A DNA stretch of 61,431 nt, the filler included. It is 5 parts of 5 records of this genome, joined end to end, with 100 filler letters (N's around TTAATTAATTAA, not from the genome) between each part and the next. Parts side by side here need not be neighbours in the genome. Positions count along the whole stretch, not along the records: positions 5,546 to 19,845 come from SRR20825010_1372; 4 more parts are not named here. One strand, written 5' to 3'. The first letter of the stretch is position 1. Each line of letters begins with the position of its first letter. The notes beneath the pieces were generated by a model. The model saw nothing but the letters and a program-made list of their open reading frames with translations. It did no database searches and was not told where the DNA came from. The position numbers and the translations under genes are program-made. Shown here one piece after another: positions 1-61,431 of this stretch.

Positions 1-1
1 T

Positions 2-469
2 CATGGTGAATTCCTGACCGATACCCGCGGAACCGGCATCATGAACCGGCTTTTTCATTCCTATGTGCCGCATAAGGGCGAAATCCCCGGTCGACGCAAT
101 GGCGTGTTGATTTCCAACTCGACCGGCAAGTCCGTGGCCTTCGCACTTTGGAACCTGGAAGCACGTGGCTTTTTCTTTGTCGGCAGCGGTATCGATGTTT
201 ATGAGGGCATGATCCTCGGTGAACATAACCGTCCCAACGATCTGGAAGTCAATGCACTCAAGGCAAAACAGCTCACCAATATCCGCGCATCAGGAACCGA
301 TGAAGCGGTTCGCCTGACCACCCCGCGCAAATTGAGCCTGGAGCAGGCAATTGCCTATATCGACGACGACGAGCTGGTGGAGGTGACACCTAACCACATC
401 CGCCTGCGCAAGCGTCATCTCGATCCGCATGAGCGCAAAAAAGCCTCCCGCGAGAAGGTTGCCAGCTAA
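2..469 (+). CDS. typA: Translational GTPase TypA/BipA, C-terminal fragment (5' truncated)
   Basis: Frame open from nt 2 (HGEFLTDTRGTGIMNRLF); motifs VYEGMILGEH, KQLTNIRASG, DELVEVTP..IRLRK. Confidence 0.95.
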   Translation, partial: HGEFLTDTRGTGIMNRLFHSYVPHKGEIPGRRNGVLISNSTGKSVAFALWNLEARGFFFVGSGIDVYEGMILGEHNRPNDLEVNALKAKQLTNIRASGTDEAVRLTTPRKLSLEQAIAYIDDDELVEVTPNHIRLRKRHLDPHERKKASREKVAS

Positions 470-587
470 CTCTCAGCCGTCAATTTCAGGCATCGTTGCA
501 GCATCCTAAAATAAGGGTGGCGATAATTCACGTCTTGTGAAAACATATGCCCATCTTAACAATAGCAAAAAACCAAACGAGGGTATG

Positions 588-809
588 ATGGCGTTGATCG
601 ATGTAGTTGCCGAAGTCGCAGGGAAAGTCTGGAAAGTCGAAGCAAAGGTCGGACAGACGTTGGAAGAAGAGGATGACGTCATCATTCTGGAAAGCATGAA
701 AATGGAAATTCCGGTTGGCGCCCCCGCCAATGGAACGCTGAAAGAGCTTCTGGTCGGTGAAGGCGATGCCGTCGCGGAAGATCAGGTCGTTGCACGGATA
801 GAAGCCTAA
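588..809 (+). CDS. Stand-alone biotin/lipoyl carrier protein
   Basis: ILESMKMEIPV biotinylation motif; GAGG RBS at 579-582; ATG at 585 or 588. Confidence 0.85.
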   Translation: MALIDVVAEVAGKVWKVEAKVGQTLEEEDDVIILESMKMEIPVGAPANGTLKELLVGEGDAVAEDQVVARIEA

Positions 810-837
810 GCGGGCTTTCTCGACAATTTCAAATAAG

Positions 838-1206
838 TTACCAGAGCCAGGTCGTCGGGTCGGGGACTGGCTCGTTGCGCGAGTGCAGCTTGAGCCCCTT
901 GACGCAGCGGATGATAAACCAGATATACGCTGCCAGGATTATCAAAAAACCGATGCCGACGAACATCAGCAATGACCCGATGACGCAGTAAAGAAAAAAT
1001 ATCCAGAAGCTACGGATCTGGTAGCGGAAATGCGTTTCAACCCAAGGCGCACCGTCGCCACGGTTGATATAGGCCATAACAACACCGACCAGATGCGCAA
1101 TTGGAAAAATAAGGCCCGCCAGATAGATAAAATAGATGATCTGCGCCATCTTGACGGCGCCCTGCATCTGGGCCTCACTCTCAGTCTGTTCGGTGATGTT
1201 ATTCAT
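838..1206 (-). CDS. DUF4870-family membrane protein
   Basis: Three hydrophobic helices; W..THFRYQIRSFW and WFIIRCVKG pattern; GGAG RBS before ATG at 1206. Confidence 0.8.
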   Translation of the reverse strand: MNNITEQTESEAQMQGAVKMAQIIYFIYLAGLIFPIAHLVGVVMAYINRGDGAPWVETHFRYQIRSFWIFFLYCVIGSLLMFVGIGFLIILAAYIWFIIRCVKGLKLHSRNEPVPDPTTWLW

Positions 1207-1222
1207 TCTGACGCCTTCTCCA

Positions 1223-4200
1223 CTATTCCATGCCTTCCAGCGCTTCCTGCAGCAGGAGATAAACTTTCCCAACATCCGCCGTAATGAAAGCGTCTGACAG
1301 CAACTCGGAATGATCAACGGTGCCGGCTTCCGTCATGATTTCACGGAACTCCGATACATACTGATCTGCAAACCGCCGAAAATCACCATTGTCGCGATAG
1401 CGCGCACGGATTTTATCGGCATCACGAGACTTCAGAATTTTCCGAGTAAAGATGCCCTTTTCACCCTTCCGATAGCGCCGCCATAACTCTTCAGACAGGC
1501 TGCTATCCATGATCCGGTTCAAATCGATAGTCAGGGAGTTCAGGTTTTCCATGATAAACGCCGTGGATTTCATGAACTGCTCATTCCGGATCTTATTTTT
1601 CTTTTCCGCCAGACGGTCGGCTTCCTTCTTTGCCCGGGCTGCGGCGGTGGTCAGGCTCGTCGTCTGCTGTTCAATTTTCTGACCGGACAGTAATGCATCT
1701 TCCGCCGCCTTTTCCGCCGCCGTCTTGAAGGCCGCGCTTTCTTCCCTCAAGATTGCGGTGGAATGATTAAGGGTGCTTTCCACCAGCTTCACCGATTGAG
1801 CAAGCTTTTGATGCTGATTTTCAAACTGCTCCCCCAGTGCCCGCGCACTTTCGTTGGCTTTACTGGTGAAGCGAATGAGATCTTCCGCCTGGCCATGGAA
1901 CAACTCGGAAGCGCCGGAACCGGCTTCCTTCACCTGCAAACCAGCCTCCGATATTTTTGCAGTTACCCGGTCAAGGTCATCATGAATATGACGGCGCGTG
2001 TCGTCAATTTCCATCTTGTGTTTTGCTAATGCCTGATCGGCATATTGAATGCCCTTGATCATCAACTCGCTTGCTTTCGCAAGCTCAACCGAGCGGCGAT
2101 GGAATCTCTCGCTTGCTTCCGACGCCTGATCCACCGATTGATCAAGCATGTAGGAACGTTCAGACAGGGTTTTCTCGACCGTCTCCACCTGTTCCGTCAA
2201 CTGACGAGCAATATCGGCAAGAGCCAACGTTTCCTGTTGGAGAATTTCCTCCATAGCTTCGGCATGATCTTTCGCGCGAACAGAGATATCCGCGAGTTCC
2301 TCCATATGGACCTTTGCAGATCCGCTCGCCTCGTTGATATTCGCAAGGGAGGATCGTGTTACTTCAGCAAGCCGGCTCCCCTGGCTCTCGGCCTTGCCGG
2401 CAGCCATGTTCAACTGTTCGATATGATCGGACGCCTGATCCCCCATCGCCCGCAATTCAGCCGAAGCACGCTCCGCCGTTTTGGCAAGTTCGGCAGTTTG
2501 CGAATGCGCCGCCTCGCCAGATTGACGCGCCTGCAAGGTTGCCCGTTCCGCGGTGGCCATAAAGTCTTGATGATACCGTATGGTTTCTTCGATTGCGGCG
2601 GCGAGTTTTCCTTTTGAATGATCGGCGGACGCTCCCAACTCTTTTTGCTGCTTGCTCAAAGCCTCGCTCGCCGATGCAAGGGTGCGGGAGGCTTTGTCGG
2701 CACTCACTTCAATTTCAGAGCCTTCCCGGCGTAATTCCTCTCCGGCCTCGCGCATCTTTCCTGTGACCGCATCGGATGTCAGTTTCAAGTCTTCCGCCTG
2801 GCGTTGCAGGCTGGTACCCACTTCCGTAATGCGGCTGTTTGTGTCCGTGCTGGCTTCAGCCAGCAGCATGACGTCTTTCTCGAGCCGCTCGCCAATCTTT
2901 CGCGACATTTCCAGAATCTGTTGAGAGGCTGATTCAAACACTGCAATTTGATTGCGGAGCTGCTCCTGAATGAGCGTCGTTCGCGCACCGGTGGTCTCGG
3001 AGGCTTCATTCAGGCTCGCCGCATGGCTTGCAAGCTTCTCCCCGAGCTGATCCGCATTCCGCAAGGATTTCTCACCCGCTGCGTCCAGAAGCTGTTGCCC
3101 CTGACGGAGGCTTTGATCGATCGCTTCAAGGCTTTGCCCCGTCGACCTCAGAATATCATCAAGTGCCGCCGACTCGTCCTTCAGCTTCATACTGCTCAGC
3201 AGCATTCTCTCAGTCATCTCGCTGGTTTTGACGGTAAGGTCTTGCGTATTCTCGCGCAGCAGGTCAGCGGATTCCTTGGCGCCGGTCTCTGCCTCCTTCG
3301 CCGCCTGCAACAAACCGCCTTCCCGGCTCTCCAACTGATCAAGCGCCTTATCTACTTCAGCAACGCTGTTCGCAAGGGTATTTCGAAGAGCATTGAGGCG
3401 CGTAACGCCTTCATCGCTCGCAATGCTCAAATCCGTCGTGCTTTGCAACAGGATATCGGCAGTTTTGGAAAGCTCGGTCGAGGAGTTGCGGGAAATCTCC
3501 GCGATTTCCTGGCCGCGTTCGCCCAGATGCGCTGTGCCGTCGTCCAGTTTTTGACGCAGTTGGCTTACAGCGTCTTCCATACTCCTGATTTGGTCGCCAA
3601 GGGCATCCTTGGCTTCCGCCGTCTTATCAAGAGTCTGCGATGCCGTTGCAAATATCTTCTCACTCGTATCGCCGAGGATTTTCGTAATGTCCTGCGATTT
3701 TTCGTCAGCGGTGCGAATGGCGATCTCAAGCGCCGATATCTGCGCAGCTAGTGCGCTTTGAACGGACTTGCTGCGTTCTTCGGTTTCACTCGCGGCATTC
3801 TGCAGACCGTCCGTCTGTAGTGATATGGCGTCATTTAGCCGGTTGCCCTGTTCGTTAATTTTATCGATCAGCGCATTAATCTGCTGTGCCCGGCTTTCGA
3901 GTTCATCCTTTATCCGGTCAGAGGTTTTAAGTAACCCGGCCGTTGCGGAATTGGCAGCAATCCCCTGCTTTTCCAAGTCACCAGAGGCACCTTCAATTCG
4001 AAGTGCCGCTTTTTCCGTTCCGTCCTGAACGGCTTTTGACTGTCGTTCGAGGGTTGCGGTTAGGCGCGCGACACGAATTTCCGCCTCGTTGCTTGGATAA
4101 CCAAGATTAGCCATCAACTGATCAAGCGCGTTGCCCTTCAGGCGAGCTTCCAGCCCTCGGTAAAAATAGCCGAGCAGCAGCCACAGAAAAGCAAGAGGGG

Positions 4201-4456
4201 CAAAAGCACCAAGAAACAGAATTCCCAGATCAAAAGGAACTATCTGAAGAATATCGGGCCAGCCGATTCTTGTATAGACATAGGACCCAACGGCAACAAG
4301 CCAGCCTAACGTTACCAGAACCCCGATACCAAACAACCAGGCAGCCCCGGATAAACCCTTATTTTCAGGCGCTTTTTGCGGCACAGCATTTGCTTTCGCG
4401 GCGGGCACGGACTCGCCGCTGCGAATTTGAACTTTCTGATGTTTTTGCAACATCAC
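1223..4456 (-). CDS. Large membrane-anchored coiled-coil polar protein, TipN / GPR(RgsE)-like
   Basis: Two N-terminal TM helices, about 850 aa of helical coiled-coil, C-terminal LWRRYRKGEKGIFTR..FRRFADQYVSEF..DVGKVYLLL block recalled from GPR/TipN-type proteins. Confidence 0.7.
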   Translation of the reverse strand: MMLQKHQKVQIRSGESVPAAKANAVPQKAPENKGLSGAAWLFGIGVLVTLGWLVAVGSYVYTRIGWPDILQIVPFDLGILFLGAFAPLAFLWLLLGYFYRGLEARLKGNALDQLMANLGYPSNEAEIRVARLTATLERQSKAVQDGTEKAALRIEGASGDLEKQGIAANSATAGLLKTSDRIKDELESRAQQINALIDKINEQGNRLNDAISLQTDGLQNAASETEERSKSVQSALAAQISALEIAIRTADEKSQDITKILGDTSEKIFATASQTLDKTAEAKDALGDQIRSMEDAVSQLRQKLDDGTAHLGERGQEIAEISRNSSTELSKTADILLQSTTDLSIASDEGVTRLNALRNTLANSVAEVDKALDQLESREGGLLQAAKEAETGAKESADLLRENTQDLTVKTSEMTERMLLSSMKLKDESAALDDILRSTGQSLEAIDQSLRQGQQLLDAAGEKSLRNADQLGEKLASHAASLNEASETTGARTTLIQEQLRNQIAVFESASQQILEMSRKIGERLEKDVMLLAEASTDTNSRITEVGTSLQRQAEDLKLTSDAVTGKMREAGEELRREGSEIEVSADKASRTLASASEALSKQQKELGASADHSKGKLAAAIEETIRYHQDFMATAERATLQARQSGEAAHSQTAELAKTAERASAELRAMGDQASDHIEQLNMAAGKAESQGSRLAEVTRSSLANINEASGSAKVHMEELADISVRAKDHAEAMEEILQQETLALADIARQLTEQVETVEKTLSERSYMLDQSVDQASEASERFHRRSVELAKASELMIKGIQYADQALAKHKMEIDDTRRHIHDDLDRVTAKISEAGLQVKEAGSGASELFHGQAEDLIRFTSKANESARALGEQFENQHQKLAQSVKLVESTLNHSTAILREESAAFKTAAEKAAEDALLSGQKIEQQTTSLTTAAARAKKEADRLAEKKNKIRNEQFMKSTAFIMENLNSLTIDLNRIMDSSLSEELWRRYRKGEKGIFTRKILKSRDADKIRARYRDNGDFRRFADQYVSEFREIMTEAGTVDHSELLSDAFITADVGKVYLLLQEALEGME

Positions 4457-4565
4457 CCCTCTCCTACAATACTCTCAAGGAAGGGTTCCGCAAAAGCTTC
4501 GCTGCGTCAAGTTTTCTGATTAATTAGACGCCCCCCCTTCAAACCGGAAATCCCTTCAAAAACGA

Positions 4566-5445
4566 TTACTTGATAACACCTGCGCGCTGCAACTCATCGA
4601 TGGTATCATCCGCAATCCCCCAGTCACGCATCGCATCCACCGTATGCTCCCCCGGAAGGCAGGGCGGGCTCTGTATTGCTGCCTCCGTCCGGCTGAACCG
4701 CGGTGCCGGAGCTGGCTGTATAATCCCGTCATATTCAACGAAGGTTTTCCGATGGGTGTTGTGGGGATGCTCCGTCGCTTCCATAATGGAGAGAACCGGC
4801 GCATAGCACACATCTGTGCCCAGCATGATCTCATCCCATTCATCGCGGGTTTTCGTCTTGAAGACTTCCGTCAACCGGGCCTTGATCACCGGCCAGCTTT
4901 TCGGATCCATTTGCGGCGGCAGATCTTCTTTATCCAGTCCTGTACGCTCTAACAGTTCCTGGTAAAACTTTTTCTCGATGGATCCGATCGAAACATATTT
5001 TCCATCGGCTGTTTCATAGACATCGTAATAATGGGTGCCCGTATCAAGAATATTAACGCCGCGTTCATCTTTCCAGTTGCCGGCAGCCATAAGGCCAAAG
5101 AACATCGTCATCAGGGAGGCGGCGCCGTCGACCATTGCCGTATCGACAACTTGTCCCTTACCGGATTTTTGGGTCTCAAGGATACCGCACACAAGACCGA
5201 GCGCCAAGTAGAGTGCCCCGCCACCAAAATCTCCGACCAAATTAAGCGGAGGAACAGGAGCTTCCCCCTTCCTGCCGATGGAATTCAGAACACCGGACAA
5301 AGCAATATAGTTGATATCATGGCCTGCGGCTTGCGCCATGGGTCCTTCCTGACCCCAACCCGTCATCCGACCGTATACAAGTTTCGGATTTCGCTTGAGT
5401 GCCTCCTCCGGGCCCAAGCCCATCCTTTCCATAACGCCGGGACGA
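4566..5445 (-). CDS. CaiB/BaiF family III CoA-transferase (alpha-methylacyl-CoA racemase-like), 5' truncated
   Basis: RMTGWGQEGP, AGHDINYIA, PPLNLVGDFGGG, QPAPAPRFSRT motifs. Confidence 0.92.
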
Positions 5446-5545
5446 NNNNNNNNNNNNNNNNNNNNNNNNNNNNNNNNNNNNNNNNNNNNTTAATTAATTA
5501 ANNNNNNNNNNNNNNNNNNNNNNNNNNNNNNNNNNNNNNNNNNNN
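5446..5545. other. Artificial contig spacer
   Basis: 44 N + TTAATTAATTAA (stops in all six frames) + 44 N. Confidence 0.99.
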
Positions 5546-5643
5546 GTTGAAAGTTCAAAGTTTAAAGTTGAAAAGCGCGACAGATCGCGGAGTGTTGTTG
5601 TTGGCCCTGCCCGCGTTTCAACTTTGAACTTTCAACTTATAAC
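5546..5643. repeat. Inverted repeat built from tandem heptamers (REP/MITE-like)
   Basis: GTTGAAA GTTCAAA GTTTAAA GTTGAAA (5546-5573) versus TTTCAAC TTTGAAC TTTCAAC TTATAAC (5616-5643). Confidence 0.75.
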
Positions 5644-5686
5644 TGCTTTCCCCCAAACCTTGAACCCGTTCGCGCTTTTTCGTTTT

Positions 5687-5725
5687 CCCCCTCCTCCCCC
5701 CTCCCGGGGGAGGGGGTGGAGGGGG
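5687..5725. repeat. GC-rich hairpin upstream of the peroxidase gene
   Basis: C-rich arm CCCCCTCCTCCCCCCTCCC followed by G-rich arm GGGGGAGGGGGTGGAGGGGG, near-perfect complement. Confidence 0.55.
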
Positions 5726-5795
5726 TGGCCCCGTTGCTAGAGTGCCGTCGTTGTTATCAGACATACCCCGAGAACAAAAACGACGGAGGTTTATC

Positions 5796-8543
5796 ATGGC
5801 TATGTCCCCCTGGGTTACCTGGCCAGCCCTGACCAAGTTTGGTTCACTTGGTGTCATGGGCGCCCTGCTGGTTCTTGCCGGCCAACGGGAAGATCTGCTC
5901 GAAAACAATATGTTCGACATGGAAAACTGGGGTGAAAAAAACGCCAGTATCGTCTGCGATGAGCGCAGCCACGTGGCCCGTACCGAAGACGGCACCTGTA
6001 ATATCCTGGACAATCCGGCGGAAGGCTCTGCCAATGTGAACTTTGGCCGCAACGTGGACCCCGCCTCGTCCTTTGCGGAATCGGAAAGCGGCAACCTGCT
6101 GACGCCGAACCCGCGGGAAGTCAGTAACCTGATCATGTCCCGGGGCGGCGATTTCAAACCCGCCACCACCCTGAACTTCATTGCCACGTCCTGGATCCAG
6201 TTCATGGTTCACGACTGGTTCGATCATGGCCCGCGTACCGATGCCAACCCGATCGAATTCCCGTTGCCGGCGGGCGATGTGCTGGGGTCCGGCACCATGT
6301 CCGTACAGCGTACCCGCCCGGACCCGAGTGTCACTGGCGATGAATCCCTGGTGACCTACGAAAACATCAACACCCACTGGTGGGATGGGTCGCAGCTGTA
6401 CGGCAGCGACAAGGAAACCAACGACGAAGTCCGTTCCTTTGTGGACGGTAAGCTGAAAGTCGACAGTAATGGCCGCTTGCCCACAGACTTCCTCAGTGGC
6501 AAACCCGTTACCGGTTTCAATGAAAACTGGTGGGTGGGCCTGAGCATGCTGCACCACCTGTTCACCCAGGAGCACAACGCCATTGCGGACATGCTCAAGG
6601 CGAACAACCCAGGTGCTACGGATCAGTGGATCTACGATCACGCCCGGCTGATCAATGCTGCCTTGATGGCCAAAATCCACACTGTGGAATGGACTCCGGC
6701 GATTCTTGCCAACCCGGTGCTCGAGCGCGCCATGTACGCCAACTGGTGGGGCCTTGGCGGTGATCGTGACAAGCGCGACAAATTCCAGGATGACCTGGAC
6801 GAGCTGAACAACAACCTGGGTGAACTGGGCGGCATCTTCAACCTGCTCGGTATCGATAACGATCTGGGGCAGGGCGATACCAGCTCCATCGAACACGCCC
6901 TGGCTGGCTTGGTGGGTTCGCGCACCCCGAACAACTACGGCGTGCCTTACACGCTCACCGAAGAGTTTGTCTCCGTGTATCGCATGCACCCGCTGCTGCG
7001 TGATGAGATCAAGGTCTATGACATCGGCTCCAACGTGGTGGACGAAGAAATTCTGCTGCAGGATACCCGTAACGGTGATGCGGAAGATCTGCTGACCGAC
7101 GTGGGCCAGGATCGCCTGTGGTACTCCTTCGGTATTACCCACCCGGGCGCGCTGACACTGAACAACTACCCGGACTTCTTGCGCAACCTGTCCATGCCGC
7201 TGATTGGCGACATTGATATGGCGGCCATCGACGTACTGCGCGACCGCGAACGCGGTGTGCCCCGTTATAACGAGTTCCGTCGTCAGATCGGCCTCAAACC
7301 GCTTACCAGCTTCGAGCAGTTATCCAGTGATCCGCAGCTGGTGGCAGACCTTAAAGCGCTATACAACAACGATATCGAAATGATCGATACGCTGGTGGGC
7401 CAGCTGGCAGAAGAGACTCGCCCGGAAGGCTTCGGCTTTGGGGAAACGTCTTTCCAGATTTTCATCCTCAATGCGTCACGTCGCCTGATGACCGACCGTT
7501 TCTTTACCACCGATTACACCGACGAGGTCTACACCGCTGAAGGGATCGACTGGGTAGAAGAGAACACCATGGTCGACATTATTCGCCGCCACTACCCGAA
7601 CCTGGCCAGCAGTCTGGTAGGCATGGATAACGCTTTCAAACCCTGGGGCCTGAAAATTCCCGAGGACTATCAGTCCTGGTCTGCCCAGGCGAAACAGGAC
7701 CACCTGTGGGTCAACGGCGCCCTGCGTACCAGCTACGAAGACGGTGAAGTACCGGCCATCGAACCCATCGATATTGGTGGCCTGATCAACTCCGTGCTGT
7801 GGAAGAAAGTGCAGGATGTCACCGACGTGAGCCCGCCGGGATACAGCAAGCCGATTCACCCTCGCGGTGCGCTGGCCAAGGTGCAGTTCGTGCCGACGGC
7901 AGGCCATGGCTACACCGGCCTGTTCCAGGGGGCAGATCACGGCCTGCTGCGGCTATCTGTGACTGGCGATCCGTCGGACCGTGGCTTTGCACCGGGGCTG
8001 GCGCTGAAATTGATGGTGGACGGCAAGCGTTCCGAGAACGTGTCTGCGCTCTATACCCTTAGCGGGCAGGGCGATAACCACAATATCTTTGCCAATGAAC
8101 TGTCCAACTACGTACAGCCTGAAGTGAACGAAACTCTTGGCACAACGACGCTGTTCTCGCTGGTGTCCAGAAAGCCGACGCTGGTCGTCATGAGTGACAT
8201 GGCCAAGGTGAACCAGGATGGTTCCCCGGTGAGCAATGCCAACACCCCATCACAGGTTTATTTCGTGCCCAACGGTGATCTGAAGAATTCCATCAGCACC
8301 GCGCCCCACGACTTCCGTGACGACCTGACCGCCCTGAATCCCGGGACCAAGGTGTATGACGTTTACGCGACCTCCAAGTCCATCAAAACGTCCATCTGGC
8401 CCTGGGTGACCGCACGCTACGCCCGCGAGCGCCGCAACAGCGCTACCAAAGTCGGCGAGCTGGTCATGGCATCCCCGTTCACCCTGTCCCAGTTCGGTGA
8501 CACCGGCATCTTCTTCAAGCACCAACGGTACGAAGATCGCTAA
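5796..8543 (+). CDS. Fatty-acid alpha-dioxygenase-type heme peroxidase fused to a C-terminal catalase-like domain
   Basis: GGAGG RBS at 5785; SWIQFMVHDWFDH, WWDGSQLYGS, AKIHTVEWT, SVYRMH, RDRERGVPRYNEFRR, SRRLMTDRFFT; then KPIHPRG..GLF..LRLS..GLALK..SEN. Confidence 0.85.
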   Translation: MAMSPWVTWPALTKFGSLGVMGALLVLAGQREDLLENNMFDMENWGEKNASIVCDERSHVARTEDGTCNILDNPAEGSANVNFGRNVDPASSFAESESGNLLTPNPREVSNLIMSRGGDFKPATTLNFIATSWIQFMVHDWFDHGPRTDANPIEFPLPAGDVLGSGTMSVQRTRPDPSVTGDESLVTYENINTHWWDGSQLYGSDKETNDEVRSFVDGKLKVDSNGRLPTDFLSGKPVTGFNENWWVGLSMLHHLFTQEHNAIADMLKANNPGATDQWIYDHARLINAALMAKIHTVEWTPAILANPVLERAMYANWWGLGGDRDKRDKFQDDLDELNNNLGELGGIFNLLGIDNDLGQGDTSSIEHALAGLVGSRTPNNYGVPYTLTEEFVSVYRMHPLLRDEIKVYDIGSNVVDEEILLQDTRNGDAEDLLTDVGQDRLWYSFGITHPGALTLNNYPDFLRNLSMPLIGDIDMAAIDVLRDRERGVPRYNEFRRQIGLKPLTSFEQLSSDPQLVADLKALYNNDIEMIDTLVGQLAEETRPEGFGFGETSFQIFILNASRRLMTDRFFTTDYTDEVYTAEGIDWVEENTMVDIIRRHYPNLASSLVGMDNAFKPWGLKIPEDYQSWSAQAKQDHLWVNGALRTSYEDGEVPAIEPIDIGGLINSVLWKKVQDVTDVSPPGYSKPIHPRGALAKVQFVPTAGHGYTGLFQGADHGLLRLSVTGDPSDRGFAPGLALKLMVDGKRSENVSALYTLSGQGDNHNIFANELSNYVQPEVNETLGTTTLFSLVSRKPTLVVMSDMAKVNQDGSPVSNANTPSQVYFVPNGDLKNSISTAPHDFRDDLTALNPGTKVYDVYATSKSIKTSIWPWVTARYARERRNSATKVGELVMASPFTLSQFGDTGIFFKHQRYEDR

Positions 8544-8574
8544 GGGAGAGCGATAAACAGAGTTACACCCTTTC

Positions 8575-8609
8575 AAGCCCGGGCGACGCAAGTCCCCCGG
8601 GCTTTTTTT
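8575..8609 (+). terminator. Intrinsic terminator
   Basis: AAGCCCGGG..GAC-GCAA-GTC..CCCGGGCTT stem followed by T-tract. Confidence 0.85.
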
Positions 8610-8755
8610 GTGTCTGCTGCCCGGGCCTCAGGGGTGTATTGGCGCGTGAGAACTGATTATGGCGGTTCTGTTTGAGCTGGGGCTTGGTTATCTGTATAAG
8701 TTGATCAGTGTCTTTGAGTTTTTGTTCTGTTTTTTGAACATGACATAGGTGATTT

Positions 8756-9991
8756 GTGGCCAAACTCTTCAATGCTCGCCTTGCTGTATTCTCGACTTTT
8801 CTTGCGGCCGGTTCAGCGCCTGTTTTTGGCGCCAGTCTGCCCGATGGGGAGAGTCGCGGAACGGTTGAAACGCTGTGCTCTACTTGTCACGCGGTTGATC
8901 GCATTCCTGAAAGCCTGGGGTATAGCCGCAGTGGTTGGCTGGCGTTAATCGAGACCATGATTGACCTGTCCGACAGTCCCGAACGCCGAGATGGCATTGC
9001 GGATTACCTTGCGGAACATTTTCCACCGAACCAGCGCCGTGCCCCAACGCTTGTCGACGGTGATACGCGAGTTGAGTTTCATGAATGGGTCGTGCCGACC
9101 CGTGGCCAACGCTCGCGTGATCCGGTTGAAGCACCTGATGGCTCGATATGGTGGGCGGGTCAATGGGGCAACCTGATCGGTCAGATCGACCCGGCAAGCG
9201 GAGAGATGCGTGAGTATGCGCTTCCTGCAGGGGCAATGCCCCATTCCGTGACGGTGGGTAGTGATGGTGACGTGTGGTTTATGGGCAACAAAAACGGGAC
9301 TGTGGGCCGACTTAGTCCGGCCAGTGGGGATATCAAAGTCTACGATATGCCTGATCCCAACGCTCGTGATCCACATACCGCGGTATTTGATGCCAATGGC
9401 CTGCTCTGGTTTACGCTCCAGCATTCCAATCAGGTTGGCCGGCTTGATCCGCGTAATGGTGATATTCGGTTGAAGTCGATGCCGACGGTAGGTTCACGAC
9501 CTTACGGCATTAAGGTCGACGCGAAAGGCATTCCCTGGGTTGCCTGTAATGGAAGTAACTGTCTGGTGAAAATCGAGCCAGAGACGATGGAGATGACAGA
9601 AATTACGCTGCCCCATGAAGAGACAACCGTGCGCCGGCTGGATATCGCGGATAACGGCATGATCTGGTATGTGAATTCCGGGCGTGGCCGGTTGGGGCGT
9701 TATGACCCGGAGAACGGTGAAATCAAGGAGTGGCCGTCGCCGAGCGGCCCGACTTCTCATCCTTACGCAATCGCGATCGTGGATGGAATTGTCTGGTATA
9801 ACGAGTCGGGCATGCGCCCGGACCCGCTTGTGCGTTTCGACCCTGCCACTGAGACATTTCAGAGCTGGCCGATCCCATCCGGCGAGATATTTTCCGGTAT
9901 TGTGCGCCACATGCGCCCGACACGTGACGGAGATCTGCTGATCCACCAGAGTGCAACGAACCGCATTATTCGGGTCGAGATAGACGACTGA
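8756..9991 (+). CDS. Exported c-type cytochrome fused to a Vgb-lyase-like beta-propeller
   Basis: Signal peptide, CSTCH heme motif, repeated P(H/Y)...DG.(V/I)WF..GR(L/Y)DP..G blades. Confidence 0.8.
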   Translation: MAKLFNARLAVFSTFLAAGSAPVFGASLPDGESRGTVETLCSTCHAVDRIPESLGYSRSGWLALIETMIDLSDSPERRDGIADYLAEHFPPNQRRAPTLVDGDTRVEFHEWVVPTRGQRSRDPVEAPDGSIWWAGQWGNLIGQIDPASGEMREYALPAGAMPHSVTVGSDGDVWFMGNKNGTVGRLSPASGDIKVYDMPDPNARDPHTAVFDANGLLWFTLQHSNQVGRLDPRNGDIRLKSMPTVGSRPYGIKVDAKGIPWVACNGSNCLVKIEPETMEMTEITLPHEETTVRRLDIADNGMIWYVNSGRGRLGRYDPENGEIKEWPSPSGPTSHPYAIAIVDGIVWYNESGMRPDPLVRFDPATETFQSWPIPSGEIFSGIVRHMRPTRDGDLLIHQSATNRIIRVEIDD

Positions 9992-10062
9992 GTTTTGCTG
10001 CTGCGAGGGGAACCCAAAACGTGACGCTCTCGAACTTCAGTCTTGCTACCCGCTTACACGTC

Positions 10063-10093
10063 AAAAAAACGCCCACCTTCTGGTGGGCGTTTT
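10063..10093. terminator. Bidirectional intrinsic terminator
   Basis: AAAAAAACGCCCACC-TTCT-GGTGGGCGTTTT between convergent genes. Confidence 0.85.
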
Positions 10094-10132
10094 GCGTGCA
10101 GCATGATGCCTGAAGCGTGCTGCGTGTCCTAA

Positions 10133-10651
10133 TCAGAACCGGCCGTTCAGGCCCAGCCCCAGGTTGGTCACTTCGTCACCGCTGCGATCCACCAGCCGCA
10201 TGTATTCCAGGTTGATGAACAGGGTTTTGGTGATGGTGAAATCTACACCCAGGCCCAAAGACAGGTCTTTGTAGTTTTCCCCGTCGGAGCCGCCGAACGC
10301 ATTTTTCTCGGTGGTTTCCATGTAGGTGGCACCGATCAGGCCGTAGGGGCGTACGGGCATGGTGTTGGGGAACTGGCCGCGAAAGTAGGCGCCGTAGTAA
10401 CGGTCGATTTCCACGTCCACGTTGTTGCTCAGCTCATCTTCACCGACGCCAAGACCCAGGCGTACTTCGCCACCGAGGGTTTCGTCGCGGTTGATCCAGC
10501 TGCCGAACTTGAATTGCAGGGCTTCGGGTTTGGCACTGGCGGTGGTGTTATCCGGCTCGATGTCGCTGCTGATGAAATCGATACCGGCAAAACCGCCGGC
10601 GTTGGCGAAAAGGGGCATTGCCAAAGCAGCGGCAAACAATACTTTTTTCAT
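10133..10651 (-). CDS. Small outer-membrane beta-barrel protein (OmpA-like/porin family)
   Basis: Signal peptide MKKVLFAAALAMPLFANA, alternating beta strands, C-terminal Phe; GGAG RBS. Confidence 0.85.
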   Translation of the reverse strand: MKKVLFAAALAMPLFANAGGFAGIDFISSDIEPDNTTASAKPEALQFKFGSWINRDETLGGEVRLGLGVGEDELSNNVDVEIDRYYGAYFRGQFPNTMPVRPYGLIGATYMETTEKNAFGGSDGENYKDLSLGLGVDFTITKTLFINLEYMRLVDRSGDEVTNLGLGLNGRF

Positions 10652-10760
10652 GGGTTCTCCCACTGGATGTGAAGTCTCGACGCAGTAATAGAGTGATTGT
10701 AGTGAAAAGTGGGGGCGACGGCGACCGGGGCGTTTGAGGGGATTTTAGGGAAGGGCGGGG

Positions 10761-10797
10761 CGCCTGCAGGGGATGCAAAGTGCATCGCCTGCAGGCG
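10761..10797. repeat. Long hairpin just downstream of the AztD-like gene (mRNA 3' end or REP-like)
   Basis: CGCCTGCAGG-G-GATGCA-AAG-TGCATC-G-CCTGCAGGCG. Confidence 0.6.
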
Positions 10798-10816
10798 GCC
10801 TCCTGTGGTTCAGAGC

Positions 10817-12157
10817 TTAGTGGTCGTGATCATGGTCATCGTCGTCATGATCGTGCTCGTCTTCGTCGCTATGTTCTTCTTCATGGTCGCTATCAAGACC
10901 GGCCCAGGCCAATGCTGCGGGCGGGAAGGTCAGGCTGAGTGGGGATTCCAGGCTGCCTTCTTCAAGATGCACGACAACGATGGCGTTGTTATCGGTATCC
11001 GAAAGAAAGACATGCGCAGGCTCGCCGGCCACGGCCATCTGGGTATTGCCCGGGGCGATGGCATCTTCCACGTGGGCGTGCTCACTCCAGTCAGCGGTGT
11101 CGAAAATACGCAGGTCGCCGGCATCATCCAGCAACACAAGGTGTTCCCCGTGGGGATCCAGGCGGTGGCTTTCCAGTGTTACGGCGGCGCCTTCTGTCCA
11201 GTCCAGTTCCTCGGCGTCACCGTCTTCCGGGTGGATAACCAGGATACGGTCACCGGCATAACCCACAAAGTGGCTCAGTTCGTGATGACTGTCGAAACTG
11301 CCGATACGCTCGCCGGCCCCCAGGCCAAGAGTGGCGTTGGTGACTTTCTCGGCGGTGAAATCCTCTCCGTCCTGATGGACGATCAGGATGCCGTCGCTAC
11401 AGCCGAACACCGAGTAGTCTTCGTTGGAGCCGGCGCCATGAAGGTCCGGGCAAGTCGGCGCGATGGTGTCTTCCTTGTGATAGTGATCGCCATGCTGATG
11501 GTAGACATCAACGGTTTCCGGGAGGCCGGAAGCGGCAGTGCGGAAGGTGGCCAGCAGTACATCGCCGCGGGGCTCGGCCACACCATGGTGGGCACTGGCG
11601 AGGGTCTGGCTGGCTACGGTGGAAGCCGTTTCCAGCGATTCATCAGTGAGCAGTTCCACCTTGGCCATGACGGCGCTGGCGGCATCGCCGTCATAGAACA
11701 GGGCGGCCTGTTCTCCGTGGACCCGGAAGTGGGTGGGCGCCGGGCCGGTGAGGGTGCCCGCAAAGGTGGGGATCACTTCGTCCACATGGTCGTCATGCAG
11801 GTAGAGCCCGCCATCGACGATCTGTACCTGGTTGTCGTCTCGTTGCATGGCCAGGACAAAGCGCTTGCCCGGGCTGGTGTAAAGCGCGCTGGCGTCGTGG
11901 TCCAGGGAGAGGGTGCCGGGTAGCAGGGCGCCGGCCTCCAGGTCATACACATACAGCTGGGTGCCGTCGTCATCGGCGGCAATCACCAGTCGGCCGGGAT
12001 GATCACTCTCGGCATGGTCGTGTTCATCTTCACTGCTGCCCAGCGAGCTGGTGCCGGTTTCGTTACAGCCGGCCATGGCGAGGGCGGCAAGCAGGGACAG
12101 GGGCAGGGCTGCGTTTTGTTTCAGGTTTTTCATCATGCGTTGCATGGTGTTCTCCAT
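10817..12157 (-). CDS. AztD-like zinc-binding beta-propeller lipoprotein with His/Asp-rich tail
   Basis: Lipobox AMAGC; PTHF, AHHGVA, CPDLHG, FGCSDG motifs; C-terminus HEEEHSDEDEHDHDDDDHDHDH. Confidence 0.75.
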   Translation of the reverse strand: MENTMQRMMKNLKQNAALPLSLLAALAMAGCNETGTSSLGSSEDEHDHAESDHPGRLVIAADDDGTQLYVYDLEAGALLPGTLSLDHDASALYTSPGKRFVLAMQRDDNQVQIVDGGLYLHDDHVDEVIPTFAGTLTGPAPTHFRVHGEQAALFYDGDAASAVMAKVELLTDESLETASTVASQTLASAHHGVAEPRGDVLLATFRTAASGLPETVDVYHQHGDHYHKEDTIAPTCPDLHGAGSNEDYSVFGCSDGILIVHQDGEDFTAEKVTNATLGLGAGERIGSFDSHHELSHFVGYAGDRILVIHPEDGDAEELDWTEGAAVTLESHRLDPHGEHLVLLDDAGDLRIFDTADWSEHAHVEDAIAPGNTQMAVAGEPAHVFLSDTDNNAIVVVHLEEGSLESPLSLTFPPAALAWAGLDSDHEEEHSDEDEHDHDDDDHDHDH

Positions 12158-12218
12158 ATTCGTGTTGTTGTGTCCGGCGGAGTAAAGGCGCCGGCACAGA
12201 TGCCGTTAACGTTGCGGC

Positions 12219-14285
12219 TTAAAATTCAATGCGGGTACCCACGGTGACGTTGCGACCTGGCTCCGGCACGGTGCTGGCAAGGAAGGAAGAGTGGTTGAAT
12301 ACTTCTTCTCCTAACAGGTTGTTGCCGCGCACATAGAAGGTGTAGCGCTGGTCGCCACGGAGCCGGTAGCTAAGGGTCGCGTTGACCATGTCGTAGGACG
12401 GGGTGGTGTCCTCAAAGCCAGCGATCTGGTCCTGTGCAAAGCTGCGGTAGAACTCCAGTTCTCCGTCGAAGTTGCCCAAGTAGCTATTGAGACGCGTGCC
12501 TAGCCGTTTGGCGGGGATGCGGGGCAGGTAGCCGCCATCATCGAAGGTCGCGCGCACCGTATCACCAAAGACCGTAATCCCTACCGGGTCGATGCCGTAG
12601 TAGCTTAGCGAGGCTTCGGCACCGGTGAAGGTGGCGTCACGCTGGCTGTACTTGATCAGACGAAAGTCTTCGATCTGGTCGAGGGTACGGGCATAGATGT
12701 AGTTGTTGATGCGGTTTTCGAAGATGCCCAGATCAAACAGCCAGTCGCCCTGGGTCTTGCGCAGGTTCAGGTTGGCGTTGAGGCTGACTTCGTCATCCAG
12801 ATCGCTCTGCCCGCCACCGCAGTCGCTGAGCAGGCCGCACTCGTAAGTGTTGGTCGCCAGATGAACGCCTTCTGCATAGAGCTCCTGGGCGCTGGGTGCG
12901 CGGCCAGAATGACCCACAGACAACACCAACTCATAACCTGGCACAAAGGCCCAGTTGGCCGCGCCGGAGAAAGAGGCATTGTCCGCGGTGACTTTGGCAA
13001 GAGCCTGGCCATTGCGGTCGTCCGGTGTTTGCGTCAGGTGCTCCTGGCGCGCCCCAAGCTCAAAGGACCATTGCTCATTGAGGATGTATTCCTCTACCGC
13101 AAAGACGGCAATGGATTCGGTCTCGGTCTTCGGCACGAAGGCTTCGCCACCCAGTGAGCTGAAGTCGAATTGGGTGTACTGCAGGCCCACAACGCCGCGC
13201 CAGTTACCCAGCGGTTTGTGTTCCACTTCCAGTCGCGCATCGCCGCCCCTGTTGGTGAAGGTGCTGCCGATGGCGCCTTCCTCAATTTCGTGGTGGCGAT
13301 AATCGGTGTGATTGCCACGGAAGCGAATGGCGGTCACCCCGGCGAAGGGCTCGCGGTATTCACCACGGGCATCCACCCGGCGGCTGGCCAGGTCCACATA
13401 GGGGACAACATCGCCATGGTCATGGGTATGTGAAGAGGTGGGGCAGCTCAGGCTGGTGCCGCTGGCCTCGCACTCCTCGAATTCGTGGCTGTGGCCGGGC
13501 AGGCCGTAGTTGTCGCGGCGATAGCTGTAGGCCATGCCGAAGTAGCCCTGATCCCCGATCCAGGAGGCGCCAATGCTGCCATTGTCGCTTTCCGCATAGG
13601 TGCCGGGCACGGTGAGTTCTTCGAAGCCATTCACTTCGTAGTCGTCTGCGTCGCGGCGACTGCCTTCCACCCGAAACACCAGGTTGTCGGTGGCAGAGAC
13701 GGTGAGGCCGGCGGCAGTGGCGTTCTCATCGGCCACGGTATTGGCCCGGGCTGCCACGAAACCCTCCACGTCTTCGCGAGGGCGCTGGGTGGGGATGCGG
13801 CTGTCCAGCACATTCACAACACCACCGCTGGCACCGCTGCCATAGAGCAGGGTGGACGGGCCGCGCAGCACTTCTATCTGGCGCGCCAGCAGGGGGTCCA
13901 CCGTGACCGCGTGATCAGGGGAGATACTGGAGGCATCCAGTACCTGGGAGCCATCATTGAGCACCCCCACTCGTGGGCCGCCCTGACCGCGAATGACGGG
14001 CCGGCTGGCGCCGCCGCCAAAGGTGTCACTGTGGACACCGGGCTGGTCTTTCAGGGTTTCCCCGAGGGTGTTCTGGCCTTTCTGGGTGAGGGTTTGCTGG
14101 TCCATCACCGAATAGGGTGTGCTGGGGCTGTCACTGCCCAGCGGCAGGGCGGACACGTCCACTTGCTTCAGCTCGTGGGCCTGGTCGGCGGCTGCGCTGT
14201 TGTTTTCAGCATCGGCCAATACTGCCGTGGGCACCAGCAGGGCCACGGCGACGCACCCGGTCAGGGTCTGGCGTCGAAATATCAT
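12219..14285 (-). CDS. TonB-dependent receptor, ZnuD-like
   Basis: Plug motifs FGGGASRPVIRG, SPDHAV, IEVLRGPSTLLYG; His/Cys loop GHSHEFEEC..C..HTHDH; DYRHHEIEE; C-terminal PGRN..IEF. Confidence 0.88.
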   Translation of the reverse strand: MIFRRQTLTGCVAVALLVPTAVLADAENNSAAADQAHELKQVDVSALPLGSDSPSTPYSVMDQQTLTQKGQNTLGETLKDQPGVHSDTFGGGASRPVIRGQGGPRVGVLNDGSQVLDASSISPDHAVTVDPLLARQIEVLRGPSTLLYGSGASGGVVNVLDSRIPTQRPREDVEGFVAARANTVADENATAAGLTVSATDNLVFRVEGSRRDADDYEVNGFEELTVPGTYAESDNGSIGASWIGDQGYFGMAYSYRRDNYGLPGHSHEFEECEASGTSLSCPTSSHTHDHGDVVPYVDLASRRVDARGEYREPFAGVTAIRFRGNHTDYRHHEIEEGAIGSTFTNRGGDARLEVEHKPLGNWRGVVGLQYTQFDFSSLGGEAFVPKTETESIAVFAVEEYILNEQWSFELGARQEHLTQTPDDRNGQALAKVTADNASFSGAANWAFVPGYELVLSVGHSGRAPSAQELYAEGVHLATNTYECGLLSDCGGGQSDLDDEVSLNANLNLRKTQGDWLFDLGIFENRINNYIYARTLDQIEDFRLIKYSQRDATFTGAEASLSYYGIDPVGITVFGDTVRATFDDGGYLPRIPAKRLGTRLNSYLGNFDGELEFYRSFAQDQIAGFEDTTPSYDMVNATLSYRLRGDQRYTFYVRGNNLLGEEVFNHSSFLASTVPEPGRNVTVGTRIEF

Positions 14286-14290
14286 AACTA

Positions 14291-14501
14291 CCTCTGTCTC
14301 TAGCGTTCATGCAGGGCATGAATGAGGGCGCGAGTAAAAGGGCGCAGCCGAAAAGAAAGCAGCTGGCCGGACTCGTGCCGGAAACACGTTTGTTGCTGAT
14401 CGCAGGCAGGCGCAGCAGGCCCGGCTCTCATTGAGAGGGGCAAAAGGCGATGCGCCAGTATGATCAGGGATCAGTAACGGGAATCAGGCAGAGACAGGAG
14501 G
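14291..14501 (-). promoter_or_regulatory. Long-range anti-SD/SD pairing between the uORF 3' end and the receptor RBS
   Basis: mRNA CCUCCUGUCUCU (14501-14490, codons P-P-V-S) complements AGAGACAGAGG (14301-14291, the receptor SD region): 11 bp with one bulge. Confidence 0.7.
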
Positions 14502-14804
14502 GCCGCGGGGTGGATAGGGGTTGCGTTCGCTGCGGTGAACCACGGTGGTGGTGAGAGGCAGCGGGGTGGGTTCCACCCGTTGAGTAACGGGGGTGTTGTA
14601 AACGCTGGGCAAGGCCAGCAGGCCGTGCCCATGGGTACATACCTGGCAATCAGCGGAAGCCAGCAGCTCCTTGGTGGGGCTGTGTTGGCCGGCGTCGATG
14701 TGGGCTGGGGCGTGCCATGCCAGCAGCAGCTGGGCACAGAACAGCCCGAGCACCAGAGACAGGGAAAGGCCGCGACGGTATTGGCTCAGCATGGCGGGGA
14801 TCAT
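14484..14804 (-). CDS. DUF2946-like (CruR/CutF-type) upstream regulatory ORF
   Basis: N-terminal hydrophobic segment, His-rich linker, CQVCTHGH, Pro-rich C-terminus YPPRGPPVSA; directly upstream of a TonB receptor. Confidence 0.8.
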   Translation of the reverse strand: MIPAMLSQYRRGLSLSLVLGLFCAQLLLAWHAPAHIDAGQHSPTKELLASADCQVCTHGHGLLALPSVYNTPVTQRVEPTPLPLTTTVVHRSERNPYPPRGPPVSA

Positions 14805-15082
14805 TGTGACGTACCCCCGTTATTGTCACCGCATGGCGATGTGCATTGGTGCGCTTCCGGGTCAGGCTCGGTGCCGGGCACGTAGTCAAAACCACCCGGG
14901 TGCCAGGGATGGCACTTGCACAGTCGCTTCGCTGCCAGTGCGCTGCCGCGCAGGCTGCCATGGGCCACTACCGCCTGCCGGGCATATTCCGAGCAGGTGG
15001 GGTAGAAGCGGCATTGATTGCCTATCCAGGGGCTTAGCGCCTTCTGGTATAGCCAGATGGCGCCAAGCAGAAGCGATTTCAC
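14801..15082 (-). CDS. yidD: YidD-family protein (orphan copy) with a Cys-containing tail
   Basis: GTG start; YQKALSP..CRFYPTCSEY..G.L..KRLCKCHPWHPGGFDYVP; stop overlaps the uORF start (ATGA). Confidence 0.88.
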   Translation of the reverse strand: MKSLLLGAIWLYQKALSPWIGNQCRFYPTCSEYARQAVVAHGSLRGSALAAKRLCKCHPWHPGGFDYVPGTEPDPEAHQCTSPCGDNNGGTSQ

Positions 15083-15202
15083 GAGCGAATTTCTGCCTGT
15101 CGTTAAATGTTGTGAGTTGTAAAAAATCCATGATATAGCCATCGCGTGGGGAGATACCAGCGCTGTTCCATGGTCGTAATACGCACAGTGATAAAAAAAC
15201 GT

Positions 15203-15217
15203 TGTGATTTCATGACA
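15203..15217. promoter_or_regulatory. Possible Zur-type operator
   Basis: TGTGAT-TTC-ATGACA fits TGTnAT-N3-ATnACA; lies in the divergent yidD/START intergenic region. Confidence 0.35.
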
Positions 15218-15258
15218 CTGCAACGGCAATGGAAGCAGCAAGGTAGCAAGGAGAGACC

Positions 15259-15963
15259 ATGAAAAAAGCCACAGGATGGACCCGCCCGGTACGGGTATCA
15301 GCACTGGCCGTTACCCTGATGTTGTCTGCCGGTTCCATGGCAGCAGATTGGGAAACCGTGAACGAAGGCAGCGCCCGCACGGATATCAGCACCTATGAAA
15401 AAGCCATGGAGGACAGCCCGGTAAAAGCTTTTCGGGGTGTCACCGAAGTGCAGGCGCCGGTATTGAGCGTGTTGGCGGTAATGGCCGATGCCAGTGCGTG
15501 CTCCGAATGGTTGTATCAGTGCCAGTCGCTGGAGCTGCGTGATAACGATCAGGCCTACATTCGTTTCAAAGGCATCTGGCCGGCCAAGGACCGCGATGCC
15601 CTGATCAAGACCCGGACCACCCAGAATGAGGAAACCGGTGCCATTACCCTGGCCTCCCACGCGGTGGACGGTGAGCCGGAGCAGGAGGGTTATGTGCGCG
15701 TTGCCGCGCTGGAAGACCAGTTCATCCTGACGCCGCTGGACAATGGCTGGACCCGCATCGAGTTTGAAACTTTTATCGACCCGGGCGGCAATGTGTCATC
15801 GGTGGCGAACGTGATTTCCCACAAGGCGCCCCAGGAAACCCTGCAGGGATTGCGTGAGATGGCCAGCAGTGAAACCTATCAGAATGCCAAGCTGGATAGC
15901 GCCCTGAAACGCTACCCGGAATTGAAAGGCATGGACTTGCCGCAGAGCCATACACCGGAATGA
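15259..15963 (+). CDS. Exported START-domain (lipid-binding) protein
   Basis: Signal peptide; SPVKAFRG, WPAKDRD, DPGG motifs; GGAG RBS. Confidence 0.85.
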   Translation: MKKATGWTRPVRVSALAVTLMLSAGSMAADWETVNEGSARTDISTYEKAMEDSPVKAFRGVTEVQAPVLSVLAVMADASACSEWLYQCQSLELRDNDQAYIRFKGIWPAKDRDALIKTRTTQNEETGAITLASHAVDGEPEQEGYVRVAALEDQFILTPLDNGWTRIEFETFIDPGGNVSSVANVISHKAPQETLQGLREMASSETYQNAKLDSALKRYPELKGMDLPQSHTPE

Positions 15964-16120
15964 ACAAGGCTGTTGGCTCTAATAGGGTTACCAGGGTTAA
16001 TAAAGAGGAGCGCCGGTAATTGGGGCCAATCCCCCGGCCGGCGCTTGTTTCCCCGCCTCCTGGCCGCATACTGCGGCCAGCATGCTGTTTAGCGTATTTT
16101 GACAAGTGAGGAGAAAACTT

Positions 16121-16801
16121 TTGCGAGCACTGTTTGTGGCACTGTTGCTGGCCCCCCTTATGCTGGCGAACCCGGTCTGGGCGGCGAATTGGAAAACCAA
16201 TCATGAAGGCAAGGACAAGGGGGATATCACCACCTATGTGCGCGATGTCTCCAATAGCCCGGTCAAAGCCTTCAAGGGCATTGTCGAGGTGAAGGCGTCA
16301 GCCACCTCGGTACTGGCGGTGATCACCGCCGTGGACACCTTCCCCGAATGGATTTTCCAGAGTCAGGGCGCCAAGCGGTTATCCGTGGAAGACCGTGAAG
16401 AAATTCACATGCGCTTTAATGGTATCTGGCCGGTGTCTGACCGGGACGTGGTGCTGGCCAATACCCTGAGCCAGAACGAAGACACCGGTTCCATTACATT
16501 ACACAGCGTGAACGCCGATGGCGTGTTGGAAAAGCAGGATGGTTTCGTGCGCATCCCCGCGCTGGATAACCAGTTTGTTATTACACCCATGGAAGATGGC
16601 TGGGTGCGGGTGCAGTTTGAAACCTTCGTGGACCCGGGCGGCAGCGTGCCGGTGTGGCTGGCCAATCTGGTGGCGACCAAGGCACCGCTGGAAACCTTGC
16701 AGGGGTTGAAAGTTCAGCTGGAAAAGCCGCGTTTCGCCAATGCTACACGGAAAGATTTGCCGCCACTGCCGGGGATGGACACACTGTCTCTTGAGGACTG
16801 A
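16121..16801 (+). CDS. Exported START-domain protein, tandem paralog
   Basis: GAGGAG then in-frame TTG at 16121; SPVKAFKG, WPVSDRD, DPGGSVPVWLAN. Confidence 0.85.
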   Translation: MRALFVALLLAPLMLANPVWAANWKTNHEGKDKGDITTYVRDVSNSPVKAFKGIVEVKASATSVLAVITAVDTFPEWIFQSQGAKRLSVEDREEIHMRFNGIWPVSDRDVVLANTLSQNEDTGSITLHSVNADGVLEKQDGFVRIPALDNQFVITPMEDGWVRVQFETFVDPGGSVPVWLANLVATKAPLETLQGLKVQLEKPRFANATRKDLPPLPGMDTLSLED

Positions 16802-16882
16802 TTCCCCGGCACGTCTGCCCGGGTGAGTTCATGGAGTCACGCACCCGGGGTATCCGCCCGGGCAAGGAGACGAGGGCGAGCC

Positions 16883-18184
16883 ATGGTGCTGGCGCGGTTT
16901 CAGCAGTGGTATACCCAGTTACGTTCCAGCATGTGGTTGCTGCCAGCCTGTTTTCTGGTGGCTGCATCGCTGCTGGCCTTTATCCTCACGGCCATCCCCG
17001 GCGAGTTGCCGGATGCCAGGGAGCATTGGTGGGCTTACCTGCTGGCGGTAAACCCGGAAGGTGCCAGCGCGGTGCTGACCACCATCGCCGGTTCCATGAT
17101 CACCGTGGCCGGCGTGACCTTCTCCATTACCATGCTGGTGTTGGCCCAGGCGGCCAGCCAGTATTCCCCGCGCCTGCTACGCGATTACATGGCCGACCGG
17201 ATCAACCAGTTAACCCTGGCGGTGATTGTGGGCGTATTCGCCTACTGCCTGTTGGTGCTGAGGAGTCTGCCCGCCGATTCCCTGTTGCTGGGGCATGGTA
17301 TTGCCGTGATGGTGGCGCTACTGGGCGCGTTCGTCGGGCTGGCGCTGCTGATCTATTTTATTCACCACATTGCCAGCTCTATCCAGGTGTCCCAGGTGGT
17401 GGCAAAAATCACCGAAGACACCCAGGCAGCCATTGCCCAGCGATACGATCAGGCGTTCGGGCGGGTTGCCGAAAATCCGGCGGCATTGCGAGCGGAGGCG
17501 GTGGTGGTGGATCCCGATGGTGATGGTTATAGCCATAAGCCGGGCGGGCATCCGTTAGCGGCGCCGCTCACCGGGTTTGTGCAACAGGTGTACCTGAACG
17601 GCCTGGTCAAGGAAGCCGATGCCCAGGGGCAGGTCGTTACCATGCGTGTGGCGGTGGGCGAGTTTGTGGTGCAGGGGCAGCCATTGTTGTACCTGCATGG
17701 CCCGGGCTGGGGAGAAGAGCGATGCGCGGCGTTGTTGCGTTGTTACGTGATCAACCGTCACCGCACCATCGAGCAGGATCCTGCCTTTGGCATCCGCCAG
17801 CTGGTGGATATTGCCATTAAAGCCCTGTCCCCGGGGATCAACGATTCCACCACTGCCGAGCAATGCGTGTTGTACCTGGGGGCGGTGATTGCGGACCTGT
17901 CCGGTCGCCATATGCCGGAGCCCTTTCGGCGGGTGAATGGGCAGCTGCGGCTGCAATGCCAGCAGCGAGACTTCGCCGACTATGTGGAGGCCGCCTTTGC
18001 GCAGATCGCCCGCAATGCCCGGGGCAATCTGGCAGTTTTGGCCACGCTGGGTAGCTCGCTGGCCATGCTGGAACGCACGGTGCCGGCTGAGAGGGTGGGC
18101 CCTATACAGCAGCAACGACGCCACTGGGTCACACAGGTGCGAGATAGCCTGTCGCGGGAAGACCAGCTGACCCTGAAGATTTGA
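16883..18184 (+). CDS. DUF2254 membrane protein
   Basis: TIAGSMITVAGVTFSIT, SQYSPRLL, QDPAFGIRQLVDIAIKALSPGIND. Confidence 0.9.
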   Translation: MVLARFQQWYTQLRSSMWLLPACFLVAASLLAFILTAIPGELPDAREHWWAYLLAVNPEGASAVLTTIAGSMITVAGVTFSITMLVLAQAASQYSPRLLRDYMADRINQLTLAVIVGVFAYCLLVLRSLPADSLLLGHGIAVMVALLGAFVGLALLIYFIHHIASSIQVSQVVAKITEDTQAAIAQRYDQAFGRVAENPAALRAEAVVVDPDGDGYSHKPGGHPLAAPLTGFVQQVYLNGLVKEADAQGQVVTMRVAVGEFVVQGQPLLYLHGPGWGEERCAALLRCYVINRHRTIEQDPAFGIRQLVDIAIKALSPGINDSTTAEQCVLYLGAVIADLSGRHMPEPFRRVNGQLRLQCQQRDFADYVEAAFAQIARNARGNLAVLATLGSSLAMLERTVPAERVGPIQQQRRHWVTQVRDSLSREDQLTLKI

Positions 18185-18225
18185 AAGGGCTGCACTCACA
18201 AGGTCGGCTTGAGTGCTCGTTATAC

Positions 18226-18258
18226 TCATGGGATGATTTCTTTGAATTCATAGGATGA
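18226..18258. promoter_or_regulatory. Paired putative FadR-type operators
   Basis: TCATGGGATGA (18226-18236) and TCATAGGATGA (18248-18258), each a TCAT-N3-ATGA palindrome, 22 bp apart, before the regulator ATG. Confidence 0.6.
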
Positions 18259-18262
18259 CCAC

Positions 18263-18937
18263 ATGAATAAAGCGAAATTACCTCGTCTTTCTCTGGTGGA
18301 TAGCGCGGTGGCTGAATTACGCAGCGCCGTGGCGCGTGGTGAGTGGCCGGTGGGCGAGCGCATTCCCACCGAACCCCGGCTCAGTGAGCAATTCGGCGTG
18401 GGGCGCAACACGGTGCGTGAAGCCGTGCGGGTGCTGGTGCATGCGGGGCTGCTGGAAACCCGGCAGGGCGACGGCACCTATGTGCGCGCCCGGCTGGACC
18501 CCACCGAAGCATTGCGAAGGATGGAGCGCAGTACCCTGCGCGATCAGCTGGAAATGCGGATGGCGTTGGAAGCCGAGGCCGCTCGGCTGGCAGCCCAGCG
18601 CCGTGATGGGCCTGATCTGGACGCCATGCACTCCGCGTTGGCGGCACGCGGTGCAGCGGGGGACAACCTGCCCCTGCGCATTCAGCATGATCGCGCTTTT
18701 CACCAGGCCATGATTGCCGCGGCCCATAACCGGGCGCTGGCGGAGCTGTACCGCTATTTCAGTGAAGCGGTGGCGCGCACCATTGCGCGCACGGAATACG
18801 ATGACTCTCTGCCGGAACCCAGCCAGCAAGACCATGAAACCTTACTGGCGGCGGTGGAGCGGGGCGATGCGTCCGCCGCCGAGCAGCAGGTGCGGGCGAT
18901 GCTGGCGCCTGCGCTGGCGGCGTTGCAGGCGTTCTGA
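18263..18937 (+). CDS. GntR/FadR-family transcriptional regulator
   Basis: GERIPTE..LSEQFGVGRNTVREA..RQGDGTYV HTH; FCD domain DRAFH..AHN. Confidence 0.93.
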   Translation: MNKAKLPRLSLVDSAVAELRSAVARGEWPVGERIPTEPRLSEQFGVGRNTVREAVRVLVHAGLLETRQGDGTYVRARLDPTEALRRMERSTLRDQLEMRMALEAEAARLAAQRRDGPDLDAMHSALAARGAAGDNLPLRIQHDRAFHQAMIAAAHNRALAELYRYFSEAVARTIARTEYDDSLPEPSQQDHETLLAAVERGDASAAEQQVRAMLAPALAALQAF

Positions 18938-19845
18938 TGATGGGGCTGTTGCGCCGGCTGGATGGCTTTACCCTGCTACTGTTAATGGTGATTGTCGCTG
19001 CCACGGTGTGGCCGGCTGGTGGTGGCCTGGCAATGGGGCTGTCGCAGCTGTCTACGCTGGCAGTGGCGGTGCTGTTCTTTGTGCACGGGGCGGCGCTGTC
19101 TCGCAAACAGGTGCTGGCCGGGGCGACTCACTGGCGGTTGCATCTGTTCATTTCCTCGCTGACCTTTGTGGTCTTCCCGTTGGCGGTGTTGCCGGTGACC
19201 TTGCTGGCACCGCAGTGGATTCCGCCAGAACTGGCGTTGGGCTTTCTGTATCTGGGGGTGTTGCCCTCCGCTGTCTCCTCTTCCATCGCGTTCACTGCCA
19301 TGGCGCGGGGCAATGTGCCGGCAGCGGTATGCAGTGCTGCGGCCTCCAATGTGTTCGGCATGATGCTCACCCCTTTCCTGTTGATGTTGATGGTGTCCGC
19401 CAGCGGTGATGGTGCCTTTGATGTTGCAGGGGCGCTGAAAGGGATCATCCTGCAGCTGCTGCTGCCGTTTGCCCTCGGGCAGTTGCTGCGCCCGAAACTG
19501 GTGGAGCTGTTAACACGTTGGCCCGGTTTTATAGGCCGTTACGATCAGGGCGTGATTATGCTGATCGTGTATGTGGCCTTTTCGGAGTCGGTGAACGAAG
19601 GCCTGTGGCAGCAGTTGCCGGTGGCGTCGTTGTTGCTGGCGGTGGGCTTGTGCTTGTTGTTGCTGGCACTGGTGATTGGTTTATCCATGTTGTTGGCGCG
19701 GCGTCTGGGCTTGAGCCTGGCGGATGAAATCGCGGCGGTGTTTTGTGGTTCGAAGAAAAGCCTGGCCTCCGGTTTGCCCATGGCCAAGGTACTGTTCGTG
19801 GCCAATCCCGGCTTCGGCATGATCGTGCTGCCGATCATGTGCTAC
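18937..19845 (+). CDS. Bile acid:sodium symporter family (YfeH-like), 3' truncated
   Basis: LFFVHGAALS, LPS..SSIAFT..ARGNV, FCGSKKSLASG. Confidence 0.9.
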
Positions 19846-19945
19846 NNNNNNNNNNNNNNNNNNNNNNNNNNNNNNNNNNNNNNNNNNNNTTAATTAATTA
19901 ANNNNNNNNNNNNNNNNNNNNNNNNNNNNNNNNNNNNNNNNNNNN
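19846..19945. other. Artificial contig spacer
   Basis: 44 N + TTAATTAATTAA + 44 N. Confidence 0.99.
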
Positions 19946-20021
19946 GGAGCGTAGCGCAGCCCGGTAGCGCACTTGTCTGGGGGACAAGGGGTCGTCGGTT
20001 CGAATCCGGCCGCTCCGACCA
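19946..20021 (+). tRNA. tRNA-Pro(GGG); first nucleotide cut off by the contig edge
   Basis: Anticodon arm CTTGT-CTGGGGG-ACAAG, T-loop GGTTCGAATCC, 3' ACCA. Confidence 0.95.
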
Positions 20022-20028
20022 TTAGATT

Positions 20029-20073
20029 GGGGCCAATGAGCAAAGTCGTCTGACTGGCACATTGGCCCCTTTT
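20029..20073 (+). terminator. Hairpin/terminator after the tRNA
   Basis: GGGGCCAATG...CATTGGCCCC-TTTT. Confidence 0.6.
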
Positions 20074-20247
20074 CTCAATAAGGCGCTTGGTGCAATCTGG
20101 CGTCTCACCTGATTTGGAGTCGCCGTATCATGATGACCGTTCTTCCCATCGTCGTTCTTCTCGTTGCTATCCTCGTCCTCAACAAGACACAGACCGGCAG
20201 CTTCTTCTAAGAGACGGGAGAGATCCGGATCGACCGGTCGGGGGGCT

Positions 20248-20469
20248 TCAAGCCTCGGCGTCGGGGCGCAGCATCCAGATCATGACCCAGCGGAACGGCA
20301 GCGCCCAGATCGTTCCAGCAATCAGGTAATAGGCAAATTGCACGGCACCATGTTCCGGCAGGTGGCCGCTCACAGCGATCGTCATGATCAGCAGCGAGTA
20401 GAAGAACAAGAACGTCAGCAAGAACAGCGTGCCGATCAGCTTCCGGATTTTGAGGGGCAGTTTGGGCAT
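20248..20469 (-). CDS. DUF2842 small membrane protein
   Basis: RKLIG..two TM helices..YY.IAG..WALP..WM.RPD. Confidence 0.85.
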   Translation of the reverse strand: MPKLPLKIRKLIGTLFLLTFLFFYSLLIMTIAVSGHLPEHGAVQFAYYLIAGTIWALPFRWVMIWMLRPDAEA

Positions 20470-20504
20470 TTATGGCTCTCCGTTATTGGCCTTTTCTTAG
20501 GCCA

Positions 20505-21518
20505 TCACGGCTTGTGAGGCAAAGCCTCTCGTATTTTGCATAGTAATTGCTTCAGACGAGGGCGTGTTCCATCCGTAGCAATTTCGGGCGGCGTCTCCTC
20601 AATCACGGGTGCGGCGACCGGGCCGGATTTGGGCGGCGTAAACATATTGGTAAGCGGCACGAACACACTGGAAAATTGCTTGAAGTTCTTTTTCAGATAT
20701 TGCCGCACCTGCTCATTATCTTTGGGAATATGCGCAGGTGTTGTGTGTGGCCATGTAGAGGTCGTTGGCGGTTCGCCATATCCCAACAGTGCTTTTCCAT
20801 GCTCATCTAGATCGTTCATCCAGCCGATATTGACGTAGACCGGTTCGCCGACTTTTCCGCCGCGATTGACCTGAAAATGGAATGACTGGCGAGCTTGAGC
20901 GGGAATATCCATTGGACGTGCCCGATGTAGCAGGCGTCCGTCATAAATGACATATGAGCCTTTAGGCATTGGAAAGCGGCGGATGGAACTTTGTGAGACA
21001 AGTTTTTGGTCGTTCTCAGGCGAGCCAAGGTAAGTCTCGTGCCAGCGATGCGAGCCTTCCACAATCTCGAAGGCACCGTCATCCACATCACACATGTAGA
21101 AAATGAAACCCAGTCCATCGATTTGTCCGGGTACTAAGCTTTGTGAACCAACGTCACTGTGAAAGGACATATAGTTGCCGAAGCGGGTTTCATAGATTCT
21201 CTTACCGACAATCCGATGGGATGGGCCGAGTAACGCATCACAAATGCTGGTAATGCGCCTATGAGTGACAAGGTTGAATGCCACGCGGCTCAGGGCCATG
21301 AAGTGGTTTTGATAGGTCTGGTGCTTTGAAATGACCGGATTGAGTGTGTTTACATTGAACCGGAAGTCCAGTCCGCCAATGTCAGACATGATCGTGTCGA
21401 TAGCTTCGGCATTCACTGCGCGTTCGCAGGCGAAAATACCGTTCTCTTGGATTTCGCGTACAATTTCGTCAATGTTGGTGTCAAGAAACTCGTCCGAGAA
21501 GATCTTCATGTAGCTCAC
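20505..21518 (-). CDS. PhyH-like Fe(II)/2-oxoglutarate dioxygenase
   Basis: FHSD (HxD), GAFEIVEGSH, DGRLLHRA, distal R; GTG at 21518 overlaps the methyltransferase stop (alternative ATG at 21509). Confidence 0.8.
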   Translation of the reverse strand: MSYMKIFSDEFLDTNIDEIVREIQENGIFACERAVNAEAIDTIMSDIGGLDFRFNVNTLNPVISKHQTYQNHFMALSRVAFNLVTHRRITSICDALLGPSHRIVGKRIYETRFGNYMSFHSDVGSQSLVPGQIDGLGFIFYMCDVDDGAFEIVEGSHRWHETYLGSPENDQKLVSQSSIRRFPMPKGSYVIYDGRLLHRARPMDIPAQARQSFHFQVNRGGKVGEPVYVNIGWMNDLDEHGKALLGYGEPPTTSTWPHTTPAHIPKDNEQVRQYLKKNFKQFSSVFVPLTNMFTPPKSGPVAAPVIEETPPEIATDGTRPRLKQLLCKIREALPHKP

Positions 21519-22222
21519 CGTGTCTTGGTTTTTTCGATCACTGTCAGCGTGTCCAGATAGACTCGTTCTTTTCCGTCCTTGTATTCGGGGTAGAAGCCCT
21601 CGCTCGTGCCGAACTGCGCACGTATAGTGAGGCCATGGCTCTCGACCATTTTGTCGAACCATTCCTTTGTAACGTTCGAGCGGTTCAGCGGCACATGTGT
21701 TCCCAGATTACCGTGCTGTATGAAGGCGATACCGCTTTCCGTCATTTTCTCGGCGAACTGGGAGATATATTTTTCGACCAGTCCTGACGAGATATGGACA
21801 AAGACACCCCATGAGAAAATCAGGTCAAGCGAGTTGTCCGGGATGAAGTCGATGCTCGCGTCATCGGTGATATGGAAATCAATATTATGGTAATATTTAT
21901 ATCGCTCGCGGCAGACCTCGATCACACTTTCGCTGATATCGACCAGATGCATATGCTTGGCAACGCGCAATAGCTCTGCTGTCCAGCGCCCGCCGCCGGG
22001 GCCGATTTCCAATCCGGCGTTTAGTTTTGCAGGCAAAAAGGGCCTGACCAGTCGGTCGAAGGTCTGGCCAGTTGCACGATAATCTTTGATAGGGGCTTCT
22101 TTGGACCAGCGATTTCCGTATTGGAGTTCTTCTGACCAATATTCCTTGGTTGCGTATACCTTTCGCATCCAGTCCGCGTTCTGCTGGTCGTTTTCCAACG
22201 CAGTTTTTTTATAGTCCGACAT
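21515..22222 (-). CDS. Class I SAM-dependent methyltransferase
   Basis: LEIGPGGGRW, LVDIS, DLIFSWGVFVH. Confidence 0.9.
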   Translation of the reverse strand: MSDYKKTALENDQQNADWMRKVYATKEYWSEELQYGNRWSKEAPIKDYRATGQTFDRLVRPFLPAKLNAGLEIGPGGGRWTAELLRVAKHMHLVDISESVIEVCRERYKYYHNIDFHITDDASIDFIPDNSLDLIFSWGVFVHISSGLVEKYISQFAEKMTESGIAFIQHGNLGTHVPLNRSNVTKEWFDKMVESHGLTIRAQFGTSEGFYPEYKDGKERVYLDTLTVIEKTKTR

Positions 22223-22413
22223 TCATATAGCTCCGTGCGGGCATTTTGAAAGCGAGGGGCCAACAGATTGCGCTGTTTTCGCAACACGGCATAAAGGGTC
22301 TGCAATATAATACAGACGGACACGCCAAAAATTTATCGTTGAATAGTCCCCCATATAGCCAGTGTGAAAGGCTGAAGTCTGTGGGTCAACTGATGGTTTT
22401 AAGTGACGTTATT

Positions 22414-22899
22414 TTAGTGGCTCAGATTTGCGGGGACGCGGAAGTGGTTGAACCATGAAACGCGGACTTGTTCGTCTTGTGGCGTGTATCCGACCAGCAC
22501 AAACCCGATGCGTCGGGACAGTGGCCGTTGCCCGATATTGGGGGCCTGAAACACGGCGGCCATTCCGGCAATTTTTTCGTCCAGATGGTCGAGCGCATAG
22601 CTCTCGATGAGATTGCGGGTTTCGAGGCCGAGATCGATGCTGAAGTCGTGCTTTCTATATTCCGGACGGACAGCCTCGCGCAGGAAGGCGAACTTTTGCT
22701 CCAGAGCTGCCATGTGGCGCACGATCAGGGTCGAAATACCAATAACGCGACTGTCCTCATAGGCCACCAATGCTAGTTCTTTGGACCTTTCCTGCATGCT
22801 CTCGGCAGGGATCAGGTTGAGTTCAGTCCAGAACGCAATTGCATCGGCTTCCAATACGGGGTCGTCTTTTTGCCACGCCGCTTTGAATGTAATTGTCAT
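22414..22899 (-). CDS. Hypothetical GNAT-like protein, paralog D
   Basis: VRPEYRK motif; shared family motifs AW..DP.LEA.A, ELAL.AY, GYT...EQVRV.WF.HF. Confidence 0.7.
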   Translation of the reverse strand: MTITFKAAWQKDDPVLEADAIAFWTELNLIPAESMQERSKELALVAYEDSRVIGISTLIVRHMAALEQKFAFLREAVRPEYRKHDFSIDLGLETRNLIESYALDHLDEKIAGMAAVFQAPNIGQRPLSRRIGFVLVGYTPQDEQVRVSWFNHFRVPANLSH

Positions 22900-22921
22900 G
22901 TTGGATGTGGTCCTGTCACAT

Positions 22922-23431
22922 TCATGAATAGGCGTTTTTTTGTTTTGGACGAACTACGACGTGACCGAACCATGCAACGCGCACTTGTTCTTTCCTGACT
23001 GTGTAGCCGATCAAGGCAAGCTTGCCTGCTGGCAGAACAGGCAATTCTCCGCCGCCTGGCTTTTTTAAGATCGTGGCCATGCCGAATATACCTTCGTCGG
23101 GGTGGCTTTCGGCATAGGCCTCGATCATATCGCGCGTACGCTGTGTAATCTCGTCGGACAAGGCCGCATCTTTTTCATATCCCGAACGGAGTGCGATGCG
23201 GATGAAGGCTAACTTTTGTTTCACGCGATCCAGCATACGAACGTCCAGCATCGATACTGCCACCACTTTTTGACCGGCATAGGCGATTAACGCCATTTGC
23301 GCGGCTCGGTCATTTTCGTTTGCTTGTTCGTCGTCTTCGGCAGGAATTCCACGAAGGAAAGCGGCTGCGTCCGCTATCAATTTTTCGTCATTGATACGCC
23401 AGCCGATTTTGTAGGTGATCTCGTCTGCCAT
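22922..23431 (-). CDS. Hypothetical GNAT-like protein, paralog C (most divergent)
   Basis: MALIAY, QKLAFIR, HPDE.I.GMA, IGYT..EQVRVAWFGH; motif A degenerate (LRSGYEK). Confidence 0.7.
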   Translation of the reverse strand: MADEITYKIGWRINDEKLIADAAAFLRGIPAEDDEQANENDRAAQMALIAYAGQKVVAVSMLDVRMLDRVKQKLAFIRIALRSGYEKDAALSDEITQRTRDMIEAYAESHPDEGIFGMATILKKPGGGELPVLPAGKLALIGYTVRKEQVRVAWFGHVVVRPKQKNAYS

Positions 23432-23512
23432 TTATCGGCTGTCCTGTTCGGCGGGGTACCCGTTTGCTCATCCTATAGCAAGGCAGGTTGGTTGTGCGGT
23501 CGGGAAACGGAA

Positions 23513-24013
23513 TTAGTTTTTGGTGTAGTTCGGCGCGTTTGGCGGCACTTCGAAGTGGTTGAACCATGAAACGCGGACTTGCTCGTTCTGTGGTGTATAC
23601 CCGATCAGTGTGTGTCCTATTTCGCGCCCTATAGGATACTTGCCAATACCGGGCACTATGAGGACGGATGCCACTCCTGCAATTTGTTCTTCAGGATGCG
23701 TCTTGGCATAATCTTGGATCATGGTGAACGTGTTGCGTAGCAATACGCGTCCGATATCCAGTTTGCGGAATTCGGGCAAAACGTTCAGGCGAACAAAGGC
23801 GAATTTCTGGCGCAGATAGTCAAAGTGCATGACGTTAAGTGTCGAGATGGCGGCGAGTTTGTTATCCTGATAGGCGATCAAGGCGATTTCCTTGGCGCGT
23901 TCGTCGGGTGTGGTCTGGTCGGGCAGAACGCCAGTGGCCTCCCATATTTGTTTGGCCTCGGCTTCGAGTTTTGGATCGTTTTTGCGCCAGGCGGTCACAA
24001 ATCTGGTGGTCAT
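23513..24013 (-). CDS. Hypothetical GNAT-like protein, paralog B
   Basis: VLPEFRKLDIGRVLL resembles acetyl-CoA-binding motif A. Confidence 0.7.
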   Translation of the reverse strand: MTTRFVTAWRKNDPKLEAEAKQIWEATGVLPDQTTPDERAKEIALIAYQDNKLAAISTLNVMHFDYLRQKFAFVRLNVLPEFRKLDIGRVLLRNTFTMIQDYAKTHPEEQIAGVASVLIVPGIGKYPIGREIGHTLIGYTPQNEQVRVSWFNHFEVPPNAPNYTKN

Positions 24014-24045
24014 TATCTGTCTCTTCTTGCGGTCGTGAGGGGATA

Positions 24046-24546
24046 TTATCCCCGTTTATAATTTGGAGCGTTGGGTGGCACCTTGAAATGGTCAAACCAT
24101 GCCACGCGGATCTGTTCGTTTTCCGGTGTATATCCGATCAATGTAAGTTTAGTTTCGCGTCCAATCGGATTGGTCCCGATGCCGGGCACCATGAAGATTG
24201 TCGCCAGTCCTGCAATTTGTTCTTCAGGATGTTCCTTGGCGTAATCTTGGATCATCTTGAAGGTTGCCCGCACCAGTTCTCGACCGATTTCCTGCTTGCG
24301 GAATTCGGGTAATACGGTTTCGCGCGCAAATGCAAAATTCTGCCGCAAATAGTCGAAGTGTGTGACCTTGAGCGTCGATACAGCAGCCAATTTGTCATCC
24401 TGGTAGCCGATCAGGGCAATTTCCTTGGCGCGTTTGTCCGGTGATACACTATCGGGGAGAATGCCGGTTGCGTCCCATATTTGCTTCGCCTCTGCTTCAA
24501 GTTTTGGGTCATTCTTACGCCAAGCGGTCACAAATTTAGTGCTCAT
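24046..24546 (-). CDS. Hypothetical GNAT-like protein, paralog A
   Basis: VLPEFRKQEIGRELV; about 75% identical to paralog B by manual count. Confidence 0.7.
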   Translation of the reverse strand: MSTKFVTAWRKNDPKLEAEAKQIWDATGILPDSVSPDKRAKEIALIGYQDDKLAAVSTLKVTHFDYLRQNFAFARETVLPEFRKQEIGRELVRATFKMIQDYAKEHPEEQIAGLATIFMVPGIGTNPIGRETKLTLIGYTPENEQIRVAWFDHFKVPPNAPNYKRG

Positions 24547-24701
24547 TGTCTTTCTCTTTCGGCCATCGGTTCGTTGATTAGCACCCTCAGATTCGTTAAG
24601 GCAGCTTATCGGAAAATCATGTTCCCTGCATGTTCTGAAATTCCTGACCAGCGGCAGTCTGTCACTGGTCTTTTTTCTTCAGTTCGGGCTATCAATTTGC
24701 C

Positions 24702-25748
24702 ATGACTGAAACGCTTTCCGCTTCAAAATATCCGGTTGCCGCAGGGCGGCAGGTCGCGCTCTGGCTTTTTGCCGTAGCTGCGCTGATTTTTATTATGGTT
24801 GTTGTCGGTGGCCTGACGCGGCTTACCGAATCCGGCTTGTCCATCACAGAATGGAAGCCGGTTACCGGTGCCTTGCCACCCTTTGGTGACAAGGCATGGG
24901 ACGAGGCTTTTGCGGCATATAAACAAATCCCCCAATACGAACTTGTGAACAAAGGCATGAGCCTTTCGGAGTTCAAGGAAATTTTCTGGTGGGAATGGAG
25001 CCATCGCTTTTTAGGTCGCTTTATCGGTTTTGCTTTTCTTGTGCCGTTTCTTTGGTTCCTTGCCACACGTCGCATCACGCGCGAAATGGCGCCGCGTCTT
25101 GCCTTCATGTTTGTGCTGGGTGGTGCGCAAGGTGCGCTCGGCTGGTGGATGGTAAAGAGCGGGCTTACTCATCGTATCGATGTCAGCCAGTACCGGCTGA
25201 CCGCGCATCTCGGTCTCGCGACTTTCATCTATGGCTATATGCTTTGGGTGGCGCTGGCGCTCTGGCGTGATGCACCTCGTGTTGATGTCGGTGTGCGGTT
25301 GCGCAAGGCTTCGCTTTGGCTTGTCGGTCTGGTGTTTCTTCAGATGCTGCTGGGCGCTTTCGTGGCAGGTCTGAAAGCCGGCTATATTTACAACACTTGG
25401 CCGCTCATCAACGGTGCCTTCATTCCAGAGGGCTTGTTTGTACATGAGGTCTGGTGGCGCAATTTCTTTGAAAATATGCTCACCGCCCAGTTCGATCACC
25501 GCATGGTGGCCTATCTGCTGACCGGACTTGTCGCGTGGCATTGGATTGCGGTGCGGCGGAGTGGTGATCGTCTTGCGACGCAGAGTGCGGGGTGGCTTGT
25601 ATTGGCTGTTGTTGCGCAAGTCGTGCTCGGCATCTGGGCGCTTTTATGGGTTGTGCCTATTCCGCTCGGGGCCGCACATCAGGCCGGAGCGCTTGTCGTG
25701 CTCACCGCGGCTCTGGTCCACGCGCGGCGTCTTAATCCCGCTTCATAA
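24702..25748 (+). CDS. ctaA: Heme A synthase (COX15/CtaA)
   Basis: VGGLTRLTESGLSITEW, EWSHR, VSQYRLTAHL, FDHR, AHQ. Confidence 0.95.
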   Translation: MTETLSASKYPVAAGRQVALWLFAVAALIFIMVVVGGLTRLTESGLSITEWKPVTGALPPFGDKAWDEAFAAYKQIPQYELVNKGMSLSEFKEIFWWEWSHRFLGRFIGFAFLVPFLWFLATRRITREMAPRLAFMFVLGGAQGALGWWMVKSGLTHRIDVSQYRLTAHLGLATFIYGYMLWVALALWRDAPRVDVGVRLRKASLWLVGLVFLQMLLGAFVAGLKAGYIYNTWPLINGAFIPEGLFVHEVWWRNFFENMLTAQFDHRMVAYLLTGLVAWHWIAVRRSGDRLATQSAGWLVLAVVAQVVLGIWALLWVVPIPLGAAHQAGALVVLTAALVHARRLNPAS

Positions 25749-25783
25749 AAAAGCCATGGCCTGTGTGAGCGGGCCATGGCTTT
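25747..25783. terminator. Bidirectional terminator
   Basis: AAAGCCATGGCC..GGCCATGGCTTT between convergent genes. Confidence 0.8.
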
Positions 25784-25804
25784 GATTTTTTATCTTGCTG
25801 CGGA

Positions 25805-27079
25805 TCAGGCCTTCAGGGCCTTGTCCAGTGCAGCGATAATATCAGCCTGATCTTCAAGGCCGATGGACAGGCGCACGACATCAGGGCCTGCTCCGGCCGC
25901 CACACGCTGCTCGTCGGTGAGCTGGCGGTGTGTGGTTGATGCCGGATGGATGATCAGGCTGCGCGTGTCGCCAATATTGGCGAGATGGCTCAGCAATTCG
26001 ATATTGCCTACCAGTTTCACGCCAGCATCATATCCGCCCTTAAGACCGAATGTGAAAATCGCACCCGCTCCTTTGGGTGCATATTTCTGCTGCAGCTTGT
26101 AGGAGGGATCATCTTCCAGACCGGCATAGGACACCCATGTTACTGCCGGATGCGACTTCAGGAATTTGGCCACGGCCAGCGCGCTGTCGCAATGGCGCTG
26201 CATGCGCAGATGCAGCGTTTCGATACCCGTGATGAGCATGAAGGCATTGAACGGCGAGATGGCTGGTCCGAGATCGCGCAGGCCCAGCACGCGGCAGGCA
26301 ATGGCAAAGGCAATCGGTCCGAATGTTTCGTGGATTTTCAGGCCATTGTAGGACGCTGTCGGCTCGCTCAATGTCGGGTACTTGCCGTCTTTCGACCAAT
26401 CGAACTTGCCGGCATCCACAATGATGCCACCCATCGAGTTGCCATGACCGCCAAGAAATTTGGTGGCCGAGTGCAGCACAATGTCTGCGCCATGTTCGAT
26501 GGGGCGGATCAGATAGGGCGAGGCGAGGGTGTTGTCTACGATCAGCGGAATACCTGCCTCGTGCGCCACTTTGGCAATGGCTGCAATGTCAGTCACGCGA
26601 CCGCTCGGGTTGGCCATGCTTTCGATGAAGACGGCTTTGGTCTTCGGGCCGATGGCCTTGCGCACGTTTTCCGGATCGTTCATATCGGCCCAGTCCACCT
26701 GCCAGTCGAATTTCTGGAACGCGTGGCCGAACTGCGTGATCGTGCCGCCATAAAGTTGTTTGGCGGCGACAAAGTGATCACCCGGCGCCATCAGCGTGTG
26801 GAACACCAGAAGTTGTGCCGCATGGCCCGAGGCCACAGCCAGCGCTGCAGCACCGCCTTCGAGGGCGGCCACGCGTTCTTCCAGAACGGCTGTGGTCGGG
26901 TTTGTAATGCGCGTATAGATATTGCCGAAAGCCTGAAGGCCGAACAAAGACGCGGCATGGTCGGCATCGTCAAAGACGAAGCTTGTCGTCTGGTAGATCG
27001 GTGTCGCGCGTGCTCCCGTTGTCGGGTCTGGCTTTGCGCCAGCATGAACGGCGAGTGTGTCGAAGCGATAGTCTGACAT
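25805..27079 (-). CDS. metY: O-acetylhomoserine sulfhydrylase
   Basis: PIYQTTSF, IYTRITNPT, HSATKF (PLP lysine), HLANIGDTRSLIIHPASTTH. Confidence 0.93.
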   Translation of the reverse strand: MSDYRFDTLAVHAGAKPDPTTGARATPIYQTTSFVFDDADHAASLFGLQAFGNIYTRITNPTTAVLEERVAALEGGAAALAVASGHAAQLLVFHTLMAPGDHFVAAKQLYGGTITQFGHAFQKFDWQVDWADMNDPENVRKAIGPKTKAVFIESMANPSGRVTDIAAIAKVAHEAGIPLIVDNTLASPYLIRPIEHGADIVLHSATKFLGGHGNSMGGIIVDAGKFDWSKDGKYPTLSEPTASYNGLKIHETFGPIAFAIACRVLGLRDLGPAISPFNAFMLITGIETLHLRMQRHCDSALAVAKFLKSHPAVTWVSYAGLEDDPSYKLQQKYAPKGAGAIFTFGLKGGYDAGVKLVGNIELLSHLANIGDTRSLIIHPASTTHRQLTDEQRVAAGAGPDVVRLSIGLEDQADIIAALDKALKA

Positions 27080-27133
27080 GGATTACTCCTGCCTTTTCTT
27101 GAAGTTGGGGGATATTATTTGTTCGGAGTCTAT

Positions 27134-27562
27134 TTATCGGAAGAGTTGCGGAATTTCGATTTTGGGGCAGCGGTTCATCACAACTGTCACACCTGCTTTT
27201 TCAGCACGTGCGGCGGCTTCCTCGTTCACAACGCCAAGCTGCATCCAAATATATTTTGCGCCGATGGCCACCGCTTCATCTGCGACCGGACCGGCTGCTT
27301 CTGAATTGCGGAACACATCGACCATGTCGATCTTTTCAGGAATATCGGCAAGCTTCGCATAGACCTTTTCGCCCAGCAATTCCTGTCCTGCAAGTCCGGG
27401 ATTGACGGGGATCACGCGATAACCGCGCCGCTGAAGAAACTCCATGACTTCGTGGCTGTCACGAGCCGTATTGGCGCTTGCGCCCACAAGCGCGATTGTT
27501 TTTGTCTCTGTCAGAATGTCTTTCAACATTTCTGGACTATAGCGCAGATGTTCAAGTTTCAT
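27134..27562 (-). CDS. CoA-binding protein (YccU-like)
   Basis: IALVGAS, VIPVNP, DMVDVFR, WMQLGV, NRCPKIE. Confidence 0.92.
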   Translation of the reverse strand: MKLEHLRYSPEMLKDILTETKTIALVGASANTARDSHEVMEFLQRRGYRVIPVNPGLAGQELLGEKVYAKLADIPEKIDMVDVFRNSEAAGPVADEAVAIGAKYIWMQLGVVNEEAAARAEKAGVTVVMNRCPKIEIPQLFR

Positions 27563-27575
27563 ATTTAGTCCCCCC

Positions 27576-28406
27576 TCACTTATCTTCCCAGCGCGGCTCG
27601 CGTTTCTCGATGAAAGCGCCGATGCCTTCTTCCGCGTCGCGAGCCAGCATGTTTTTCACCATGACTTCGCTGGCATAATTATAGGCCTCGTGTAGAGGCT
27701 GTTCGAGCTGGCGATAGAATGCCGCTTTGCCGATGGCCAGCGTGTGAGAGGATTTCGCGGCGATTTTTTCAGCCAGCGCTTGCGTTGCGCTTGCCAGTTC
27801 GTCCGCGCTCGTCACCTCGTTGATAAGGCCCATTTCTGCGGCACGCGTCGCGCTGATCATGTCGCCTGTCAGCAACATTTCCATAGCGTGTTTGCGCGAG
27901 ACATTGCGTGACAGAGCAACCATAGGTGTCGAGCAGAATAAGCCGATATTGACGCCGGGCGTTGCGAAGTTTGCATGGTCGGAGGCAATCGCCAGATCGC
28001 AGCTTGCGACAAGCTGGCAGCCAGCGGCGGTCGCCACACCATGCACGCGCGCAATGACGGGCTTGGGCAGATTGACGATGGTCTGCATCATCGAGCTGCA
28101 CTGGGTCATAATCTTATTGTAATAGCCCCGGCCATTGTCCCCGTCACCACGCCGCGATGTTAGTTCTTTGAGGTCATGGCCGGAGGAGAAGGCAGGACCA
28201 TTTGCAGCCAGCACCACCACGCGCACGGATTTGTCATTGCCGGCTGCTTTCAACGCATCGCTCAATGCGCTCATCAAGGCTTCCGACAGGCAATTGCGCT
28301 GCGCAGGGCGGTTGAGCGTCAATGTGGCAACGCCGTTCAGGTCCTCGCGCAGTACCAGAGGTTCTTTCATTTCCGGGCTTTTCTGCTTTTCAGCGGTCTG
28401 GCTCAT
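27576..28406 (-). CDS. Enoyl-CoA hydratase family protein
   Basis: AFSSGHDLKE, ATAAGCQLVASCDL, TPGVNIGLFCSTP. Confidence 0.93.
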   Translation of the reverse strand: MSQTAEKQKSPEMKEPLVLREDLNGVATLTLNRPAQRNCLSEALMSALSDALKAAGNDKSVRVVVLAANGPAFSSGHDLKELTSRRGDGDNGRGYYNKIMTQCSSMMQTIVNLPKPVIARVHGVATAAGCQLVASCDLAIASDHANFATPGVNIGLFCSTPMVALSRNVSRKHAMEMLLTGDMISATRAAEMGLINEVTSADELASATQALAEKIAAKSSHTLAIGKAAFYRQLEQPLHEAYNYASEVMVKNMLARDAEEGIGAFIEKREPRWEDK

Positions 28407-28487
28407 TCTCAACTCCTCCTGCGTCCTTTTCTTATGCTTTTCGCGTTCGGACGTCGGGGATGATCATAGACCGGGAAAGTGGCAAAG

Positions 28488-29042
28488 TCAGGGTGCAAAA
28501 CCGTTGCGCGAAATCCTGTACAAAACATGCTGTTTTAGTGCGTCACCGTCCGGTAAGCGGGGATGGAGGAAATCATCTCTTTCATCGCGTCGCATGCCTA
28601 TGCGTTTCATCACGGCTTGCGAGCGGATATTGGCCGGAACGGTCAGCGCAACAACTTCGTCTAGACCAAGTGTCCCGAAACCATGGGCCAATGCTGCCAT
28701 TGCCGCCTCACTCGCATAACCCTTTCCCCAGTGTGGGCGCGCCAGCCGCCAGCCGATTTCGATAGCGGGAGCAAAGGGCATGTCGTCGCCCACATGGATC
28801 ATGCCTGTGAAGCCGATAAAGGGAGAGCCGCCTTTTTCTTCCAATGCCCAGAAGCCGAATCCGTGTGTTTCTATATGGGCTTTTAGTTTTTCAGCGACGG
28901 CATCGCTTGCCGTGCGGTCGGCCAGTGGGAGTAAGAACTCCATCACCTGACCATCCTGCCCCATCTCCCAGAATGGTGCGAAATCATCACTACGCCACGG
29001 GCGCAGGATCAGACGGTCTGTTTCGATTGTGGTGCCAGACAT
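28488..29042 (-). CDS. RimJ/RimL-type GNAT acetyltransferase
   Basis: ETDRLILRPW, EIGWRL..WGKGYASEAA, N.RS..VM.RIGM. Confidence 0.9.
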   Translation of the reverse strand: MSGTTIETDRLILRPWRSDDFAPFWEMGQDGQVMEFLLPLADRTASDAVAEKLKAHIETHGFGFWALEEKGGSPFIGFTGMIHVGDDMPFAPAIEIGWRLARPHWGKGYASEAAMAALAHGFGTLGLDEVVALTVPANIRSQAVMKRIGMRRDERDDFLHPRLPDGDALKQHVLYRISRNGFAP

Positions 29043-29112
29043 GATGAGATCCTGAAATAGAATAGGGCGACAGACCATAAAGTCTGCCGCCCTGCCTTGA
29101 AAGGGTTTGGGA

Positions 29113-30162
29113 TCAGAAAGTCGGTTTGGCCATCACTGACCAGTCGCGGACCATTCCCGGTTTGCGATCCATTTCCTGACCATTGGGCCAGTTGGGATAG
29201 AGTGCCTTCGGTTTGCACACGGCGTCGATGGCGGCAAGGTCGTCTTCGGTCAGCTTCACATTGACTGCACCCAGATTATCACTCAGCTGGTCTTCGTTCC
29301 TTACGCCCACAATCACACTCGTGACATATGATTTGTGAAGCTGCCAACCCAGTGCAAGCTGGGCCACTGTCACATCGTATTTCTTGGCAAGGTCCTGCAG
29401 CACATCAACCACGTCATAGACCTGATCAACATCGACCGGCGGAAAGTCGAACTGCATCCGGCGGCCTTCATTAGAGCGGGAGTTGCGCGAAAATTTGCCC
29501 GACAATGCGCCGCTGGCCAGCGGGCTCCATGTCATCAGGCCCACATTCTGGTCTTTCAGCAGCGGCACAATCTCATGTTCAAGATCGCGCCCGACCAGCG
29601 AGTAATAGGCCTGCAGGCTGGCAAAGCGTTCCAGGCCTTCCTGCTTTGAAATGCCCAACCCCTTCATGATCTGCCATGCCGACCAGTTGGATGTGCCGAT
29701 GTAGCGCACTTTGCCTTGGCGCACGAGATCATCCATGGCGCGCAGGGATTCTTCCATTGGCGTTACGGCGTCATAGCCATGAAACTGGTAGAGGTCGATA
29801 TAATCTGTTCCAAGACGTTTCAGGCTCAGTTCGACTTCCTGCATGATGGCGCCACGCGATATGCCGGTCTGATTTGGACCCGGGCCCATACGCGCCAGCA
29901 CTTTTGTGGCCAGCACCATGTCATGTCGTTTGGAGGCAATGGCTTTGCCTGTGATGATCTCGGATTCACCCATGCCATAGACATTGGCCGTGTCGATGAA
30001 ATTGACACCGGCATCGAAGGCGCGATTGACGAGAATGTCGGCTTCTTTTTGGTCAAGTCCGCCAATGGCACCAAAGCGCGTGCCCTTGCCGCCGAATGTC
30101 ATTGTGCCAAGGCAGAGGCGGGAGACGTAAAGACCGGTGTTTCCAAATTGCTGATATTGCAT
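29113..30162 (-). CDS. Aldo/keto reductase
   Basis: LCLGTMTFG, DTANVY, LKRLGTDYIDLYQ.H, WSPLA.G. Confidence 0.95.
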   Translation of the reverse strand: MQYQQFGNTGLYVSRLCLGTMTFGGKGTRFGAIGGLDQKEADILVNRAFDAGVNFIDTANVYGMGESEIITGKAIASKRHDMVLATKVLARMGPGPNQTGISRGAIMQEVELSLKRLGTDYIDLYQFHGYDAVTPMEESLRAMDDLVRQGKVRYIGTSNWSAWQIMKGLGISKQEGLERFASLQAYYSLVGRDLEHEIVPLLKDQNVGLMTWSPLASGALSGKFSRNSRSNEGRRMQFDFPPVDVDQVYDVVDVLQDLAKKYDVTVAQLALGWQLHKSYVTSVIVGVRNEDQLSDNLGAVNVKLTEDDLAAIDAVCKPKALYPNWPNGQEMDRKPGMVRDWSVMAKPTF

Positions 30163-30182
30163 GGCGCGTTTCCTGTTGGTTT

Positions 30183-30812
30183 CTAGCTTGTTGTTGGTGC
30201 GAGGGCGATGGCGTCCCAGCAGGCGCTACGCGCACTGTCGAGATCGTCTTTTGAAAAGGTGGTGATGCCCGCAATGGCGCGGCGTACCAGCGCGTTGAGC
30301 GGGCCTGAAATGAGCGAGAACAGAATTTGCGGGGGCAGGGGCTTGAGGTGCCCCTCGCGATAGCCGTCTTCGAAAAACTGGATGATCTCGGGTGACATAA
30401 CTGCGTGGATGGCCTTGGATGCATCGTCCAGAAAAGGCGAATATGCGTATTGCTCCGAGAAGATGAACTCGCGCGGATGGCTCAGGCAGTAGTCATATGT
30501 GTTGATCCAGAAGAGTTCGAAGCGCTCACGCACTGTGGCGTCTGGCTTATATCCCTTCAACATGGCGTCGAAGCGCTCTTGCTTCATGTCCACATAAAGG
30601 GCGTGGATCAGTTCTTCCTTGCTGGTGAAGTGGCGATAGATCGTGCCCACAGGCACTTTCGCGGTCTTGGCCAGCAGAGCCATTGACGCGCCGTGAAAGC
30701 CATAATCGCTTATCAGGTCGAGCGCCGCAGACAATATCTCGGCGCGGCCTGGCCTCGGCTTTGCGCTTTTTGCCCCAAACTTGCTGTCTTTTTGTGTTTT
30801 GGCTGCGCTCAC
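30183..30812 (-). CDS. TetR-family regulator
   Basis: GFHGASM..LAK.A.V..GTIYRHF.SKEEL. Confidence 0.92.
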   Translation of the reverse strand: MSAAKTQKDSKFGAKSAKPRPGRAEILSAALDLISDYGFHGASMALLAKTAKVPVGTIYRHFTSKEELIHALYVDMKQERFDAMLKGYKPDATVRERFELFWINTYDYCLSHPREFIFSEQYAYSPFLDDASKAIHAVMSPEIIQFFEDGYREGHLKPLPPQILFSLISGPLNALVRRAIAGITTFSKDDLDSARSACWDAIALAPTTS

Positions 30813-30825
30813 AATCAGGCTTTCT

Positions 30826-30853
30826 ATTTATGAGTGAACGTTCATTCATAAAT
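30826..30853. promoter_or_regulatory. Palindromic operator, probably for the adjacent TetR
   Basis: ATTTATGAGTGAAC|GTTCATTCATAAAT, 28 bp with one mismatched pair, 13 nt upstream of the tetR start. Confidence 0.75.
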
Positions 30854-30974
30854 CATATGGCACGCAGATGGGCTGCGACAAGAGGCAAATCATGTTTTCG
30901 GGCGTTTTTCGTATTGGCGCGGTCCGTGCGTCCTGCCATGAAGGGCAAAAGCCAAATTGAGTCAGAGATCACAG

Positions 30975-31400
30975 ATGCAAGAACCCGTTCTGACCGCCGC
31001 CGAAGTCGGTGCCTATCTGGATGAAGTCTTTCCGCAGGTGCGCGATGGCTCATCAGTCATCGAATCCGTCGGACCGATGGTGGCCCGTATGCGCTTGCCA
31101 TATTCGGATCGTAACCTGCGTCCCGGTGGCACTTTGTCAGGTCCGTCTATGATGGCTCTGGCAGATTATGCGATGTATGCCGTCATCCTCGCGCATATCG
31201 GCAAGGTGGCACTGGCTGTCACGACCAATCTCAATATCAATTTTTTGCGCAAGCCGGGACCAGCGGATATTTTTGCCGAGGCCCGCTTGCTCAAACTGGG
31301 CAAGCGGCTGGCCGTCGGCGAGGTTACAATCCTGCAGGACGGACTTGATGGTCCTGTCGCTCATGTCACCTCCACCTATTCCATTCCCCCCAGAGCCTGA
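30975..31400 (+). CDS. PaaI-family thioesterase
   Basis: LRPGGTLSGP.MM.LAD, AVTTNLNINFLRKP. Confidence 0.92.
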   Translation: MQEPVLTAAEVGAYLDEVFPQVRDGSSVIESVGPMVARMRLPYSDRNLRPGGTLSGPSMMALADYAMYAVILAHIGKVALAVTTNLNINFLRKPGPADIFAEARLLKLGKRLAVGEVTILQDGLDGPVAHVTSTYSIPPRA

Positions 31401-31427
31401 TTACGGTCAGGGCAGATCGAGCGTATA

Positions 31428-32810
31428 TTGAAAGACAAGACGATTCATCCAGACGGCCTGCCAGTGCCGCGCCGGTTCTTTGCCATGGTGACAGTCGGGC
31501 TCGGCGTCACCATGGCCGTGCTGGACGGTTCGGTCGCCAATATCGCCTTGCCCACCATCGCGCTTGAACTTGGCGTCACGCCTGCGCAATCGGTTTGGGT
31601 GGTCAATGCCTATCAGCTTGTGGTCGTGGTCTCGTTGCTGGCTTTGTCGTCATTGGGTGAGATCATTGGCTATGCGCGCATCTATCGCGTCGGGCTCATT
31701 GTGTTCGGTTTGGCTTCGCTTGCTTGTGCCTTGTCGGATTCATTGGCCACGCTGGTTCTGGCCCGCTTGTTTCAAGGAGCAGGGGCGGCAGGCATAATGA
31801 GCGTCAATGCAGCTTTGGTGCGGTTTATCTATCCGCGCGCAGATCTTGGCAAAGGCATCGGCATTATTGCGCTCGTGGTCGCCATTGCGGCAGCATCGGG
31901 ACCAACCGTTGCCGCGGCCATTCTTTCGGTTGCCAGTTGGCAGTGGATTTTCGCAGTCAGCGTTCCCATCAGCATTGCGGCCTTTGCGTTCTCGGGCAGT
32001 CTGCCGCTCACCACGCGCGGCACCCATCGATTTGACTGGCAATCCGCATTGCTCAATGCCGTGGCCTTTGGGGCTTTTGTTATTGGTGTTGAGCAACTCG
32101 GCCACGGTCTGGCGCATCCCGAACGTGTGGTCGGCACATTTGCCATCGCTATTCTTAGCGGCTTCGCGCTGGTGCGTCGGCAATTGTCGCGCAGCGCGCC
32201 GCTTTTCCCCATCGACCTTCTGCGCATCCCGATTTTTGCGCTTTCCATCATGTCTTCGGTTGCGGCCTTTTGTGCCCAGATGCTGGCCTTTGTCTCATTG
32301 CCATTCTTCTTTCATGACGTGCTTGGCAAAGGGGCGGTTGAGACCGGCCTTCTCATGACCCCGTGGCCACTGGCTCTGGTCTTTGTCGCGCCTTTGGCGG
32401 GCCGGTTGGCCGACCGCTATCCCTCCGGCCTTCTGGGAGGCATTGGAATGGTCGTTTTTGCTTTTGGGCTTGGTTCCTTGGCATTGCTGCCCACCAGTCC
32501 CACGGATTTCGACATTGTCTGGCGTATGCTGGTCTGTGGTGCCGGTTTTGGCTTGTTCCAATCCCCCAATAACAGGACCATCTTGTCGTCTGCGCCTCCG
32601 GCGCGTACGGGCGGGGCCAGCGGCATGTTGGGCACTGCGCGGCTCACTGGCCAGACGCTTGGCGCGGCTGTGGTGGCCATGATTTTCAATCTTTTCGGCG
32701 CAGGCGGTGCGCAAGTCACGCTGGTTGTGGCGACGGGTCTGGCCCTTGCTGCCATGGGGCTTTCGGCCTCGCGTTTGACCGCGCGGGGAAAAACCGGCCA
32801 ATCCGGCTGA
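31428..32810 (+). CDS. MFS transporter (DHA2-type)
   Basis: LDGSVANIALP, WVVNAY, FQSPNNR; many TM helices. Confidence 0.9.
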   Translation: MKDKTIHPDGLPVPRRFFAMVTVGLGVTMAVLDGSVANIALPTIALELGVTPAQSVWVVNAYQLVVVVSLLALSSLGEIIGYARIYRVGLIVFGLASLACALSDSLATLVLARLFQGAGAAGIMSVNAALVRFIYPRADLGKGIGIIALVVAIAAASGPTVAAAILSVASWQWIFAVSVPISIAAFAFSGSLPLTTRGTHRFDWQSALLNAVAFGAFVIGVEQLGHGLAHPERVVGTFAIAILSGFALVRRQLSRSAPLFPIDLLRIPIFALSIMSSVAAFCAQMLAFVSLPFFFHDVLGKGAVETGLLMTPWPLALVFVAPLAGRLADRYPSGLLGGIGMVVFAFGLGSLALLPTSPTDFDIVWRMLVCGAGFGLFQSPNNRTILSSAPPARTGGASGMLGTARLTGQTLGAAVVAMIFNLFGAGGAQVTLVVATGLALAAMGLSASRLTARGKTGQSG

Positions 32811-32877
32811 TTTTATGTGGTAATATAATACCGCAATCGTAAAGTGCTGTTTTAACGCCCTTTTTCGAGCATATGCG

Positions 32878-32906
32878 TTGACAGATGGCGCGAGCTGCCT
32901 TAGATA
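32878..32906 (+). promoter_or_regulatory. sigma70-type promoter of rplM
   Basis: TTGACA-17 nt-TAGATA. Confidence 0.6.
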
Positions 32907-32948
32907 CGCGCCAACTTAAGACCCCTTCATCTTTATTGGAATTTTCGC

Positions 32949-32972
32949 ATGACCACCTATTCCGCGAAAGCC
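32949..32972 (+). CDS. rplM: First 8 codons of ribosomal protein L13
   Basis: MTTYSAKA resembles the L13 N-terminus; PaaI/enoyl-CoA hydratase/metY neighbourhood is typical of alphaproteobacterial rplM. Confidence 0.65.
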
Positions 32973-33072
32973 NNNNNNNNNNNNNNNNNNNNNNNNNNNN
33001 NNNNNNNNNNNNNNNNTTAATTAATTAANNNNNNNNNNNNNNNNNNNNNNNNNNNNNNNNNNNNNNNNNNNN
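32973..33072. other. Artificial contig spacer
   Basis: 44 N + TTAATTAATTAA + 44 N. Confidence 0.99.
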
Positions 33073-33123
33073 ACTATATCTGGTGCAACAGCTTTGTGAA
33101 GCAGCATGGTCTTGGGCAGCAAA

Positions 33124-33795
33124 CTATTTCGCAGCGACCTTGTCTGACGCGGCGGCAAACCCGCCAACGAGAAACTGACCACCCAACCCCAATCCCTCGG
33201 GATCAATGCCGTGACCAACACCACGGCTCACATGACACTGCACGCTCACTCCCGCATCTTCGAGCGCTTTGGCCGCATCTTGCATACGCGAAACTGGAAG
33301 AACATCGTCAGAATCACCATGAATCAAGAACACAGGCGGCTTGACCTTTATCTCTGCTTGCAACCGCTCACCCCCTGCCATAGCGCCCGAATAACCGAGA
33401 ATAGCCGCCGGCGAAACCTGTCGGCGCAAACCAACATGCAGCGACATCATGGTACCTTGAGAAAAGCCAACCAAAGCGAGATGGCGATCATCTAACCCGC
33501 GTTTTGCTAACTCGTCGTCTATAAATGCATCAAGAACTGGCGCAGCGTTTTCAACACCGTGCATCAGCTCCGCCGGATCAAGCCGTGATATGGGAAACCA
33601 CTGATATCCAAATCCGGCATCGCAACGCTGCGGCGCATTTGGTGAAATAAAATCGGCATCCGGTAGAAGATCCTGCCAATAAGGCGCCAATCCGATCAGG
33701 TCGTTCCCGTCCGCACCATAGCCGTGACACAGAATAACAAGCTGCCGCGCAGTGCCGCTTGCCGCTTTGACTTCCGGTCCGGTGATTTTCGTCAT
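33124..33795 (-). CDS. Phospholipase/carboxylesterase (alpha/beta hydrolase)
   Basis: HGYGADG, GFSQG nucleophile, HGDSDDV, GHGI; alternative ATG at 33804. Confidence 0.92.
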   Translation of the reverse strand: MTKITGPEVKAASGTARQLVILCHGYGADGNDLIGLAPYWQDLLPDADFISPNAPQRCDAGFGYQWFPISRLDPAELMHGVENAAPVLDAFIDDELAKRGLDDRHLALVGFSQGTMMSLHVGLRRQVSPAAILGYSGAMAGGERLQAEIKVKPPVFLIHGDSDDVLPVSRMQDAAKALEDAGVSVQCHVSRGVGHGIDPEGLGLGGQFLVGGFAAASDKVAAK

Positions 33796-33871
33796 CGGTT
33801 GCATTCCCCGTTATAAGATATCGCCGAAAGAACTAAGTGCGGCGAGTTTAAGAGCCTGAGAGGGAGTTGCA

Positions 33872-34780
33872 ATGAGCCAAAGTGAACGTGGACCAGAGCG
33901 CATACGCTTTGCGCCCAGCCCCAATGGCTGGTTGCATCTGGGCCATGCCTATTCCGCCCTGTTTGCGGCGGAAATCGCAAAGGCCAAAGGTGGCACCTTT
34001 CTTTTGCGCATAGAAGACATAGACATCGGCCGCTGCCGCCCTAAATACGAACAAGGCATCTATGAGGATCTCGCCTGGCTAGGGCTTACATGGCAAATGC
34101 CGGTGCGCCGCCAATCAGAACATTTCGCCGAATACGAGGCGGCCCTCAAGCGTCTGCGTGATCTAGGACTTGTCTATCCCTGCTTTGCCACCCGCAAAGA
34201 AATCAACGACGCTATCGAAAGTTCTGGCATTGGCCACGCCCGCTGGCCTGTCGATCCCGACGGCGCTCCAGTCTATCCCGGTCTCTACAAAAACCTGCCC
34301 GTGACCGAACTCAACCGGCTGATGTGGGAAGGCCGCTCCTATGCTTGGCGCCTTGACATGGAAAAAGCACTTGCCCGCGCTGAAGAAATAAATGGCGGAC
34401 CAATCCATTTTCAAGAAGAAGGTGCCGGCCCCAAAGGACAAACGGGCCGTTTACCGATCAAGCCCACGGGTTTCGGCGATGTCATCATCGCCCGCAAGGA
34501 TGTGCCAACCAGCTACCACCTCGCCGTCACCGTCGACGATGAAATTCAAAACATCACCACCGTGACACGCGGGCAGGATCTCTTTCCCGCCACCTATATC
34601 CATCGCGTGCTTCAAATCTTGCTGGGTTATCGCGAACCTCGTTACCACCACCACGGCCTGATCCGAGACGAAGCTGGGCGCCGCCTGTCCAAGAGCGCCA
34701 AAGATATGGGCTTACGCGAGCTGCGACTTGCCGGGCACACCCCTGACAACATCCGCGAACTTGTAGGCCTGTATCGTTAA
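33872..34780 (+). CDS. gluQ: Glutamyl-queuosine tRNA(Asp) synthetase
   Basis: RFAPSP.G.LHLGH, SYHLAV.VDD, RLSKS; no anticodon-binding domain. Confidence 0.9.
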   Translation: MSQSERGPERIRFAPSPNGWLHLGHAYSALFAAEIAKAKGGTFLLRIEDIDIGRCRPKYEQGIYEDLAWLGLTWQMPVRRQSEHFAEYEAALKRLRDLGLVYPCFATRKEINDAIESSGIGHARWPVDPDGAPVYPGLYKNLPVTELNRLMWEGRSYAWRLDMEKALARAEEINGGPIHFQEEGAGPKGQTGRLPIKPTGFGDVIIARKDVPTSYHLAVTVDDEIQNITTVTRGQDLFPATYIHRVLQILLGYREPRYHHHGLIRDEAGRRLSKSAKDMGLRELRLAGHTPDNIRELVGLYR

Positions 34781-34891
34781 CGCAAGCCCACAATAACTTT
34801 GAGCACTGGCCCGCTTTATGCGTCTTTCTCCTTAACTCCCGAAATCCGCTCGATTTTGGGGCGGAAAACGTTGCAATAAAGGACAGCACAG

Positions 34892-35941
34892 ATGTCGTCT
34901 GTATCAAAACCACGCGTGGACTGGGTCGATGCAGTCAAAGGCATCACAATCATTCTCGTTGTGATGCAGCACACGACCTATGGCAACGCCAACGTTTTTG
35001 CCCAGTCTCCTGACATCTTCTTACGCATCGTTGAGTGGGCGCAGCCCTTCCGGATGCCGCTTTTCTTTCTGGTCGCAGGCCTATTTGCCCAGAAAGCTCT
35101 GTTTGCGCCGACGCGACCGTTTCTCGACAGCAAAGTCGCTCATTTTGCTTATTTTTATCTGGTCTGGTCACTTATCCAGATCGGTCTGAAAATTGTCGTA
35201 CCCCATAATGGCGGCGTATCGGTCACCATTCAGGACCTTACATTAGCGTTGATCGAGCCATTCGGCATTCTCTGGTTTATCTATATTCTGGCGCTTTTCT
35301 TTACGACCATGCGGCTGGCCCGTCATGTGCGCCCTGCCATTATGCTGGCATTTGCAGTCACACTCTTTATGGCACGTCCGCAGACAGGCTGGACTCTACC
35401 AGACGAATTCGCCCACCGTTTCATCTTCTTTGTAAGCGGCGTCTATGCGGCGCCGCGTATTTTCGAAATGGCCGATTGGGCGCTTACACATGCACGTCGC
35501 GCGACAATCTTGAGCGTGACAATGTTGAGCGTTGTCGCGTTAGTGGTCTTTAGCGGCCTTGCCCAGCATAGTGTGCTTGAGCTGATGGCTGGCTATGCAG
35601 GCGCACTGGCGACGATCATGCTGGTGGCCTTGCTCACCTCAAAAAACCTTGCAGGGCCGCTTGCATATGTCGGCGCTCGCTCTCTATCCATCTATCTGGC
35701 CTTCTTCATTCCTATGGCTGCAAGCCGGATCATGCTCGCAAAACTGGGCCTGACGGATGGAGATGTAGCAACAATTATTGCTATCGCGCTGGGTGTCGCA
35801 CTTCCGCTAATTGCCAATCGCATCACATCCGGCACCGCTCTGGCCTTCCTTTTTGAACGCCCGGATATGTTTAAAATCCGACTTGCACCACAGGTCTCTG
35901 CCTCTTCCGGCAAAGACCGATTGGCACATGGGATGCTCTGA
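34892..35941 (+). CDS. Acyltransferase-3 family membrane protein
   Basis: RVDWVDAVKG..IILVV..H, FRMPLFF, LWFIY.L. Confidence 0.9.
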   Translation: MSSVSKPRVDWVDAVKGITIILVVMQHTTYGNANVFAQSPDIFLRIVEWAQPFRMPLFFLVAGLFAQKALFAPTRPFLDSKVAHFAYFYLVWSLIQIGLKIVVPHNGGVSVTIQDLTLALIEPFGILWFIYILALFFTTMRLARHVRPAIMLAFAVTLFMARPQTGWTLPDEFAHRFIFFVSGVYAAPRIFEMADWALTHARRATILSVTMLSVVALVVFSGLAQHSVLELMAGYAGALATIMLVALLTSKNLAGPLAYVGARSLSIYLAFFIPMAASRIMLAKLGLTDGDVATIIAIALGVALPLIANRITSGTALAFLFERPDMFKIRLAPQVSASSGKDRLAHGML

Positions 35942-35994
35942 AAACAAACAACTCCTTCAACGCGAAGATTTACGCCCCTTCAGGACATAGCATC

Positions 35995-37044
35995 ATGGAT
36001 GCACCGTTTTCCGCCTCGTCAAAACCACGCGTTGACTGGGTCGACGCCGTTAAAGGCCTCACCATTATTCTAGTTGTGATGAAACACACAACCTATGGCA
36101 CCGAAGCCGCGTTGCACCACGTTCCTTATCTCTTCAACCTTCTATGCGAATGGACCATTCCGTTCCGCATGCCGCTCTTTTTCCTTGTTGCCGGACTATT
36201 CGCGCGCAAAACGCTTTTCGCTCCCTTGCCGACCTTCCTGGACAGCAAGATCTTGCACTTTGCCTATTTCTATCTTTTGTGGTCCTTCATCCAGATCGGT
36301 ATCAAGATTGTCATACCGCATGAAGCCATCTGGCATGTCACCTATATGGACATATTGATGATCCCGCTGGAGCCCTTCGGCCTCCTCTGGTTCATCTATG
36401 CGCTCGCGATCTTCTTCACCTTGATGCGCCTAACGCGCAATGTGCCGCCAGTGATCATGATCGCCTTTGCTCTCGGCCTCTATTTCACACGCCTCAATAC
36501 GGGCTGGACTCTGCCGGACGAGTTTGCCGATCGCTTCATCTTCTTTGTCTGCGGCACCTATGCATCGCCCTATATCTTCGCGATGACTTCATGGGCAGAA
36601 GGCAAACAGTGGCAAAGCGCGGCTGTTGGCTCGAGCCTGCTGGCGCTTGTCGCTGGCATGGTTTATCTCGGCATTGTGGACTGGCGCATTGCTGAACTCT
36701 TTGCAGGCGCAATTGGTGCTGCGGGCACAATCATACTCGTCGCGCTTCTGGCCGCCAACGGCTATGCCCGACCGCTGACCTTTGTCGGATCCAGATCACT
36801 CTATGTATTTTTAGCATTCTTCCTGCCAATGGCAGCGGCGCGCATATTGCTAATGAAATTCGGCGTAGTGAACGGCGACCTCATCACCCTGATATCGCTC
36901 TTCGCCGCTGTCGCCGGACCGCTAGTCGCCCACGAGATTTCGAAGCGTGTCGCCGCATTGCAATTCCTCTTCGAGCGTCCTGCCGCCTTCCGTCTCAGCA
37001 ACAAAACAACTGCGCCTAGAGAAACAATTGCAGCAACACCGTAA
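35995..37044 (+). CDS. Acyltransferase-3 family membrane protein, tandem paralog
   Basis: Same motifs, including the shared TGWTLPDEFA.RFIFFV. Confidence 0.9.
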   Translation: MDAPFSASSKPRVDWVDAVKGLTIILVVMKHTTYGTEAALHHVPYLFNLLCEWTIPFRMPLFFLVAGLFARKTLFAPLPTFLDSKILHFAYFYLLWSFIQIGIKIVIPHEAIWHVTYMDILMIPLEPFGLLWFIYALAIFFTLMRLTRNVPPVIMIAFALGLYFTRLNTGWTLPDEFADRFIFFVCGTYASPYIFAMTSWAEGKQWQSAAVGSSLLALVAGMVYLGIVDWRIAELFAGAIGAAGTIILVALLAANGYARPLTFVGSRSLYVFLAFFLPMAAARILLMKFGVVNGDLITLISLFAAVAGPLVAHEISKRVAALQFLFERPAAFRLSNKTTAPRETIAATP

Positions 37045-37957
37045 GAGTAATCAGGCTCAACCCCGTCGCCATCACAACGGCACTTGACGACGCGCCGGGG
37101 GCAGCCTGATAGCGGTTTGCCAGAATTGAAGAATAGACGCCTGTAGGGCTACCTGCCAAAACAGTTGCAACGGCGACCCAAAGTGGCTCGAGGCCGAACA
37201 CGAACTGAGCCAAAACAAAAACCAATACCGGATGCACGATGAGCTTGAAGAACACAGTCATCGAGGCCGCACCCACCGACCGGCGAATGTGAAAACGCGT
37301 CAACGTGCCGCCGAGCACAAAGAGCGCACAGGGAATGGCCGTCTGGCTCATCATCTCGAGGGTTTTGTCCACCATACCCGGCAAAGGCACACCCAACTGA
37401 CCGTAAATCACCCCTGCCCCCAGACCGATAATCACGGGGTTCTTGAGTGAGGATTTAAGTCCACTCCAAACGATCTGCCCGACACTTACAGGCGCACCGT
37501 CTTTGGCCTTTGCATACTCTAAAAGCAAACTCGCCAAGGTAATCAGGATCAACCCGTGAAAGGTCAGCAAAAGAAAGAGCGGAACGCTCGCCTCTTTGCC
37601 AAAGCCAGTCAGGATGATGGGAATGCCCAGCATCACCACATTGCCCTGCCCGCCGCCAAAGCCCAGCATGATGGAATCTGCAGGTGATCGACCGATCACA
37701 TATCGCGCGATCAGTGACCCAACGAACCAGATCGCCAGCATCGCGCCATAGTAGGAAAACCACAGCCCCCAAGGCAGAGAGGACGGCAATTCAGTGTGGG
37801 AAAGATTGCGGAACAGAAGCGAGGGAAGCGCGAAGGTAAAGACATAAACGTCAAACCCATCGATCGCAGAAGCGCTCATCAAACCGGATCGCGAGGCAAA
37901 ATAACCAAGCCCGATTACGCCGAAAATTGGCAGAACAAGGGAAAAGGCGATTTCCAT
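37016..37957 (-). CDS. AEC-family transporter
   Basis: LPIF..GY, FALP.LLF, GN...LGIP, KNP.I, KLIVHP; alternative ATG at 37969. Confidence 0.88.
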   Translation of the reverse strand: MEIAFSLVLPIFGVIGLGYFASRSGLMSASAIDGFDVYVFTFALPSLLFRNLSHTELPSSLPWGLWFSYYGAMLAIWFVGSLIARYVIGRSPADSIMLGFGGGQGNVVMLGIPIILTGFGKEASVPLFLLLTFHGLILITLASLLLEYAKAKDGAPVSVGQIVWSGLKSSLKNPVIIGLGAGVIYGQLGVPLPGMVDKTLEMMSQTAIPCALFVLGGTLTRFHIRRSVGAASMTVFFKLIVHPVLVFVLAQFVFGLEPLWVAVATVLAGSPTGVYSSILANRYQAAPGASSSAVVMATGLSLITLTVLLQLFL

Positions 37958-38047
37958 AAGAGCTTCCATCTAAGACTAGCGCTCTTATCGCCGCCGCATC
38001 AGATCAGGTCAAATGTTCTCGAGGAGCGATCAAGTTTCTTGGCGTAT

Positions 38048-38722
38048 TTACCAGTCATAAAGACCCGAGAAACGCGCAAATCCAGCCTTTTCAGCATATT
38101 GCGCCCACGCCGCACGCAGCTTGTTGGTTGCCGAAGGACTGCCACCCCCCTGCCCAAGACCAAGGATCAGCAATTCATCACAACCCTGATAAGCAGCATG
38201 CGCGGGTGCTGGCAATGTACCACCGCTCCGCGTCAGATGCGCATATTCGGAGTCTTCAAATCCGTCCGTCAGCAATACCACATGCACATCGCTCTCCGCG
38301 CAATCCACCACCTGAGACATTGTATCGAGAAAAGGCACGATATTGGTCTTACCCTGCGCGGTCAGCTTTCCTTCCGCCACCAGCTTGGGCACATTAGCAA
38401 TAATCTGCGCCATGCCCTGTGCCACGGCCTCAGGTCGTGCATGGGACGAAATCACCTGATCGATCTTCAATCCATTGGCGCTCGTGTCATAGCTGCCGAA
38501 GGTTCGCAACATGACACGGCTCTTGAGCGGCAAGGCAGCAATCTCTTTGGCAGCTCGCGCCGCAGCACGCGCTGCATAGGCCTTGTCCTTCACCAGCGGA
38601 TTGCTCTGCGAGAGATCAAGTCCGATCACATAGGTCTGGGGACGTGATGCAGCAAAGGCGCCTGCGGCAACCGTCAACGACAATGCAACAGCCAGCGCGG
38701 ATGTAACAAAAACCTTCATCAC
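38048..38722 (-). CDS. Exported vWA-like (MIDAS) hypothetical protein
   Basis: Signal peptide; VIGLDLSQS (DxSxS), KTNI, VLLTDGFE. Confidence 0.65.
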   Translation of the reverse strand: MMKVFVTSALAVALSLTVAAGAFAASRPQTYVIGLDLSQSNPLVKDKAYAARAAARAAKEIAALPLKSRVMLRTFGSYDTSANGLKIDQVISSHARPEAVAQGMAQIIANVPKLVAEGKLTAQGKTNIVPFLDTMSQVVDCAESDVHVVLLTDGFEDSEYAHLTRSGGTLPAPAHAAYQGCDELLILGLGQGGGSPSATNKLRAAWAQYAEKAGFARFSGLYDW

Positions 38723-39816
38723 TATTCGGCCGCGCGTTCGATGACGATCCGGCGATGCTGTGTCACCACAGGCGGCATTAACTCGGCTCTTGGCTCGCGT
38801 ATTCCGCTAAAGGCAGTGGGACCAGCCTTCATCGCATTGCGCGAACGACGTTCCCACCAGTCATCGAAAAGCTGTTCATAGCGCTTAATATCGCGAGACC
38901 CTTCACAAGCCTTCAGCCGGTCAGTGCCCGAGTGATCGGCCACGGCAACATCACGCCGACCTAACCGCTTGGGAGCAAGCGCAGGCTTCTTCAGCGCATT
39001 GCGCGCTTCATCAAGCCCCAACTCATAGGCACGGCATTCACGCATCAAACCTGTCCATAGAAGATGACGTCGGTTTTCCGCACCCTCCATTTCTGAGAGC
39101 TTATGACGGTTCTGGTCATACTCTTCTTCAAGCGCAGCAAGCTTTGCCATATCGCGACGACGATGGGAAAAGTCACGTGCAAGAAAAATACGGCGCAACG
39201 AATTTGCTGCAAAATGAATGCAAAGCGCAGCGACACCCGTCACCACAAGAAAAACAAGTCCTAGCGAACCGAGCCAGAGTACCGGCTGCCACTGGCGCAC
39301 GGCATCCATTTCGGCGGACGCCGCAGATGCGCTTTCGCTTACAGGTGCAGCAATGCCGAGACCACTCAACGCGGAACCTAGACTGTCTCCAACTCCACCA
39401 CCGCCTGTCGCGGCCATACCATTGGGAAGCGACATAGTGGCGAGCAGGAAACCCACACCCAGCAACATCACAAGCGCCAGCACAAAGACAAGGCGCACAA
39501 ACAATCCGCGCCCGAAACGTCCCATATTTTCAAACAAGATATGGGCAGCAATCGTCGCAAAAAGAACCTGCATCGATTTGAATGCAACAGAAGAAGCAAG
39601 CGTGCCGGGCAATTCCAGAAACTCATTTGCCAGCGCACGCGTCCAGAACTCGCTGACAATCATATAGTCAACCAACACAGCGCCAGCCGAAACGGCAGCG
39701 AATGTCAGGAAGGTACCAAAGTGGAAAAGAGCAAACCGCGCTTCGCGTTCGCTGGCCACATAATTCTTGGCCATTTCAGCGCGCACCGCTTCAGGGATCA
39801 ATCCGGTCTGTGCCAT
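38722..39816 (-). CDS. Hypothetical multi-pass membrane protein with cytoplasmic coiled coil
   Basis: About 4 hydrophobic helices, Gly-rich loop, charged helical C-terminus; stop overlaps the next start. Confidence 0.7.
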   Translation of the reverse strand: MAQTGLIPEAVRAEMAKNYVASEREARFALFHFGTFLTFAAVSAGAVLVDYMIVSEFWTRALANEFLELPGTLASSVAFKSMQVLFATIAAHILFENMGRFGRGLFVRLVFVLALVMLLGVGFLLATMSLPNGMAATGGGGVGDSLGSALSGLGIAAPVSESASAASAEMDAVRQWQPVLWLGSLGLVFLVVTGVAALCIHFAANSLRRIFLARDFSHRRRDMAKLAALEEEYDQNRHKLSEMEGAENRRHLLWTGLMRECRAYELGLDEARNALKKPALAPKRLGRRDVAVADHSGTDRLKACEGSRDIKRYEQLFDDWWERRSRNAMKAGPTAFSGIREPRAELMPPVVTQHRRIVIERAAE

Positions 39817-39819
39817 GGG

Positions 39820-40113
39820 TCAGGCCTCCCGCGATGAGGATTTGGATTTGCCGCGCCCAAACCAGCTGCGGCCCTTGTCGCTTGTCACAGGCGTGGCACC
39901 TTCCAGCGGTGCCATCAACCGTTTGGCAAGCTCGGCGACATCACGTTCGATTGTTTCCTGTCGCGCCCGCGCCCGTGCCAATTCCTCCGCATAAGCCTCG
40001 TCCATTTCCGACAGGCGGGAAAACACATGAAGGTCCGGGAGCGGCTCCGCAGCGCGCCCATAGGCCCGTGCATCATGTCCATCTGTACGCATACGCTCAC
40101 TGACGTCTCGCAT
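39820..40113 (-). CDS. Hypothetical small protein
   Basis: ATG with G-rich RBS; stop 3 nt before the next ATG. Confidence 0.55.
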   Translation of the reverse strand: MRDVSERMRTDGHDARAYGRAAEPLPDLHVFSRLSEMDEAYAEELARARARQETIERDVAELAKRLMAPLEGATPVTSDKGRSWFGRGKSKSSSREA

Positions 40114-40307
40114 GGCCTAAGCCCCCGTTTGGTTAATGCAATTTAACCCTACCTCAAAAATTCCGTTTTCAAGAACATCTTGTGCGCTGCCGCATAATGA
40201 AAATTACTGCCAGCACCGCACTTAGATGCCCTCTCACCGTTTCATGGTGGGACGCATTTAAGGCGAAAGCATTATGGGAATATGGCAAGAATGGGGCGTG
40301 TTAAATC

Positions 40308-42275
40308 TCAAGCGGCCTTGTCACCGGGATCAACGAGACGCACCACATCCATCATGATGTCAGTGATCTGGAAATCCTTGGGCGTATAAACGGCGGAAAC
40401 ACCAGCCGCTTTGAGCCTATCGGCATCTTCCGGCGGTATAATGCCGCCCACCACGACAGGGATGGAAACACCCGCTTCCTTCAATCGCGCCATCACATCG
40501 GCCACCAGAGCAACATGGCTACCCGAAAGGATCGAAAGCCCCAGCACATGCACATTGCCATTGATGGCAGCATCGACAATTTCGGCAGGTGTCAGGCGGA
40601 TACCCTCATAGACAACATCCATGCCGCTATCACGCGCGCGCACAGCAATTTGCTCAGCACCGTTTGAGTGACCGTCAAGACCGGGCTTGCCGACCAGAAA
40701 CTTCAGACGACGGCCTAGCTTCACAGAAACGGCATTGACCATCTCGCGCACATCATCCAGTTCGGGTGCATTGGAACGAGCATCGCTTTTGACGCCGGTC
40801 GGCGCACGATATTCGCCGAAAATATTTCGTAGTGCCTGCCCCCACTCGCCGGTCGTTACACCAGCTTTGGCACAAGCGATGGATGGCTCCATGATATTGC
40901 GACCACTTTTGGCTGCAGCACGCAAATCGGCCAGCGCGACTTCTGCCGCCGCATTGTCGCGCGTTGTACGCCATTCAACCAGACGCGCAATCTGGCCTTC
41001 CTCGACACCTTCTTCGGCCACCATGATCGAGCCCTCACCTGTGGTAAGAGGCGAAGGTGCCGTCTCGATATATTTATTCACACCAATGACAGACTGCTCA
41101 CCTGCTTCGATTGCCTGAAGTCGCGACGAGTTCGAAGCAACAAGCTGCTCTTTCATATAGGCGCTTTCGACAGCGGCAATCGCCCCGCCCATTTCCTCGA
41201 TCCGCTTCAACTCTTCACGCGCTTCCGTCTTAAGCGCTTCCACTTTGGCATCCATCACATGGCTGCCATCGAAAATATCTTCGTATTGCAGAAGGTCGGT
41301 TTCGAAGGCGACGATCTGTTGGGCACGAAGCGACCATTGCTGATCCCAAGGCCGCGGCAAACCCAAAGCCTCGTTCCATGCCGGCAGCTGCACAGCACGC
41401 GCTCGCGCTTTCTTGGAAAGCGTCACGGCCAGCATTTCGATCAAGATGCGATAGACGTTGTTTTCAGGTTGCTGCTCGGTGAGACCCAGCGAATTCACCT
41501 GCACACCATAACGGAAGCGACGCAGCTTCTCGTCGGTGACACCATAGCGCTCGCGGCAGATCTCATCCCAGAGATCCACAAAGGCGCGCATCTTCGCAAT
41601 TTCGGTGATGAAGCGCACCCCAGCGTTTACAAAGAACGAAATACGCCCCACAACTTTCGAGAAGTCTTCCGGCGGAACCTGCCCGCCATCTCTCACATGA
41701 TCAAGCAGCGCAATGGCATTGGCCAGCGCAAAGGCCAGTTCCTGCACCGGCGTCGCGCCCGCTTCCTGCAAATGATAGGAGCAGACATTGGTCGGATTCC
41801 ACTTTGGCACTTCTGTGTAAGTATAGGACACAATGTCCGTCAGCAGACGCATGGACGGCTCAGGCGGAAACACGTAAGTCCCGCGTGAGAGATATTCCTT
41901 GATAATGTCGTTCTGCACTGTGCCTTGCAGCTTGTTGCGGGGCACACCCTGCTCATCCGCGACTGCCACATAGAGCGCCAGCAGCCAAGCCGCCGTCGCA
42001 TTGATCGTCATAGAGGTATTCATCTGGTCGAGCGGCAACTGGTCAAACAGGGCCCGCATGTCACCAATATGGCTGACCGGCACCCCCACCTTGCCCACCT
42101 CACCTTTTGCCAGCACATGATCGCTGTCATAGCCCGTCTGAGTTGGCAGGTCGAAAGCCACCGAGAGGCCGGTCTGGCCGCGTGCAAGGTTGGTCCGATA
42201 AAGCTCGTTTGAGGCTTTGGCGGTGGAATGGCCCGCATAAGTGCGGAAAATCCAGGGTTTGTCGGTCTTGGTCAT
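40308..42275 (-). CDS. ecm: Ethylmalonyl-CoA mutase (MeaA/Ecm), B12-dependent
   Basis: PWIFRTYAGHS, GLSVAFDLPTQTGYD, GKPGLDGHSNGAEQ; divergent from ccr. Confidence 0.95.
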   Translation of the reverse strand: MTKTDKPWIFRTYAGHSTAKASNELYRTNLARGQTGLSVAFDLPTQTGYDSDHVLAKGEVGKVGVPVSHIGDMRALFDQLPLDQMNTSMTINATAAWLLALYVAVADEQGVPRNKLQGTVQNDIIKEYLSRGTYVFPPEPSMRLLTDIVSYTYTEVPKWNPTNVCSYHLQEAGATPVQELAFALANAIALLDHVRDGGQVPPEDFSKVVGRISFFVNAGVRFITEIAKMRAFVDLWDEICRERYGVTDEKLRRFRYGVQVNSLGLTEQQPENNVYRILIEMLAVTLSKKARARAVQLPAWNEALGLPRPWDQQWSLRAQQIVAFETDLLQYEDIFDGSHVMDAKVEALKTEAREELKRIEEMGGAIAAVESAYMKEQLVASNSSRLQAIEAGEQSVIGVNKYIETAPSPLTTGEGSIMVAEEGVEEGQIARLVEWRTTRDNAAAEVALADLRAAAKSGRNIMEPSIACAKAGVTTGEWGQALRNIFGEYRAPTGVKSDARSNAPELDDVREMVNAVSVKLGRRLKFLVGKPGLDGHSNGAEQIAVRARDSGMDVVYEGIRLTPAEIVDAAINGNVHVLGLSILSGSHVALVADVMARLKEAGVSIPVVVGGIIPPEDADRLKAAGVSAVYTPKDFQITDIMMDVVRLVDPGDKAA

Positions 42276-42602
42276 CGTCAAAACACGCTTCTTCAGGCTC
42301 ATACGCTGCGGAAATTGGCTCTCTCAGCGATTATCACAGCCTTTATTGCGGTGCAAAAGAACAAATCAACGGTTATTGGGACAGGCCGCGGCAATCGACC
42401 AAATGCTGCAATGCAAAATTCCCTTGCGTCAGCCTGCCCTCCCGAACATGATCCCGCCAAAGGTCGGGAAAATCTGGTAGAACCGATCATCGCATCAATG
42501 ACGAGGCAACAAGGATCGCGACCCCTTAGGCCGCGGCCCCTTTTCGCCTTTTGCAGAATAAATCCCCGCGCTGATCCTTATGTCGGGGGCAGGATGAAGA
42601 GC

Positions 42603-43898
42603 ATGGCTAAGAATGAAACGGCAACGGCCCCCAAAAGCGCGGATGGCGCCCCTCTGAAAGACCTCTACGAGGTTGGCGAAATCCCCCCGCTCGGCCACGT
42701 GCCAGCCAATATGTATGCCTGGGCAATCCGGCGCGACCGTCAGGGACCGCCCGAGCAAGCCATGCAGGTCGAAGTCGTGCCCACATGGGAACTCGACAGT
42801 CAGGATGTGCTCGTTCTCGTGATGGCCGCTGGCGTCAATTACAATGGTGTTTGGGCCTCTTTGGGCACACCCGTTTCAGTCTTTGACGTTCATACGGTGC
42901 CTTATCACATTGCCGGTTCCGACGCGTCGGGCATCGTCTATGCCGTGGGCTCCAAAGTCACCCGCTGGAAAGTCGGCGACGAAGTTGTCATCCATTGCAA
43001 TCAGGATGACCATGACGACGAAGAAACCAATGGGGGCGATCCGATGTTTTCGCCAACCCAGCGTATCTGGGGCTATGAGACACCTGATGGCTCCTTTGCC
43101 CAGTTCGCCCGCGTTCAGAGCCAGCAACTCATGTCCCGCCCGCGCCACCTGACATGGGAAGAAAGCGCCTGTTACACACTGACACTCGCCACGGCATATC
43201 GCATGTTATTCGGCCATCGCCCGCACGTCTTGCAGCCCGGCCAGAACGTGCTGGTCTGGGGCGCATCCGGCGGCCTTGGTTCTTTCGCAGTCCAGCTTTG
43301 TGCGACAGCGGGTGCAAATGCCATTGGCGTCATCTCCGATGAAAGCAAACGCGACTATGTGTTGTCGTTAGGGGCCAAGGGCGTCATCAACCGCAAGGAT
43401 TTCAATTGCTGGGGGCAGTTGCCCACAGTGAACTCAGCCGAGTTCAATGCCTTCATGAAAGAAGCCCGTAAATTTGGCAAAGCGATCTGGGACATCACAG
43501 GCAAGGGCATTGACCCTGACATCGTGTTCGAACATCCCGGCGAAGCGACGTTCCCCGTCTCTTGCATGGTTGCAAAGCGCGGTGGCATGATTGTTTTCTG
43601 CGCGGGCACAACAGGCTTCAATATCACATTCGATGCCCGTTTCGTCTGGATGCGCCAAAAGCGTATTCAGGGTTCGCATTTTGCGCATCTCAAACAGGCT
43701 TCCTCCGCCAACCAGCTCGTCATCGATCGCCGCATCGATCCGGGACTGTCGGAAGTCTTCGCATGGAATGACATTCCGCTGGCTCACATGAAAATGTGGC
43801 GCAACGAACACCTGCCCGGCAACATGGCCGTTCTGGTTTCAGCAGCCCGCCCCGGACTGCGCACGGTTGAAGATGCCATTGAGGCTGGCGCCCGCTAA
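42603..43898 (+). CDS. ccr: Crotonyl-CoA carboxylase/reductase
   Basis: KDLYE.GEIPPLGHVP, MAAGVNYNG, IWGYETPDGSFAQF, WMRQKRIQGSHFA; alternative ATG at 42594. Confidence 0.96.
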   Translation: MAKNETATAPKSADGAPLKDLYEVGEIPPLGHVPANMYAWAIRRDRQGPPEQAMQVEVVPTWELDSQDVLVLVMAAGVNYNGVWASLGTPVSVFDVHTVPYHIAGSDASGIVYAVGSKVTRWKVGDEVVIHCNQDDHDDEETNGGDPMFSPTQRIWGYETPDGSFAQFARVQSQQLMSRPRHLTWEESACYTLTLATAYRMLFGHRPHVLQPGQNVLVWGASGGLGSFAVQLCATAGANAIGVISDESKRDYVLSLGAKGVINRKDFNCWGQLPTVNSAEFNAFMKEARKFGKAIWDITGKGIDPDIVFEHPGEATFPVSCMVAKRGGMIVFCAGTTGFNITFDARFVWMRQKRIQGSHFAHLKQASSANQLVIDRRIDPGLSEVFAWNDIPLAHMKMWRNEHLPGNMAVLVSAARPGLRTVEDAIEAGAR

Positions 43899-43922
43899 AT
43901 CCAGCCGATCAACAAAAACAAC

Positions 43923-43956
43923 GCCTTCGGCATTTCACAATGCCGGAGGCTTTTTT
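43923..43956 (+). terminator. Intrinsic terminator of ccr
   Basis: GCCTTCGGCATT-TCAC-AATGCCGGAGGC-TTTTTT. Confidence 0.8.
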
Positions 43957-45190
43957 ATGCCGCCGCAGGTAATCCATATAAGGCCGCGCCGAGAGAGACA
44001 AAAGCAAGAATAGAAAACCAGGTCGCCTTGAAGCCCCTATACGGCAAATCGGGCTTAGCAAGTGCGACCAGCACGGCCACCAAACACTGCAAAGCATAGT
44101 AGAAGGCGAATGCACGGCTTGCGAGTGCTATGATGTCGAAGACGCTGCCTGTCCAGACAATCAGGACGGCAATGCCCGCAAGCACAGGATAGAAGGTCTT
44201 CAATGGAATACGTCGCTGCGCTGCCTGATGCATCAGCCCCGCACCTCCGATAGCATCTGCGACAGAGGCCGAAAACTGCGAGGCAATTGCTGCGGCTGTA
44301 AGCAGCAATGGCAAGATGATCGCTATCACACCCACCATATCCACAATCGCCGCCACCTCGCCGCCCGCAAAATGTGCCCGGAACATCACAGTGGCCAGCG
44401 CAAAAAACACGAGATAGATGGCGCCCGATAGTATCTGCGCATCCCGCATCGTGCGTACGCGCTGGTCCGGAGGATATTGGCCAGCGAGAAATCGGGAGGT
44501 CTCGAACCCCTGCACCACAATCACAAATCCCAACAAGGCCCGGAATGTCTCTACATCGAAGTGGCCAGGCAATGCATTGAGCGCCCACGCGCCATGCGCA
44601 AATAGCGAAACATTGTGCCCGGCTAACGCAAACAGAATAGCGACAATAACAGCAAGCTTGAAACCAACCGCGTATTCTTCGATACGCTCAAGCCCCTTCA
44701 ATCCCCGAAAAAAGCCAAAAGTACCAATAAAGATCAAAAACCCGGTGGTCGTGGCACGCGCAATCCAAGGATCACTTTGCCCCAACCCCTTCAACAAAAA
44801 TAACGAGAGCAACGAGAGATAGTAAGCGACAGAAATGAAATAAGCACAGGCCAGCGCAAGTTGCGACAAACGTTCGGCCAGCAAAACCATCCTCGCCGAA
44901 GGCCGCGCAGCATGTCCTTCAAAAATCGGCTCGCCGAAAAGAATATTGAAGCGGATCGCGCCACCAACCCAGAAGGCATAAAGAACCAACCCCGCCATTG
45001 CGAATATCGCCGCATTGCCCACAGCATTGGAGAGCAGGGGAACGGAAACAAGAAATCCGGAGCCGATAATAGAGGCCAGCGGCGTAACCGTCGCCCGCCA
45101 GCGCGAACTCTCAAGAAGTTTTCTGGAGAGAAAGAACCATAGTGCGAGAGCGACAATGACCGCCAGAACAACATTGATGGCAACTGTCAC
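43955..45190 (-). CDS. Uncharacterised APC-fold-like membrane transporter
   Basis: TPLASIIGSGF, VQGFETSR, SQFSA; about 12 TM helices. Confidence 0.7.
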   Translation of the reverse strand: MTVAINVVLAVIVALALWFFLSRKLLESSRWRATVTPLASIIGSGFLVSVPLLSNAVGNAAIFAMAGLVLYAFWVGGAIRFNILFGEPIFEGHAARPSARMVLLAERLSQLALACAYFISVAYYLSLLSLFLLKGLGQSDPWIARATTTGFLIFIGTFGFFRGLKGLERIEEYAVGFKLAVIVAILFALAGHNVSLFAHGAWALNALPGHFDVETFRALLGFVIVVQGFETSRFLAGQYPPDQRVRTMRDAQILSGAIYLVFFALATVMFRAHFAGGEVAAIVDMVGVIAIILPLLLTAAAIASQFSASVADAIGGAGLMHQAAQRRIPLKTFYPVLAGIAVLIVWTGSVFDIIALASRAFAFYYALQCLVAVLVALAKPDLPYRGFKATWFSILAFVSLGAALYGLPAAA

Positions 45191-45218
45191 AACTACGCGC
45201 TCCTCAGGCGGAACCTTA

Positions 45219-46007
45219 CTACCAGAAAGCTACTACGCCTTCATAACTTACATACACACCAACAAATATTACAATAGTCGCAAACACATAGGTCAGCATC
45301 TGCTTACGTGCGGCCAGCTTACGCGACAACACGGATCCGCCAAACGCTCCAACAACCCCACCAGCCAATAACAACATGGCAAGATGCCAGTTCACCAACC
45401 CGGATTGGGCGTAGCTAAAAGCTGTCGCAGCGCCAAATGCGGCAACAGAAATCAATGAAGACCCGACCGCATAAAGGATCGGCATATTGGTAGCGCCTAT
45501 GAGGCCTGGCACAATCAGAAATCCGCCACCAATTCCAAAAAAGCCGGACAAAGATCCGACACCTAATCCCGCACCAACAAGCGACGGCATAAGCCGACGC
45601 GCCGATGAAGAATCAAGATGCACATCAGGATCGCCGCCATCTGACTTTTTTCGCAGCATTGTAAGACCGACTACAACCATGACTCCGCCAAAAAGAGCGA
45701 GCAACAACTGACCATCGACAGCTTTGCCGAACCGCGCACCGAGAAACGCACCTGCCACGCCCGAAATAGCAAAAACAATTGCACACGGCCACTTAACCGT
45801 GTGGGCACGTGCATGGAAAAGCGCGCCCATGGCTGCATTTACAGATACAGCCACTGCGCTCGTACCAATCGCAATATGTGTCGAATTCACGCCAACTGCA
45901 TAAAGCAGCAAAGGCACGGCAAGAATAGACCCGCCGCCGCCAATCAAGCCGAGGGTGAGGCCGATAAGTCCGCCGGAAAGCAATGCTGCGACATCTGCTA
46001 AGGACAT
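45219..46007 (-). CDS. TauE/SafE sulfite exporter
   Basis: GLIGGGGSILAVP, GFFGIGGGFLIVP. Confidence 0.92.
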   Translation of the reverse strand: MSLADVAALLSGGLIGLTLGLIGGGGSILAVPLLLYAVGVNSTHIAIGTSAVAVSVNAAMGALFHARAHTVKWPCAIVFAISGVAGAFLGARFGKAVDGQLLLALFGGVMVVVGLTMLRKKSDGGDPDVHLDSSSARRLMPSLVGAGLGVGSLSGFFGIGGGFLIVPGLIGATNMPILYAVGSSLISVAAFGAATAFSYAQSGLVNWHLAMLLLAGGVVGAFGGSVLSRKLAARKQMLTYVFATIVIFVGVYVSYEGVVAFW

Positions 46008-46017
46008 TGCCTTGACC

Positions 46018-46530
46018 TTAATTTAGCGCGCGACGATTCCAAGGCATAAAACCCAGGAGCTTCGCCATTGCACATGTACCCGACACACCTGCGAAGACAA
46101 GCCCTGCGCCAACGAAGCCAGCAAGTGCATAAAAGCCGGGATTAACAATGAACCCGAGCGCGACGCCGAGCACTACAAGCGACCCCGCGGTGATCTGGAC
46201 CTGACGCATCATCTCCATTGGCTGAGAACGATCCGCCACAACGTTGAGACCGGCAGCCTTCCAACCCTCAATCCCACCCTTCAAAATATAGGCTTCACAC
46301 TGTTCCACCGGCAGCTTCTCTGCATTAGCCTCTGTGCGCATACCAGACTTGCAATGATAGATCACAATCTCGCCGGGCTTATGTGGCGCGGCCTTTCCGA
46401 GCTGCGACAAAGGTGCGTTGCGAGCACCAGCAATATGTTCACGCGCAAATTCATCCGGCTCTCGAATATCAACGATCAGAGCACCACGATCTTTCAGGAT
46501 TTTCGCCTCTTGCGGCGTCAGGTTTTTCAT
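46018..46530 (-). CDS. Rhodanese-DUF2892 fusion (YgaP-like)
   Basis: DIRE.DEF..EHI.GA, HCKSGMRT, RQVQI.AG, SGTC.MA.LL..MPWN. Confidence 0.9.
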   Translation of the reverse strand: MKNLTPQEAKILKDRGALIVDIREPDEFAREHIAGARNAPLSQLGKAAPHKPGEIVIYHCKSGMRTEANAEKLPVEQCEAYILKGGIEGWKAAGLNVVADRSQPMEMMRQVQITAGSLVVLGVALGFIVNPGFYALAGFVGAGLVFAGVSGTCAMAKLLGFMPWNRRALN

Positions 46531-46585
46531 TCTGGTTATTCCTTTATTTGATTCATCGCTTTCCGTCTTGCATTCCACCGACGGA

Positions 46586-46897
46586 TCAAGGGCAGTAAAT
46601 GTCTTTCAACACCTTCAAAATTTTTGCCGCATTGGGATCGCCAACCCGGTAATAGACTTGCTGCGCTTCCTTGCGCGTTTCCACCAGCCCCTCGTCACGC
46701 AGCTTTGCCAGATGCTGTGACAAGGCCGACATGCCGAGGTCCACTTCCTTAGCCAGCTCACTCACATTTGCTTCTTTATGCACGACCAACGTGCAAAGGA
46801 TCAGCAGACGTTTTTCATTGGCGAGCAGACGCATCATGTTCGCAGCCTCACCCGCACTGGCAGCCAGGTTGGCCATATCATTCTTCGAAATCTGCAT
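46586..46897 (-). CDS. ArsR-family persulfide sensor (BigR/SqrR-like)
   Basis: RLLILC.L and C-terminal IYC cysteine pair; SALSQHLA.LR. Confidence 0.85.
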   Translation of the reverse strand: MQISKNDMANLAASAGEAANMMRLLANEKRLLILCTLVVHKEANVSELAKEVDLGMSALSQHLAKLRDEGLVETRKEAQQVYYRVGDPNAAKILKVLKDIYCP

Positions 46898-46925
46898 TAC
46901 CCATCACGTCTTCTTTTATTTTAAG

Positions 46926-46952
46926 TATTGCTAATTTAGATAATGCTAATAT
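46926..46952. promoter_or_regulatory. AT-rich operator candidate for the ArsR regulator
   Basis: TTAG-N6-CTAA inverted repeat and TATTGCTAAT/TAATGCTAAT direct repeat in the divergent intergenic region. Confidence 0.45.
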
Positions 46953-46989
46953 ATATGTCAAGTGACAGACCGAAAGAGGAGCAACCAGA

Positions 46990-47883
46990 ATGAATGCAGC
47001 ATTAAAACCCGTTATTGAAAGTTTCTTTGACGAAGCCACCAATACCGCGACCTATCTTGTGAGCGACCCGAACACAAAGGCTGCCGCCATTATCGATTCC
47101 GTCCTCGACTATGATCCCCGCTCCGGCAAAGTGACGACAACAAGTGCCGACCGCATTCTAACGGCTGTGGCCGAGCAAGGCTTGAATGTAAGCTGGATCC
47201 TTGAAACTCACGCCCATGCGGACCACCTGAGCGCCGCACAATATCTCAAAGCTCACACGGGAGCGTTGGTAGGCATCGGGATCTACATTGCCGAAGTGCG
47301 CAACATTTTTGATCCGGTCTTTGATCTCGAATCCAGCTCGAGCGAAGCAGACGAATTCGATCATCACTTCCGCGACGGTGAGCATTTCCGGATTGGAGAG
47401 CTCGACGTTGAAGTGCTCGCCACACCGGGCCACACACCGGCCTGCATATCCTACAAAATCGCCGACGCGGTATTTGTCGGGGACACACTATTCATGCCCG
47501 ACTACGGCACGGCGCGAGCAGACTTCCCCGGTGGCGACGCACAGACACTGTATAATTCGATCCAGCGCTTGCTCGCGCTGCCCGACGAGACCCGAGTATT
47601 CCTCTGTCACGACTACAAGGCACCGGGCCGCAATCAATATGTATGGCAAACGTCGATCGGCGAGGAACGCCAACACAATGTTCATGTGCATGAGGGCATT
47701 AGCGCGGATGAATTCATAGCTATGCGTAACAAGCGCGATGCAACATTGGCCGCCCCCACGCTGCTGCTGCCTTCCATTCAGGTCAACATTCACGCGGGCC
47801 ACCTGCCCCGTGCTTCAGATAACGGGAAACGCTATCTCAAAATCCCTCTAACCATTGACGACGAAAAAAGCGCGACCCTTTAA
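46990..47883 (+). CDS. Persulfide dioxygenase (Blh/ETHE1-type MBL fold)
   Basis: ILETHAHADHLSA, TPGHTPAC, GDTLFMPDYGTARADFPGG, LCHDY. Confidence 0.92.
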   Translation: MNAALKPVIESFFDEATNTATYLVSDPNTKAAAIIDSVLDYDPRSGKVTTTSADRILTAVAEQGLNVSWILETHAHADHLSAAQYLKAHTGALVGIGIYIAEVRNIFDPVFDLESSSSEADEFDHHFRDGEHFRIGELDVEVLATPGHTPACISYKIADAVFVGDTLFMPDYGTARADFPGGDAQTLYNSIQRLLALPDETRVFLCHDYKAPGRNQYVWQTSIGEERQHNVHVHEGISADEFIAMRNKRDATLAAPTLLLPSIQVNIHAGHLPRASDNGKRYLKIPLTIDDEKSATL

Positions 47884-47892
47884 GGTCGCGCT
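47864..47892 (-). terminator. Intrinsic terminator (T-tract on the minus strand)
   Basis: AAAAAAGCGCGACC-CTTTAA-GGTCGCGCT. Confidence 0.65.
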
Positions 47893-47944
47893 CCATTCGC
47901 TTCTGCTCTGCCCACGGCACAAGCAACGCCAAAGTCACAAACAC

Positions 47945-48850
47945 TTAATGCGTGGCGTGCGTCTCATGTCCTTCAACCGCGGCCACTAGACCCGGATCAA
48001 TCTTGATCTCATCTTCGGCCGGCACAGCAGCAGGTTCCGCATCTTCTGCAGGCCCGTTTCCATCATGGGCGTTCGATGCAATATGACTTTCCACTTCAGC
48101 AGACGCATCAACCTCGGCATGAGATGTGACCACCTCAAGTTCATCAGTCACAACGTTCGTGTCTTCAGCTTCAGACACTTCGGCGGCGACCAGAGATTCC
48201 ACTTCCTGCAACGGCTCGGATACAACTTTGACTTCATCATCCAGCACAGAAGCATCGGCATGAGAGGGTAGATCTTCGCCGATGACTTCAACGCTATCGA
48301 GTTCAGCAACGCTATCTATTTCCATTTCGGGAGCCATAGCTTTTGCTTCTTCTGCTGCTACCATTGCGACAGCAGTAGCGGCCGGAACGGTAAGCGACGC
48401 CTTGTCAGCCGCCTCTTGTGCAAGACCGAGCCGACGCCAACCGATAAAACGATCAAGGGTTAGAAAATCATCCCGTGACCAGACAAGCGGCGCAAGCGAA
48501 AGTAGGAAAAGCGCGAAGCTTGGTAGAACCATTGTACTCGCTTCAATACTTGTTGGCAGATCAAGTCCACTCTGCGAGACAAAGTAACCCATAGCCGCAA
48601 CCGGCACCGCCAACACGATGGCCTGAACGCTGTAAGAAAAGCCCCGTAAAAAGCCAAGCACCACAAAAATACCGAGCACTGCTCCAAGCACCGCCAGACC
48701 ATTTTGCAAGACAGGCGTGCTGAACAGACCAAAGTAAAGTTTGTCCGACATCTCAATAGCCCGAGCCGTATCCAGCAGTTTGGAGCACGACCACACGACC
48801 AGATAGCCGCCTGTCGCTAGACGGAACAAAAACAACACCAAAGCTCTCAT
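47945..48850 (-). CDS. DoxX-like membrane domain with a long acidic tail
   Basis: RLATG..L.W...K then 4 TM helices; about 150-aa Glu/Asp/Ala/Val-rich low-complexity tail. Confidence 0.6.
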   Translation of the reverse strand: MRALVLFLFRLATGGYLVVWSCSKLLDTARAIEMSDKLYFGLFSTPVLQNGLAVLGAVLGIFVVLGFLRGFSYSVQAIVLAVPVAAMGYFVSQSGLDLPTSIEASTMVLPSFALFLLSLAPLVWSRDDFLTLDRFIGWRRLGLAQEAADKASLTVPAATAVAMVAAEEAKAMAPEMEIDSVAELDSVEVIGEDLPSHADASVLDDEVKVVSEPLQEVESLVAAEVSEAEDTNVVTDELEVVTSHAEVDASAEVESHIASNAHDGNGPAEDAEPAAVPAEDEIKIDPGLVAAVEGHETHATH

Positions 48851-49262
48851 GTCATCCCCCGATAACCCAAAATCAAAAAATCAGCGCGAATGTTGACTGC
48901 ATGATGCTAAGAGCGCCAGCGCGATTTGAATAAATCTGTCTGCAGCACGAAACAAATTGCAACCGTTGCAAAACCGGCTACACGGCTGCCTACATAATGA
49001 ACATTTGATGTCGCAACATGACGCAAACTGCATTGGAAAGTGGCAATGCCAATACCACTTCACGCCCTGGTGAACCGAAAGGGATATTTCCACGTACGAG
49101 TAAAGGTGAAGTCTAAATTACCTCCCCGTAACTGCCTGCCCCCCTGCGACGCATTTGCGCGGATAAAAAGCCCGGTCTGTGCAGCCCGCCCGCCTGTGCT
49201 ATAGCTAATGCCGCCTCACCTTGAGCGCATCCTGTTATCTAATCCGATTAGTCGAGACCGCC

Positions 49263-50936
49263 ATGACCCTTGCCCAAACCAGCCTTTCAACTGCTGATTT
49301 TCTGCCCCTTGCAGCAAAAGCCCTGACCAGCGCGGAATCTCTGCTCGCACACGCACGCGCAGCGGTATCGGCAAAGGTCAGTAAAGATGGCCGCGTTTCT
49401 CCCGCGCTGATCGAACGCGAGCAATTCGCAGTACATGGATTTGCGTGGATGGCCACCTATGTGGAGGCATTGCGCCAACTCAGCGCCTATGCGGCCCGTA
49501 TGGAAGGCGAAGGCCGGCTTGGTGAAATCGAACGACTTATTGTCCAGACCGGCTTTGGCGAATACCTAGGCCAAATGACCGGCGGCATTCCCATGAGCCA
49601 GGGCGAGATTGTGCGTCCCCGAGATCTCGGCATTTCCGAAGAGCACGAAACAGCATTCCTGACCACAGAGGTCAAAGCACTTATCCGCGGCGGCAATACT
49701 AATGAAATGCGCGAACGCATCGCAGAACTCATTGCCGAGAAGGCCGGATCGGCCACTTTTGGCGACGCGGGTCTTGAGGATACTTATGAAGCTATACGTG
49801 AACAAATGCGCCGCTTTGCTGACGCGGAGGTCATCCCTTATGCTCACGACTGGCATCTGAAGGACGAATACATCCCCATGCCCGTCGTCAAGCAGATGGC
49901 TGAGCTTGGCGTTTTCGGCCTAACGATCCCCGAGGAATTCGGTGGGCTTGGCCTTGGCAAAGAATCTATGTGCGTCGTCTCCGAAGAACTTAGCCGCGGC
50001 TATATCGGCGTCGGCTCTCTTGGCACGCGTTCGGAAATTGCAGCCGAACTCATTCTCGGTGGCGGCACGGACGAACAGAAAAGCAAATGGCTACCAAAAA
50101 TTGCAAGCGGTGAGACCCTCCCGACAGCAGTTTTCACCGAACCCAATACAGGCTCCGACCTTGCCAGCCTCAAGACACGTGGCCGCCTTGAAGGTGATGT
50201 CTACAAGGTCACAGGCAACAAGACATGGATCACTCATGCGGCGCGTGCCGATGTAATGACGCTTCTGTGCCGCACCAATGAGGAGCCTGGTTACAAAGGC
50301 TTGTCCATGCTGCTTGCGGAAAAGCCACGCGGTGACGATGACAATCCATTCCCGGCAGATGGTATGACCGGCGGCGAGATTGAAGTTCTCGGCTATCGCG
50401 GCATGAAGGAATTCGAGATCGGTTTCGACGGTTTTGAAGTGAAAGCAGAAAACCTGCTGGGCGGTGCAGAAGGCCAAGGTTTCAAACAGCTCATGCAAAC
50501 ATTTGAGAGCGCCCGCATCCAAACGGCTGCCCGCGCCATTGGCGTGGCCCAATCTGCTCTCGAACTTGGCCTGACCTATGCGCAGGAGCGTATCCAGTTC
50601 TCCAAACCGATTTACAGCTTTCCCCGCGTGTCGGGCAAACTGGTAATGATGGCTGTCGAAATCATGATTGCACGCCAACTGACCTATCACGCCGCACGCG
50701 AAAAGGATGGTGGTCGTCGTTGCGATCTCGAAGCCGGCATGGCGAAACTTCTGGCCGCCCGCGTTGCATGGGCAGCAGCCGACAATGCTCTCCAGATCCA
50801 TGGTGGCAACGGTTTCGCATTGGAATACAAAATCAGCCGTGTTCTTTGCGACGCCCGCATCCTCAATATCTTTGAAGGAGCTGCCGAAATTCAGGCACAG
50901 GTCATCGCGCGTCGTCTTCTCGAAGGTGCTAACTAG
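49263..50936 (+). CDS. mcd: (2S)-methylsuccinyl-CoA dehydrogenase-type acyl-CoA dehydrogenase
   Basis: N-terminal extension (EQFAVHG.AW.ATY), AVFTEPNTGSDL, IEVLGYRGMKE, NIFEGAAEIQ; close to ccr/ecm. Confidence 0.88.
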   Translation: MTLAQTSLSTADFLPLAAKALTSAESLLAHARAAVSAKVSKDGRVSPALIEREQFAVHGFAWMATYVEALRQLSAYAARMEGEGRLGEIERLIVQTGFGEYLGQMTGGIPMSQGEIVRPRDLGISEEHETAFLTTEVKALIRGGNTNEMRERIAELIAEKAGSATFGDAGLEDTYEAIREQMRRFADAEVIPYAHDWHLKDEYIPMPVVKQMAELGVFGLTIPEEFGGLGLGKESMCVVSEELSRGYIGVGSLGTRSEIAAELILGGGTDEQKSKWLPKIASGETLPTAVFTEPNTGSDLASLKTRGRLEGDVYKVTGNKTWITHAARADVMTLLCRTNEEPGYKGLSMLLAEKPRGDDDNPFPADGMTGGEIEVLGYRGMKEFEIGFDGFEVKAENLLGGAEGQGFKQLMQTFESARIQTAARAIGVAQSALELGLTYAQERIQFSKPIYSFPRVSGKLVMMAVEIMIARQLTYHAAREKDGGRRCDLEAGMAKLLAARVAWAAADNALQIHGGNGFALEYKISRVLCDARILNIFEGAAEIQAQVIARRLLEGAN

Positions 50937-50959
50937 TCAACGAGAGAGAAATAATCTCC

Positions 50960-51151
50960 ATGGAACAGATCATGTCCTATCTCGCCCCTATCCTTATGGG
51001 GTTCGTCCTGCTTGTCCTGATTATGGGCCTGCTCAATATGGCGCGCAGTGGTTCAGCATCGACATCACAGACCCTGATGCGCTGGCGTGTCGGATTACAG
51101 TTTCTTGCGGTCATCGCCCTCATGGTCGGCCTTTACCTGTCCTCCTCGTGA
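50960..51151 (+). CDS. Twin transmembrane helix small protein (HIG1-like)
   Basis: GL.NM.R.G....SQ.LMRWRV.LQ. Confidence 0.85.
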   Translation: MEQIMSYLAPILMGFVLLVLIMGLLNMARSGSASTSQTLMRWRVGLQFLAVIALMVGLYLSSS

Positions 51152-51312
51152 GCTAGAACGGCACAAACCCCATACATCTTCCAATAATCGGGAGACAAAT
51201 CAGCCACAGGTCTGATAAAAGTGCCACGTTAACATTGGGCGCTATAGGAAAATTCATTCAAGTTAGGGCACCCTGACAAATGTTTTAATCCGGCCTTTAA
51301 AGGGGGAATCAC

Positions 51313-51861
51313 TTGTTCAAAAACACGCTTGCGTCGGCAGCCATTGCCGTCAGCACATTGATTGCATTCAATGCCCCGGCTCTGGCCGGAGACAGCTTCG
51401 TCGACGAAGTGCGCGTCGGTCTTTACGACCACGATTCAGACTTGCTGCGTGATCGCATCGAAACCAGCGACCCGGACGTAAATATTGAACTGCTGTTCAA
51501 ATCACCGTCATGGCTACAATGGATGGCTCAGCCCCGCATCAATCTTGGCGCCAACATCAATACGGGTAATGGCACTTCCATCGCCTATTCCGGTCTGGTG
51601 TGGAACTACGACTTCACAGAAGCCCTCTTCATCGAAGGCGGCTTCGGTGGCGCGATTCATAATGGTGAAACTGACATCCAAACCCGCGAAAGCCGCAATT
51701 ACGGATGCCGTGTGATGTTTCATGAAAATGTTTCTCTGGGCTATCGCGTTACACCAAATTCAAGCGTCATGCTGACCATGGACCATATGTCCAATGCAGG
51801 CCTTTGCGACAACAATCCCGGCCTGACCGATATCGGTGTTCGCTACGGCTACAAATTCTAA
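51313..51861 (+). CDS. PagL-like lipid A deacylase (acyloxyacyl hydrolase)
   Basis: Signal peptide, beta-barrel pattern, HMSNAG..NPG catalytic motif, C-terminal YKF. Confidence 0.85.
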   Translation: MFKNTLASAAIAVSTLIAFNAPALAGDSFVDEVRVGLYDHDSDLLRDRIETSDPDVNIELLFKSPSWLQWMAQPRINLGANINTGNGTSIAYSGLVWNYDFTEALFIEGGFGGAIHNGETDIQTRESRNYGCRVMFHENVSLGYRVTPNSSVMLTMDHMSNAGLCDNNPGLTDIGVRYGYKF

Positions 51862-51882
51862 GGTCGGCTCCAACATCAATCT

Positions 51883-51914
51883 AAAAAGGGCGCGCTCCGG
51901 CAGCGTCCTTTTTT
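51883..51914. terminator. Intrinsic terminator
   Basis: AAAAAGGGCGC..GCGTCCTTTTTT. Confidence 0.75.
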
Positions 51915-52017
51915 GTATCCACTTCTCAAGAAAAGACACCATAGCTGTCACTTTGCGTCTCTCGCCCCGGAGGACTATTCTCGCCGTCCTTGGCCGACCA
52001 AACTGATACCGACAGAA

Positions 52018-52920
52018 ATGAACAAACCAATGCCCGCAATCTCAGACGCAGAACTGCCAAAAAAATCGGTAACAATTTCCGGGCTATCCATGGCCTATAG
52101 TGAAATGGGCGATCCCGACGGTGATCCGATTGTCTTTCTGCACGGTAATCCCACATCGTCCTATCTCTGGCGCAATGTCATGACGCACCTCAAAGAAGTG
52201 GGACGTTGCATAGCACCAGATCTCATCGGCATGGGCGATAGTGACAAAATCGAACCATCAGGACCAGAACATTACACATTCCGCGAACACCGCCGTTACC
52301 TCGATGCCTTTCTGGAGCATATCGGCGTCGAAAAAAATGTAACACTCGTAATCCACGACTGGGGTTCGGCGCTTGGCTTTGATTGGGCCAACCGAAACCG
52401 GAACAAGGTCAAAGGCATCGCCTATATGGAAGGCATCGTGCGACCGCTCACTTGGGATGAATGGAACCCTGCAGCACGGCGCATTTTTGAAGGCTTCCGC
52501 TCGCCTGAGGGTGAAGCGATGATTCTCGAAAAGAACCTCTTCATCGAAGCGGTTCTACCCGGCTCAATCCTGCGCAAGCTCACCGACAAAGAAATGAACG
52601 TCTATCGCCGACCTTTCGCGCAAGCGGGCGAAGATCGCCGCCCTACTTTGACATGGCCGCGCCAAATTCCACTAGGCGGCACACCCGAGGATGTCGTGGA
52701 ACTCACACAATCCTATGCAAACTGGATGGCGACAAACGATCTGCCTAAACTATTCATCAATGCCGAACCCGGTGCCATTCTCATTGGTGCTCAGCGCGAA
52801 TTCTGCCGCGGCTGGAAAAACCAGACTGAAGTCACAGTAAAGGGGAATCACTTCCTTCAGGAAGACAGCCCGCATGAAATCGGGCAGGCCATTGCGGCAT
52901 GGCGCAAAAGCTGGGCTTGA
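52018..52920 (+). CDS. Haloalkane dehalogenase (HLD-II, DhaA/LinB-like)
   Basis: [42 protein letters not shown] at 52018 or 52030. Confidence 0.92.
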
Positions 52921-53098
52921 AAAACTCCAATTGCATTTAGTAAATCTGATACTTCCTGCGACGGAATGAATGGCATCACCACGTATTATTCAATCTGATT
53001 TAACGGGGAACTAAAACTTGCGATCCGTTCGCGCTTGAACGAGATCACAATGCAGGAGAGAGTCCCTCAACAAAACAAATCCAATTCAGGAACAGGAA

Positions 53099-53626
53099 AT
53101 GCAGCAGTCCTATAGCGGTTTCGCCAAGACACTTCACTGGATCATCATGGTTCTAGTGCTACTCATGCTGTATGGCGGCTTTACGTCAGAAGACTTGCCC
53201 AAAGAAGACCGTCTTGGATTTTTTCAGACACATGCCGGGCTCGGCATCATCGTACTTATCCTCATGCTTGTGCGAATTGTATGGCGGCGCAGCCATCCCG
53301 CTCCGGCACTTCCCGAAGGCTTACCCCGCTGGCAGCAGATTGCTTCCAAGGCAACCCATCACGGCCTTTACCTACTTGTCATCGCTCAACCCATTATCGG
53401 CCTGATCATGGTGTCCGCTTCAAAATTTAACCTCAAAGCTTTTGGTTTGTTTGGCTTGCAAATCGCCCCGAATGAAACGGTTCATGAGATTGGCGAAACG
53501 CTTCACGGCGCGAATGCTTGGATCATTACAGCTCTCATCGCGCTTCATGTACTCGCCGCGCTCTATCATCACTTTGTTCGCAAGGACAACGTACTCAAGC
53601 GCATGTTGCCTTTCGTCAAAGCTTGA
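53099..53626 (+). CDS. Cytochrome b561 (YceJ-like)
   Basis: LHW, H..LG, H..LY, LH..LHV.AALYH; AGGA RBS. Confidence 0.9.
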   Translation: MQQSYSGFAKTLHWIIMVLVLLMLYGGFTSEDLPKEDRLGFFQTHAGLGIIVLILMLVRIVWRRSHPAPALPEGLPRWQQIASKATHHGLYLLVIAQPIIGLIMVSASKFNLKAFGLFGLQIAPNETVHEIGETLHGANAWIITALIALHVLAALYHHFVRKDNVLKRMLPFVKA

Positions 53627-53638
53627 GCCGGAAAATTG

Positions 53639-54244
53639 ATGGTTACGCTAAACAAAATCTATACACGCACCGGCGACAAGGGCACGACCGCCCTTGCCAC
53701 CGGCGAGCGTGTGCCCAAACATGCGCTCCGCATCGAAAGCTACGGCACGGTCGATGAAACCAACGCAACAGTGGGACTGGCGCGTCTTCACACCAAGCCC
53801 GACCCGGCTCTTGATGCCATGCTGGCCCGCATCCAGAACGATCTCTTCGATCTGGGAGCCGATCTCGCCACACCGGGCAAAACAGCCCAAGAGTTGGGCT
53901 ATGAGCCGTTACGCATCGTTGACACGCAAGTGAACCGTATTGAGTCGGAAATCGACGAATTGAACGCGCATCTGGACCCTCTGCGCTCCTTCGTCCTGCC
54001 AGGCGGCACACCTGCTGCGGCTGCCCTGCATCTGGCCCGCACCGTCAGCCGCCGCGCCGAAAGATTGATGACGCACCTATCCGAAACCGACGAAACAGGG
54101 GTCAGCGAGGCTGCACTTAAATACATCAACCGCCTCTCCGATTTCTTCTTCGTCGCGGCCCGTTACGTCAATTTACGACCAGCTGGCCCCGACGGTGCCA
54201 CGGGCGAAGGCGACGTGCTCTGGGTTCCGGGGGGCAGCCGCTAG
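53639..54244 (+). CDS. pduO: PduO-type cob(I)alamin adenosyltransferase
   Basis: KIYTRTGDKGTT, YGTVDE.N, QNDLFDLGADL, RTVSRRAER, NRLSD. Confidence 0.95.
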   Translation: MVTLNKIYTRTGDKGTTALATGERVPKHALRIESYGTVDETNATVGLARLHTKPDPALDAMLARIQNDLFDLGADLATPGKTAQELGYEPLRIVDTQVNRIESEIDELNAHLDPLRSFVLPGGTPAAAALHLARTVSRRAERLMTHLSETDETGVSEAALKYINRLSDFFFVAARYVNLRPAGPDGATGEGDVLWVPGGSR

Positions 54245-54448
54245 AAGTTTCCATAAACTGGAAATCGGCTCTGCCAATGAGCAACCGCGACGGCATGTCT
54301 CACACGGGCCTCGATACGCCCCATTTCGTTGACACAAGCCCACGGCGGCTCTAGGTTGCCGCACCGCAACAAGGGCCATATTAACTCCAAATCGGCGTTC
54401 CCGGCCCGAGTTAGAGCCCAAAAAACGCCGCGTAGGGAGCTCACCTCC

Positions 54449-55036
54449 ATGAAAGTTATCGTCCCGATCAAGCGGGTCGTCGATTACAACGTCAAAATCC
54501 GGGTTAAGTCGGATCAGACGGGTGTCGATCTCGCCAATGTCAAAATGTCTATGAACCCTTTCGACGAAATCGCCATTGAAGAGGCTGTTCGCCTGAAAGA
54601 AGCAGGCAAAGTCACCGAAGTCATCGCCGTCTCCATCGGCGTGGCACAGTCCACCGAAACCATCCGTACCGCACTTGCTATGGGCGCTGACCGCGGCATT
54701 CTGGTCAAGACGGACGAAACGGTAGAGCCCCTCAACGTCGCTAAAATCCTCAAAGGTATCATCGAAGCTGAAAAGCCCGACCTTGCCATTCTGGGCAAGC
54801 AGGCCATCGATGATGATTGCAACCAGACAGGCCAGATGCTCGCCGCCCTTCTGGGTTGGCCGCAGGGCACATTTGCTTCCAAAGTCGAATTCGATGGCGA
54901 CAAGCTCATGCTGACGCGCGAAATCGACGGTGGTCTGCAGTCCCTGAAGCTCAACATGCCCGCAGTGATCACCACGGACCTGCGCCTGAACGAGCCGCGT
55001 TATGCATCGCTGCCCAACATCATGAAGGCCAAGAAG
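54449..55036 (+). CDS. etfB: Electron transfer flavoprotein beta subunit, 3' truncated
   Basis: [45 protein letters not shown]. Confidence 0.96.
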
Positions 55037-55136
55037 NNNNNNNNNNNNNNNNNNNNNNNNNNNNNNNNNNNNNNNNNNNNTTAATTAATTAANNNNNNNN
55101 NNNNNNNNNNNNNNNNNNNNNNNNNNNNNNNNNNNN
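55037..55136. other. Artificial contig spacer
   Basis: 44 N + TTAATTAATTAA + 44 N. Confidence 0.99.
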
Positions 55137-55384
55137 CCTTTCCTATATCTACAATGTCAAAGAACTCCTCCTCCGAAGAGGAGAGACAACGAAACCCTGT
55201 TCCGCCTTACCGGCGGCCCGGATATTCCCCGTCTGTGGAAGCCGCGAAGACGATCAACGTTTCGCGAAACCCGAATGTAGGCGAGGCCGCTGCTGGATGC
55301 AAGCCTCTTTTTTGGAGAGGCGTGTCAGCGCTGCGGCGCCGCGAAGTGGGCCGGTGTATAGGACCTCGGGACGGGGCCTGTCAA
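55137..55384 (-). promoter_or_regulatory. rRNA-operon leader: tandem promoters and boxA
   Basis: Minus strand TTGACA-18-TATACA (55384-55355), TTGCAT-17-TACATT (55302-55274), boxA-like GTTCTTTGACATTGT (55165-55151), running into the contig end. Confidence 0.75.
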
Positions 55385-55519
55385 CAGCGAAAAATCCTGA
55401 CAGGCTCCAAATTTGATGGCACTATATATAGCATAAAAATGGCGCAAAAAAACACCCTATAGGGTGTCAACGGTAATTTAGCGCCATTGCTCGGGTCTCT
55501 GAATAAGGAAATAATCGAG

Positions 55520-56077
55520 ATGCAAAGAGGGCGTCACGGCAGAATCAGATCGGCCGCGCTTCCATTGGCCATGCTTGTGACCGGATCAGTCCTGGCGCTT
55601 AGCGCCTGCGTGCCCCCCAATTTCACGCCTTTTGGCCAAACGGTAAGCACCGGCGCGCCTTCGGAAAAGGATGCGGAAACAGGTGGCGCCCAGAAACAGG
55701 ACCGTGGCACCGGCCCACAATTCGCTGAATTCCGCGACATTCCGATTCCGGCCAACGCAGAGATTGATTTCGACAATCTGCTGGTACTTGGTGCCGAGGA
55801 AGGCTGGATCGGCCGTCTTGCCCTGACTGTCGGGCACAAAATGCCGGACATGTATGCCTTCTATGAACGGGAAATGCCGCGTTTCGGATGGATAAAAATC
55901 ACCAGCGTCAGATCTGCCATCAGCACCATGACCTATTCCCGCGGTGACCGCATCGCCTCGATAACGCTACAAAGCCGTACAACAGGCGGGACGAACATCG
56001 ATTTCACGGTCGCGCCGGCCAATCCGCTGGCCGAAAAAAGCGCCCTGCCCCGATCCGCCCCTCCGGCACCGTCTTGA
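55520..56077 (+). CDS. Hypothetical lipoprotein
   Basis: Basic N-terminus, hydrophobic core, lipobox LSAC; DIPIP..WIGRL..FY..EM...GW. Confidence 0.7.
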   Translation: MQRGRHGRIRSAALPLAMLVTGSVLALSACVPPNFTPFGQTVSTGAPSEKDAETGGAQKQDRGTGPQFAEFRDIPIPANAEIDFDNLLVLGAEEGWIGRLALTVGHKMPDMYAFYEREMPRFGWIKITSVRSAISTMTYSRGDRIASITLQSRTTGGTNIDFTVAPANPLAEKSALPRSAPPAPS

Positions 56078-56153
56078 TGACGGGCGCATGACGACACGCA
56101 GTACATGACACCAACCGAGTAACGGTCTTCGGCAGACCGGTGTCCCGTAACCG

Positions 56154-56597
56154 TTACAGGATACCGAGTCGCCGGAGTTCCGCCTGCATCTCATCTGGCA
56201 TGGCAGCGTCTATATCACCGCCCGCTTCATAGAGATCCTGCGGAACGTTTGCCTCTTCCAGATAGCGCCAGCCCTGAAAGGCCCGCTGTGGGCGGGGCAC
56301 CACCCGGACGACCTTCGGGTCGAGGACGATGCCGCAATGCGGCCGTCCCCCTTCCCCCATTTCGACTTCGTCCAGACGCTCTATCCGCTGGCGGGCACGG
56401 ACCTGCCCCTTGATGACCCAATAGAGCGAGCCGCCTTCCAGTATCTCTTCCGCCCGGCGCGGAAAGGACCGCGTACGGTGTGTACTGACCGGCTCCGCAC
56501 CGGATGCTTCCGCATGACGGACCTGCTCCGCGCGATAGTGCTCCAGCTGCTCCACCGTCTCGATCCCGACGCAGAGCTTGATCAGATTAAGGGGCAT
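56154..56597 (-). CDS. DUF1489 family protein
   Basis: LIKLCVG, TR..P.R..E.L.GGSLYWVIKG, FQGWRYL. Confidence 0.9.
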   Translation of the reverse strand: MPLNLIKLCVGIETVEQLEHYRAEQVRHAEASGAEPVSTHRTRSFPRRAEEILEGGSLYWVIKGQVRARQRIERLDEVEMGEGGRPHCGIVLDPKVVRVVPRPQRAFQGWRYLEEANVPQDLYEAGGDIDAAMPDEMQAELRRLGIL

Positions 56598-56646
56598 GGC
56601 TGTTGTCCGCTGGGTCCGGGTCGTGCTGTGTGGCGGTCATGTAGAC

Positions 56647-58041
56647 CTACCCAAACATACCGAGCAGCCACCACCAAGCGAAGTCCAGCGGCAGAATCAA
56701 GCCAAGCGATGCGATGGCCAGAAAGAAGCATGCCCGCGCACCGACCCGAATCGGCACGCCCCCGAGTTGCATGCCGATTATGAATGGCGGCACCTGGTAC
56801 GGCAGGATCACAGTCGAAAAACCGACGACAATCAGATTGAGCACGAGAAACACCGGAAAGCCGCTTGCCTCAGCCACCTGATCCGCGAGCGGTGCCAAGA
56901 CGGCCGGCACGGCCGGCATGGTGGAAATCATCCCCATCAGGGTGCCGATACCGGCAATGACCGCAAAATTCTGGGCCGGCTGCCCTGGCGCGAGACCGGC
57001 AATCGCGATCAGCTTCTCGCCAATCCATCCGCCCAGTCCCGACTGCGAGACCAGCGCACCGACGGCAAGAATACCGGCGATATAGATCAACGGATTGAGG
57101 GATATTTTCTGCCGGTAGACTTCAGCGGACACCAGCCCCGCCCCTGGCATCAGGCAAAGCACGCCCACACCAAGCGACACCCAGGCGGCCGAAACACCGT
57201 GGACCGCGTCCGTCGACCAGAAAACCAGCGCGGCGGCGAGATAGAGTGCCATCTTTCGCTCGGCAAGACTCATGCCCGACCAGTTCCCGCGCATGTCTTC
57301 CTGCTCCGCTGCATCCGCATGACCGGGCTCGCGGAACATCCAGGTCAGCAGCAGGGCAATCACCACCGCCTTGACGGCACCAAGCACCGGGAAATGCAGC
57401 AACAAATAGTCGAAATAGCGGATATGTACGCCGTGCGACGTTTCCGCCGCGCCAACCAGCACATTGTTCGGCACATTCGCCGGAAGCACACCGACCGAAC
57501 AGAGATAGGAGGTGAGAATCATCGCCAGCACCATGCCGTTCCGCCCCTTGCTGCCGGCCGGATAACCGAGCCGGTCGGCCAAAGCGGTCATGATCGGCAT
57601 CAGCAGGACGATTCGCGACAGGGTCGACGGCATCAGGAAGATCAGCACAACGGAGACGATGACGATCCCGGTTATGACCGCGCCGTAACCGCCGGAAATA
57701 CGGGCAGTGATAGCCCGGGCCAGGCGCTTGCCAAGACCGGTGACATCCACGGCGGCCCCGATGATCAGCCCCCCCAGAACAAGCCAGAAAGCACCCGAGG
57801 CGAATCCGGAGAACACGACCTCCGGCGGCGCAACCGAAAACACCATGGCGAGGAAGAACAGCAGCATCGCCACCAGATGCTCGGCAATGGCCCCTGTTGC
57901 CCAAAGCCCGATACAGAGCACAACCAGCGCTCCCGCGGGCGCCGCGCCGTCCGGCATGCCGACAGGCGGAAATAAAGCCAGCCAGCCAGCAAAGGCAAAA
58001 ACCGGCAAGAGAATCAGGTGGCGGGGCTGCAAATGCGACAT
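56647..58041 (-). CDS. SLC13/DASS-family permease
   Basis: LWATG..EH, FSGF.S.AFWLV.GG, LPANVPN, PYQ.PP; many TM helices. Confidence 0.85.
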   Translation of the reverse strand: MSHLQPRHLILLPVFAFAGWLALFPPVGMPDGAAPAGALVVLCIGLWATGAIAEHLVAMLLFFLAMVFSVAPPEVVFSGFASGAFWLVLGGLIIGAAVDVTGLGKRLARAITARISGGYGAVITGIVIVSVVLIFLMPSTLSRIVLLMPIMTALADRLGYPAGSKGRNGMVLAMILTSYLCSVGVLPANVPNNVLVGAAETSHGVHIRYFDYLLLHFPVLGAVKAVVIALLLTWMFREPGHADAAEQEDMRGNWSGMSLAERKMALYLAAALVFWSTDAVHGVSAAWVSLGVGVLCLMPGAGLVSAEVYRQKISLNPLIYIAGILAVGALVSQSGLGGWIGEKLIAIAGLAPGQPAQNFAVIAGIGTLMGMISTMPAVPAVLAPLADQVAEASGFPVFLVLNLIVVGFSTVILPYQVPPFIIGMQLGGVPIRVGARACFFLAIASLGLILPLDFAWWWLLGMFG

Positions 58042-58107
58042 CGAAAAACTCTTCAACTGAACAGGCGGGAAAGCGACCAGATGACCCGCCAGGCAGGCCC
58101 TTGCCGA

Positions 58108-60129
58108 TCAGTCAGCGATACGCGTCTCGAAGAGCAGCAAATCCGCCCCCTCCTCGACCTGATCGCCGGGCCCGTAATGCAATGCCGCGACAACACCGTC
58201 ATCCGGAGCCCTGATCACATGCTCCATCTTCATGGCTTCCAGCACCATCAACGGATCACCCTTGGCGACTTCCGCGCCTTCGGCAACATGGACCGCGATC
58301 AGTTTGCCGGGCATCGGCGCGGCGACGTGACCGGAATCTTCCCCGGCCTCGGCTCCGGAAGCCAGTGCCGTTTTCAAAACATAGCGGTGCGCCGTACCGT
58401 CATAAAAGACGGTCACCGCATCGCCTTCGAAGGCGGCCTCGGCATGGACCGCAATCCCGTCAATCCTGGCCTCCAGACGCCCGTCCTCATGCAGGGAGGC
58501 GCCAATCCGGACCTGCTTTTCCCCTTGCCCGAACACGTAGGTTCCGGCCTCAAGGCGGTAGAGCAATAACAGCTCGTCCGCCCCCTGCAGCAGCGTCACC
58601 CCGTGCTGGGGATTGTCATTCAGGCGCCAGCCATACGCCATTGCCCACGGCGAATAGGGATCACCGCCAAGGCGGGCTTGCCGCACCACGTCCAGACGCT
58701 CCGCTTCCAGAAGAGCCGCAGCGGCCAGCAGCGGCATGCTGGTCGCCTCCCCGGCTCCACCGGCGGCAAGATCCTCGCGGTAGGTCTCGATAAAGCGCGT
58801 ATCGACTCCGCCAGCGATAAAAGCCGGATGCTCGATGATTCGCTTCAGATAAGGGACATTGTTCGCCAGCCCGGCAATCCGGGTCTGCCCGAGCGCCCGC
58901 GACATACGGCGCAGAGCCTCCGCCCGGTCCCGGCCATGGGTGATCAGCTTGGCGATCATCGGGTCGTAATGAACGCTGACGGAATCCCCCTCAGCGACGC
59001 CGGTATCCACCCGCACCCCGTCCATTTCCTCCGGGAAGGCCAGGTGGCCCAGCCGTCCGGTCTGCGGCAGGAATTCACGTTCCGGATCCTCGGCATAGAT
59101 CCGCACTTCAAGCGCATGACCCGACGCCGTGATCTGGTCCTGCGTGAGCGGCAGTGTTCCGCCTTCCGCCACCCTAATCTGCCAGGCGACAAGATCTTCG
59201 CCGGTGATAGCCTCTGTCACCGGGTGCTCTACCTGCAGACGGGTGTTCATCTCCATGAAATAGAAGGCGCCACCCTCATCCATGATGAACTCGACCGTAC
59301 CGGCGCCGACATAGTCAATCGCCTTCGCCGCATCGATCGCCGCTTTCGCCATCGATGTGCGCACGGTCTCGTCCAGCCCTGGCGCCGGCGCCTCCTCGAC
59401 GACCTTCTGGTGACGGCGCTGAACCGAGCAGTCCCGCTCGAAAAGATGCACCGCATTGCCGTGCCGGTCCGCGAAAACCTGCACCTCCACATGACGCGGC
59501 CGCGTCAGGTATTTCTCGATCAGCAGCCGGTCGTCACCAAAAGCAGCAGCGGCCTCTCGCTTGGCGGCGGCGATACCGTCTGCCAGATCCTCTGCCCGCT
59601 CGACCACGCGCATACCCTTGCCACCGCCGCCCGCGCTCGCCTTGAGCAGCACCGGAAAACCGATATCTGCCGCCGCTTTTTTCAGTGTCTCCGCAGACTG
59701 GTCTGCACCGTGATAGCCCGGCACAAGCGGAACACCGGCTTTCGCCATGATGTCCTTGGCGGCCGCCTTCGATCCCATAGCCTCAATGGCCGGAACATCC
59801 GGGCCGATGAAAAGAATATCCGCTTCCGCGCAGGCGCGTGCGAGTTCGGGATTTTCAGAGAGGAAGCCGTAGCCCGGATGGATCGCATCCGCGCCCGCCG
59901 CCTTTGCCGCCTCAATCAGGCGGTCAATCCGGAGATAGGATTCGGCCGCCGGAGCCGGACCGATAAAATAAGCCGTATCGGCGGCGGCAACATGCAATGC
60001 GGCTGCATCCGCTTCCGAATAAACCGCAACCGTGCGGATGCCGAGTGAACGGGCCGTTCGGGCGATCCGGCAGGCAATCTCGCCCCGGTTCGCGATCAGC
60101 ACTGTGCGAATGGTGCGACGCTCCGTCAT
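58108..60129 (-). CDS. liuD: 3-methylcrotonyl-CoA carboxylase alpha subunit
   Basis: ANRGEIA, HPGYGFLSEN, ERDCSVQRRHQK, EMNTRLQVEH, EAMKM; follows liuB and liuC. Confidence 0.88.
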   Translation of the reverse strand: MTERRTIRTVLIANRGEIACRIARTARSLGIRTVAVYSEADAAALHVAAADTAYFIGPAPAAESYLRIDRLIEAAKAAGADAIHPGYGFLSENPELARACAEADILFIGPDVPAIEAMGSKAAAKDIMAKAGVPLVPGYHGADQSAETLKKAAADIGFPVLLKASAGGGGKGMRVVERAEDLADGIAAAKREAAAAFGDDRLLIEKYLTRPRHVEVQVFADRHGNAVHLFERDCSVQRRHQKVVEEAPAPGLDETVRTSMAKAAIDAAKAIDYVGAGTVEFIMDEGGAFYFMEMNTRLQVEHPVTEAITGEDLVAWQIRVAEGGTLPLTQDQITASGHALEVRIYAEDPEREFLPQTGRLGHLAFPEEMDGVRVDTGVAEGDSVSVHYDPMIAKLITHGRDRAEALRRMSRALGQTRIAGLANNVPYLKRIIEHPAFIAGGVDTRFIETYREDLAAGGAGEATSMPLLAAAALLEAERLDVVRQARLGGDPYSPWAMAYGWRLNDNPQHGVTLLQGADELLLLYRLEAGTYVFGQGEKQVRIGASLHEDGRLEARIDGIAVHAEAAFEGDAVTVFYDGTAHRYVLKTALASGAEAGEDSGHVAAPMPGKLIAVHVAEGAEVAKGDPLMVLEAMKMEHVIRAPDDGVVAALHYGPGDQVEEGADLLLFETRIAD

Positions 60130-60935
60130 CAGGCAATCCAGTCCGGTTTGCGTTTTTCCAGGAATGCCGACAACCCTTCACGGCCTTCCCGCGTCGCCCG
60201 CTGACCGGCAATCCGCTGTGCGGTTTCCCGCCGGGTCGTATCGTCAAGTTCGCGTCCGGCGACCTCCCGCAACAGGGTTTTCGAAGCCCGTATAGCCTTT
60301 GGTCCGCCTTTCTTCAGTTCCCTGAGAATAGAGCCGACTTCTTCCTCCAGTGCATCAGGCGTGCAGACTCCATGTAACAGCCCCATGCGCAACGCCTCGG
60401 CCGCGCCGAACCGTTCCCCGGTCTGGAACCAGCGATGGGATTCCCGGATACCGATGGCCTGGATGACATAGGGGCTGATAATCCCTGGAATAATGCCGAG
60501 CCGGACCTCGGAAAGAGAAAATTGCGCGCTGTCCGCCGCCACCGCGATATCACAGCAGGCGCAAAGGCCGAGACCACCGCCCATCGCCGCGCCGTTGACC
60601 TTGGCAATCGTCGTCATCGGCAACTCATAGAGTGCGTCCATCATGTTCGAGAACCGCATCGCGTCCTCAAAATTCTCGTGCTGCGTATGGTCTGCCGCCC
60701 GCTTCATCCAGTTGAGGTCGGCACCAGCGGAAAAGCTCTTTCCCGCACCGGTCAGAACCACGGCAAGGAGATCGTCCCGGCCAGCCAGCGAGCGGAACAA
60801 TCCATGCAGATCCCCGATCAGAATCTCATCGAAGGCATTGTGGATGTCCGGCCGGTTCAGCGTGACGGTGACGATGCCTTCCGCGTCCTCGACGAGCAGA
60901 CTCTCGGGCCGTTTTGGCGTGTATTCACTGTGCAT
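60129..60935 (-). CDS. liuC: Methylglutaconyl-CoA hydratase
   Basis: NRPD.HNAF, FSAGADLNWM, SEVRLG..P..ISPYV; between the two carboxylase subunits. Confidence 0.88.
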   Translation of the reverse strand: MHSEYTPKRPESLLVEDAEGIVTVTLNRPDIHNAFDEILIGDLHGLFRSLAGRDDLLAVVLTGAGKSFSAGADLNWMKRAADHTQHENFEDAMRFSNMMDALYELPMTTIAKVNGAAMGGGLGLCACCDIAVAADSAQFSLSEVRLGIIPGIISPYVIQAIGIRESHRWFQTGERFGAAEALRMGLLHGVCTPDALEEEVGSILRELKKGGPKAIRASKTLLREVAGRELDDTTRRETAQRIAGQRATREGREGLSAFLEKRKPDWIA

Positions 60936-60938
60936 CTG

Positions 60939-61431
<493 letters not shown>

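Follow-up and report, generated by a model that had tools for sequence, protein, structure and literature searches.

What is the function of a second domain, 297 aa long, that follows a fatty-acid alpha-dioxygenase in one and the same polypeptide? This question is raised by a gene in the window, that is, the whole stretch of 61,431 nucleotides that was analyzed, which consists of draft contigs chained via N44-TTAATTAATTAA-N44 spacers (5446-5545, 19846-19945, 32973-33072, and 55037-55136). The start of the contig lies about 250 nt from the gene, and the features discussed below are collected in Table 1.

Table 1. Features of the fusion gene and its surroundings; positions are those of the window
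Feature	Residues (aa)	Position (nt)	Strand	Basis or remark
Ribosome-binding site GGAGG		5785..5789	+	6 nt 5' of ATG; direct sequence reading
Alpha-dioxygenase/mini-catalase-fold fusion gene	915 aa	5796..8543	+	open frame; stop codon 8541-8543
N-domain (module 1), fatty-acid alpha-dioxygenase, peroxidase-cyclooxygenase superfamily	1-618	5796..7649	+	Pfam and PDB matches
HDWFDH, distal heme His139	139-144	6210..6227	+	aligned to rice alpha-dioxygenase IQFMVHDWMDH; invariant, 24 relatives
KIHT, His295 = carboxylate-side His	293-296	6672..6683	+	aligned to rice alpha-dioxygenase AKVHTIDWT; invariant, 24 relatives
VYRMH, catalytic Tyr395 and proximal heme His398	394-398	6975..6989	+	aligned to 4kvj SVYRMH; invariant, 24 relatives
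SRRL, Arg562/Arg563 carboxylate-binding pair	561-564	7476..7487	+	aligned to rice alpha-dioxygenase ASRRLEADRFFT; invariant, 24 relatives
NAFKPW	612-617	ends 7646	+
C-domain (module 2, tail), truncated catalase fold, unannotated family	619-915	7650..8540	+	predicted fold
K685-P-I-H688-P-R-G, counterpart of catalase R-V-V-H distal His motif		7845..7868	+	aligned to RVVHARG by hhalign
R719-L-S721, counterpart of catalase R-F-S	719-721	7950..7958	+	hhalign; R 346/346, S 340/346
N748, candidate distal-Asn counterpart	748	8037..8039	+	low-confidence hhalign pairing with second N of catalase GNN
FFKHQR, C-terminal motif, nearly invariant; includes His909 and Arg911		8511..8528	+	H 343/346, R 285/346; domain ends 6 residues on
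Terminator-like hairpin and T-run		8590..8614	+	47 nt past stop codon; consensus scan, pattern match only
Artificial contig joint N44-TTAATTAATTAA-N44		5446..5545	.	true upstream neighbor absent from assembly

The N-terminal part is a fatty-acid alpha-dioxygenase by each sequence criterion applied. Pfam model PF03098 (An_peroxidase) matches it with 348.6 bits against a cutoff of 25, and in a sequence search of the PDB residues 31-618 match the solved plant alpha-dioxygenases, the best matches being the enzymes of rice (4kvj, E 6.2e-116) and Arabidopsis (4hhr, E 9.9e-111); lactoperoxidase is the next family (1e-32), and COX is found at 1e-13. The motifs pair residue for residue with those of the rice enzyme and are invariant in an alignment of 24 fused and unfused relatives, while the mutant PDB chain 4kvl carries a Phe exactly at the position of Tyr395. 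His295 and Arg562/Arg563 are presumed here to bind the carboxylate, the role ascribed to these residues in the rice enzyme. A sequence-only reading of this DNA had assigned the N-terminal ~615 residues to the same family, and all the catalytic motifs that it named are present; VYRMH was correctly recognized, but the positions given for it, 6978-6989, cover YRMH only, and NAFKPW, placed at about 7646, indeed ends at that nucleotide. Through Tyr395, module 1 would oxygenate a free fatty acid at C-2 with O2 to give a 2-hydroperoxy fatty acid. The reading preferred here, with a probability of roughly 60%, is that the tail processes this product, which would make the protein a two-module alpha-oxidation enzyme.

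There is essentially no linker at the junction: the rice alpha-dioxygenase ends 3 residues past the position that pairs with residue 618, and the first conserved motif of the tail family begins at residue 621. By sequence methods the tail matched neither the PF00199 Catalase model nor any solved catalase; phmmer searches against Pfam, NCBIfam, and the PDB returned no family and no PDB chain at E ≤ 10, and the sole PDB match of the tail-family profile, SKP1, is due to chance (E 1.4). Aligned by hhalign with 11 catalases, the tail family gave a weak signal (Prob 13%, P 0.0021), and with single catalase-type proteins its profile gave weak signals only (Prob 0.7% and 17%). The alignment with the 11 catalases pairs KxxH with RVVH, RLS with RFS, GLALK with GFALKF, and, at low confidence, N748 with the distal Asn. 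The IH..G/RLS/GLALK/N pattern had been noticed at first sight of the sequence, and its conservation goes beyond chance in the 346 tail-family sequences: Lys or Arg occupies position 685 in 345 of them, His688 (in IHPRG, residues 687-691) is present in 345, Arg719 and Lys738 (in GLALK, residues 734-738) in all 346, and Ser721 in 340. Position 748 is Asn in 321 and Asp in 25, with Gln758 (340), Asn761, and Asn763 conserved nearby, and toward the C-terminal end Asp902 and His909 are kept in 344 and 343 sequences, respectively. Lys685, His688, and Arg719 correspond to R64, H67, and R102 of coral allene oxide synthase (cAOS), as numbered in the accessible text of PMC5617202.

According to the predicted model, the tail has the core β-barrel fold of the catalases. 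Structure prediction, which had been proposed as a check, found a catalase-type fold, with a low TM-score (0.37); about 190-200 of the 297 residues superpose on catalase folds at 3.7-4.3 Å, and an Atlas search pointed to a cluster named "catalase family protein" (0.91). Module 2 has lost the helix that bears the proximal tyrosine. The last residues of the tail model (296/297) pair with residues 348-352 of human catalase, whose R354 and Y358 we take to be the proximal pair, with residue 336 of cAOS, and with residue 285 of 3e4w; in the hhalign comparison the template Tyr falls past the end of the tail domain, and the consensus of the tail family terminates at FFxHxR. The RxxxY motif, not obvious in the sequence-only reading either, is absent from the tail: both the model and the domain stop before that helix. 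In cAOS, Y353 is the heme ligand, R360 is its partner Arg, and T66-H67 lie at the distal side (PMC5617202, accessible text). The lack of the proximal Tyr and its Arg, the heme ligand and its partner in the catalase-fold enzymes compared, counts against the preferred reading, and the tail may or may not bind heme.

This loss favors an alternative that is nevertheless unlikely, namely that the tail is a heme-free, noncatalytic module, a catalase-derived β-barrel reused for fatty-acid binding or delivery, for anchoring to a membrane or an oil-water interface, or for oligomerization, in which the conserved Lys, Arg, and His would hold a carboxylate instead of heme propionates. Such a module agrees with the failure of catalase sequence models to match and with the resemblance of the model barrel to generic lipid-binding barrels, albeit at low Z (3.6-3.9 for lipocalins). 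The wider tail family, which is unannotated, lacks a Pfam model, and comprises 1411 clusters at 50% identity, points the same way. A Pfam search of 30 members found no domain over the tail, and most of the family is not tied to an alpha-dioxygenase. A crude hydrophobicity screen detected a hydrophobic, signal-like N-terminus in 85 of 116 stand-alone representatives, and the distant members examined have no adjoining dioxygenase: at loci L103-L105 and L107 the upstream sequence, at least 2 kb long, holds no alpha-dioxygenase, and the neighbors at L103-L107 (transposases, TetR, OYE, ATPase) give no functional clue. However, for a purely structural module or a carrier it is hard to see why a whole set of polar residues (His688, Arg719, Ser721, Asn748 or Asp, Gln758, Asp902, and His909, at the frequencies given above), which coincide with the distal catalytic set of the catalases, should be near-invariant.

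The arrangement of the genes bears on the preferred reading, in which the tail processes the 2-hydroperoxide. The N- and C-terminal parts form one uninterrupted ORF in 76 of the 78 related loci, complete chromosomes among them, and 75 of the 78 come from Gammaproteobacteria. Fusion-type proteins in the database number 215 at E ≤ 1e-3; among the 120 of these relatives listed, most are about 915 aa long and some are shorter, the tail is 59-87% identical, and the named ones come from several genera. In the tree of C-domains the fused ones form one clade (18 of 18 rows, SH-aLRT 99); the tree does not resolve whether the gene-linked clade is its sister group, the deep branches standing at 74. This gene-linked form was found in metagenome loci fetched with stand-alone relatives of the tail, most of which carry cyanobacterial names: in 15 of the 27 loci, a separate alpha-dioxygenase gene directly adjoins a separate tail-domain gene (13 tandem, 2 divergent), and eight of the 12 loci without an adjacent alpha-dioxygenase have less than 700 nt upstream. 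At the split loci the stand-alone tail protein is 39-44% identical to module 2, and the alpha-dioxygenase is 44-46% identical to module 1 (37% in L102, and 55% over the partial L099); the context is one of lipid genes, with patatin-like lipases, a GMC oxidoreductase, and an old-yellow-enzyme. The occurrence of the same two modules as adjacent separate genes is the expected signature of sequential action, so that the split genes support a functional couple of alpha-dioxygenase and tail, and such coupling to a dioxygenase is also a trait of the catalase-related hydroperoxide converters. In the four related genomes searched, the tail family has no members other than the tail of the fusion.

A physical contact of the two modules is weakly supported by complex prediction, which scored the pair 0.37 and the best of three controls 0.00. 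The mark used was passed by 51 of 78 solved complexes against 2 of 108 mismatched pairs; with a score of 0.60 or less, only 5 of those 78 solved complexes reached it, as did all 4 mismatches that passed; in these runs at least 9% of the contacts agree, and the partner pLDDT is at least 53 (53-57, poorly folded).

A second alternative, less probable than the heme-free module, is that the tail handles H2O2, being a small enzyme of catalase or peroxidase type that either adjusts the peroxide tone required for activation of the dioxygenase or protects its heme. The tail retains the catalase-like distal His/Asn/Arg-Ser set, and alpha-dioxygenases are reportedly activated by peroxide. True catalases have an aliphatic residue before the distal His, and a Thr right before it is, to our knowledge, a general hallmark of the catalase-related hydroperoxide converters. 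The tail has an Ile at this place, as do 270 of the 346 family sequences (the others have Leu in 47, Val in 14, Met in 11, and Phe in 4), unlike the Thr of cAOS (PMC5617202, accessible text), a difference that also counts against the preferred reading. Nonetheless, true catalase chemistry needs a Tyr-ligated heme, which is missing in the tail, the strict coupling to the alpha-dioxygenase, both fused and split, is more in keeping with a partner in the same pathway than with a general scavenger, and ordinary catalases are also present in 2 of the 4 related genomes searched. Lastly, it has next to no probability that the fusion arose through faulty assembly or gene prediction, or that the gene is decaying. 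The gene does lie close to a contig edge in a chain of draft contigs, but this explanation is refuted by the ORF found uninterrupted at 76 of 78 independent loci, by the similarity of the tail among the relatives listed, and by the junction-bridging contigs of independent runs.

In the preferred reading, in which the tail acts on the 2-hydroperoxide, module 2 would keep the peroxide-handling side of the catalase pocket, made up of Lys685, His688, Arg719, Ser721, and probably Asn748, and would convert the unstable 2-hydroperoxide into a single, defined compound. This would most likely be the one-carbon-shorter aldehyde, formed together with CO2 by a lyase-type cleavage, with a 2-hydroxy or a 2-oxo acid as alternatives. 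If module 2 holds heme, the near-invariant His909, along with Asp902 and Arg911, is the candidate proximal ligand. This is what we infer as regards heme in module 2, its substrate and product, channeling between the modules, and the physiological role considered below. The accessible parts of PMC9305512 and PMC8720084 describe the 2-hydroperoxide of alpha-dioxygenases as falling apart spontaneously, in the latter case with decay to the aldehyde, so that the chemistry does not demand a partner enzyme. The existence of a partner that is fused in Gammaproteobacteria, or next door at the split loci, suggests that this step is controlled in nature; a relative is also listed in Calothrix sp. PCC 6303. 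As the same parts of the two papers report, alpha-dioxygenases are under development as biocatalysts for fragrance aldehydes, and the partner module could alter their yield or product. Furthermore, the fusion provides a first functional handle on a large tail family without a Pfam model, and the family itself shows how much of the catalase fold can be dispensed with.

The surroundings of the gene and its hosts may hint at the physiological role. A regulator with AAA_16, TPR, and GerE domains, AlkS/MalT-like, lies in the same locus as the fusion in 65 of the 78 cases, and at L001, whose DNA is 98.8% identical, a LuxR/MalT-type regulator of 876 aa is located upstream of the fusion gene; expression of the fusion is probably controlled by this large adjacent AlkS-like regulator. 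Many of the hosts belong to genera that are presumably marine hydrocarbon degraders, and because of these hosts the role may be the alpha-oxidation of alkane-derived fatty acids, the β-methyl-branched ones included. The main text of a Thalassolituus proteomics paper does not mention a peroxidase or a dioxygenase. On a bolder and rather doubtful proposal, the tail would represent a new class, a catalase fold without the Tyr helix, either with a heme ligated by His909 (with Asp902/Arg911) or heme-free; in the fusion, it would bring the decarboxylative cleavage of the 2-hydroperoxide under enzymatic control and, with the AlkS-like regulator, would serve a CoA-independent alpha-oxidation past β-methyl branches (phytanic-type acids, isoprenoid alkanes) in marine oil degraders. 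With such hosts and such a regulator, a role in the degradation of hydrocarbons or branched lipids lends itself to a direct test.

The combination of a dioxygenase with a hydroperoxide converter is an already known theme, and what is new is the partner family. Module 1 belongs to the same fold family as the plant and cyanobacterial alpha-dioxygenases (rice 4kvj, Arabidopsis 4hhr; CalDOX, LepDOX, CsDOX), with common distal and proximal His, catalytic Tyr, and carboxylate-binding His and Arg-Arg, and the chemistry expected from this likeness would be the same, fatty acid and O2 giving the 2-hydroperoxy fatty acid. The difference is that the rice chain ends 3 residues past the start of the tail, whereas the fusion, hosted by Gammaproteobacteria, adds the second domain of 297 aa. 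The accessible parts of PMC8720084 and PMC9305512 make no mention of an extra C-terminal domain, a fusion, a neighbor gene, or an operon of alpha-dioxygenases, and literature searches found no published study of the pairing, in keeping with the earlier remark that no characterized example of this domain order was known.

A comparable arrangement of genes is that of Nostoc punctiforme, where a linoleate 10S-dioxygenase neighbors a catalase-related 10S-hydroperoxide lyase (Brash et al. 2014, as cited in the accessible part of PMC13049297). There too, a heme dioxygenase of the cyclooxygenase family is coupled genetically with a partner of catalase fold, which uses up the hydroperoxide of the dioxygenase, but the genes are separate, the reaction occurs at C-10 of linoleate, and the partner is described as a catalase-related hemoprotein, whereas the protein described here is of the alpha (C-2) type and fused, with a tail that has no catalase-model match and no proximal Tyr. 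In the coral allene oxide synthase-lipoxygenase fusion (1u5u, 3dy5), considered here together with the coral catalase-related hydroperoxide lyase, the domain with the catalase fold comes first, at the N-terminus, and a non-heme-iron lipoxygenase serves as the oxygenase; T66, Y353, and R360 of the coral synthase (PMC5617202, accessible text) are absent from the tail. The 33-kDa catalase-related protein of Mycobacterium avium subsp. paratuberculosis (3e4w, 3e4y) is 15-17% identical to the tail, and its alignment stops at residue 284-285 of about 301-303, so that its C-terminal end is unmatched in the tail, while about 40 N-terminal residues of the tail have no counterpart in it. The fungal dioxygenase-cytochrome P450 fusions (linoleate diol synthases, Ppo; PMC13049297) have the same order, with an N-terminal dioxygenase of the cyclooxygenase family and then a hydroperoxide-transforming domain, but this is a Cys-ligated P450 and not a catalase fold, and C18 unsaturated acids are attacked at C-8, C-9, or C-10.

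A few observations concern the gene itself. A CoA-transferase (AMACR-like) gene at 4566-5445, which might have hinted at branched-acid metabolism, was dismissed because the artificial contig joint lies between it and the fusion gene, and it is not a true neighbor. Two candidate signals at the N-terminus were not adopted: the hydrophobic stretch of residues 16-28 as a signal peptide, and the GTG codon at 5742, lying upstream and accompanied by an RRRF motif, as a Tat signal. The sequence is kept from residue 6 of the ATG start in 45 full-length relatives, and the alignment of the rice alpha-dioxygenase in the PDB search begins right past the hydrophobic stretch. The small-share runs X16-X19 were left out as habitat evidence. 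Contigs of two RNA-Seq libraries from one study, taken as evidence of presence and not of transcription, cover the fusion gene at ~99% identity and bridge the domain boundary.

The fusion gene has a GGAGG, read from the sequence, 6 nt ahead of its ATG, and a consensus scan matched a terminator-like hairpin pattern 47 nt past its stop codon. Judged from the four spacers listed in the table, the window is made up of at least five draft contigs, and because the spacers mark contig joints, gene order across them is not biological. The contig with the fusion gene runs from 5546 to 19845; thus the CoA-transferase gene to its left, with a joint between, is not a true neighbour and was ruled out as one. 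Many contigs from four sequencing runs end or diverge at the palindromic element on the contig edge, a pattern that a dispersed repeat would give by disrupting assembly.

Features of the fusion gene, its contig and the preceding contig, in positions of the window
Feature	Position	Strand	Description
Fusion gene	5796-8543	+	Open frame, 915 residues
Spacers N44-TTAATTAATTAA-N44	5446-5545, 19846-19945, 32973-33072, 55037-55136		Joints between chained draft contigs
1077-aa protein	1223-4456	-	Ala/Glu/Gln/Ser-rich, probably a coiled-coil membrane protein; no Pfam family
CoA-transferase family III gene	4566-5445	-	Alpha-methylacyl-CoA-racemase-like by eye; 5' end cut by contig joint
Palindromic element	5546-5643		98 nt, 32-nt arms 84% complementary; single copy in window
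C-rich/G-rich hairpin	5687-5725		19-nt arms, 1-nt loop; between palindromic element and fusion-gene start
411-aa protein	8756-9991	+	Signal-like N-terminus, CxxCH haem c motif, Vgb-lyase/SGL-type beta-propeller
446-aa lipoprotein-like protein	10817-12157	-	No Pfam match; His/Asp/Glu-rich tail
TonB-dependent receptor	12219-14285	-	Adjoins the lipoprotein-like protein
START-domain proteins	15259-15963, 16106-16801	+, +	Tandem paralogues, signal-like N-termini

The N-terminal module 1 (residues 1-618) is an intact alpha-dioxygenase (alpha-DOX) by every sequence feature that could be tested. It matches the Pfam family An_peroxidase with 348.6 bits, and its top solved structures are the alpha-DOXs of rice (4kvj, E 6.2e-116) and Arabidopsis (4hhr, E 9.9e-111), followed by lactoperoxidase (1e-32) and the cyclooxygenases (about 1e-13). 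The alignment with the rice enzyme pairs FMVHDWFDH with FMVHDWMDH, AKIHTVEWT with AKVHTIDWT, SVYRMH with SVYRMH, and ASRRLMTDRFFT of module 1 with ASRRLEADRFFT of rice alpha-DOX; the mutant chain 4kvl has Phe at the exact site of Tyr395. The sequence-only reading had held that this part keeps the alpha-DOX motifs, which is borne out by the rice alignment and by the invariance of the motif residues across 24 aligned relatives, both fused and unfused; all motifs lie where that reading had placed them, apart from VYRMH, which is displaced by 3 nt. The roles of the distal His, the catalytic Tyr, the proximal His, and the carboxylate-binding His and Arg are presumably those known from the rice and Arabidopsis structures.

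The C-terminal module 2 (619-915), or tail, gave no sequence match in Pfam, NCBIfam or PDB, even at E 10, and a profile built from 61 tail relatives did not find catalase either. It belongs to an unannotated family of 1411 clusters (E<=1e-3 in a 50%-identity library), whose proteins are mostly 300-350 residues long, and the tail region held no Pfam domain in any of the 30 members scanned. As envisaged in the sequence-only reading, AlphaFold and Foldseek were applied to this domain. The AlphaFold2 model, made from a 61-sequence alignment, reached pLDDT 94.4 and pTM 0.93; its best Foldseek matches were to the 33-kDa catalase-related protein of M. avium paratuberculosis (E 9.3e-6 and 3.7e-5), followed only by catalases, allene oxide synthase and chanoclavine synthase, with low TM-scores of about 0.37 or below. 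With a confident model and these matches, the assignment of the predicted fold to the catalase type is solid. Among P0146, P0138, P0147 and P0262, other fused forms of the tail family occur: a 1356-aa protein in which an N-terminal An_peroxidase is combined with the tail (1045-1352), two proteins (564-584 aa) whose N-terminal 250-280 aa are of unknown type, and one fusion of DUF2515 with the tail. Two related genomes (L083 80-2532, L082 1198-2403) encode small catalase-related proteins of the ordinary kind, about 401 aa long and, by eye, with a C-terminal motif of RxxxY type; in L083, one of them follows a 403-aa ORF containing CxxCH.

A profile-profile comparison of the tail family with 11 catalases of related genomes was weak (Prob 13%, P 0.0021, 292 columns). 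It pairs K685-x-x-H688 with R-V-V-H, R719-L-S721 with R-F-S and GLALK with GFALKF, and it places N748 opposite the distal Asn in a part of the alignment that has low confidence. The polar set of distal type is conserved in the 346 aligned family members: K685 in 333 (with Arg in 12 more), H688 in 345, R719 in 346, S721 in 340, K738 in 346 and N748 in 321 (Asp in the other 25), as are Q758 (340), D902 (344) and H909 (343). According to PMC5617202, coral allene oxide synthase (cAOS) has the haem-coordinating residues R64, R102 and R360, the distal residues T66, H67 and N137, and the proximal Y353. R64, H67 and R102 have counterparts in module 2 and N137 may have one, whereas the Thr before the distal His of cAOS is replaced by an aliphatic residue in 342 of the 346 sequences.

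The structural alignments stop at model residue 296/297, equivalent to 348-352 of human catalase, 336 of cAOS and 285 of 3e4w, the M. avium paratuberculosis protein, and the family consensus terminates at FFxHxR. Therefore, the helix that bears the proximal Tyr and its Arg is absent family-wide, in agreement with the earlier remark that no RxxxY motif was obvious. The tail, by model and alignment, combines a catalase fold and distal-side residues with the loss of one defining feature of catalases and catalase-related haemoproteins. H909 is a candidate for the replacement ligand of a haem that the tail may bind. That the tail, with its proximal helix gone and its distal-type set retained, is a haem-free binding or anchoring module seems unlikely.

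The tail would act on the 2-hydroperoxy fatty acid produced by module 1. Catalase-related enzymes that use fatty-acid hydroperoxides, such as cAOS and the coral hydroperoxide lyase cHPL, are described in PMC5617202 as splitting the O-O bond and then rearranging or fragmenting the chain. From a 2-hydroperoxy acid, the simplest product would be the Cn-1 aldehyde plus CO2, with a 2-hydroxy acid (by reduction) or a 2-oxo acid (by dehydration) as alternatives. There is a slim chance that this catalase-type domain, lacking the proximal Tyr, handles H2O2. Prediction of a complex of module 1 (31-618), module 2 and two haems, run without this analysis's own alignments, gave a median score of 0.37 against 0.00 for the best of three controls. 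Of 78 solved complexes, 51 reach the score mark, as do 2 of 108 mismatched pairs; at 0.60 or under, only 5 of those complexes reach it, together with all 4 passing mismatches. Between runs, at least 9% of contacts are shared, and partner pLDDT is at least 53. This prediction lends weak support to a contact between the domains and is given little weight.

The fusion is real and conserved. A word-indexed search returned 215 proteins; in the 120 listed, the tail is 59-87% identical, most have about 915 residues and some are shorter, and those with a source name are labelled just 'peroxidase' or 'peroxidase family protein'. With a single genome taken for each species, a relative is encoded in 142 stretches, from which 78 loci were kept, complete chromosomes among them, and the N- and C-terminal parts share one ORF in 76 of these 78; an artefact is thereby excluded. 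Gammaproteobacteria account for 75 loci (Pseudomonadaceae 25, Alcanivoracaceae 19, Moraxellaceae 10, Marinobacteraceae 5, and others). Within four related genomes, the only members of the tail family are tails of the fusion gene, and in a 64-row tree the fused tails group in a single clade (18 of 18 rows, SH-aLRT 99). The modules are joined with no linker: the alignment extends to 3 residues before the end of the rice chain, a position that pairs with residue 618, and LPxxY, the first conserved motif of the tail family, begins at 621. An Alcanivorax MAG (L001) encodes a protein 100% identical to the fusion protein; about 4 kb of this near-identical contig (14446-18448) are absent from the window contig at about 10240, or the reverse, with an overlap of about 180 nt between two BLAST pieces at the boundary.

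Genetic coupling was also demonstrated in a split form. The stand-alone proteins closest to the tail share 41-46% identity with it, have 292-338 residues and, where named, are cyanobacterial 'hypothetical proteins'; a crude hydrophobicity screen found a hydrophobic N-terminus in only 2 of 84. A metagenome scan with 28 of these relatives yielded 27 loci, and in 15 a separate alpha-DOX gene directly adjoins the tail gene, in tandem on the same strand in 13 and divergently in 2. Two sets are apparent duplicates (L094/L095, L097/L101), and the companion in L108 is only a fragment. The adjacent alpha-DOXs are 44-46% identical to module 1, with 37% in L102 and 55% over the partial L099. Eight of the 12 loci without an adjacent alpha-DOX have less than 700 nt upstream, and the remaining four (L103-L105, L107) carry more distant tail relatives (31-34%). 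Fusion in one lineage and gene adjacency in another are together a classical sign that two proteins cooperate. In the 64-row tree, the fused clade is not resolved as sister to the gene-linked clade, and L102 is placed elsewhere; the coupling could date far back or have originated more than once. Subsets of the split, cyanobacteria-like loci also encode patatin-like lipases, a GMC oxidoreductase, two RoxA-like dihaem cytochrome c proteins and an old-yellow-enzyme (L084 11073-14941; L094 689-1852; L097 2215-7195), and the pair together with its flanks may form a larger lipid-oxidation cluster.

Known systems that couple a dioxygenase with a hydroperoxide-converting partner are the Nostoc 10S-DOX paired with a catalase-related lyase (PMC13049297), the coral fusion of AOS with LOX, and the fungal fusions of DOX with P450. 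What is new is that the first enzyme is an alpha-type dioxygenase and the second belongs to a tyrosine-less, unannotated family of predicted catalase fold. Literature searches found no published study of this architecture, in line with the sequence-only reading, which knew of no characterised example with such a domain order. Putative proteobacterial alpha-DOXs figure only as tree branches in the main text of PMC8720084 and PMC9305512, and 'fusion', 'additional domain', 'C-terminal', 'neighbor' and 'operon' are each absent from the paper in which the word was looked for.

An 876-aa LuxR/MalT-type regulator (AAA_16 + TPR + GerE), resembling AlkS of alkane metabolism, shares the locus with the fusion gene, mostly directly upstream. 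It is present in 63 of the 78 loci by ORF comparison and in 65 by tblastn (52 on the same strand, 13 on the opposite), L001 among them; its absence from the window is due only to the contig starting about 250 nt ahead of the ATG. In loci of the Pseudomonas alcaligenes type, regulator and fusion gene lie between type II secretion operons, with GspC/GspD on one side and GspE/GspF on the other (L048 4393-6993, 12957-15739), and homologues of these flanks occur in about 15-23 of the 78 loci. Two RNA-Seq libraries from a single seawater study contain contigs that match the fusion gene over most of its length at about 99% identity, and two of these contigs (X15, 1416 nt; X14, 1062 nt) span the domain boundary at 7650; such contigs attest presence in an RNA library rather than proven transcription. 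Downstream, the 411-aa beta-propeller protein is not conserved beside the fusion gene elsewhere, and the lipoprotein-like protein and TonB-dependent receptor look like a metal-uptake pair.

Follow-up and report, generated by a model that had tools for sequence, protein, structure and literature searches.

Can a short upstream reading frame switch a metal receptor on and off through its own last codons? The question is raised by a leader ORF in the window (the whole stretch of DNA analysed, 61,431 nucleotides) that ends in an RGPP motif and precedes the gene of a TonB-dependent receptor. Our answer is that it probably does so: an RGPP leader whose last codons would pair to the receptor ribosome-binding site probably switches the receptor on and off, and we put at roughly 55% the probability that the ORF is an arrest-peptide leader of CruR/CutF (DUF2946) type which acts in cis and masks the receptor Shine-Dalgarno sequence (SD).

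Locus layout

The genes around the leader read as a zinc-uptake operon in Alcanivorax, for which we propose control by the leader. It would comprise yidD, the leader, a ZnuD-like receptor, an AztD-like chaperone and a small outer-membrane protein, the last being probably the operon's final gene.

15130..15159, minus strand: candidate operon promoter, TGGTAT (15159-15154), 18 nt, TATCAT (15135-15130), from reading of the upstream alignment
14801..15082, minus strand: yidD, membrane protein insertion efficiency factor, GTG start (Pfam YidD, 2e-28)
14484..14804, minus strand: leader ORF, 106 aa, DUF2946 / CruR-CutF type (translation, Pfam, homologue alignment)
14286..14483, minus strand: spacer, 198 nt, which the anti-SD/SD helix is predicted to close into a multibranch domain (folding)
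12219..14285, minus strand: ZnuD-like TonB-dependent receptor, 688 aa (NCBIfam ZnuD, PDB 4rdr)
10817..12157, minus strand: AztD-like periplasmic zinc chaperone, 446 aa, with an acidic/His-rich C-terminal tail (NCBIfam AztD, PDB 6cmk)
10133..10663, minus strand: small outer-membrane beta-barrel protein, 176 aa (Pfam OMP_b-brl, 4.5e-15)

A DUF2946 leader is expected to be the first gene of its operon and to be followed by a long spacer. The spacer here is long, at 198 nt; the leader, however, is the second gene, since the stop codon of yidD overlaps its start (ATGA). In 16 of the 17 loci with sequence at that place yidD lies immediately 5' of the leader ORF, and it is the sole PF01809 match per genome in 4/4 related genomes searched. 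The candidate promoter is based on TGG and TATcATG, which show no variation across 14 aligned upstream regions, and it is absent from the hits of a sigma-70 consensus scan of 14100-15700, whose single hit (14829-14800, inside yidD) is about what chance would give. The same scan, weak evidence in this respect, found no promoter of the receptor's own in the spacer. An Rfam scan of 14100-15400 at E <= 1 returned no family. Contigs from RNA libraries (four runs, three studies) reach the yidD-leader and spacer-receptor junctions piecewise, none of them covering the entire spacer, and are silent on ends, strand and level. Whole-genome searches used a near-identical genome (G001), in which the leader gene is the only DUF2946 match.

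The leader peptide

Translation of 14804-14484 (minus strand) ends in ...YPPRGPPVSA and a stop (codons CGC GGC CCT CCT GTC TCT GCC TGA), just as a first-pass annotation of this DNA had read it, and the peptide also holds the CQVCTHGH reported there and a hydrophobic segment, described there as one for export or membrane insertion. Its assignment to the DUF2946/CruR type is borne out by a Pfam match, by the CxxC and its conserved distance from the arrest motif, and by an RGPP near the C-terminus with three residues behind it. The Pfam match (PF11162) is marginal, with 24.8 bits against a cut-off of 23.7, over profile positions 18-117 of 117, and the relatives in loci L012, L016 and L017 gave no DUF2946 match at E <= 0.01.

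14715..14768, minus strand: putative hydrophobic export/TM segment, about residues 13-30 (translation; conserved in the homologue alignment)
14697..14717, minus strand: W-H-x-P-x-H-I motif, residues 30-36 (invariant in 13/13 aligned homologues)
14622..14651, minus strand: D-C-Q-V-C-T-H-G-H-G, residues 52-61, CxxC plus His (homologue alignment)
14496..14507, minus strand: RGPP (arrest motif), residues 100-103, with 43 residues separating it from the CxxC and 3 from the stop

The hydrophobic stretch comes after R10 and R11, and H31 and H35 are candidate metal ligands. D52, C53, G59 and G61 are invariant in the alignment, and C53-Q-V-C56 is a CxxC of the kind reported as invariant in DUF2946 leaders (PMC9426467). 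In two of the 13 aligned homologues (L016 and L017) C56 is replaced by Leu, a departure from the family's CxxC rule, with the His residues retained. The R and both P of the arrest motif are invariant in all 13, the second residue being G or A; RAPP and RGPP arrest ribosomes (PMC12992588; PMC10951233), and RGPP is the most robust arrest motif among those tested (PMC12992588). From the CxxC to R[AG]PP there are 43 residues in the leader, compared with 45 in CruR and 43-47 in 21/22 canonical DUF2946 loci, the 22 being what was left of 30 fetched loci after 8 without R[AGS]PP within 10 residues of the ORF end had been dropped.

One may also consider that the leader gene makes a stable protein of 106 aa that works in trans with the receptor, handling metal in the membrane or periplasm as a chaperone or accessory factor, with the RGPP end and the pairing described below being incidental. 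The conservation of the TM segment and of the WHxPxHI and DC motifs would suit such a protein; moreover, DUF2946 was first proposed to act in copper homeostasis from co-fitness (bioRxiv 10.1101/072470), and CutF was initially taken as a chaperone (PMC9426467). However, the linker of about 40 residues is poorly conserved in sequence and conserved in length, which suits a ruler over a fold, and the invariant R, P and P sit three residues from the end, in a motif that is strongly avoided in proteomes, in both its RAPP and RGPP forms, unless it serves arrest (PMC12992588). CruR and CutF themselves are undetectable in vivo and act in cis (PMC9426467; PMC9973294). We regard a trans-acting protein as highly improbable.

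Pairing between the end of the leader and the receptor start

The preferred reading, a cis-acting leader, depends on complementarity between the 3' end of the leader ORF and the receptor SD, which the first-pass annotation had pointed out.

14487..14501, minus strand: anti-SD arm in two overlapping registers, CCUCCUGUCUCU (14501-14490) and UCUCUGCC (14494-14487) (sequence, folding, alignments)
14291..14301, minus strand: SD arm AGAGACAGAGG, with the SD GAGG at 14294-14291 (sequence, folding, alignment)
14306..14322, minus strand: hairpin UUCAUGC-CCU-GCAUGAA directly 5' of the SD arm (sequence and folding)

The sequence agrees with that claim. CCTCCTGTCTCT is read at 14501-14490 of the minus strand, the GAGG inside the SD arm lies 5 nt upstream of the receptor ATG (14285), and CCUCCUGUCUCU pairs with AGAGACAGAGG through 8 contiguous bp, one bulged C and then 3 bp; the two hairpins that had been placed in the spacer are there as well (CTCTCA-A-TGAGAG at 14437-14425 and TTCATGC-CCT-GCATGAA at 14322-14306). 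Folding of 14520-14270, the check proposed at the outset, gave -82.3 kcal/mol (z = -3.5, with 0/200 shuffles as stable), and the anti-SD/SD helix closes both the MFE and the centroid structures. For the window sequence the energy of the anti-SD/SD duplex is -19.2 kcal/mol, and the four SD nucleotides are paired with the ORF end at probabilities of 1.0, 0.88, 1.0 and 0.99. The folding model thus predicts that the receptor SD is sequestered by the 3' end of the leader ORF, a prediction that recurrence in relatives (see below) supports.

Obviously, short complementary stretches can arise without any regulatory element: there are 17 inverted pairs of at least 8 nt in 1 kb, so that an 8-mer alone is not rare. 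However, of 150 stretches of 237 nt drawn at random from the window, a single one paired the same offsets with P > 0.9, the native value being 0.97. The codons that build the arm are also uncommon ones: in 10 long ORFs of the window, Pro is encoded by CCT in 11% of cases, Ser by TCT in 8% and Val by GTC in 21%. It is because of this position null, the codon choice and the recurrence in relatives that we take the pairing to be more than chance; the ranks of the terminal windows and the recurrence in independent lineages, both given below, likewise disfavour chance complementarity, the probability of which we consider close to negligible. Another pairing, in which the SD region of the leader itself (14822-14813) is perfectly complementary over 10 nt to codons 71-74 of the leader, was dropped because 11 relatives do not conserve it.

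Pairing in related loci

The pairing recurs in relatives. Among 14 distinct Alcanivorax sequences, 12 have at least 3 of the 4 SD nucleotides paired at P >= 0.9, with spacers of 102-199 nt; the exceptions are L006, which is weaker, and L014, which fails (about 0.2). All seven more distant loci (L016, L017, L025-L029) fold alike with differing arms, namely UCUCCUG/CAGGAGA, UUCUCCUAA/UUAGGAGAA, GUCCUGA/UCAGGAC, CUCUCCCC/GGGGAGAG, UGAGAUCG/CGAUCUCA and GCUCCA/UGGAGC, and over both sets the spacer ranges from 70 to 199 nt. The spacer of L010 is N-masked, and L009 and L015 end at contig borders. The second register is paired in 84.8% of cells, versus 30-49% for slid controls, while the register of the first-pass annotation is paired in 72.7%. 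The idea that the Pro-Pro codons themselves are the anti-SD holds in the window strain and in L011 (CCT CCT) and fails in the other relatives, whose Pro codons are CCC, CCA or CCG and which pair mainly via the three codons after the Pro pair and the stop codon.

Covariation of the two arms was found in part. Within Alcanivorax no pair of the SD helix has two-sided changes, because the 3' arm is invariant: GACAGAGGT is the same in 14/14 aligned sequences, against a mean column identity of 54% in the spacer. Between genera both arms do change, in loci aligned by position and not by base homology. The hairpin at 14322-14306 has three pairs changed on both sides in the Alcanivorax alignment, e.g. 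CCUGC-UCU-GCAGG in L012.

When all 24-nt windows of a locus were compared as partners of the initiation region, the terminal window ranked 10th or better of 89-144 in 14/16 loci and first in six; L029 fails this test (rank 115 of 118), and perfect runs are only 4 nt in L012, L006, L008 and L019. In 13/13 sequences tested (L005, a MAG with a frameshifted tail, was excluded) the duplex formed by the native codons is stronger than that of 65-99.5% of their synonymous recodings, with 16-35% of recodings outdoing the native in L001, L002, L006 and L008. The recodings still average a duplex of -9 to -13 kcal/mol; C/U-rich codons after the Pro pair facing purine-rich SDs favour complementarity by composition.

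This last point leads to an alternative explanation, which is attenuation purely of the CruR type: RGPP arrest would only shield a Rho utilisation (rut) site and block Rho, and the complementarity would be a functionless by-product of C/U-rich codons opposite a purine-rich SD. A candidate for such a site exists:

14441..14622, minus strand: C-rich, G-poor tract, candidate Rho utilisation site (78-nt windows hold 41-54% C and 17-19% G; proposed by comparison with the rut of cruR)

In cruR a rut site has been mapped, the model rests on bicyclomycin and in-vitro termination, and the cruR-bfrG spacer is likewise long, at 162 nt (PMC9426467). CruR is also the sole characterised TonB-receptor leader and works through Rho; the recoded controls still pair; and a complement of at least 7 nt is present in just 5/22 canonical DUF2946 loci, 7/22 ranking in the top 5% (with heuristic start codons). 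From these two counts we conclude that the pairing is not general to the DUF2946 family. However, by-product complementarity alone would hardly be expected to yield a closing helix in 12/14 and 7/7 loci with differing sequences and spacer lengths, a terminal window that is the best or near-best partner of the initiation region in 14/16 loci, rare codons at the anti-SD arm, or an invariant GACA 5' of GAGG, for which an SD alone has no need. Moreover, attenuation is compatible with SD masking, as masking would stop translation of the receptor mRNA and thereby expose it to Rho. Attenuation without masking is, in our judgement, unlikely.

Zinc context of the downstream genes

The first-pass annotation had described the genes downstream of the leader as being of zinc type, and their ligand residues agree with this. 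The receptor scores 647 bits over its full length against the NCBIfam ZnuD model (NF038289), below the cut-off of 950, which makes it a relative and not an equivalog; ZnuD (4rdr) is its sole PDB match at 1e-10 (1.7e-114). The high-affinity zinc site of ZnuD consists of Asp99, His100, Glu340 and His499 (PMC4557270), and by reading of a HMMER alignment to 4rdr the receptor's D124, H125, E333 and H475 align with these four ligands (the 4rdr chain index being the paper numbering plus 14, as judged from cluster 1, '241-HSHEYDDCHAD'). The AztD-like protein has 78 bits against NCBIfam AztD (NF038015), below the cut-off of 400, and matches PDB 6cmk at 1.8e-11. AztD has a site 1 of three His and a site 2 of the form H-x-x-H-x-D (PMC6689063); by reading, the site-1 His are matched in the alignment by ...PTHF (its His), ...SAHHGVAEP (its HHG) and CPDLHG (its His), and HDDHVD fits site 2 with a 2-residue alignment gap. 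We regard the zinc context of the downstream genes, as read from these sequences, as well supported.

Zinc control elements were also looked for, taking the Zur-box core GTTAT-N3-ATAAC from Caulobacter boxes. An exact core lies 5' of the Salinisphaera receptor orthologue (L018), which is without a leader, and a Zur-box-like site with one mismatch lies 18 nt before yidD in L006 and L014. No Zur box with up to one mismatch was found near the operon in the window; the sole window hit, at 33810 (1 mismatch), is between unrelated genes, at chance level, and was set aside. L012 has AztC-like and AztB-like genes immediately 5' of its leader, the AztC-like proteins scoring also with Mn-binding protein models.

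Taken alone, zinc as the sensed ligand has in our view about even odds. The same leader mechanism might respond to another metal, be it copper as in CruR and CutF, or Co, Ni, Cd or Mn. The two family members that have been characterised respond to copper, CxxC has been recognised as a motif for Cu(I), Ni/Co has been proposed for His-only clusters in the CutF paper, the ZnuD and AztD matches are below curated cut-offs, and the Mn models match the AztC-like proteins. On the other hand, the ZnuD zinc ligands are kept 4/4 and those of AztD are kept too, Zur-box-like sites are present at three related loci, and the second Cys is missing in L016 and L017. A Met-rich tract as in CGYC-type copper leaders is not apparent by eye (it was not counted) in the leader homologues, and none of the 22 canonical DUF2946 loci, the copper-context leaders, has a ZnuD-type receptor next, TonB-copper being next in 7/22. 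A signal other than zinc thus seems doubtful, though with some weight behind it.

Comparison with known systems

In SecM-secA, MifM-yidC2 and ErmCL-ermC, as proposed here, the SD of the downstream gene is masked by a helix, which is opened when a ribosome arrests on the leader ORF. The signals there are export force or an antibiotic, not a metal, and the families are unrelated to the leader described here. Leader peptides of the SecM, MifM and ErmCL types are named in the CutF paper (PMC9973294).

Among the closest known systems is CruR (Bp2923) of Bordetella pertussis, the Rho-dependent, copper-related leader of cruR-crtA(bfrG)-bp2921 (Roy et al. 2022, PMC9426467). The two share the DUF2946 family and an N-terminal export signal (putative in our leader), a C-terminal R-x-P-P with 3 residues behind it and a CxxC some 45 residues ahead of it, a spacer that is long and structured, a C-rich tract in the 3' half, a position before a TonB-dependent metal receptor, and the same expected logic, in which arrest means receptor on. 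They differ in that the receptor here is ZnuD-type whereas that of CruR is CrtA-type, CrtA forming a separate cluster; the next gene is AztD-like here and PepSY_TM in the CruR operon; the motif is RGPP rather than RAPP; the leader comes second, after yidD; and the published mechanism is Rho-dependent termination, with copper as the metal. The sections of PMC9426467 on which we draw make no mention of an SD masked by the 3' end of the ORF itself.

CutF of Rhodobacter capsulatus, the leader of cutFOG, is also an exported DUF2946-type leader (export being putative here), and a stall on it melts an SD-masking stem-loop in response to copper (PMC9973294; bioRxiv 10.1101/2025.02.05.636593). CutF acts only in cis, as we infer for our leader. 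In contrast to the latter, it has a CxxxC with an EF-P-sensitive PPP repeat, and copper induces the stall and turns on a detoxifying oxidase, a polarity opposite to that expected here. Its stem-loop is described as lying between cutF and cutO, whereas the helix predicted here uses the last codons of the leader itself as one arm and encloses a spacer of 100-200 nt.

ApdA, ApdP and the small proteins of the RAPP/RGPP survey (PMC10951233; PMC12992588) resemble the leader in being small proteins with an export signal (putative in the leader) and a C-terminal RGPP, and 'TonB-related' downstream genes are one enriched class in that survey; ApdA and ApdP differ in monitoring protein export, with no metal involved. 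The main texts of PMC10951233 and PMC12992588 contain no occurrence of zinc, Shine-Dalgarno or secondary structure. Finally, znuD of Neisseria (PMC4557270) and znuK/L/M of Caulobacter (PMC4176598) also have a zinc TonB receptor as cargo, but they are repressed by Zur, i.e. controlled at transcription by a DNA-binding repressor, whereas here a leader peptide precedes the receptor.

As a kind, the mechanism is not new: a stalled ribosome that melts an SD-masking stem-loop (CutF) and stall-dependent control of a TonB receptor (CruR) are both published, as are RAPP/RGPP uORFs upstream of TonB receptors, and the class itself is therefore not new.

Proposed mechanism

Once the leader has been translated and the ribosome has gone, its last codons (14501-14487) would pair with the receptor SD region (14301-14291), closing the 198-nt spacer as one structured domain and blocking initiation on the receptor. 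With the receptor mRNA not being translated, the C-rich, G-poor tract may also invite Rho-dependent termination, and so allows Rho-dependent control in addition. A ribosome arrested on RGPP, with Pro102 in the P site and Pro103 in the A site, would cover the anti-SD arm, leaving the SD free and the receptor made; that such a ribosome would cover the arm had been proposed beforehand, and it finds support in the toeprint of CruR, in which the two Pro codons are in the P and A sites (PMC12992588). At arrest the WHxPxH and DCxxC-HGHG segments would be just outside the exit tunnel, as they lie 41-43 residues upstream, and their loading with metal may set how long the arrest lasts. With the polarity of CruR, which is likelier for an uptake system, metal would relieve the arrest and turn the receptor off, the sensed metal being most likely zinc. 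Arrest, metal dependence, cis action, polarity, the share of Rho and the ligand are what we infer from the computed features and from these precedents.

Implications

Post-transcriptional sensing of a metal by a nascent peptide has, to our knowledge, been demonstrated so far only for copper (CruR and CutF). The switch being known for copper, zinc as the sensed metal would be new, if true; according to the CruR authors no riboswitch is known for copper or zinc (PMC9426467). A bolder reading, which we hold tentatively and at less than even odds, is that this is the first zinc-responsive ribosome-arrest peptide, found in Alcanivoracaceae. A nascent Cys/His/Asp segment would read zinc while emerging from the ribosome and set the dwell time at RGPP. 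With the anti-SD formed by the last codons of the leader itself, dwell time would directly unmask the SD of the ZnuD-type receptor. The leader would have replaced or overlaid the Zur control still present on orthologous receptors, and the same design, in which an ORF end meets the next start, would extend to a wider unnamed RAPP/RGPP branch before ZnuD-like receptors and porin-like outer-membrane proteins.

The comparison between genera joins two published mechanisms, the logic of CruR (a TonB receptor leader) and that of CutF (an SD-masking helix), and places a rut-like tract alongside an SD-masking helix in a TonB receptor leader. Loss of the 'invariant' second cysteine in Alloalcanivorax provides natural variants with which metal specificity may be probed, and, as the leader is tightly linked to the one yidD of the genome, one may ask whether the device includes insertion of the nascent sensor into the membrane. 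If true, this would be a compact switch visible in the sequence, with sensor, arrest motif and anti-SD within 55 codons.

Organization of the operon

The window comes from an Alcanivorax species: its TonB-dependent receptor is 100% identical in protein sequence to that of an Alcanivorax MAG locus (L011), and 82-97% identical to those of other Alcanivorax genomes. The operon reads as follows.

15082-14801, minus strand: yidD (Pfam YidD, 2e-28)
14804-14484, minus strand: leader ORF, 106 aa; its ATG and the yidD stop overlap (ATGA)
between leader and receptor, minus strand: spacer, 198 nt
14285-12219, minus strand: TonB-dependent receptor, 688 aa
12157-10817, minus strand: AztD-like protein, 446 aa
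10663-10133, minus strand: outer-membrane beta-barrel protein, 176 aa

The leader peptide, MIPAMLSQYRRGLSLSLVLGLFCAQLLLAWHAPAHIDAGQHSPTKELLASADCQVCTHGHG...YPPRGPPVSA, scores narrowly over the Pfam DUF2946 gathering score (24.8 vs. 23.7 bits), and its counterpart is the single DUF2946 gene of a near-identical genome (G001). The operon does not begin with it: yidD lies upstream, in an overlapping ATGA arrangement. As yidD is the sole PF01809 match in each of the four Alcanivoracaceae genomes searched (L031-L034), the exported arrest peptide appears to share a transcript, and to be coupled in translation, with a housekeeping insertion-efficiency factor. Sec/YidC components are often regulated by known arrest peptides, whereas here the order is reversed, with yidD ahead of the leader.

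Elsewhere in the window, two tandem START-domain ORFs (15259-15963 and 16106-16801, plus strand) diverge from the yidD operon, a 933-aa ORF (5742-8543, plus strand) scores 8e-104 against the animal haem peroxidase family, an uncommon find in a marine gammaproteobacterium, and a 1077-aa ORF (1223-4456, minus strand) has no Pfam match at 1e-4.

Predicted pairing of the leader end with the receptor Shine-Dalgarno sequence

The leader ends in CGC GGC CCT CCT GTC TCT GCC TGA, where CCUCCUGUCUCU (14501-14490) lies opposite AGAGACAGAGG (14301-14291) in a pairing of 8 bp, a bulge and 3 bp; the GAGG of the receptor lies 5 nt ahead of its ATG. Codons, pairing, SD and two local hairpins were all found as the first-pass annotation had described them, and in a fold of 14520-14270 the long-range pairing is the closing helix of both the MFE and centroid structures (z = -3.5). 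A perfect 8-mer is unremarkable by itself (17 inverted pairs of at least 8 nt occur within 1 kb); it is its position that is remarkable: when 150 stretches of 237 nt were taken at random from the window, only one paired the equivalent offsets at P>0.9, against 0.97 for the native pair. The arm codons are uncommon choices in the genome, where CCT accounts for 11% of the Pro codons, TCT for 8% of those for Ser and GTC for 21% of those for Val. A separate 10-nt perfect complement, between the leader's own SD region (14813-14822) and codons 71-74 (14585-14594), was not conserved in the 11 relatives checked.

The leader ORF or its remains are present in 17 of 19 related receptor loci, namely the 14 analysed plus L010, L016 and L017; of the other two, L015 is truncated at the edge of its contig and L018 lacks a leader. 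L020, a twentieth locus with a partial match of 29%, falls outside this set. The peptide ends in P-R-G-P-P plus three residues throughout the 14 distinct Alcanivorax sequences, except for the frameshifted tail of L005. In this MAG leader (4792-5012) a 1-nt difference past the Pro-Pro codons lengthens the tail to PPCLYLISAIAP, and pairing of the SD is still predicted despite the extension; the difference is either a natural frameshift or an error of sequencing. In these 14 sequences the spacer ranges from 102 to 199 nt with a mean column identity of 54%, and GACAGAGGT at the SD does not vary. In 12 of them the leader 3' end is the predicted partner of the SD (at least 3 of 4 nt at P of at least 0.9); pairing is weaker in L006 and fails in L014, at about 0.2.

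In the alignment, the register first proposed is paired at 72.7%, and a second register, which sets the third base of the second Pro codon and the next three codons opposite GACAGAGG, at 84.8%, compared with 30-49% for slid controls. Since CCT CCT at Pro-Pro is limited to the window strain and L011, the earlier claim that the Pro-Pro codons are the anti-SD stands for these two, but elsewhere this role falls mainly to the three codons after them. Within the genus, no two-sided covariation was seen in the SD helix, because its SD arm never varies, although three covarying pairs were found in a small adjoining hairpin. When the last eight codons are recoded synonymously, the native duplex is stronger than those of 65-99.5% of variants in each of the 13 sequences tested, an effect that is consistent but modest.

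Beyond these sequences, L016 and L017 (from Alloalcanivorax and a divergent Alcanivorax MAG; receptors 59-61% identical) have leaders ending in R-A-P-P-V-F-S, and there the SD is CAGGAGA and the leader codons UUC UCC UGA provide UCUCCUG. A leader profile search gave six more matches in 400 other sampled genomes of the class, five of them RAPP/RGPP-ended ORFs that precede ZnuD-like receptors (L027, L029) or porin-like outer-membrane proteins (L025, L026, L028). The complements between ORF end or stop and the next initiation region differ per locus (UUCUCCUAA/UUAGGAGAA, GUCCUGA/UCAGGAC, CUCUCCCC/GGGGAGAG, UGAGAUCG/CGAUCUCA and GCUCCA/UGGAGC), and this helix folds at P near 1 in all seven more distant loci. 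In a sliding-window control the terminal 24 nt rank tenth or better among 89-144 windows in 14 of 16 loci, the exceptions being L012 and L029. Across DUF2946 as a whole the pairing is not a general feature. The 30 best canonical loci, drawn from a sample of 401 genomes of the phylum, include 22 with an R-x-P-P end by the ORF picker used, and of these canonical leaders five show a complement of at least 7 nt and seven a top-5% rank, with start codons guessed by a heuristic.

The porin-like proteins of about 450 aa (L025:1868-3232; L026:71-1432 and L028:1-1485, both minus strand) carry a coiled coil at the N-terminus, and their C-terminal ...LQYIMSLGAHGAH(K/T)Y is conserved. No NCBIfam family matches them, and Porin_O_P or BBP2 does so only weakly; they may be metal-regulated porins.

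Arrest motif and a proposed mechanism

A ribosome shields about 15 nt downstream of its first P-site base in toeprints, so that one arrested with the Pro codons at 14501-14496 would cover both anti-SD registers (14501-14487). RGPP gave the most robust arrest among the motifs tested, resistant to EF-P, and in the CruR toeprint both Pro codons occupy the P and A sites (PMC12992588). The CxxC-to-motif spacing is 43 residues in the window leader and 43-47 in 21 of the 22 canonical loci, and the HGHG-to-motif spacing is 37-38 residues in all relatives, across a linker of poorly conserved sequence; in CruR the spacing is 45, and changes of +/-2 are tolerated but not +5 (PMC9426467). Such conserved spacing would position the metal motif just outside the exit tunnel when arrest occurs.

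From the arrest data, the footprint and the spacing, we read the leader as a device that would hold the receptor SD open during arrest and leave it free to close after the ribosome departs. Judging from CruR and the logic of an uptake system, metal would relieve the arrest and switch the receptor off. This amounts to the CutF principle (PMC9973294; bioRxiv 10.1101/2025.02.05.636593) serving a CruR-like uptake operon (PMC9426467). In addition, C is abundant (41-54%) and G scarce (17-19%) in the leader 3' half and the opening 40 nt of the spacer, a composition like that of the rut region mapped in cruR, and Rho-dependent polarity therefore likely acts as well; the two modes are not mutually exclusive.

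Zinc or another metal

The receptor is related to ZnuD over its full length (NCBIfam 647 bits, under the 950 cut-off), and its sole PDB match at 1e-10 is ZnuD 4rdr (1.7e-114). Assignment to the CrtA or OprC type was rejected, the TonB-copper model giving 42 bits. The ligands of the buried zinc site of ZnuD, D99, H100, E340 and H499 (PMC4557270), are matched four out of four by D124, H125, E333 and H475 in our reading of the HMMER alignment, and a His/Asp/Glu cluster, HSHEFEECEA, is also retained. The AztD-like protein aligns to AztD across 384 residues, keeps the three site-1 His, has an H-x-x-H-x-D resembling site 2, and ends in a His/Asp/Glu-rich tail.

Related loci agree with the earlier view of the downstream genes as zinc-type. 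L018, a Salinisphaera orthologue that has neither yidD nor leader, carries just upstream of its receptor (4920-4932) an exact GTTAT-N3-ATAAC, TACGTTATAACATAACTAT, the core pattern of the Caulobacter Zur box (PMC4176598), which suggests that leader and repressor site alternate ahead of orthologous receptors. L006 and L014 have TGTTATAACCTAACA 18 nt ahead of yidD (chance expectation 0.14 matches per locus). In L012 (Alcanivorax nanhaiticus) two genes for an ABC transporter, one AztC-like (71 bits) and one AztB-like (45 bits), lie between yidD and leader, directly upstream of the latter (2766-4489), preceded by a 433-aa ORF without family match.

The metal sensed may nevertheless be another one: both characterised relatives, CruR and CutF, are copper sensors, the zinc-type matches do not reach curated cut-offs, and no Zur-like box was found at the window operon. 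On the side of zinc, the leaders themselves differ from the canonical ones found in a copper context. All 13 aligned homologues keep H31, H35, D52 and C53, no Met-rich tract was seen by eye, and the second Cys is replaced by Leu in L016 and L017; a ZnuD-type receptor is downstream of none of the 22 canonical leaders, and a TonB-copper receptor of seven. We put zinc as the sensed ligand at about even odds, and zinc as the transported metal higher.

Relation to published leaders

CruR is a copper-responsive uORF working through arrest relief and Rho (PMC9426467), and CutF an exported copper-sensing leader whose stalling melts an SD-masking stem-loop (PMC9973294; bioRxiv 10.1101/2025.02.05.636593). 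Some CutF-like proteins have been proposed as Ni/Co sensors (PMC9973294), DUF2946 genes of the CzcI type and Caulobacter CC2720 head Zn/Cd/Co efflux operons (PMC4176598; PMC9973294), and a survey found small secreted proteins with C-terminal RAPP/RGPP enriched upstream of "TonB-related" genes (PMC12992588). In the papers examined we found neither a zinc-responsive leader of the CruR/CutF type nor one preceding a ZnuD-type receptor, and the main text of neither PMC9973294 nor PMC12992588 contains the word "zinc"; their supplementary tables may list such neighbours. The first interpretation was right in outline, save for the codons that chiefly form the anti-SD, the place of yidD before the ORF, and a mechanism that is a variant of the published CruR and CutF ones rather than new in kind. 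What is new is the zinc-type cargo with its supporting Zur and Azt context, the design in which an ORF end pairs with the next start, recurrent across genera in this leader branch, and the natural loss of the second cysteine that is a hallmark of DUF2946.
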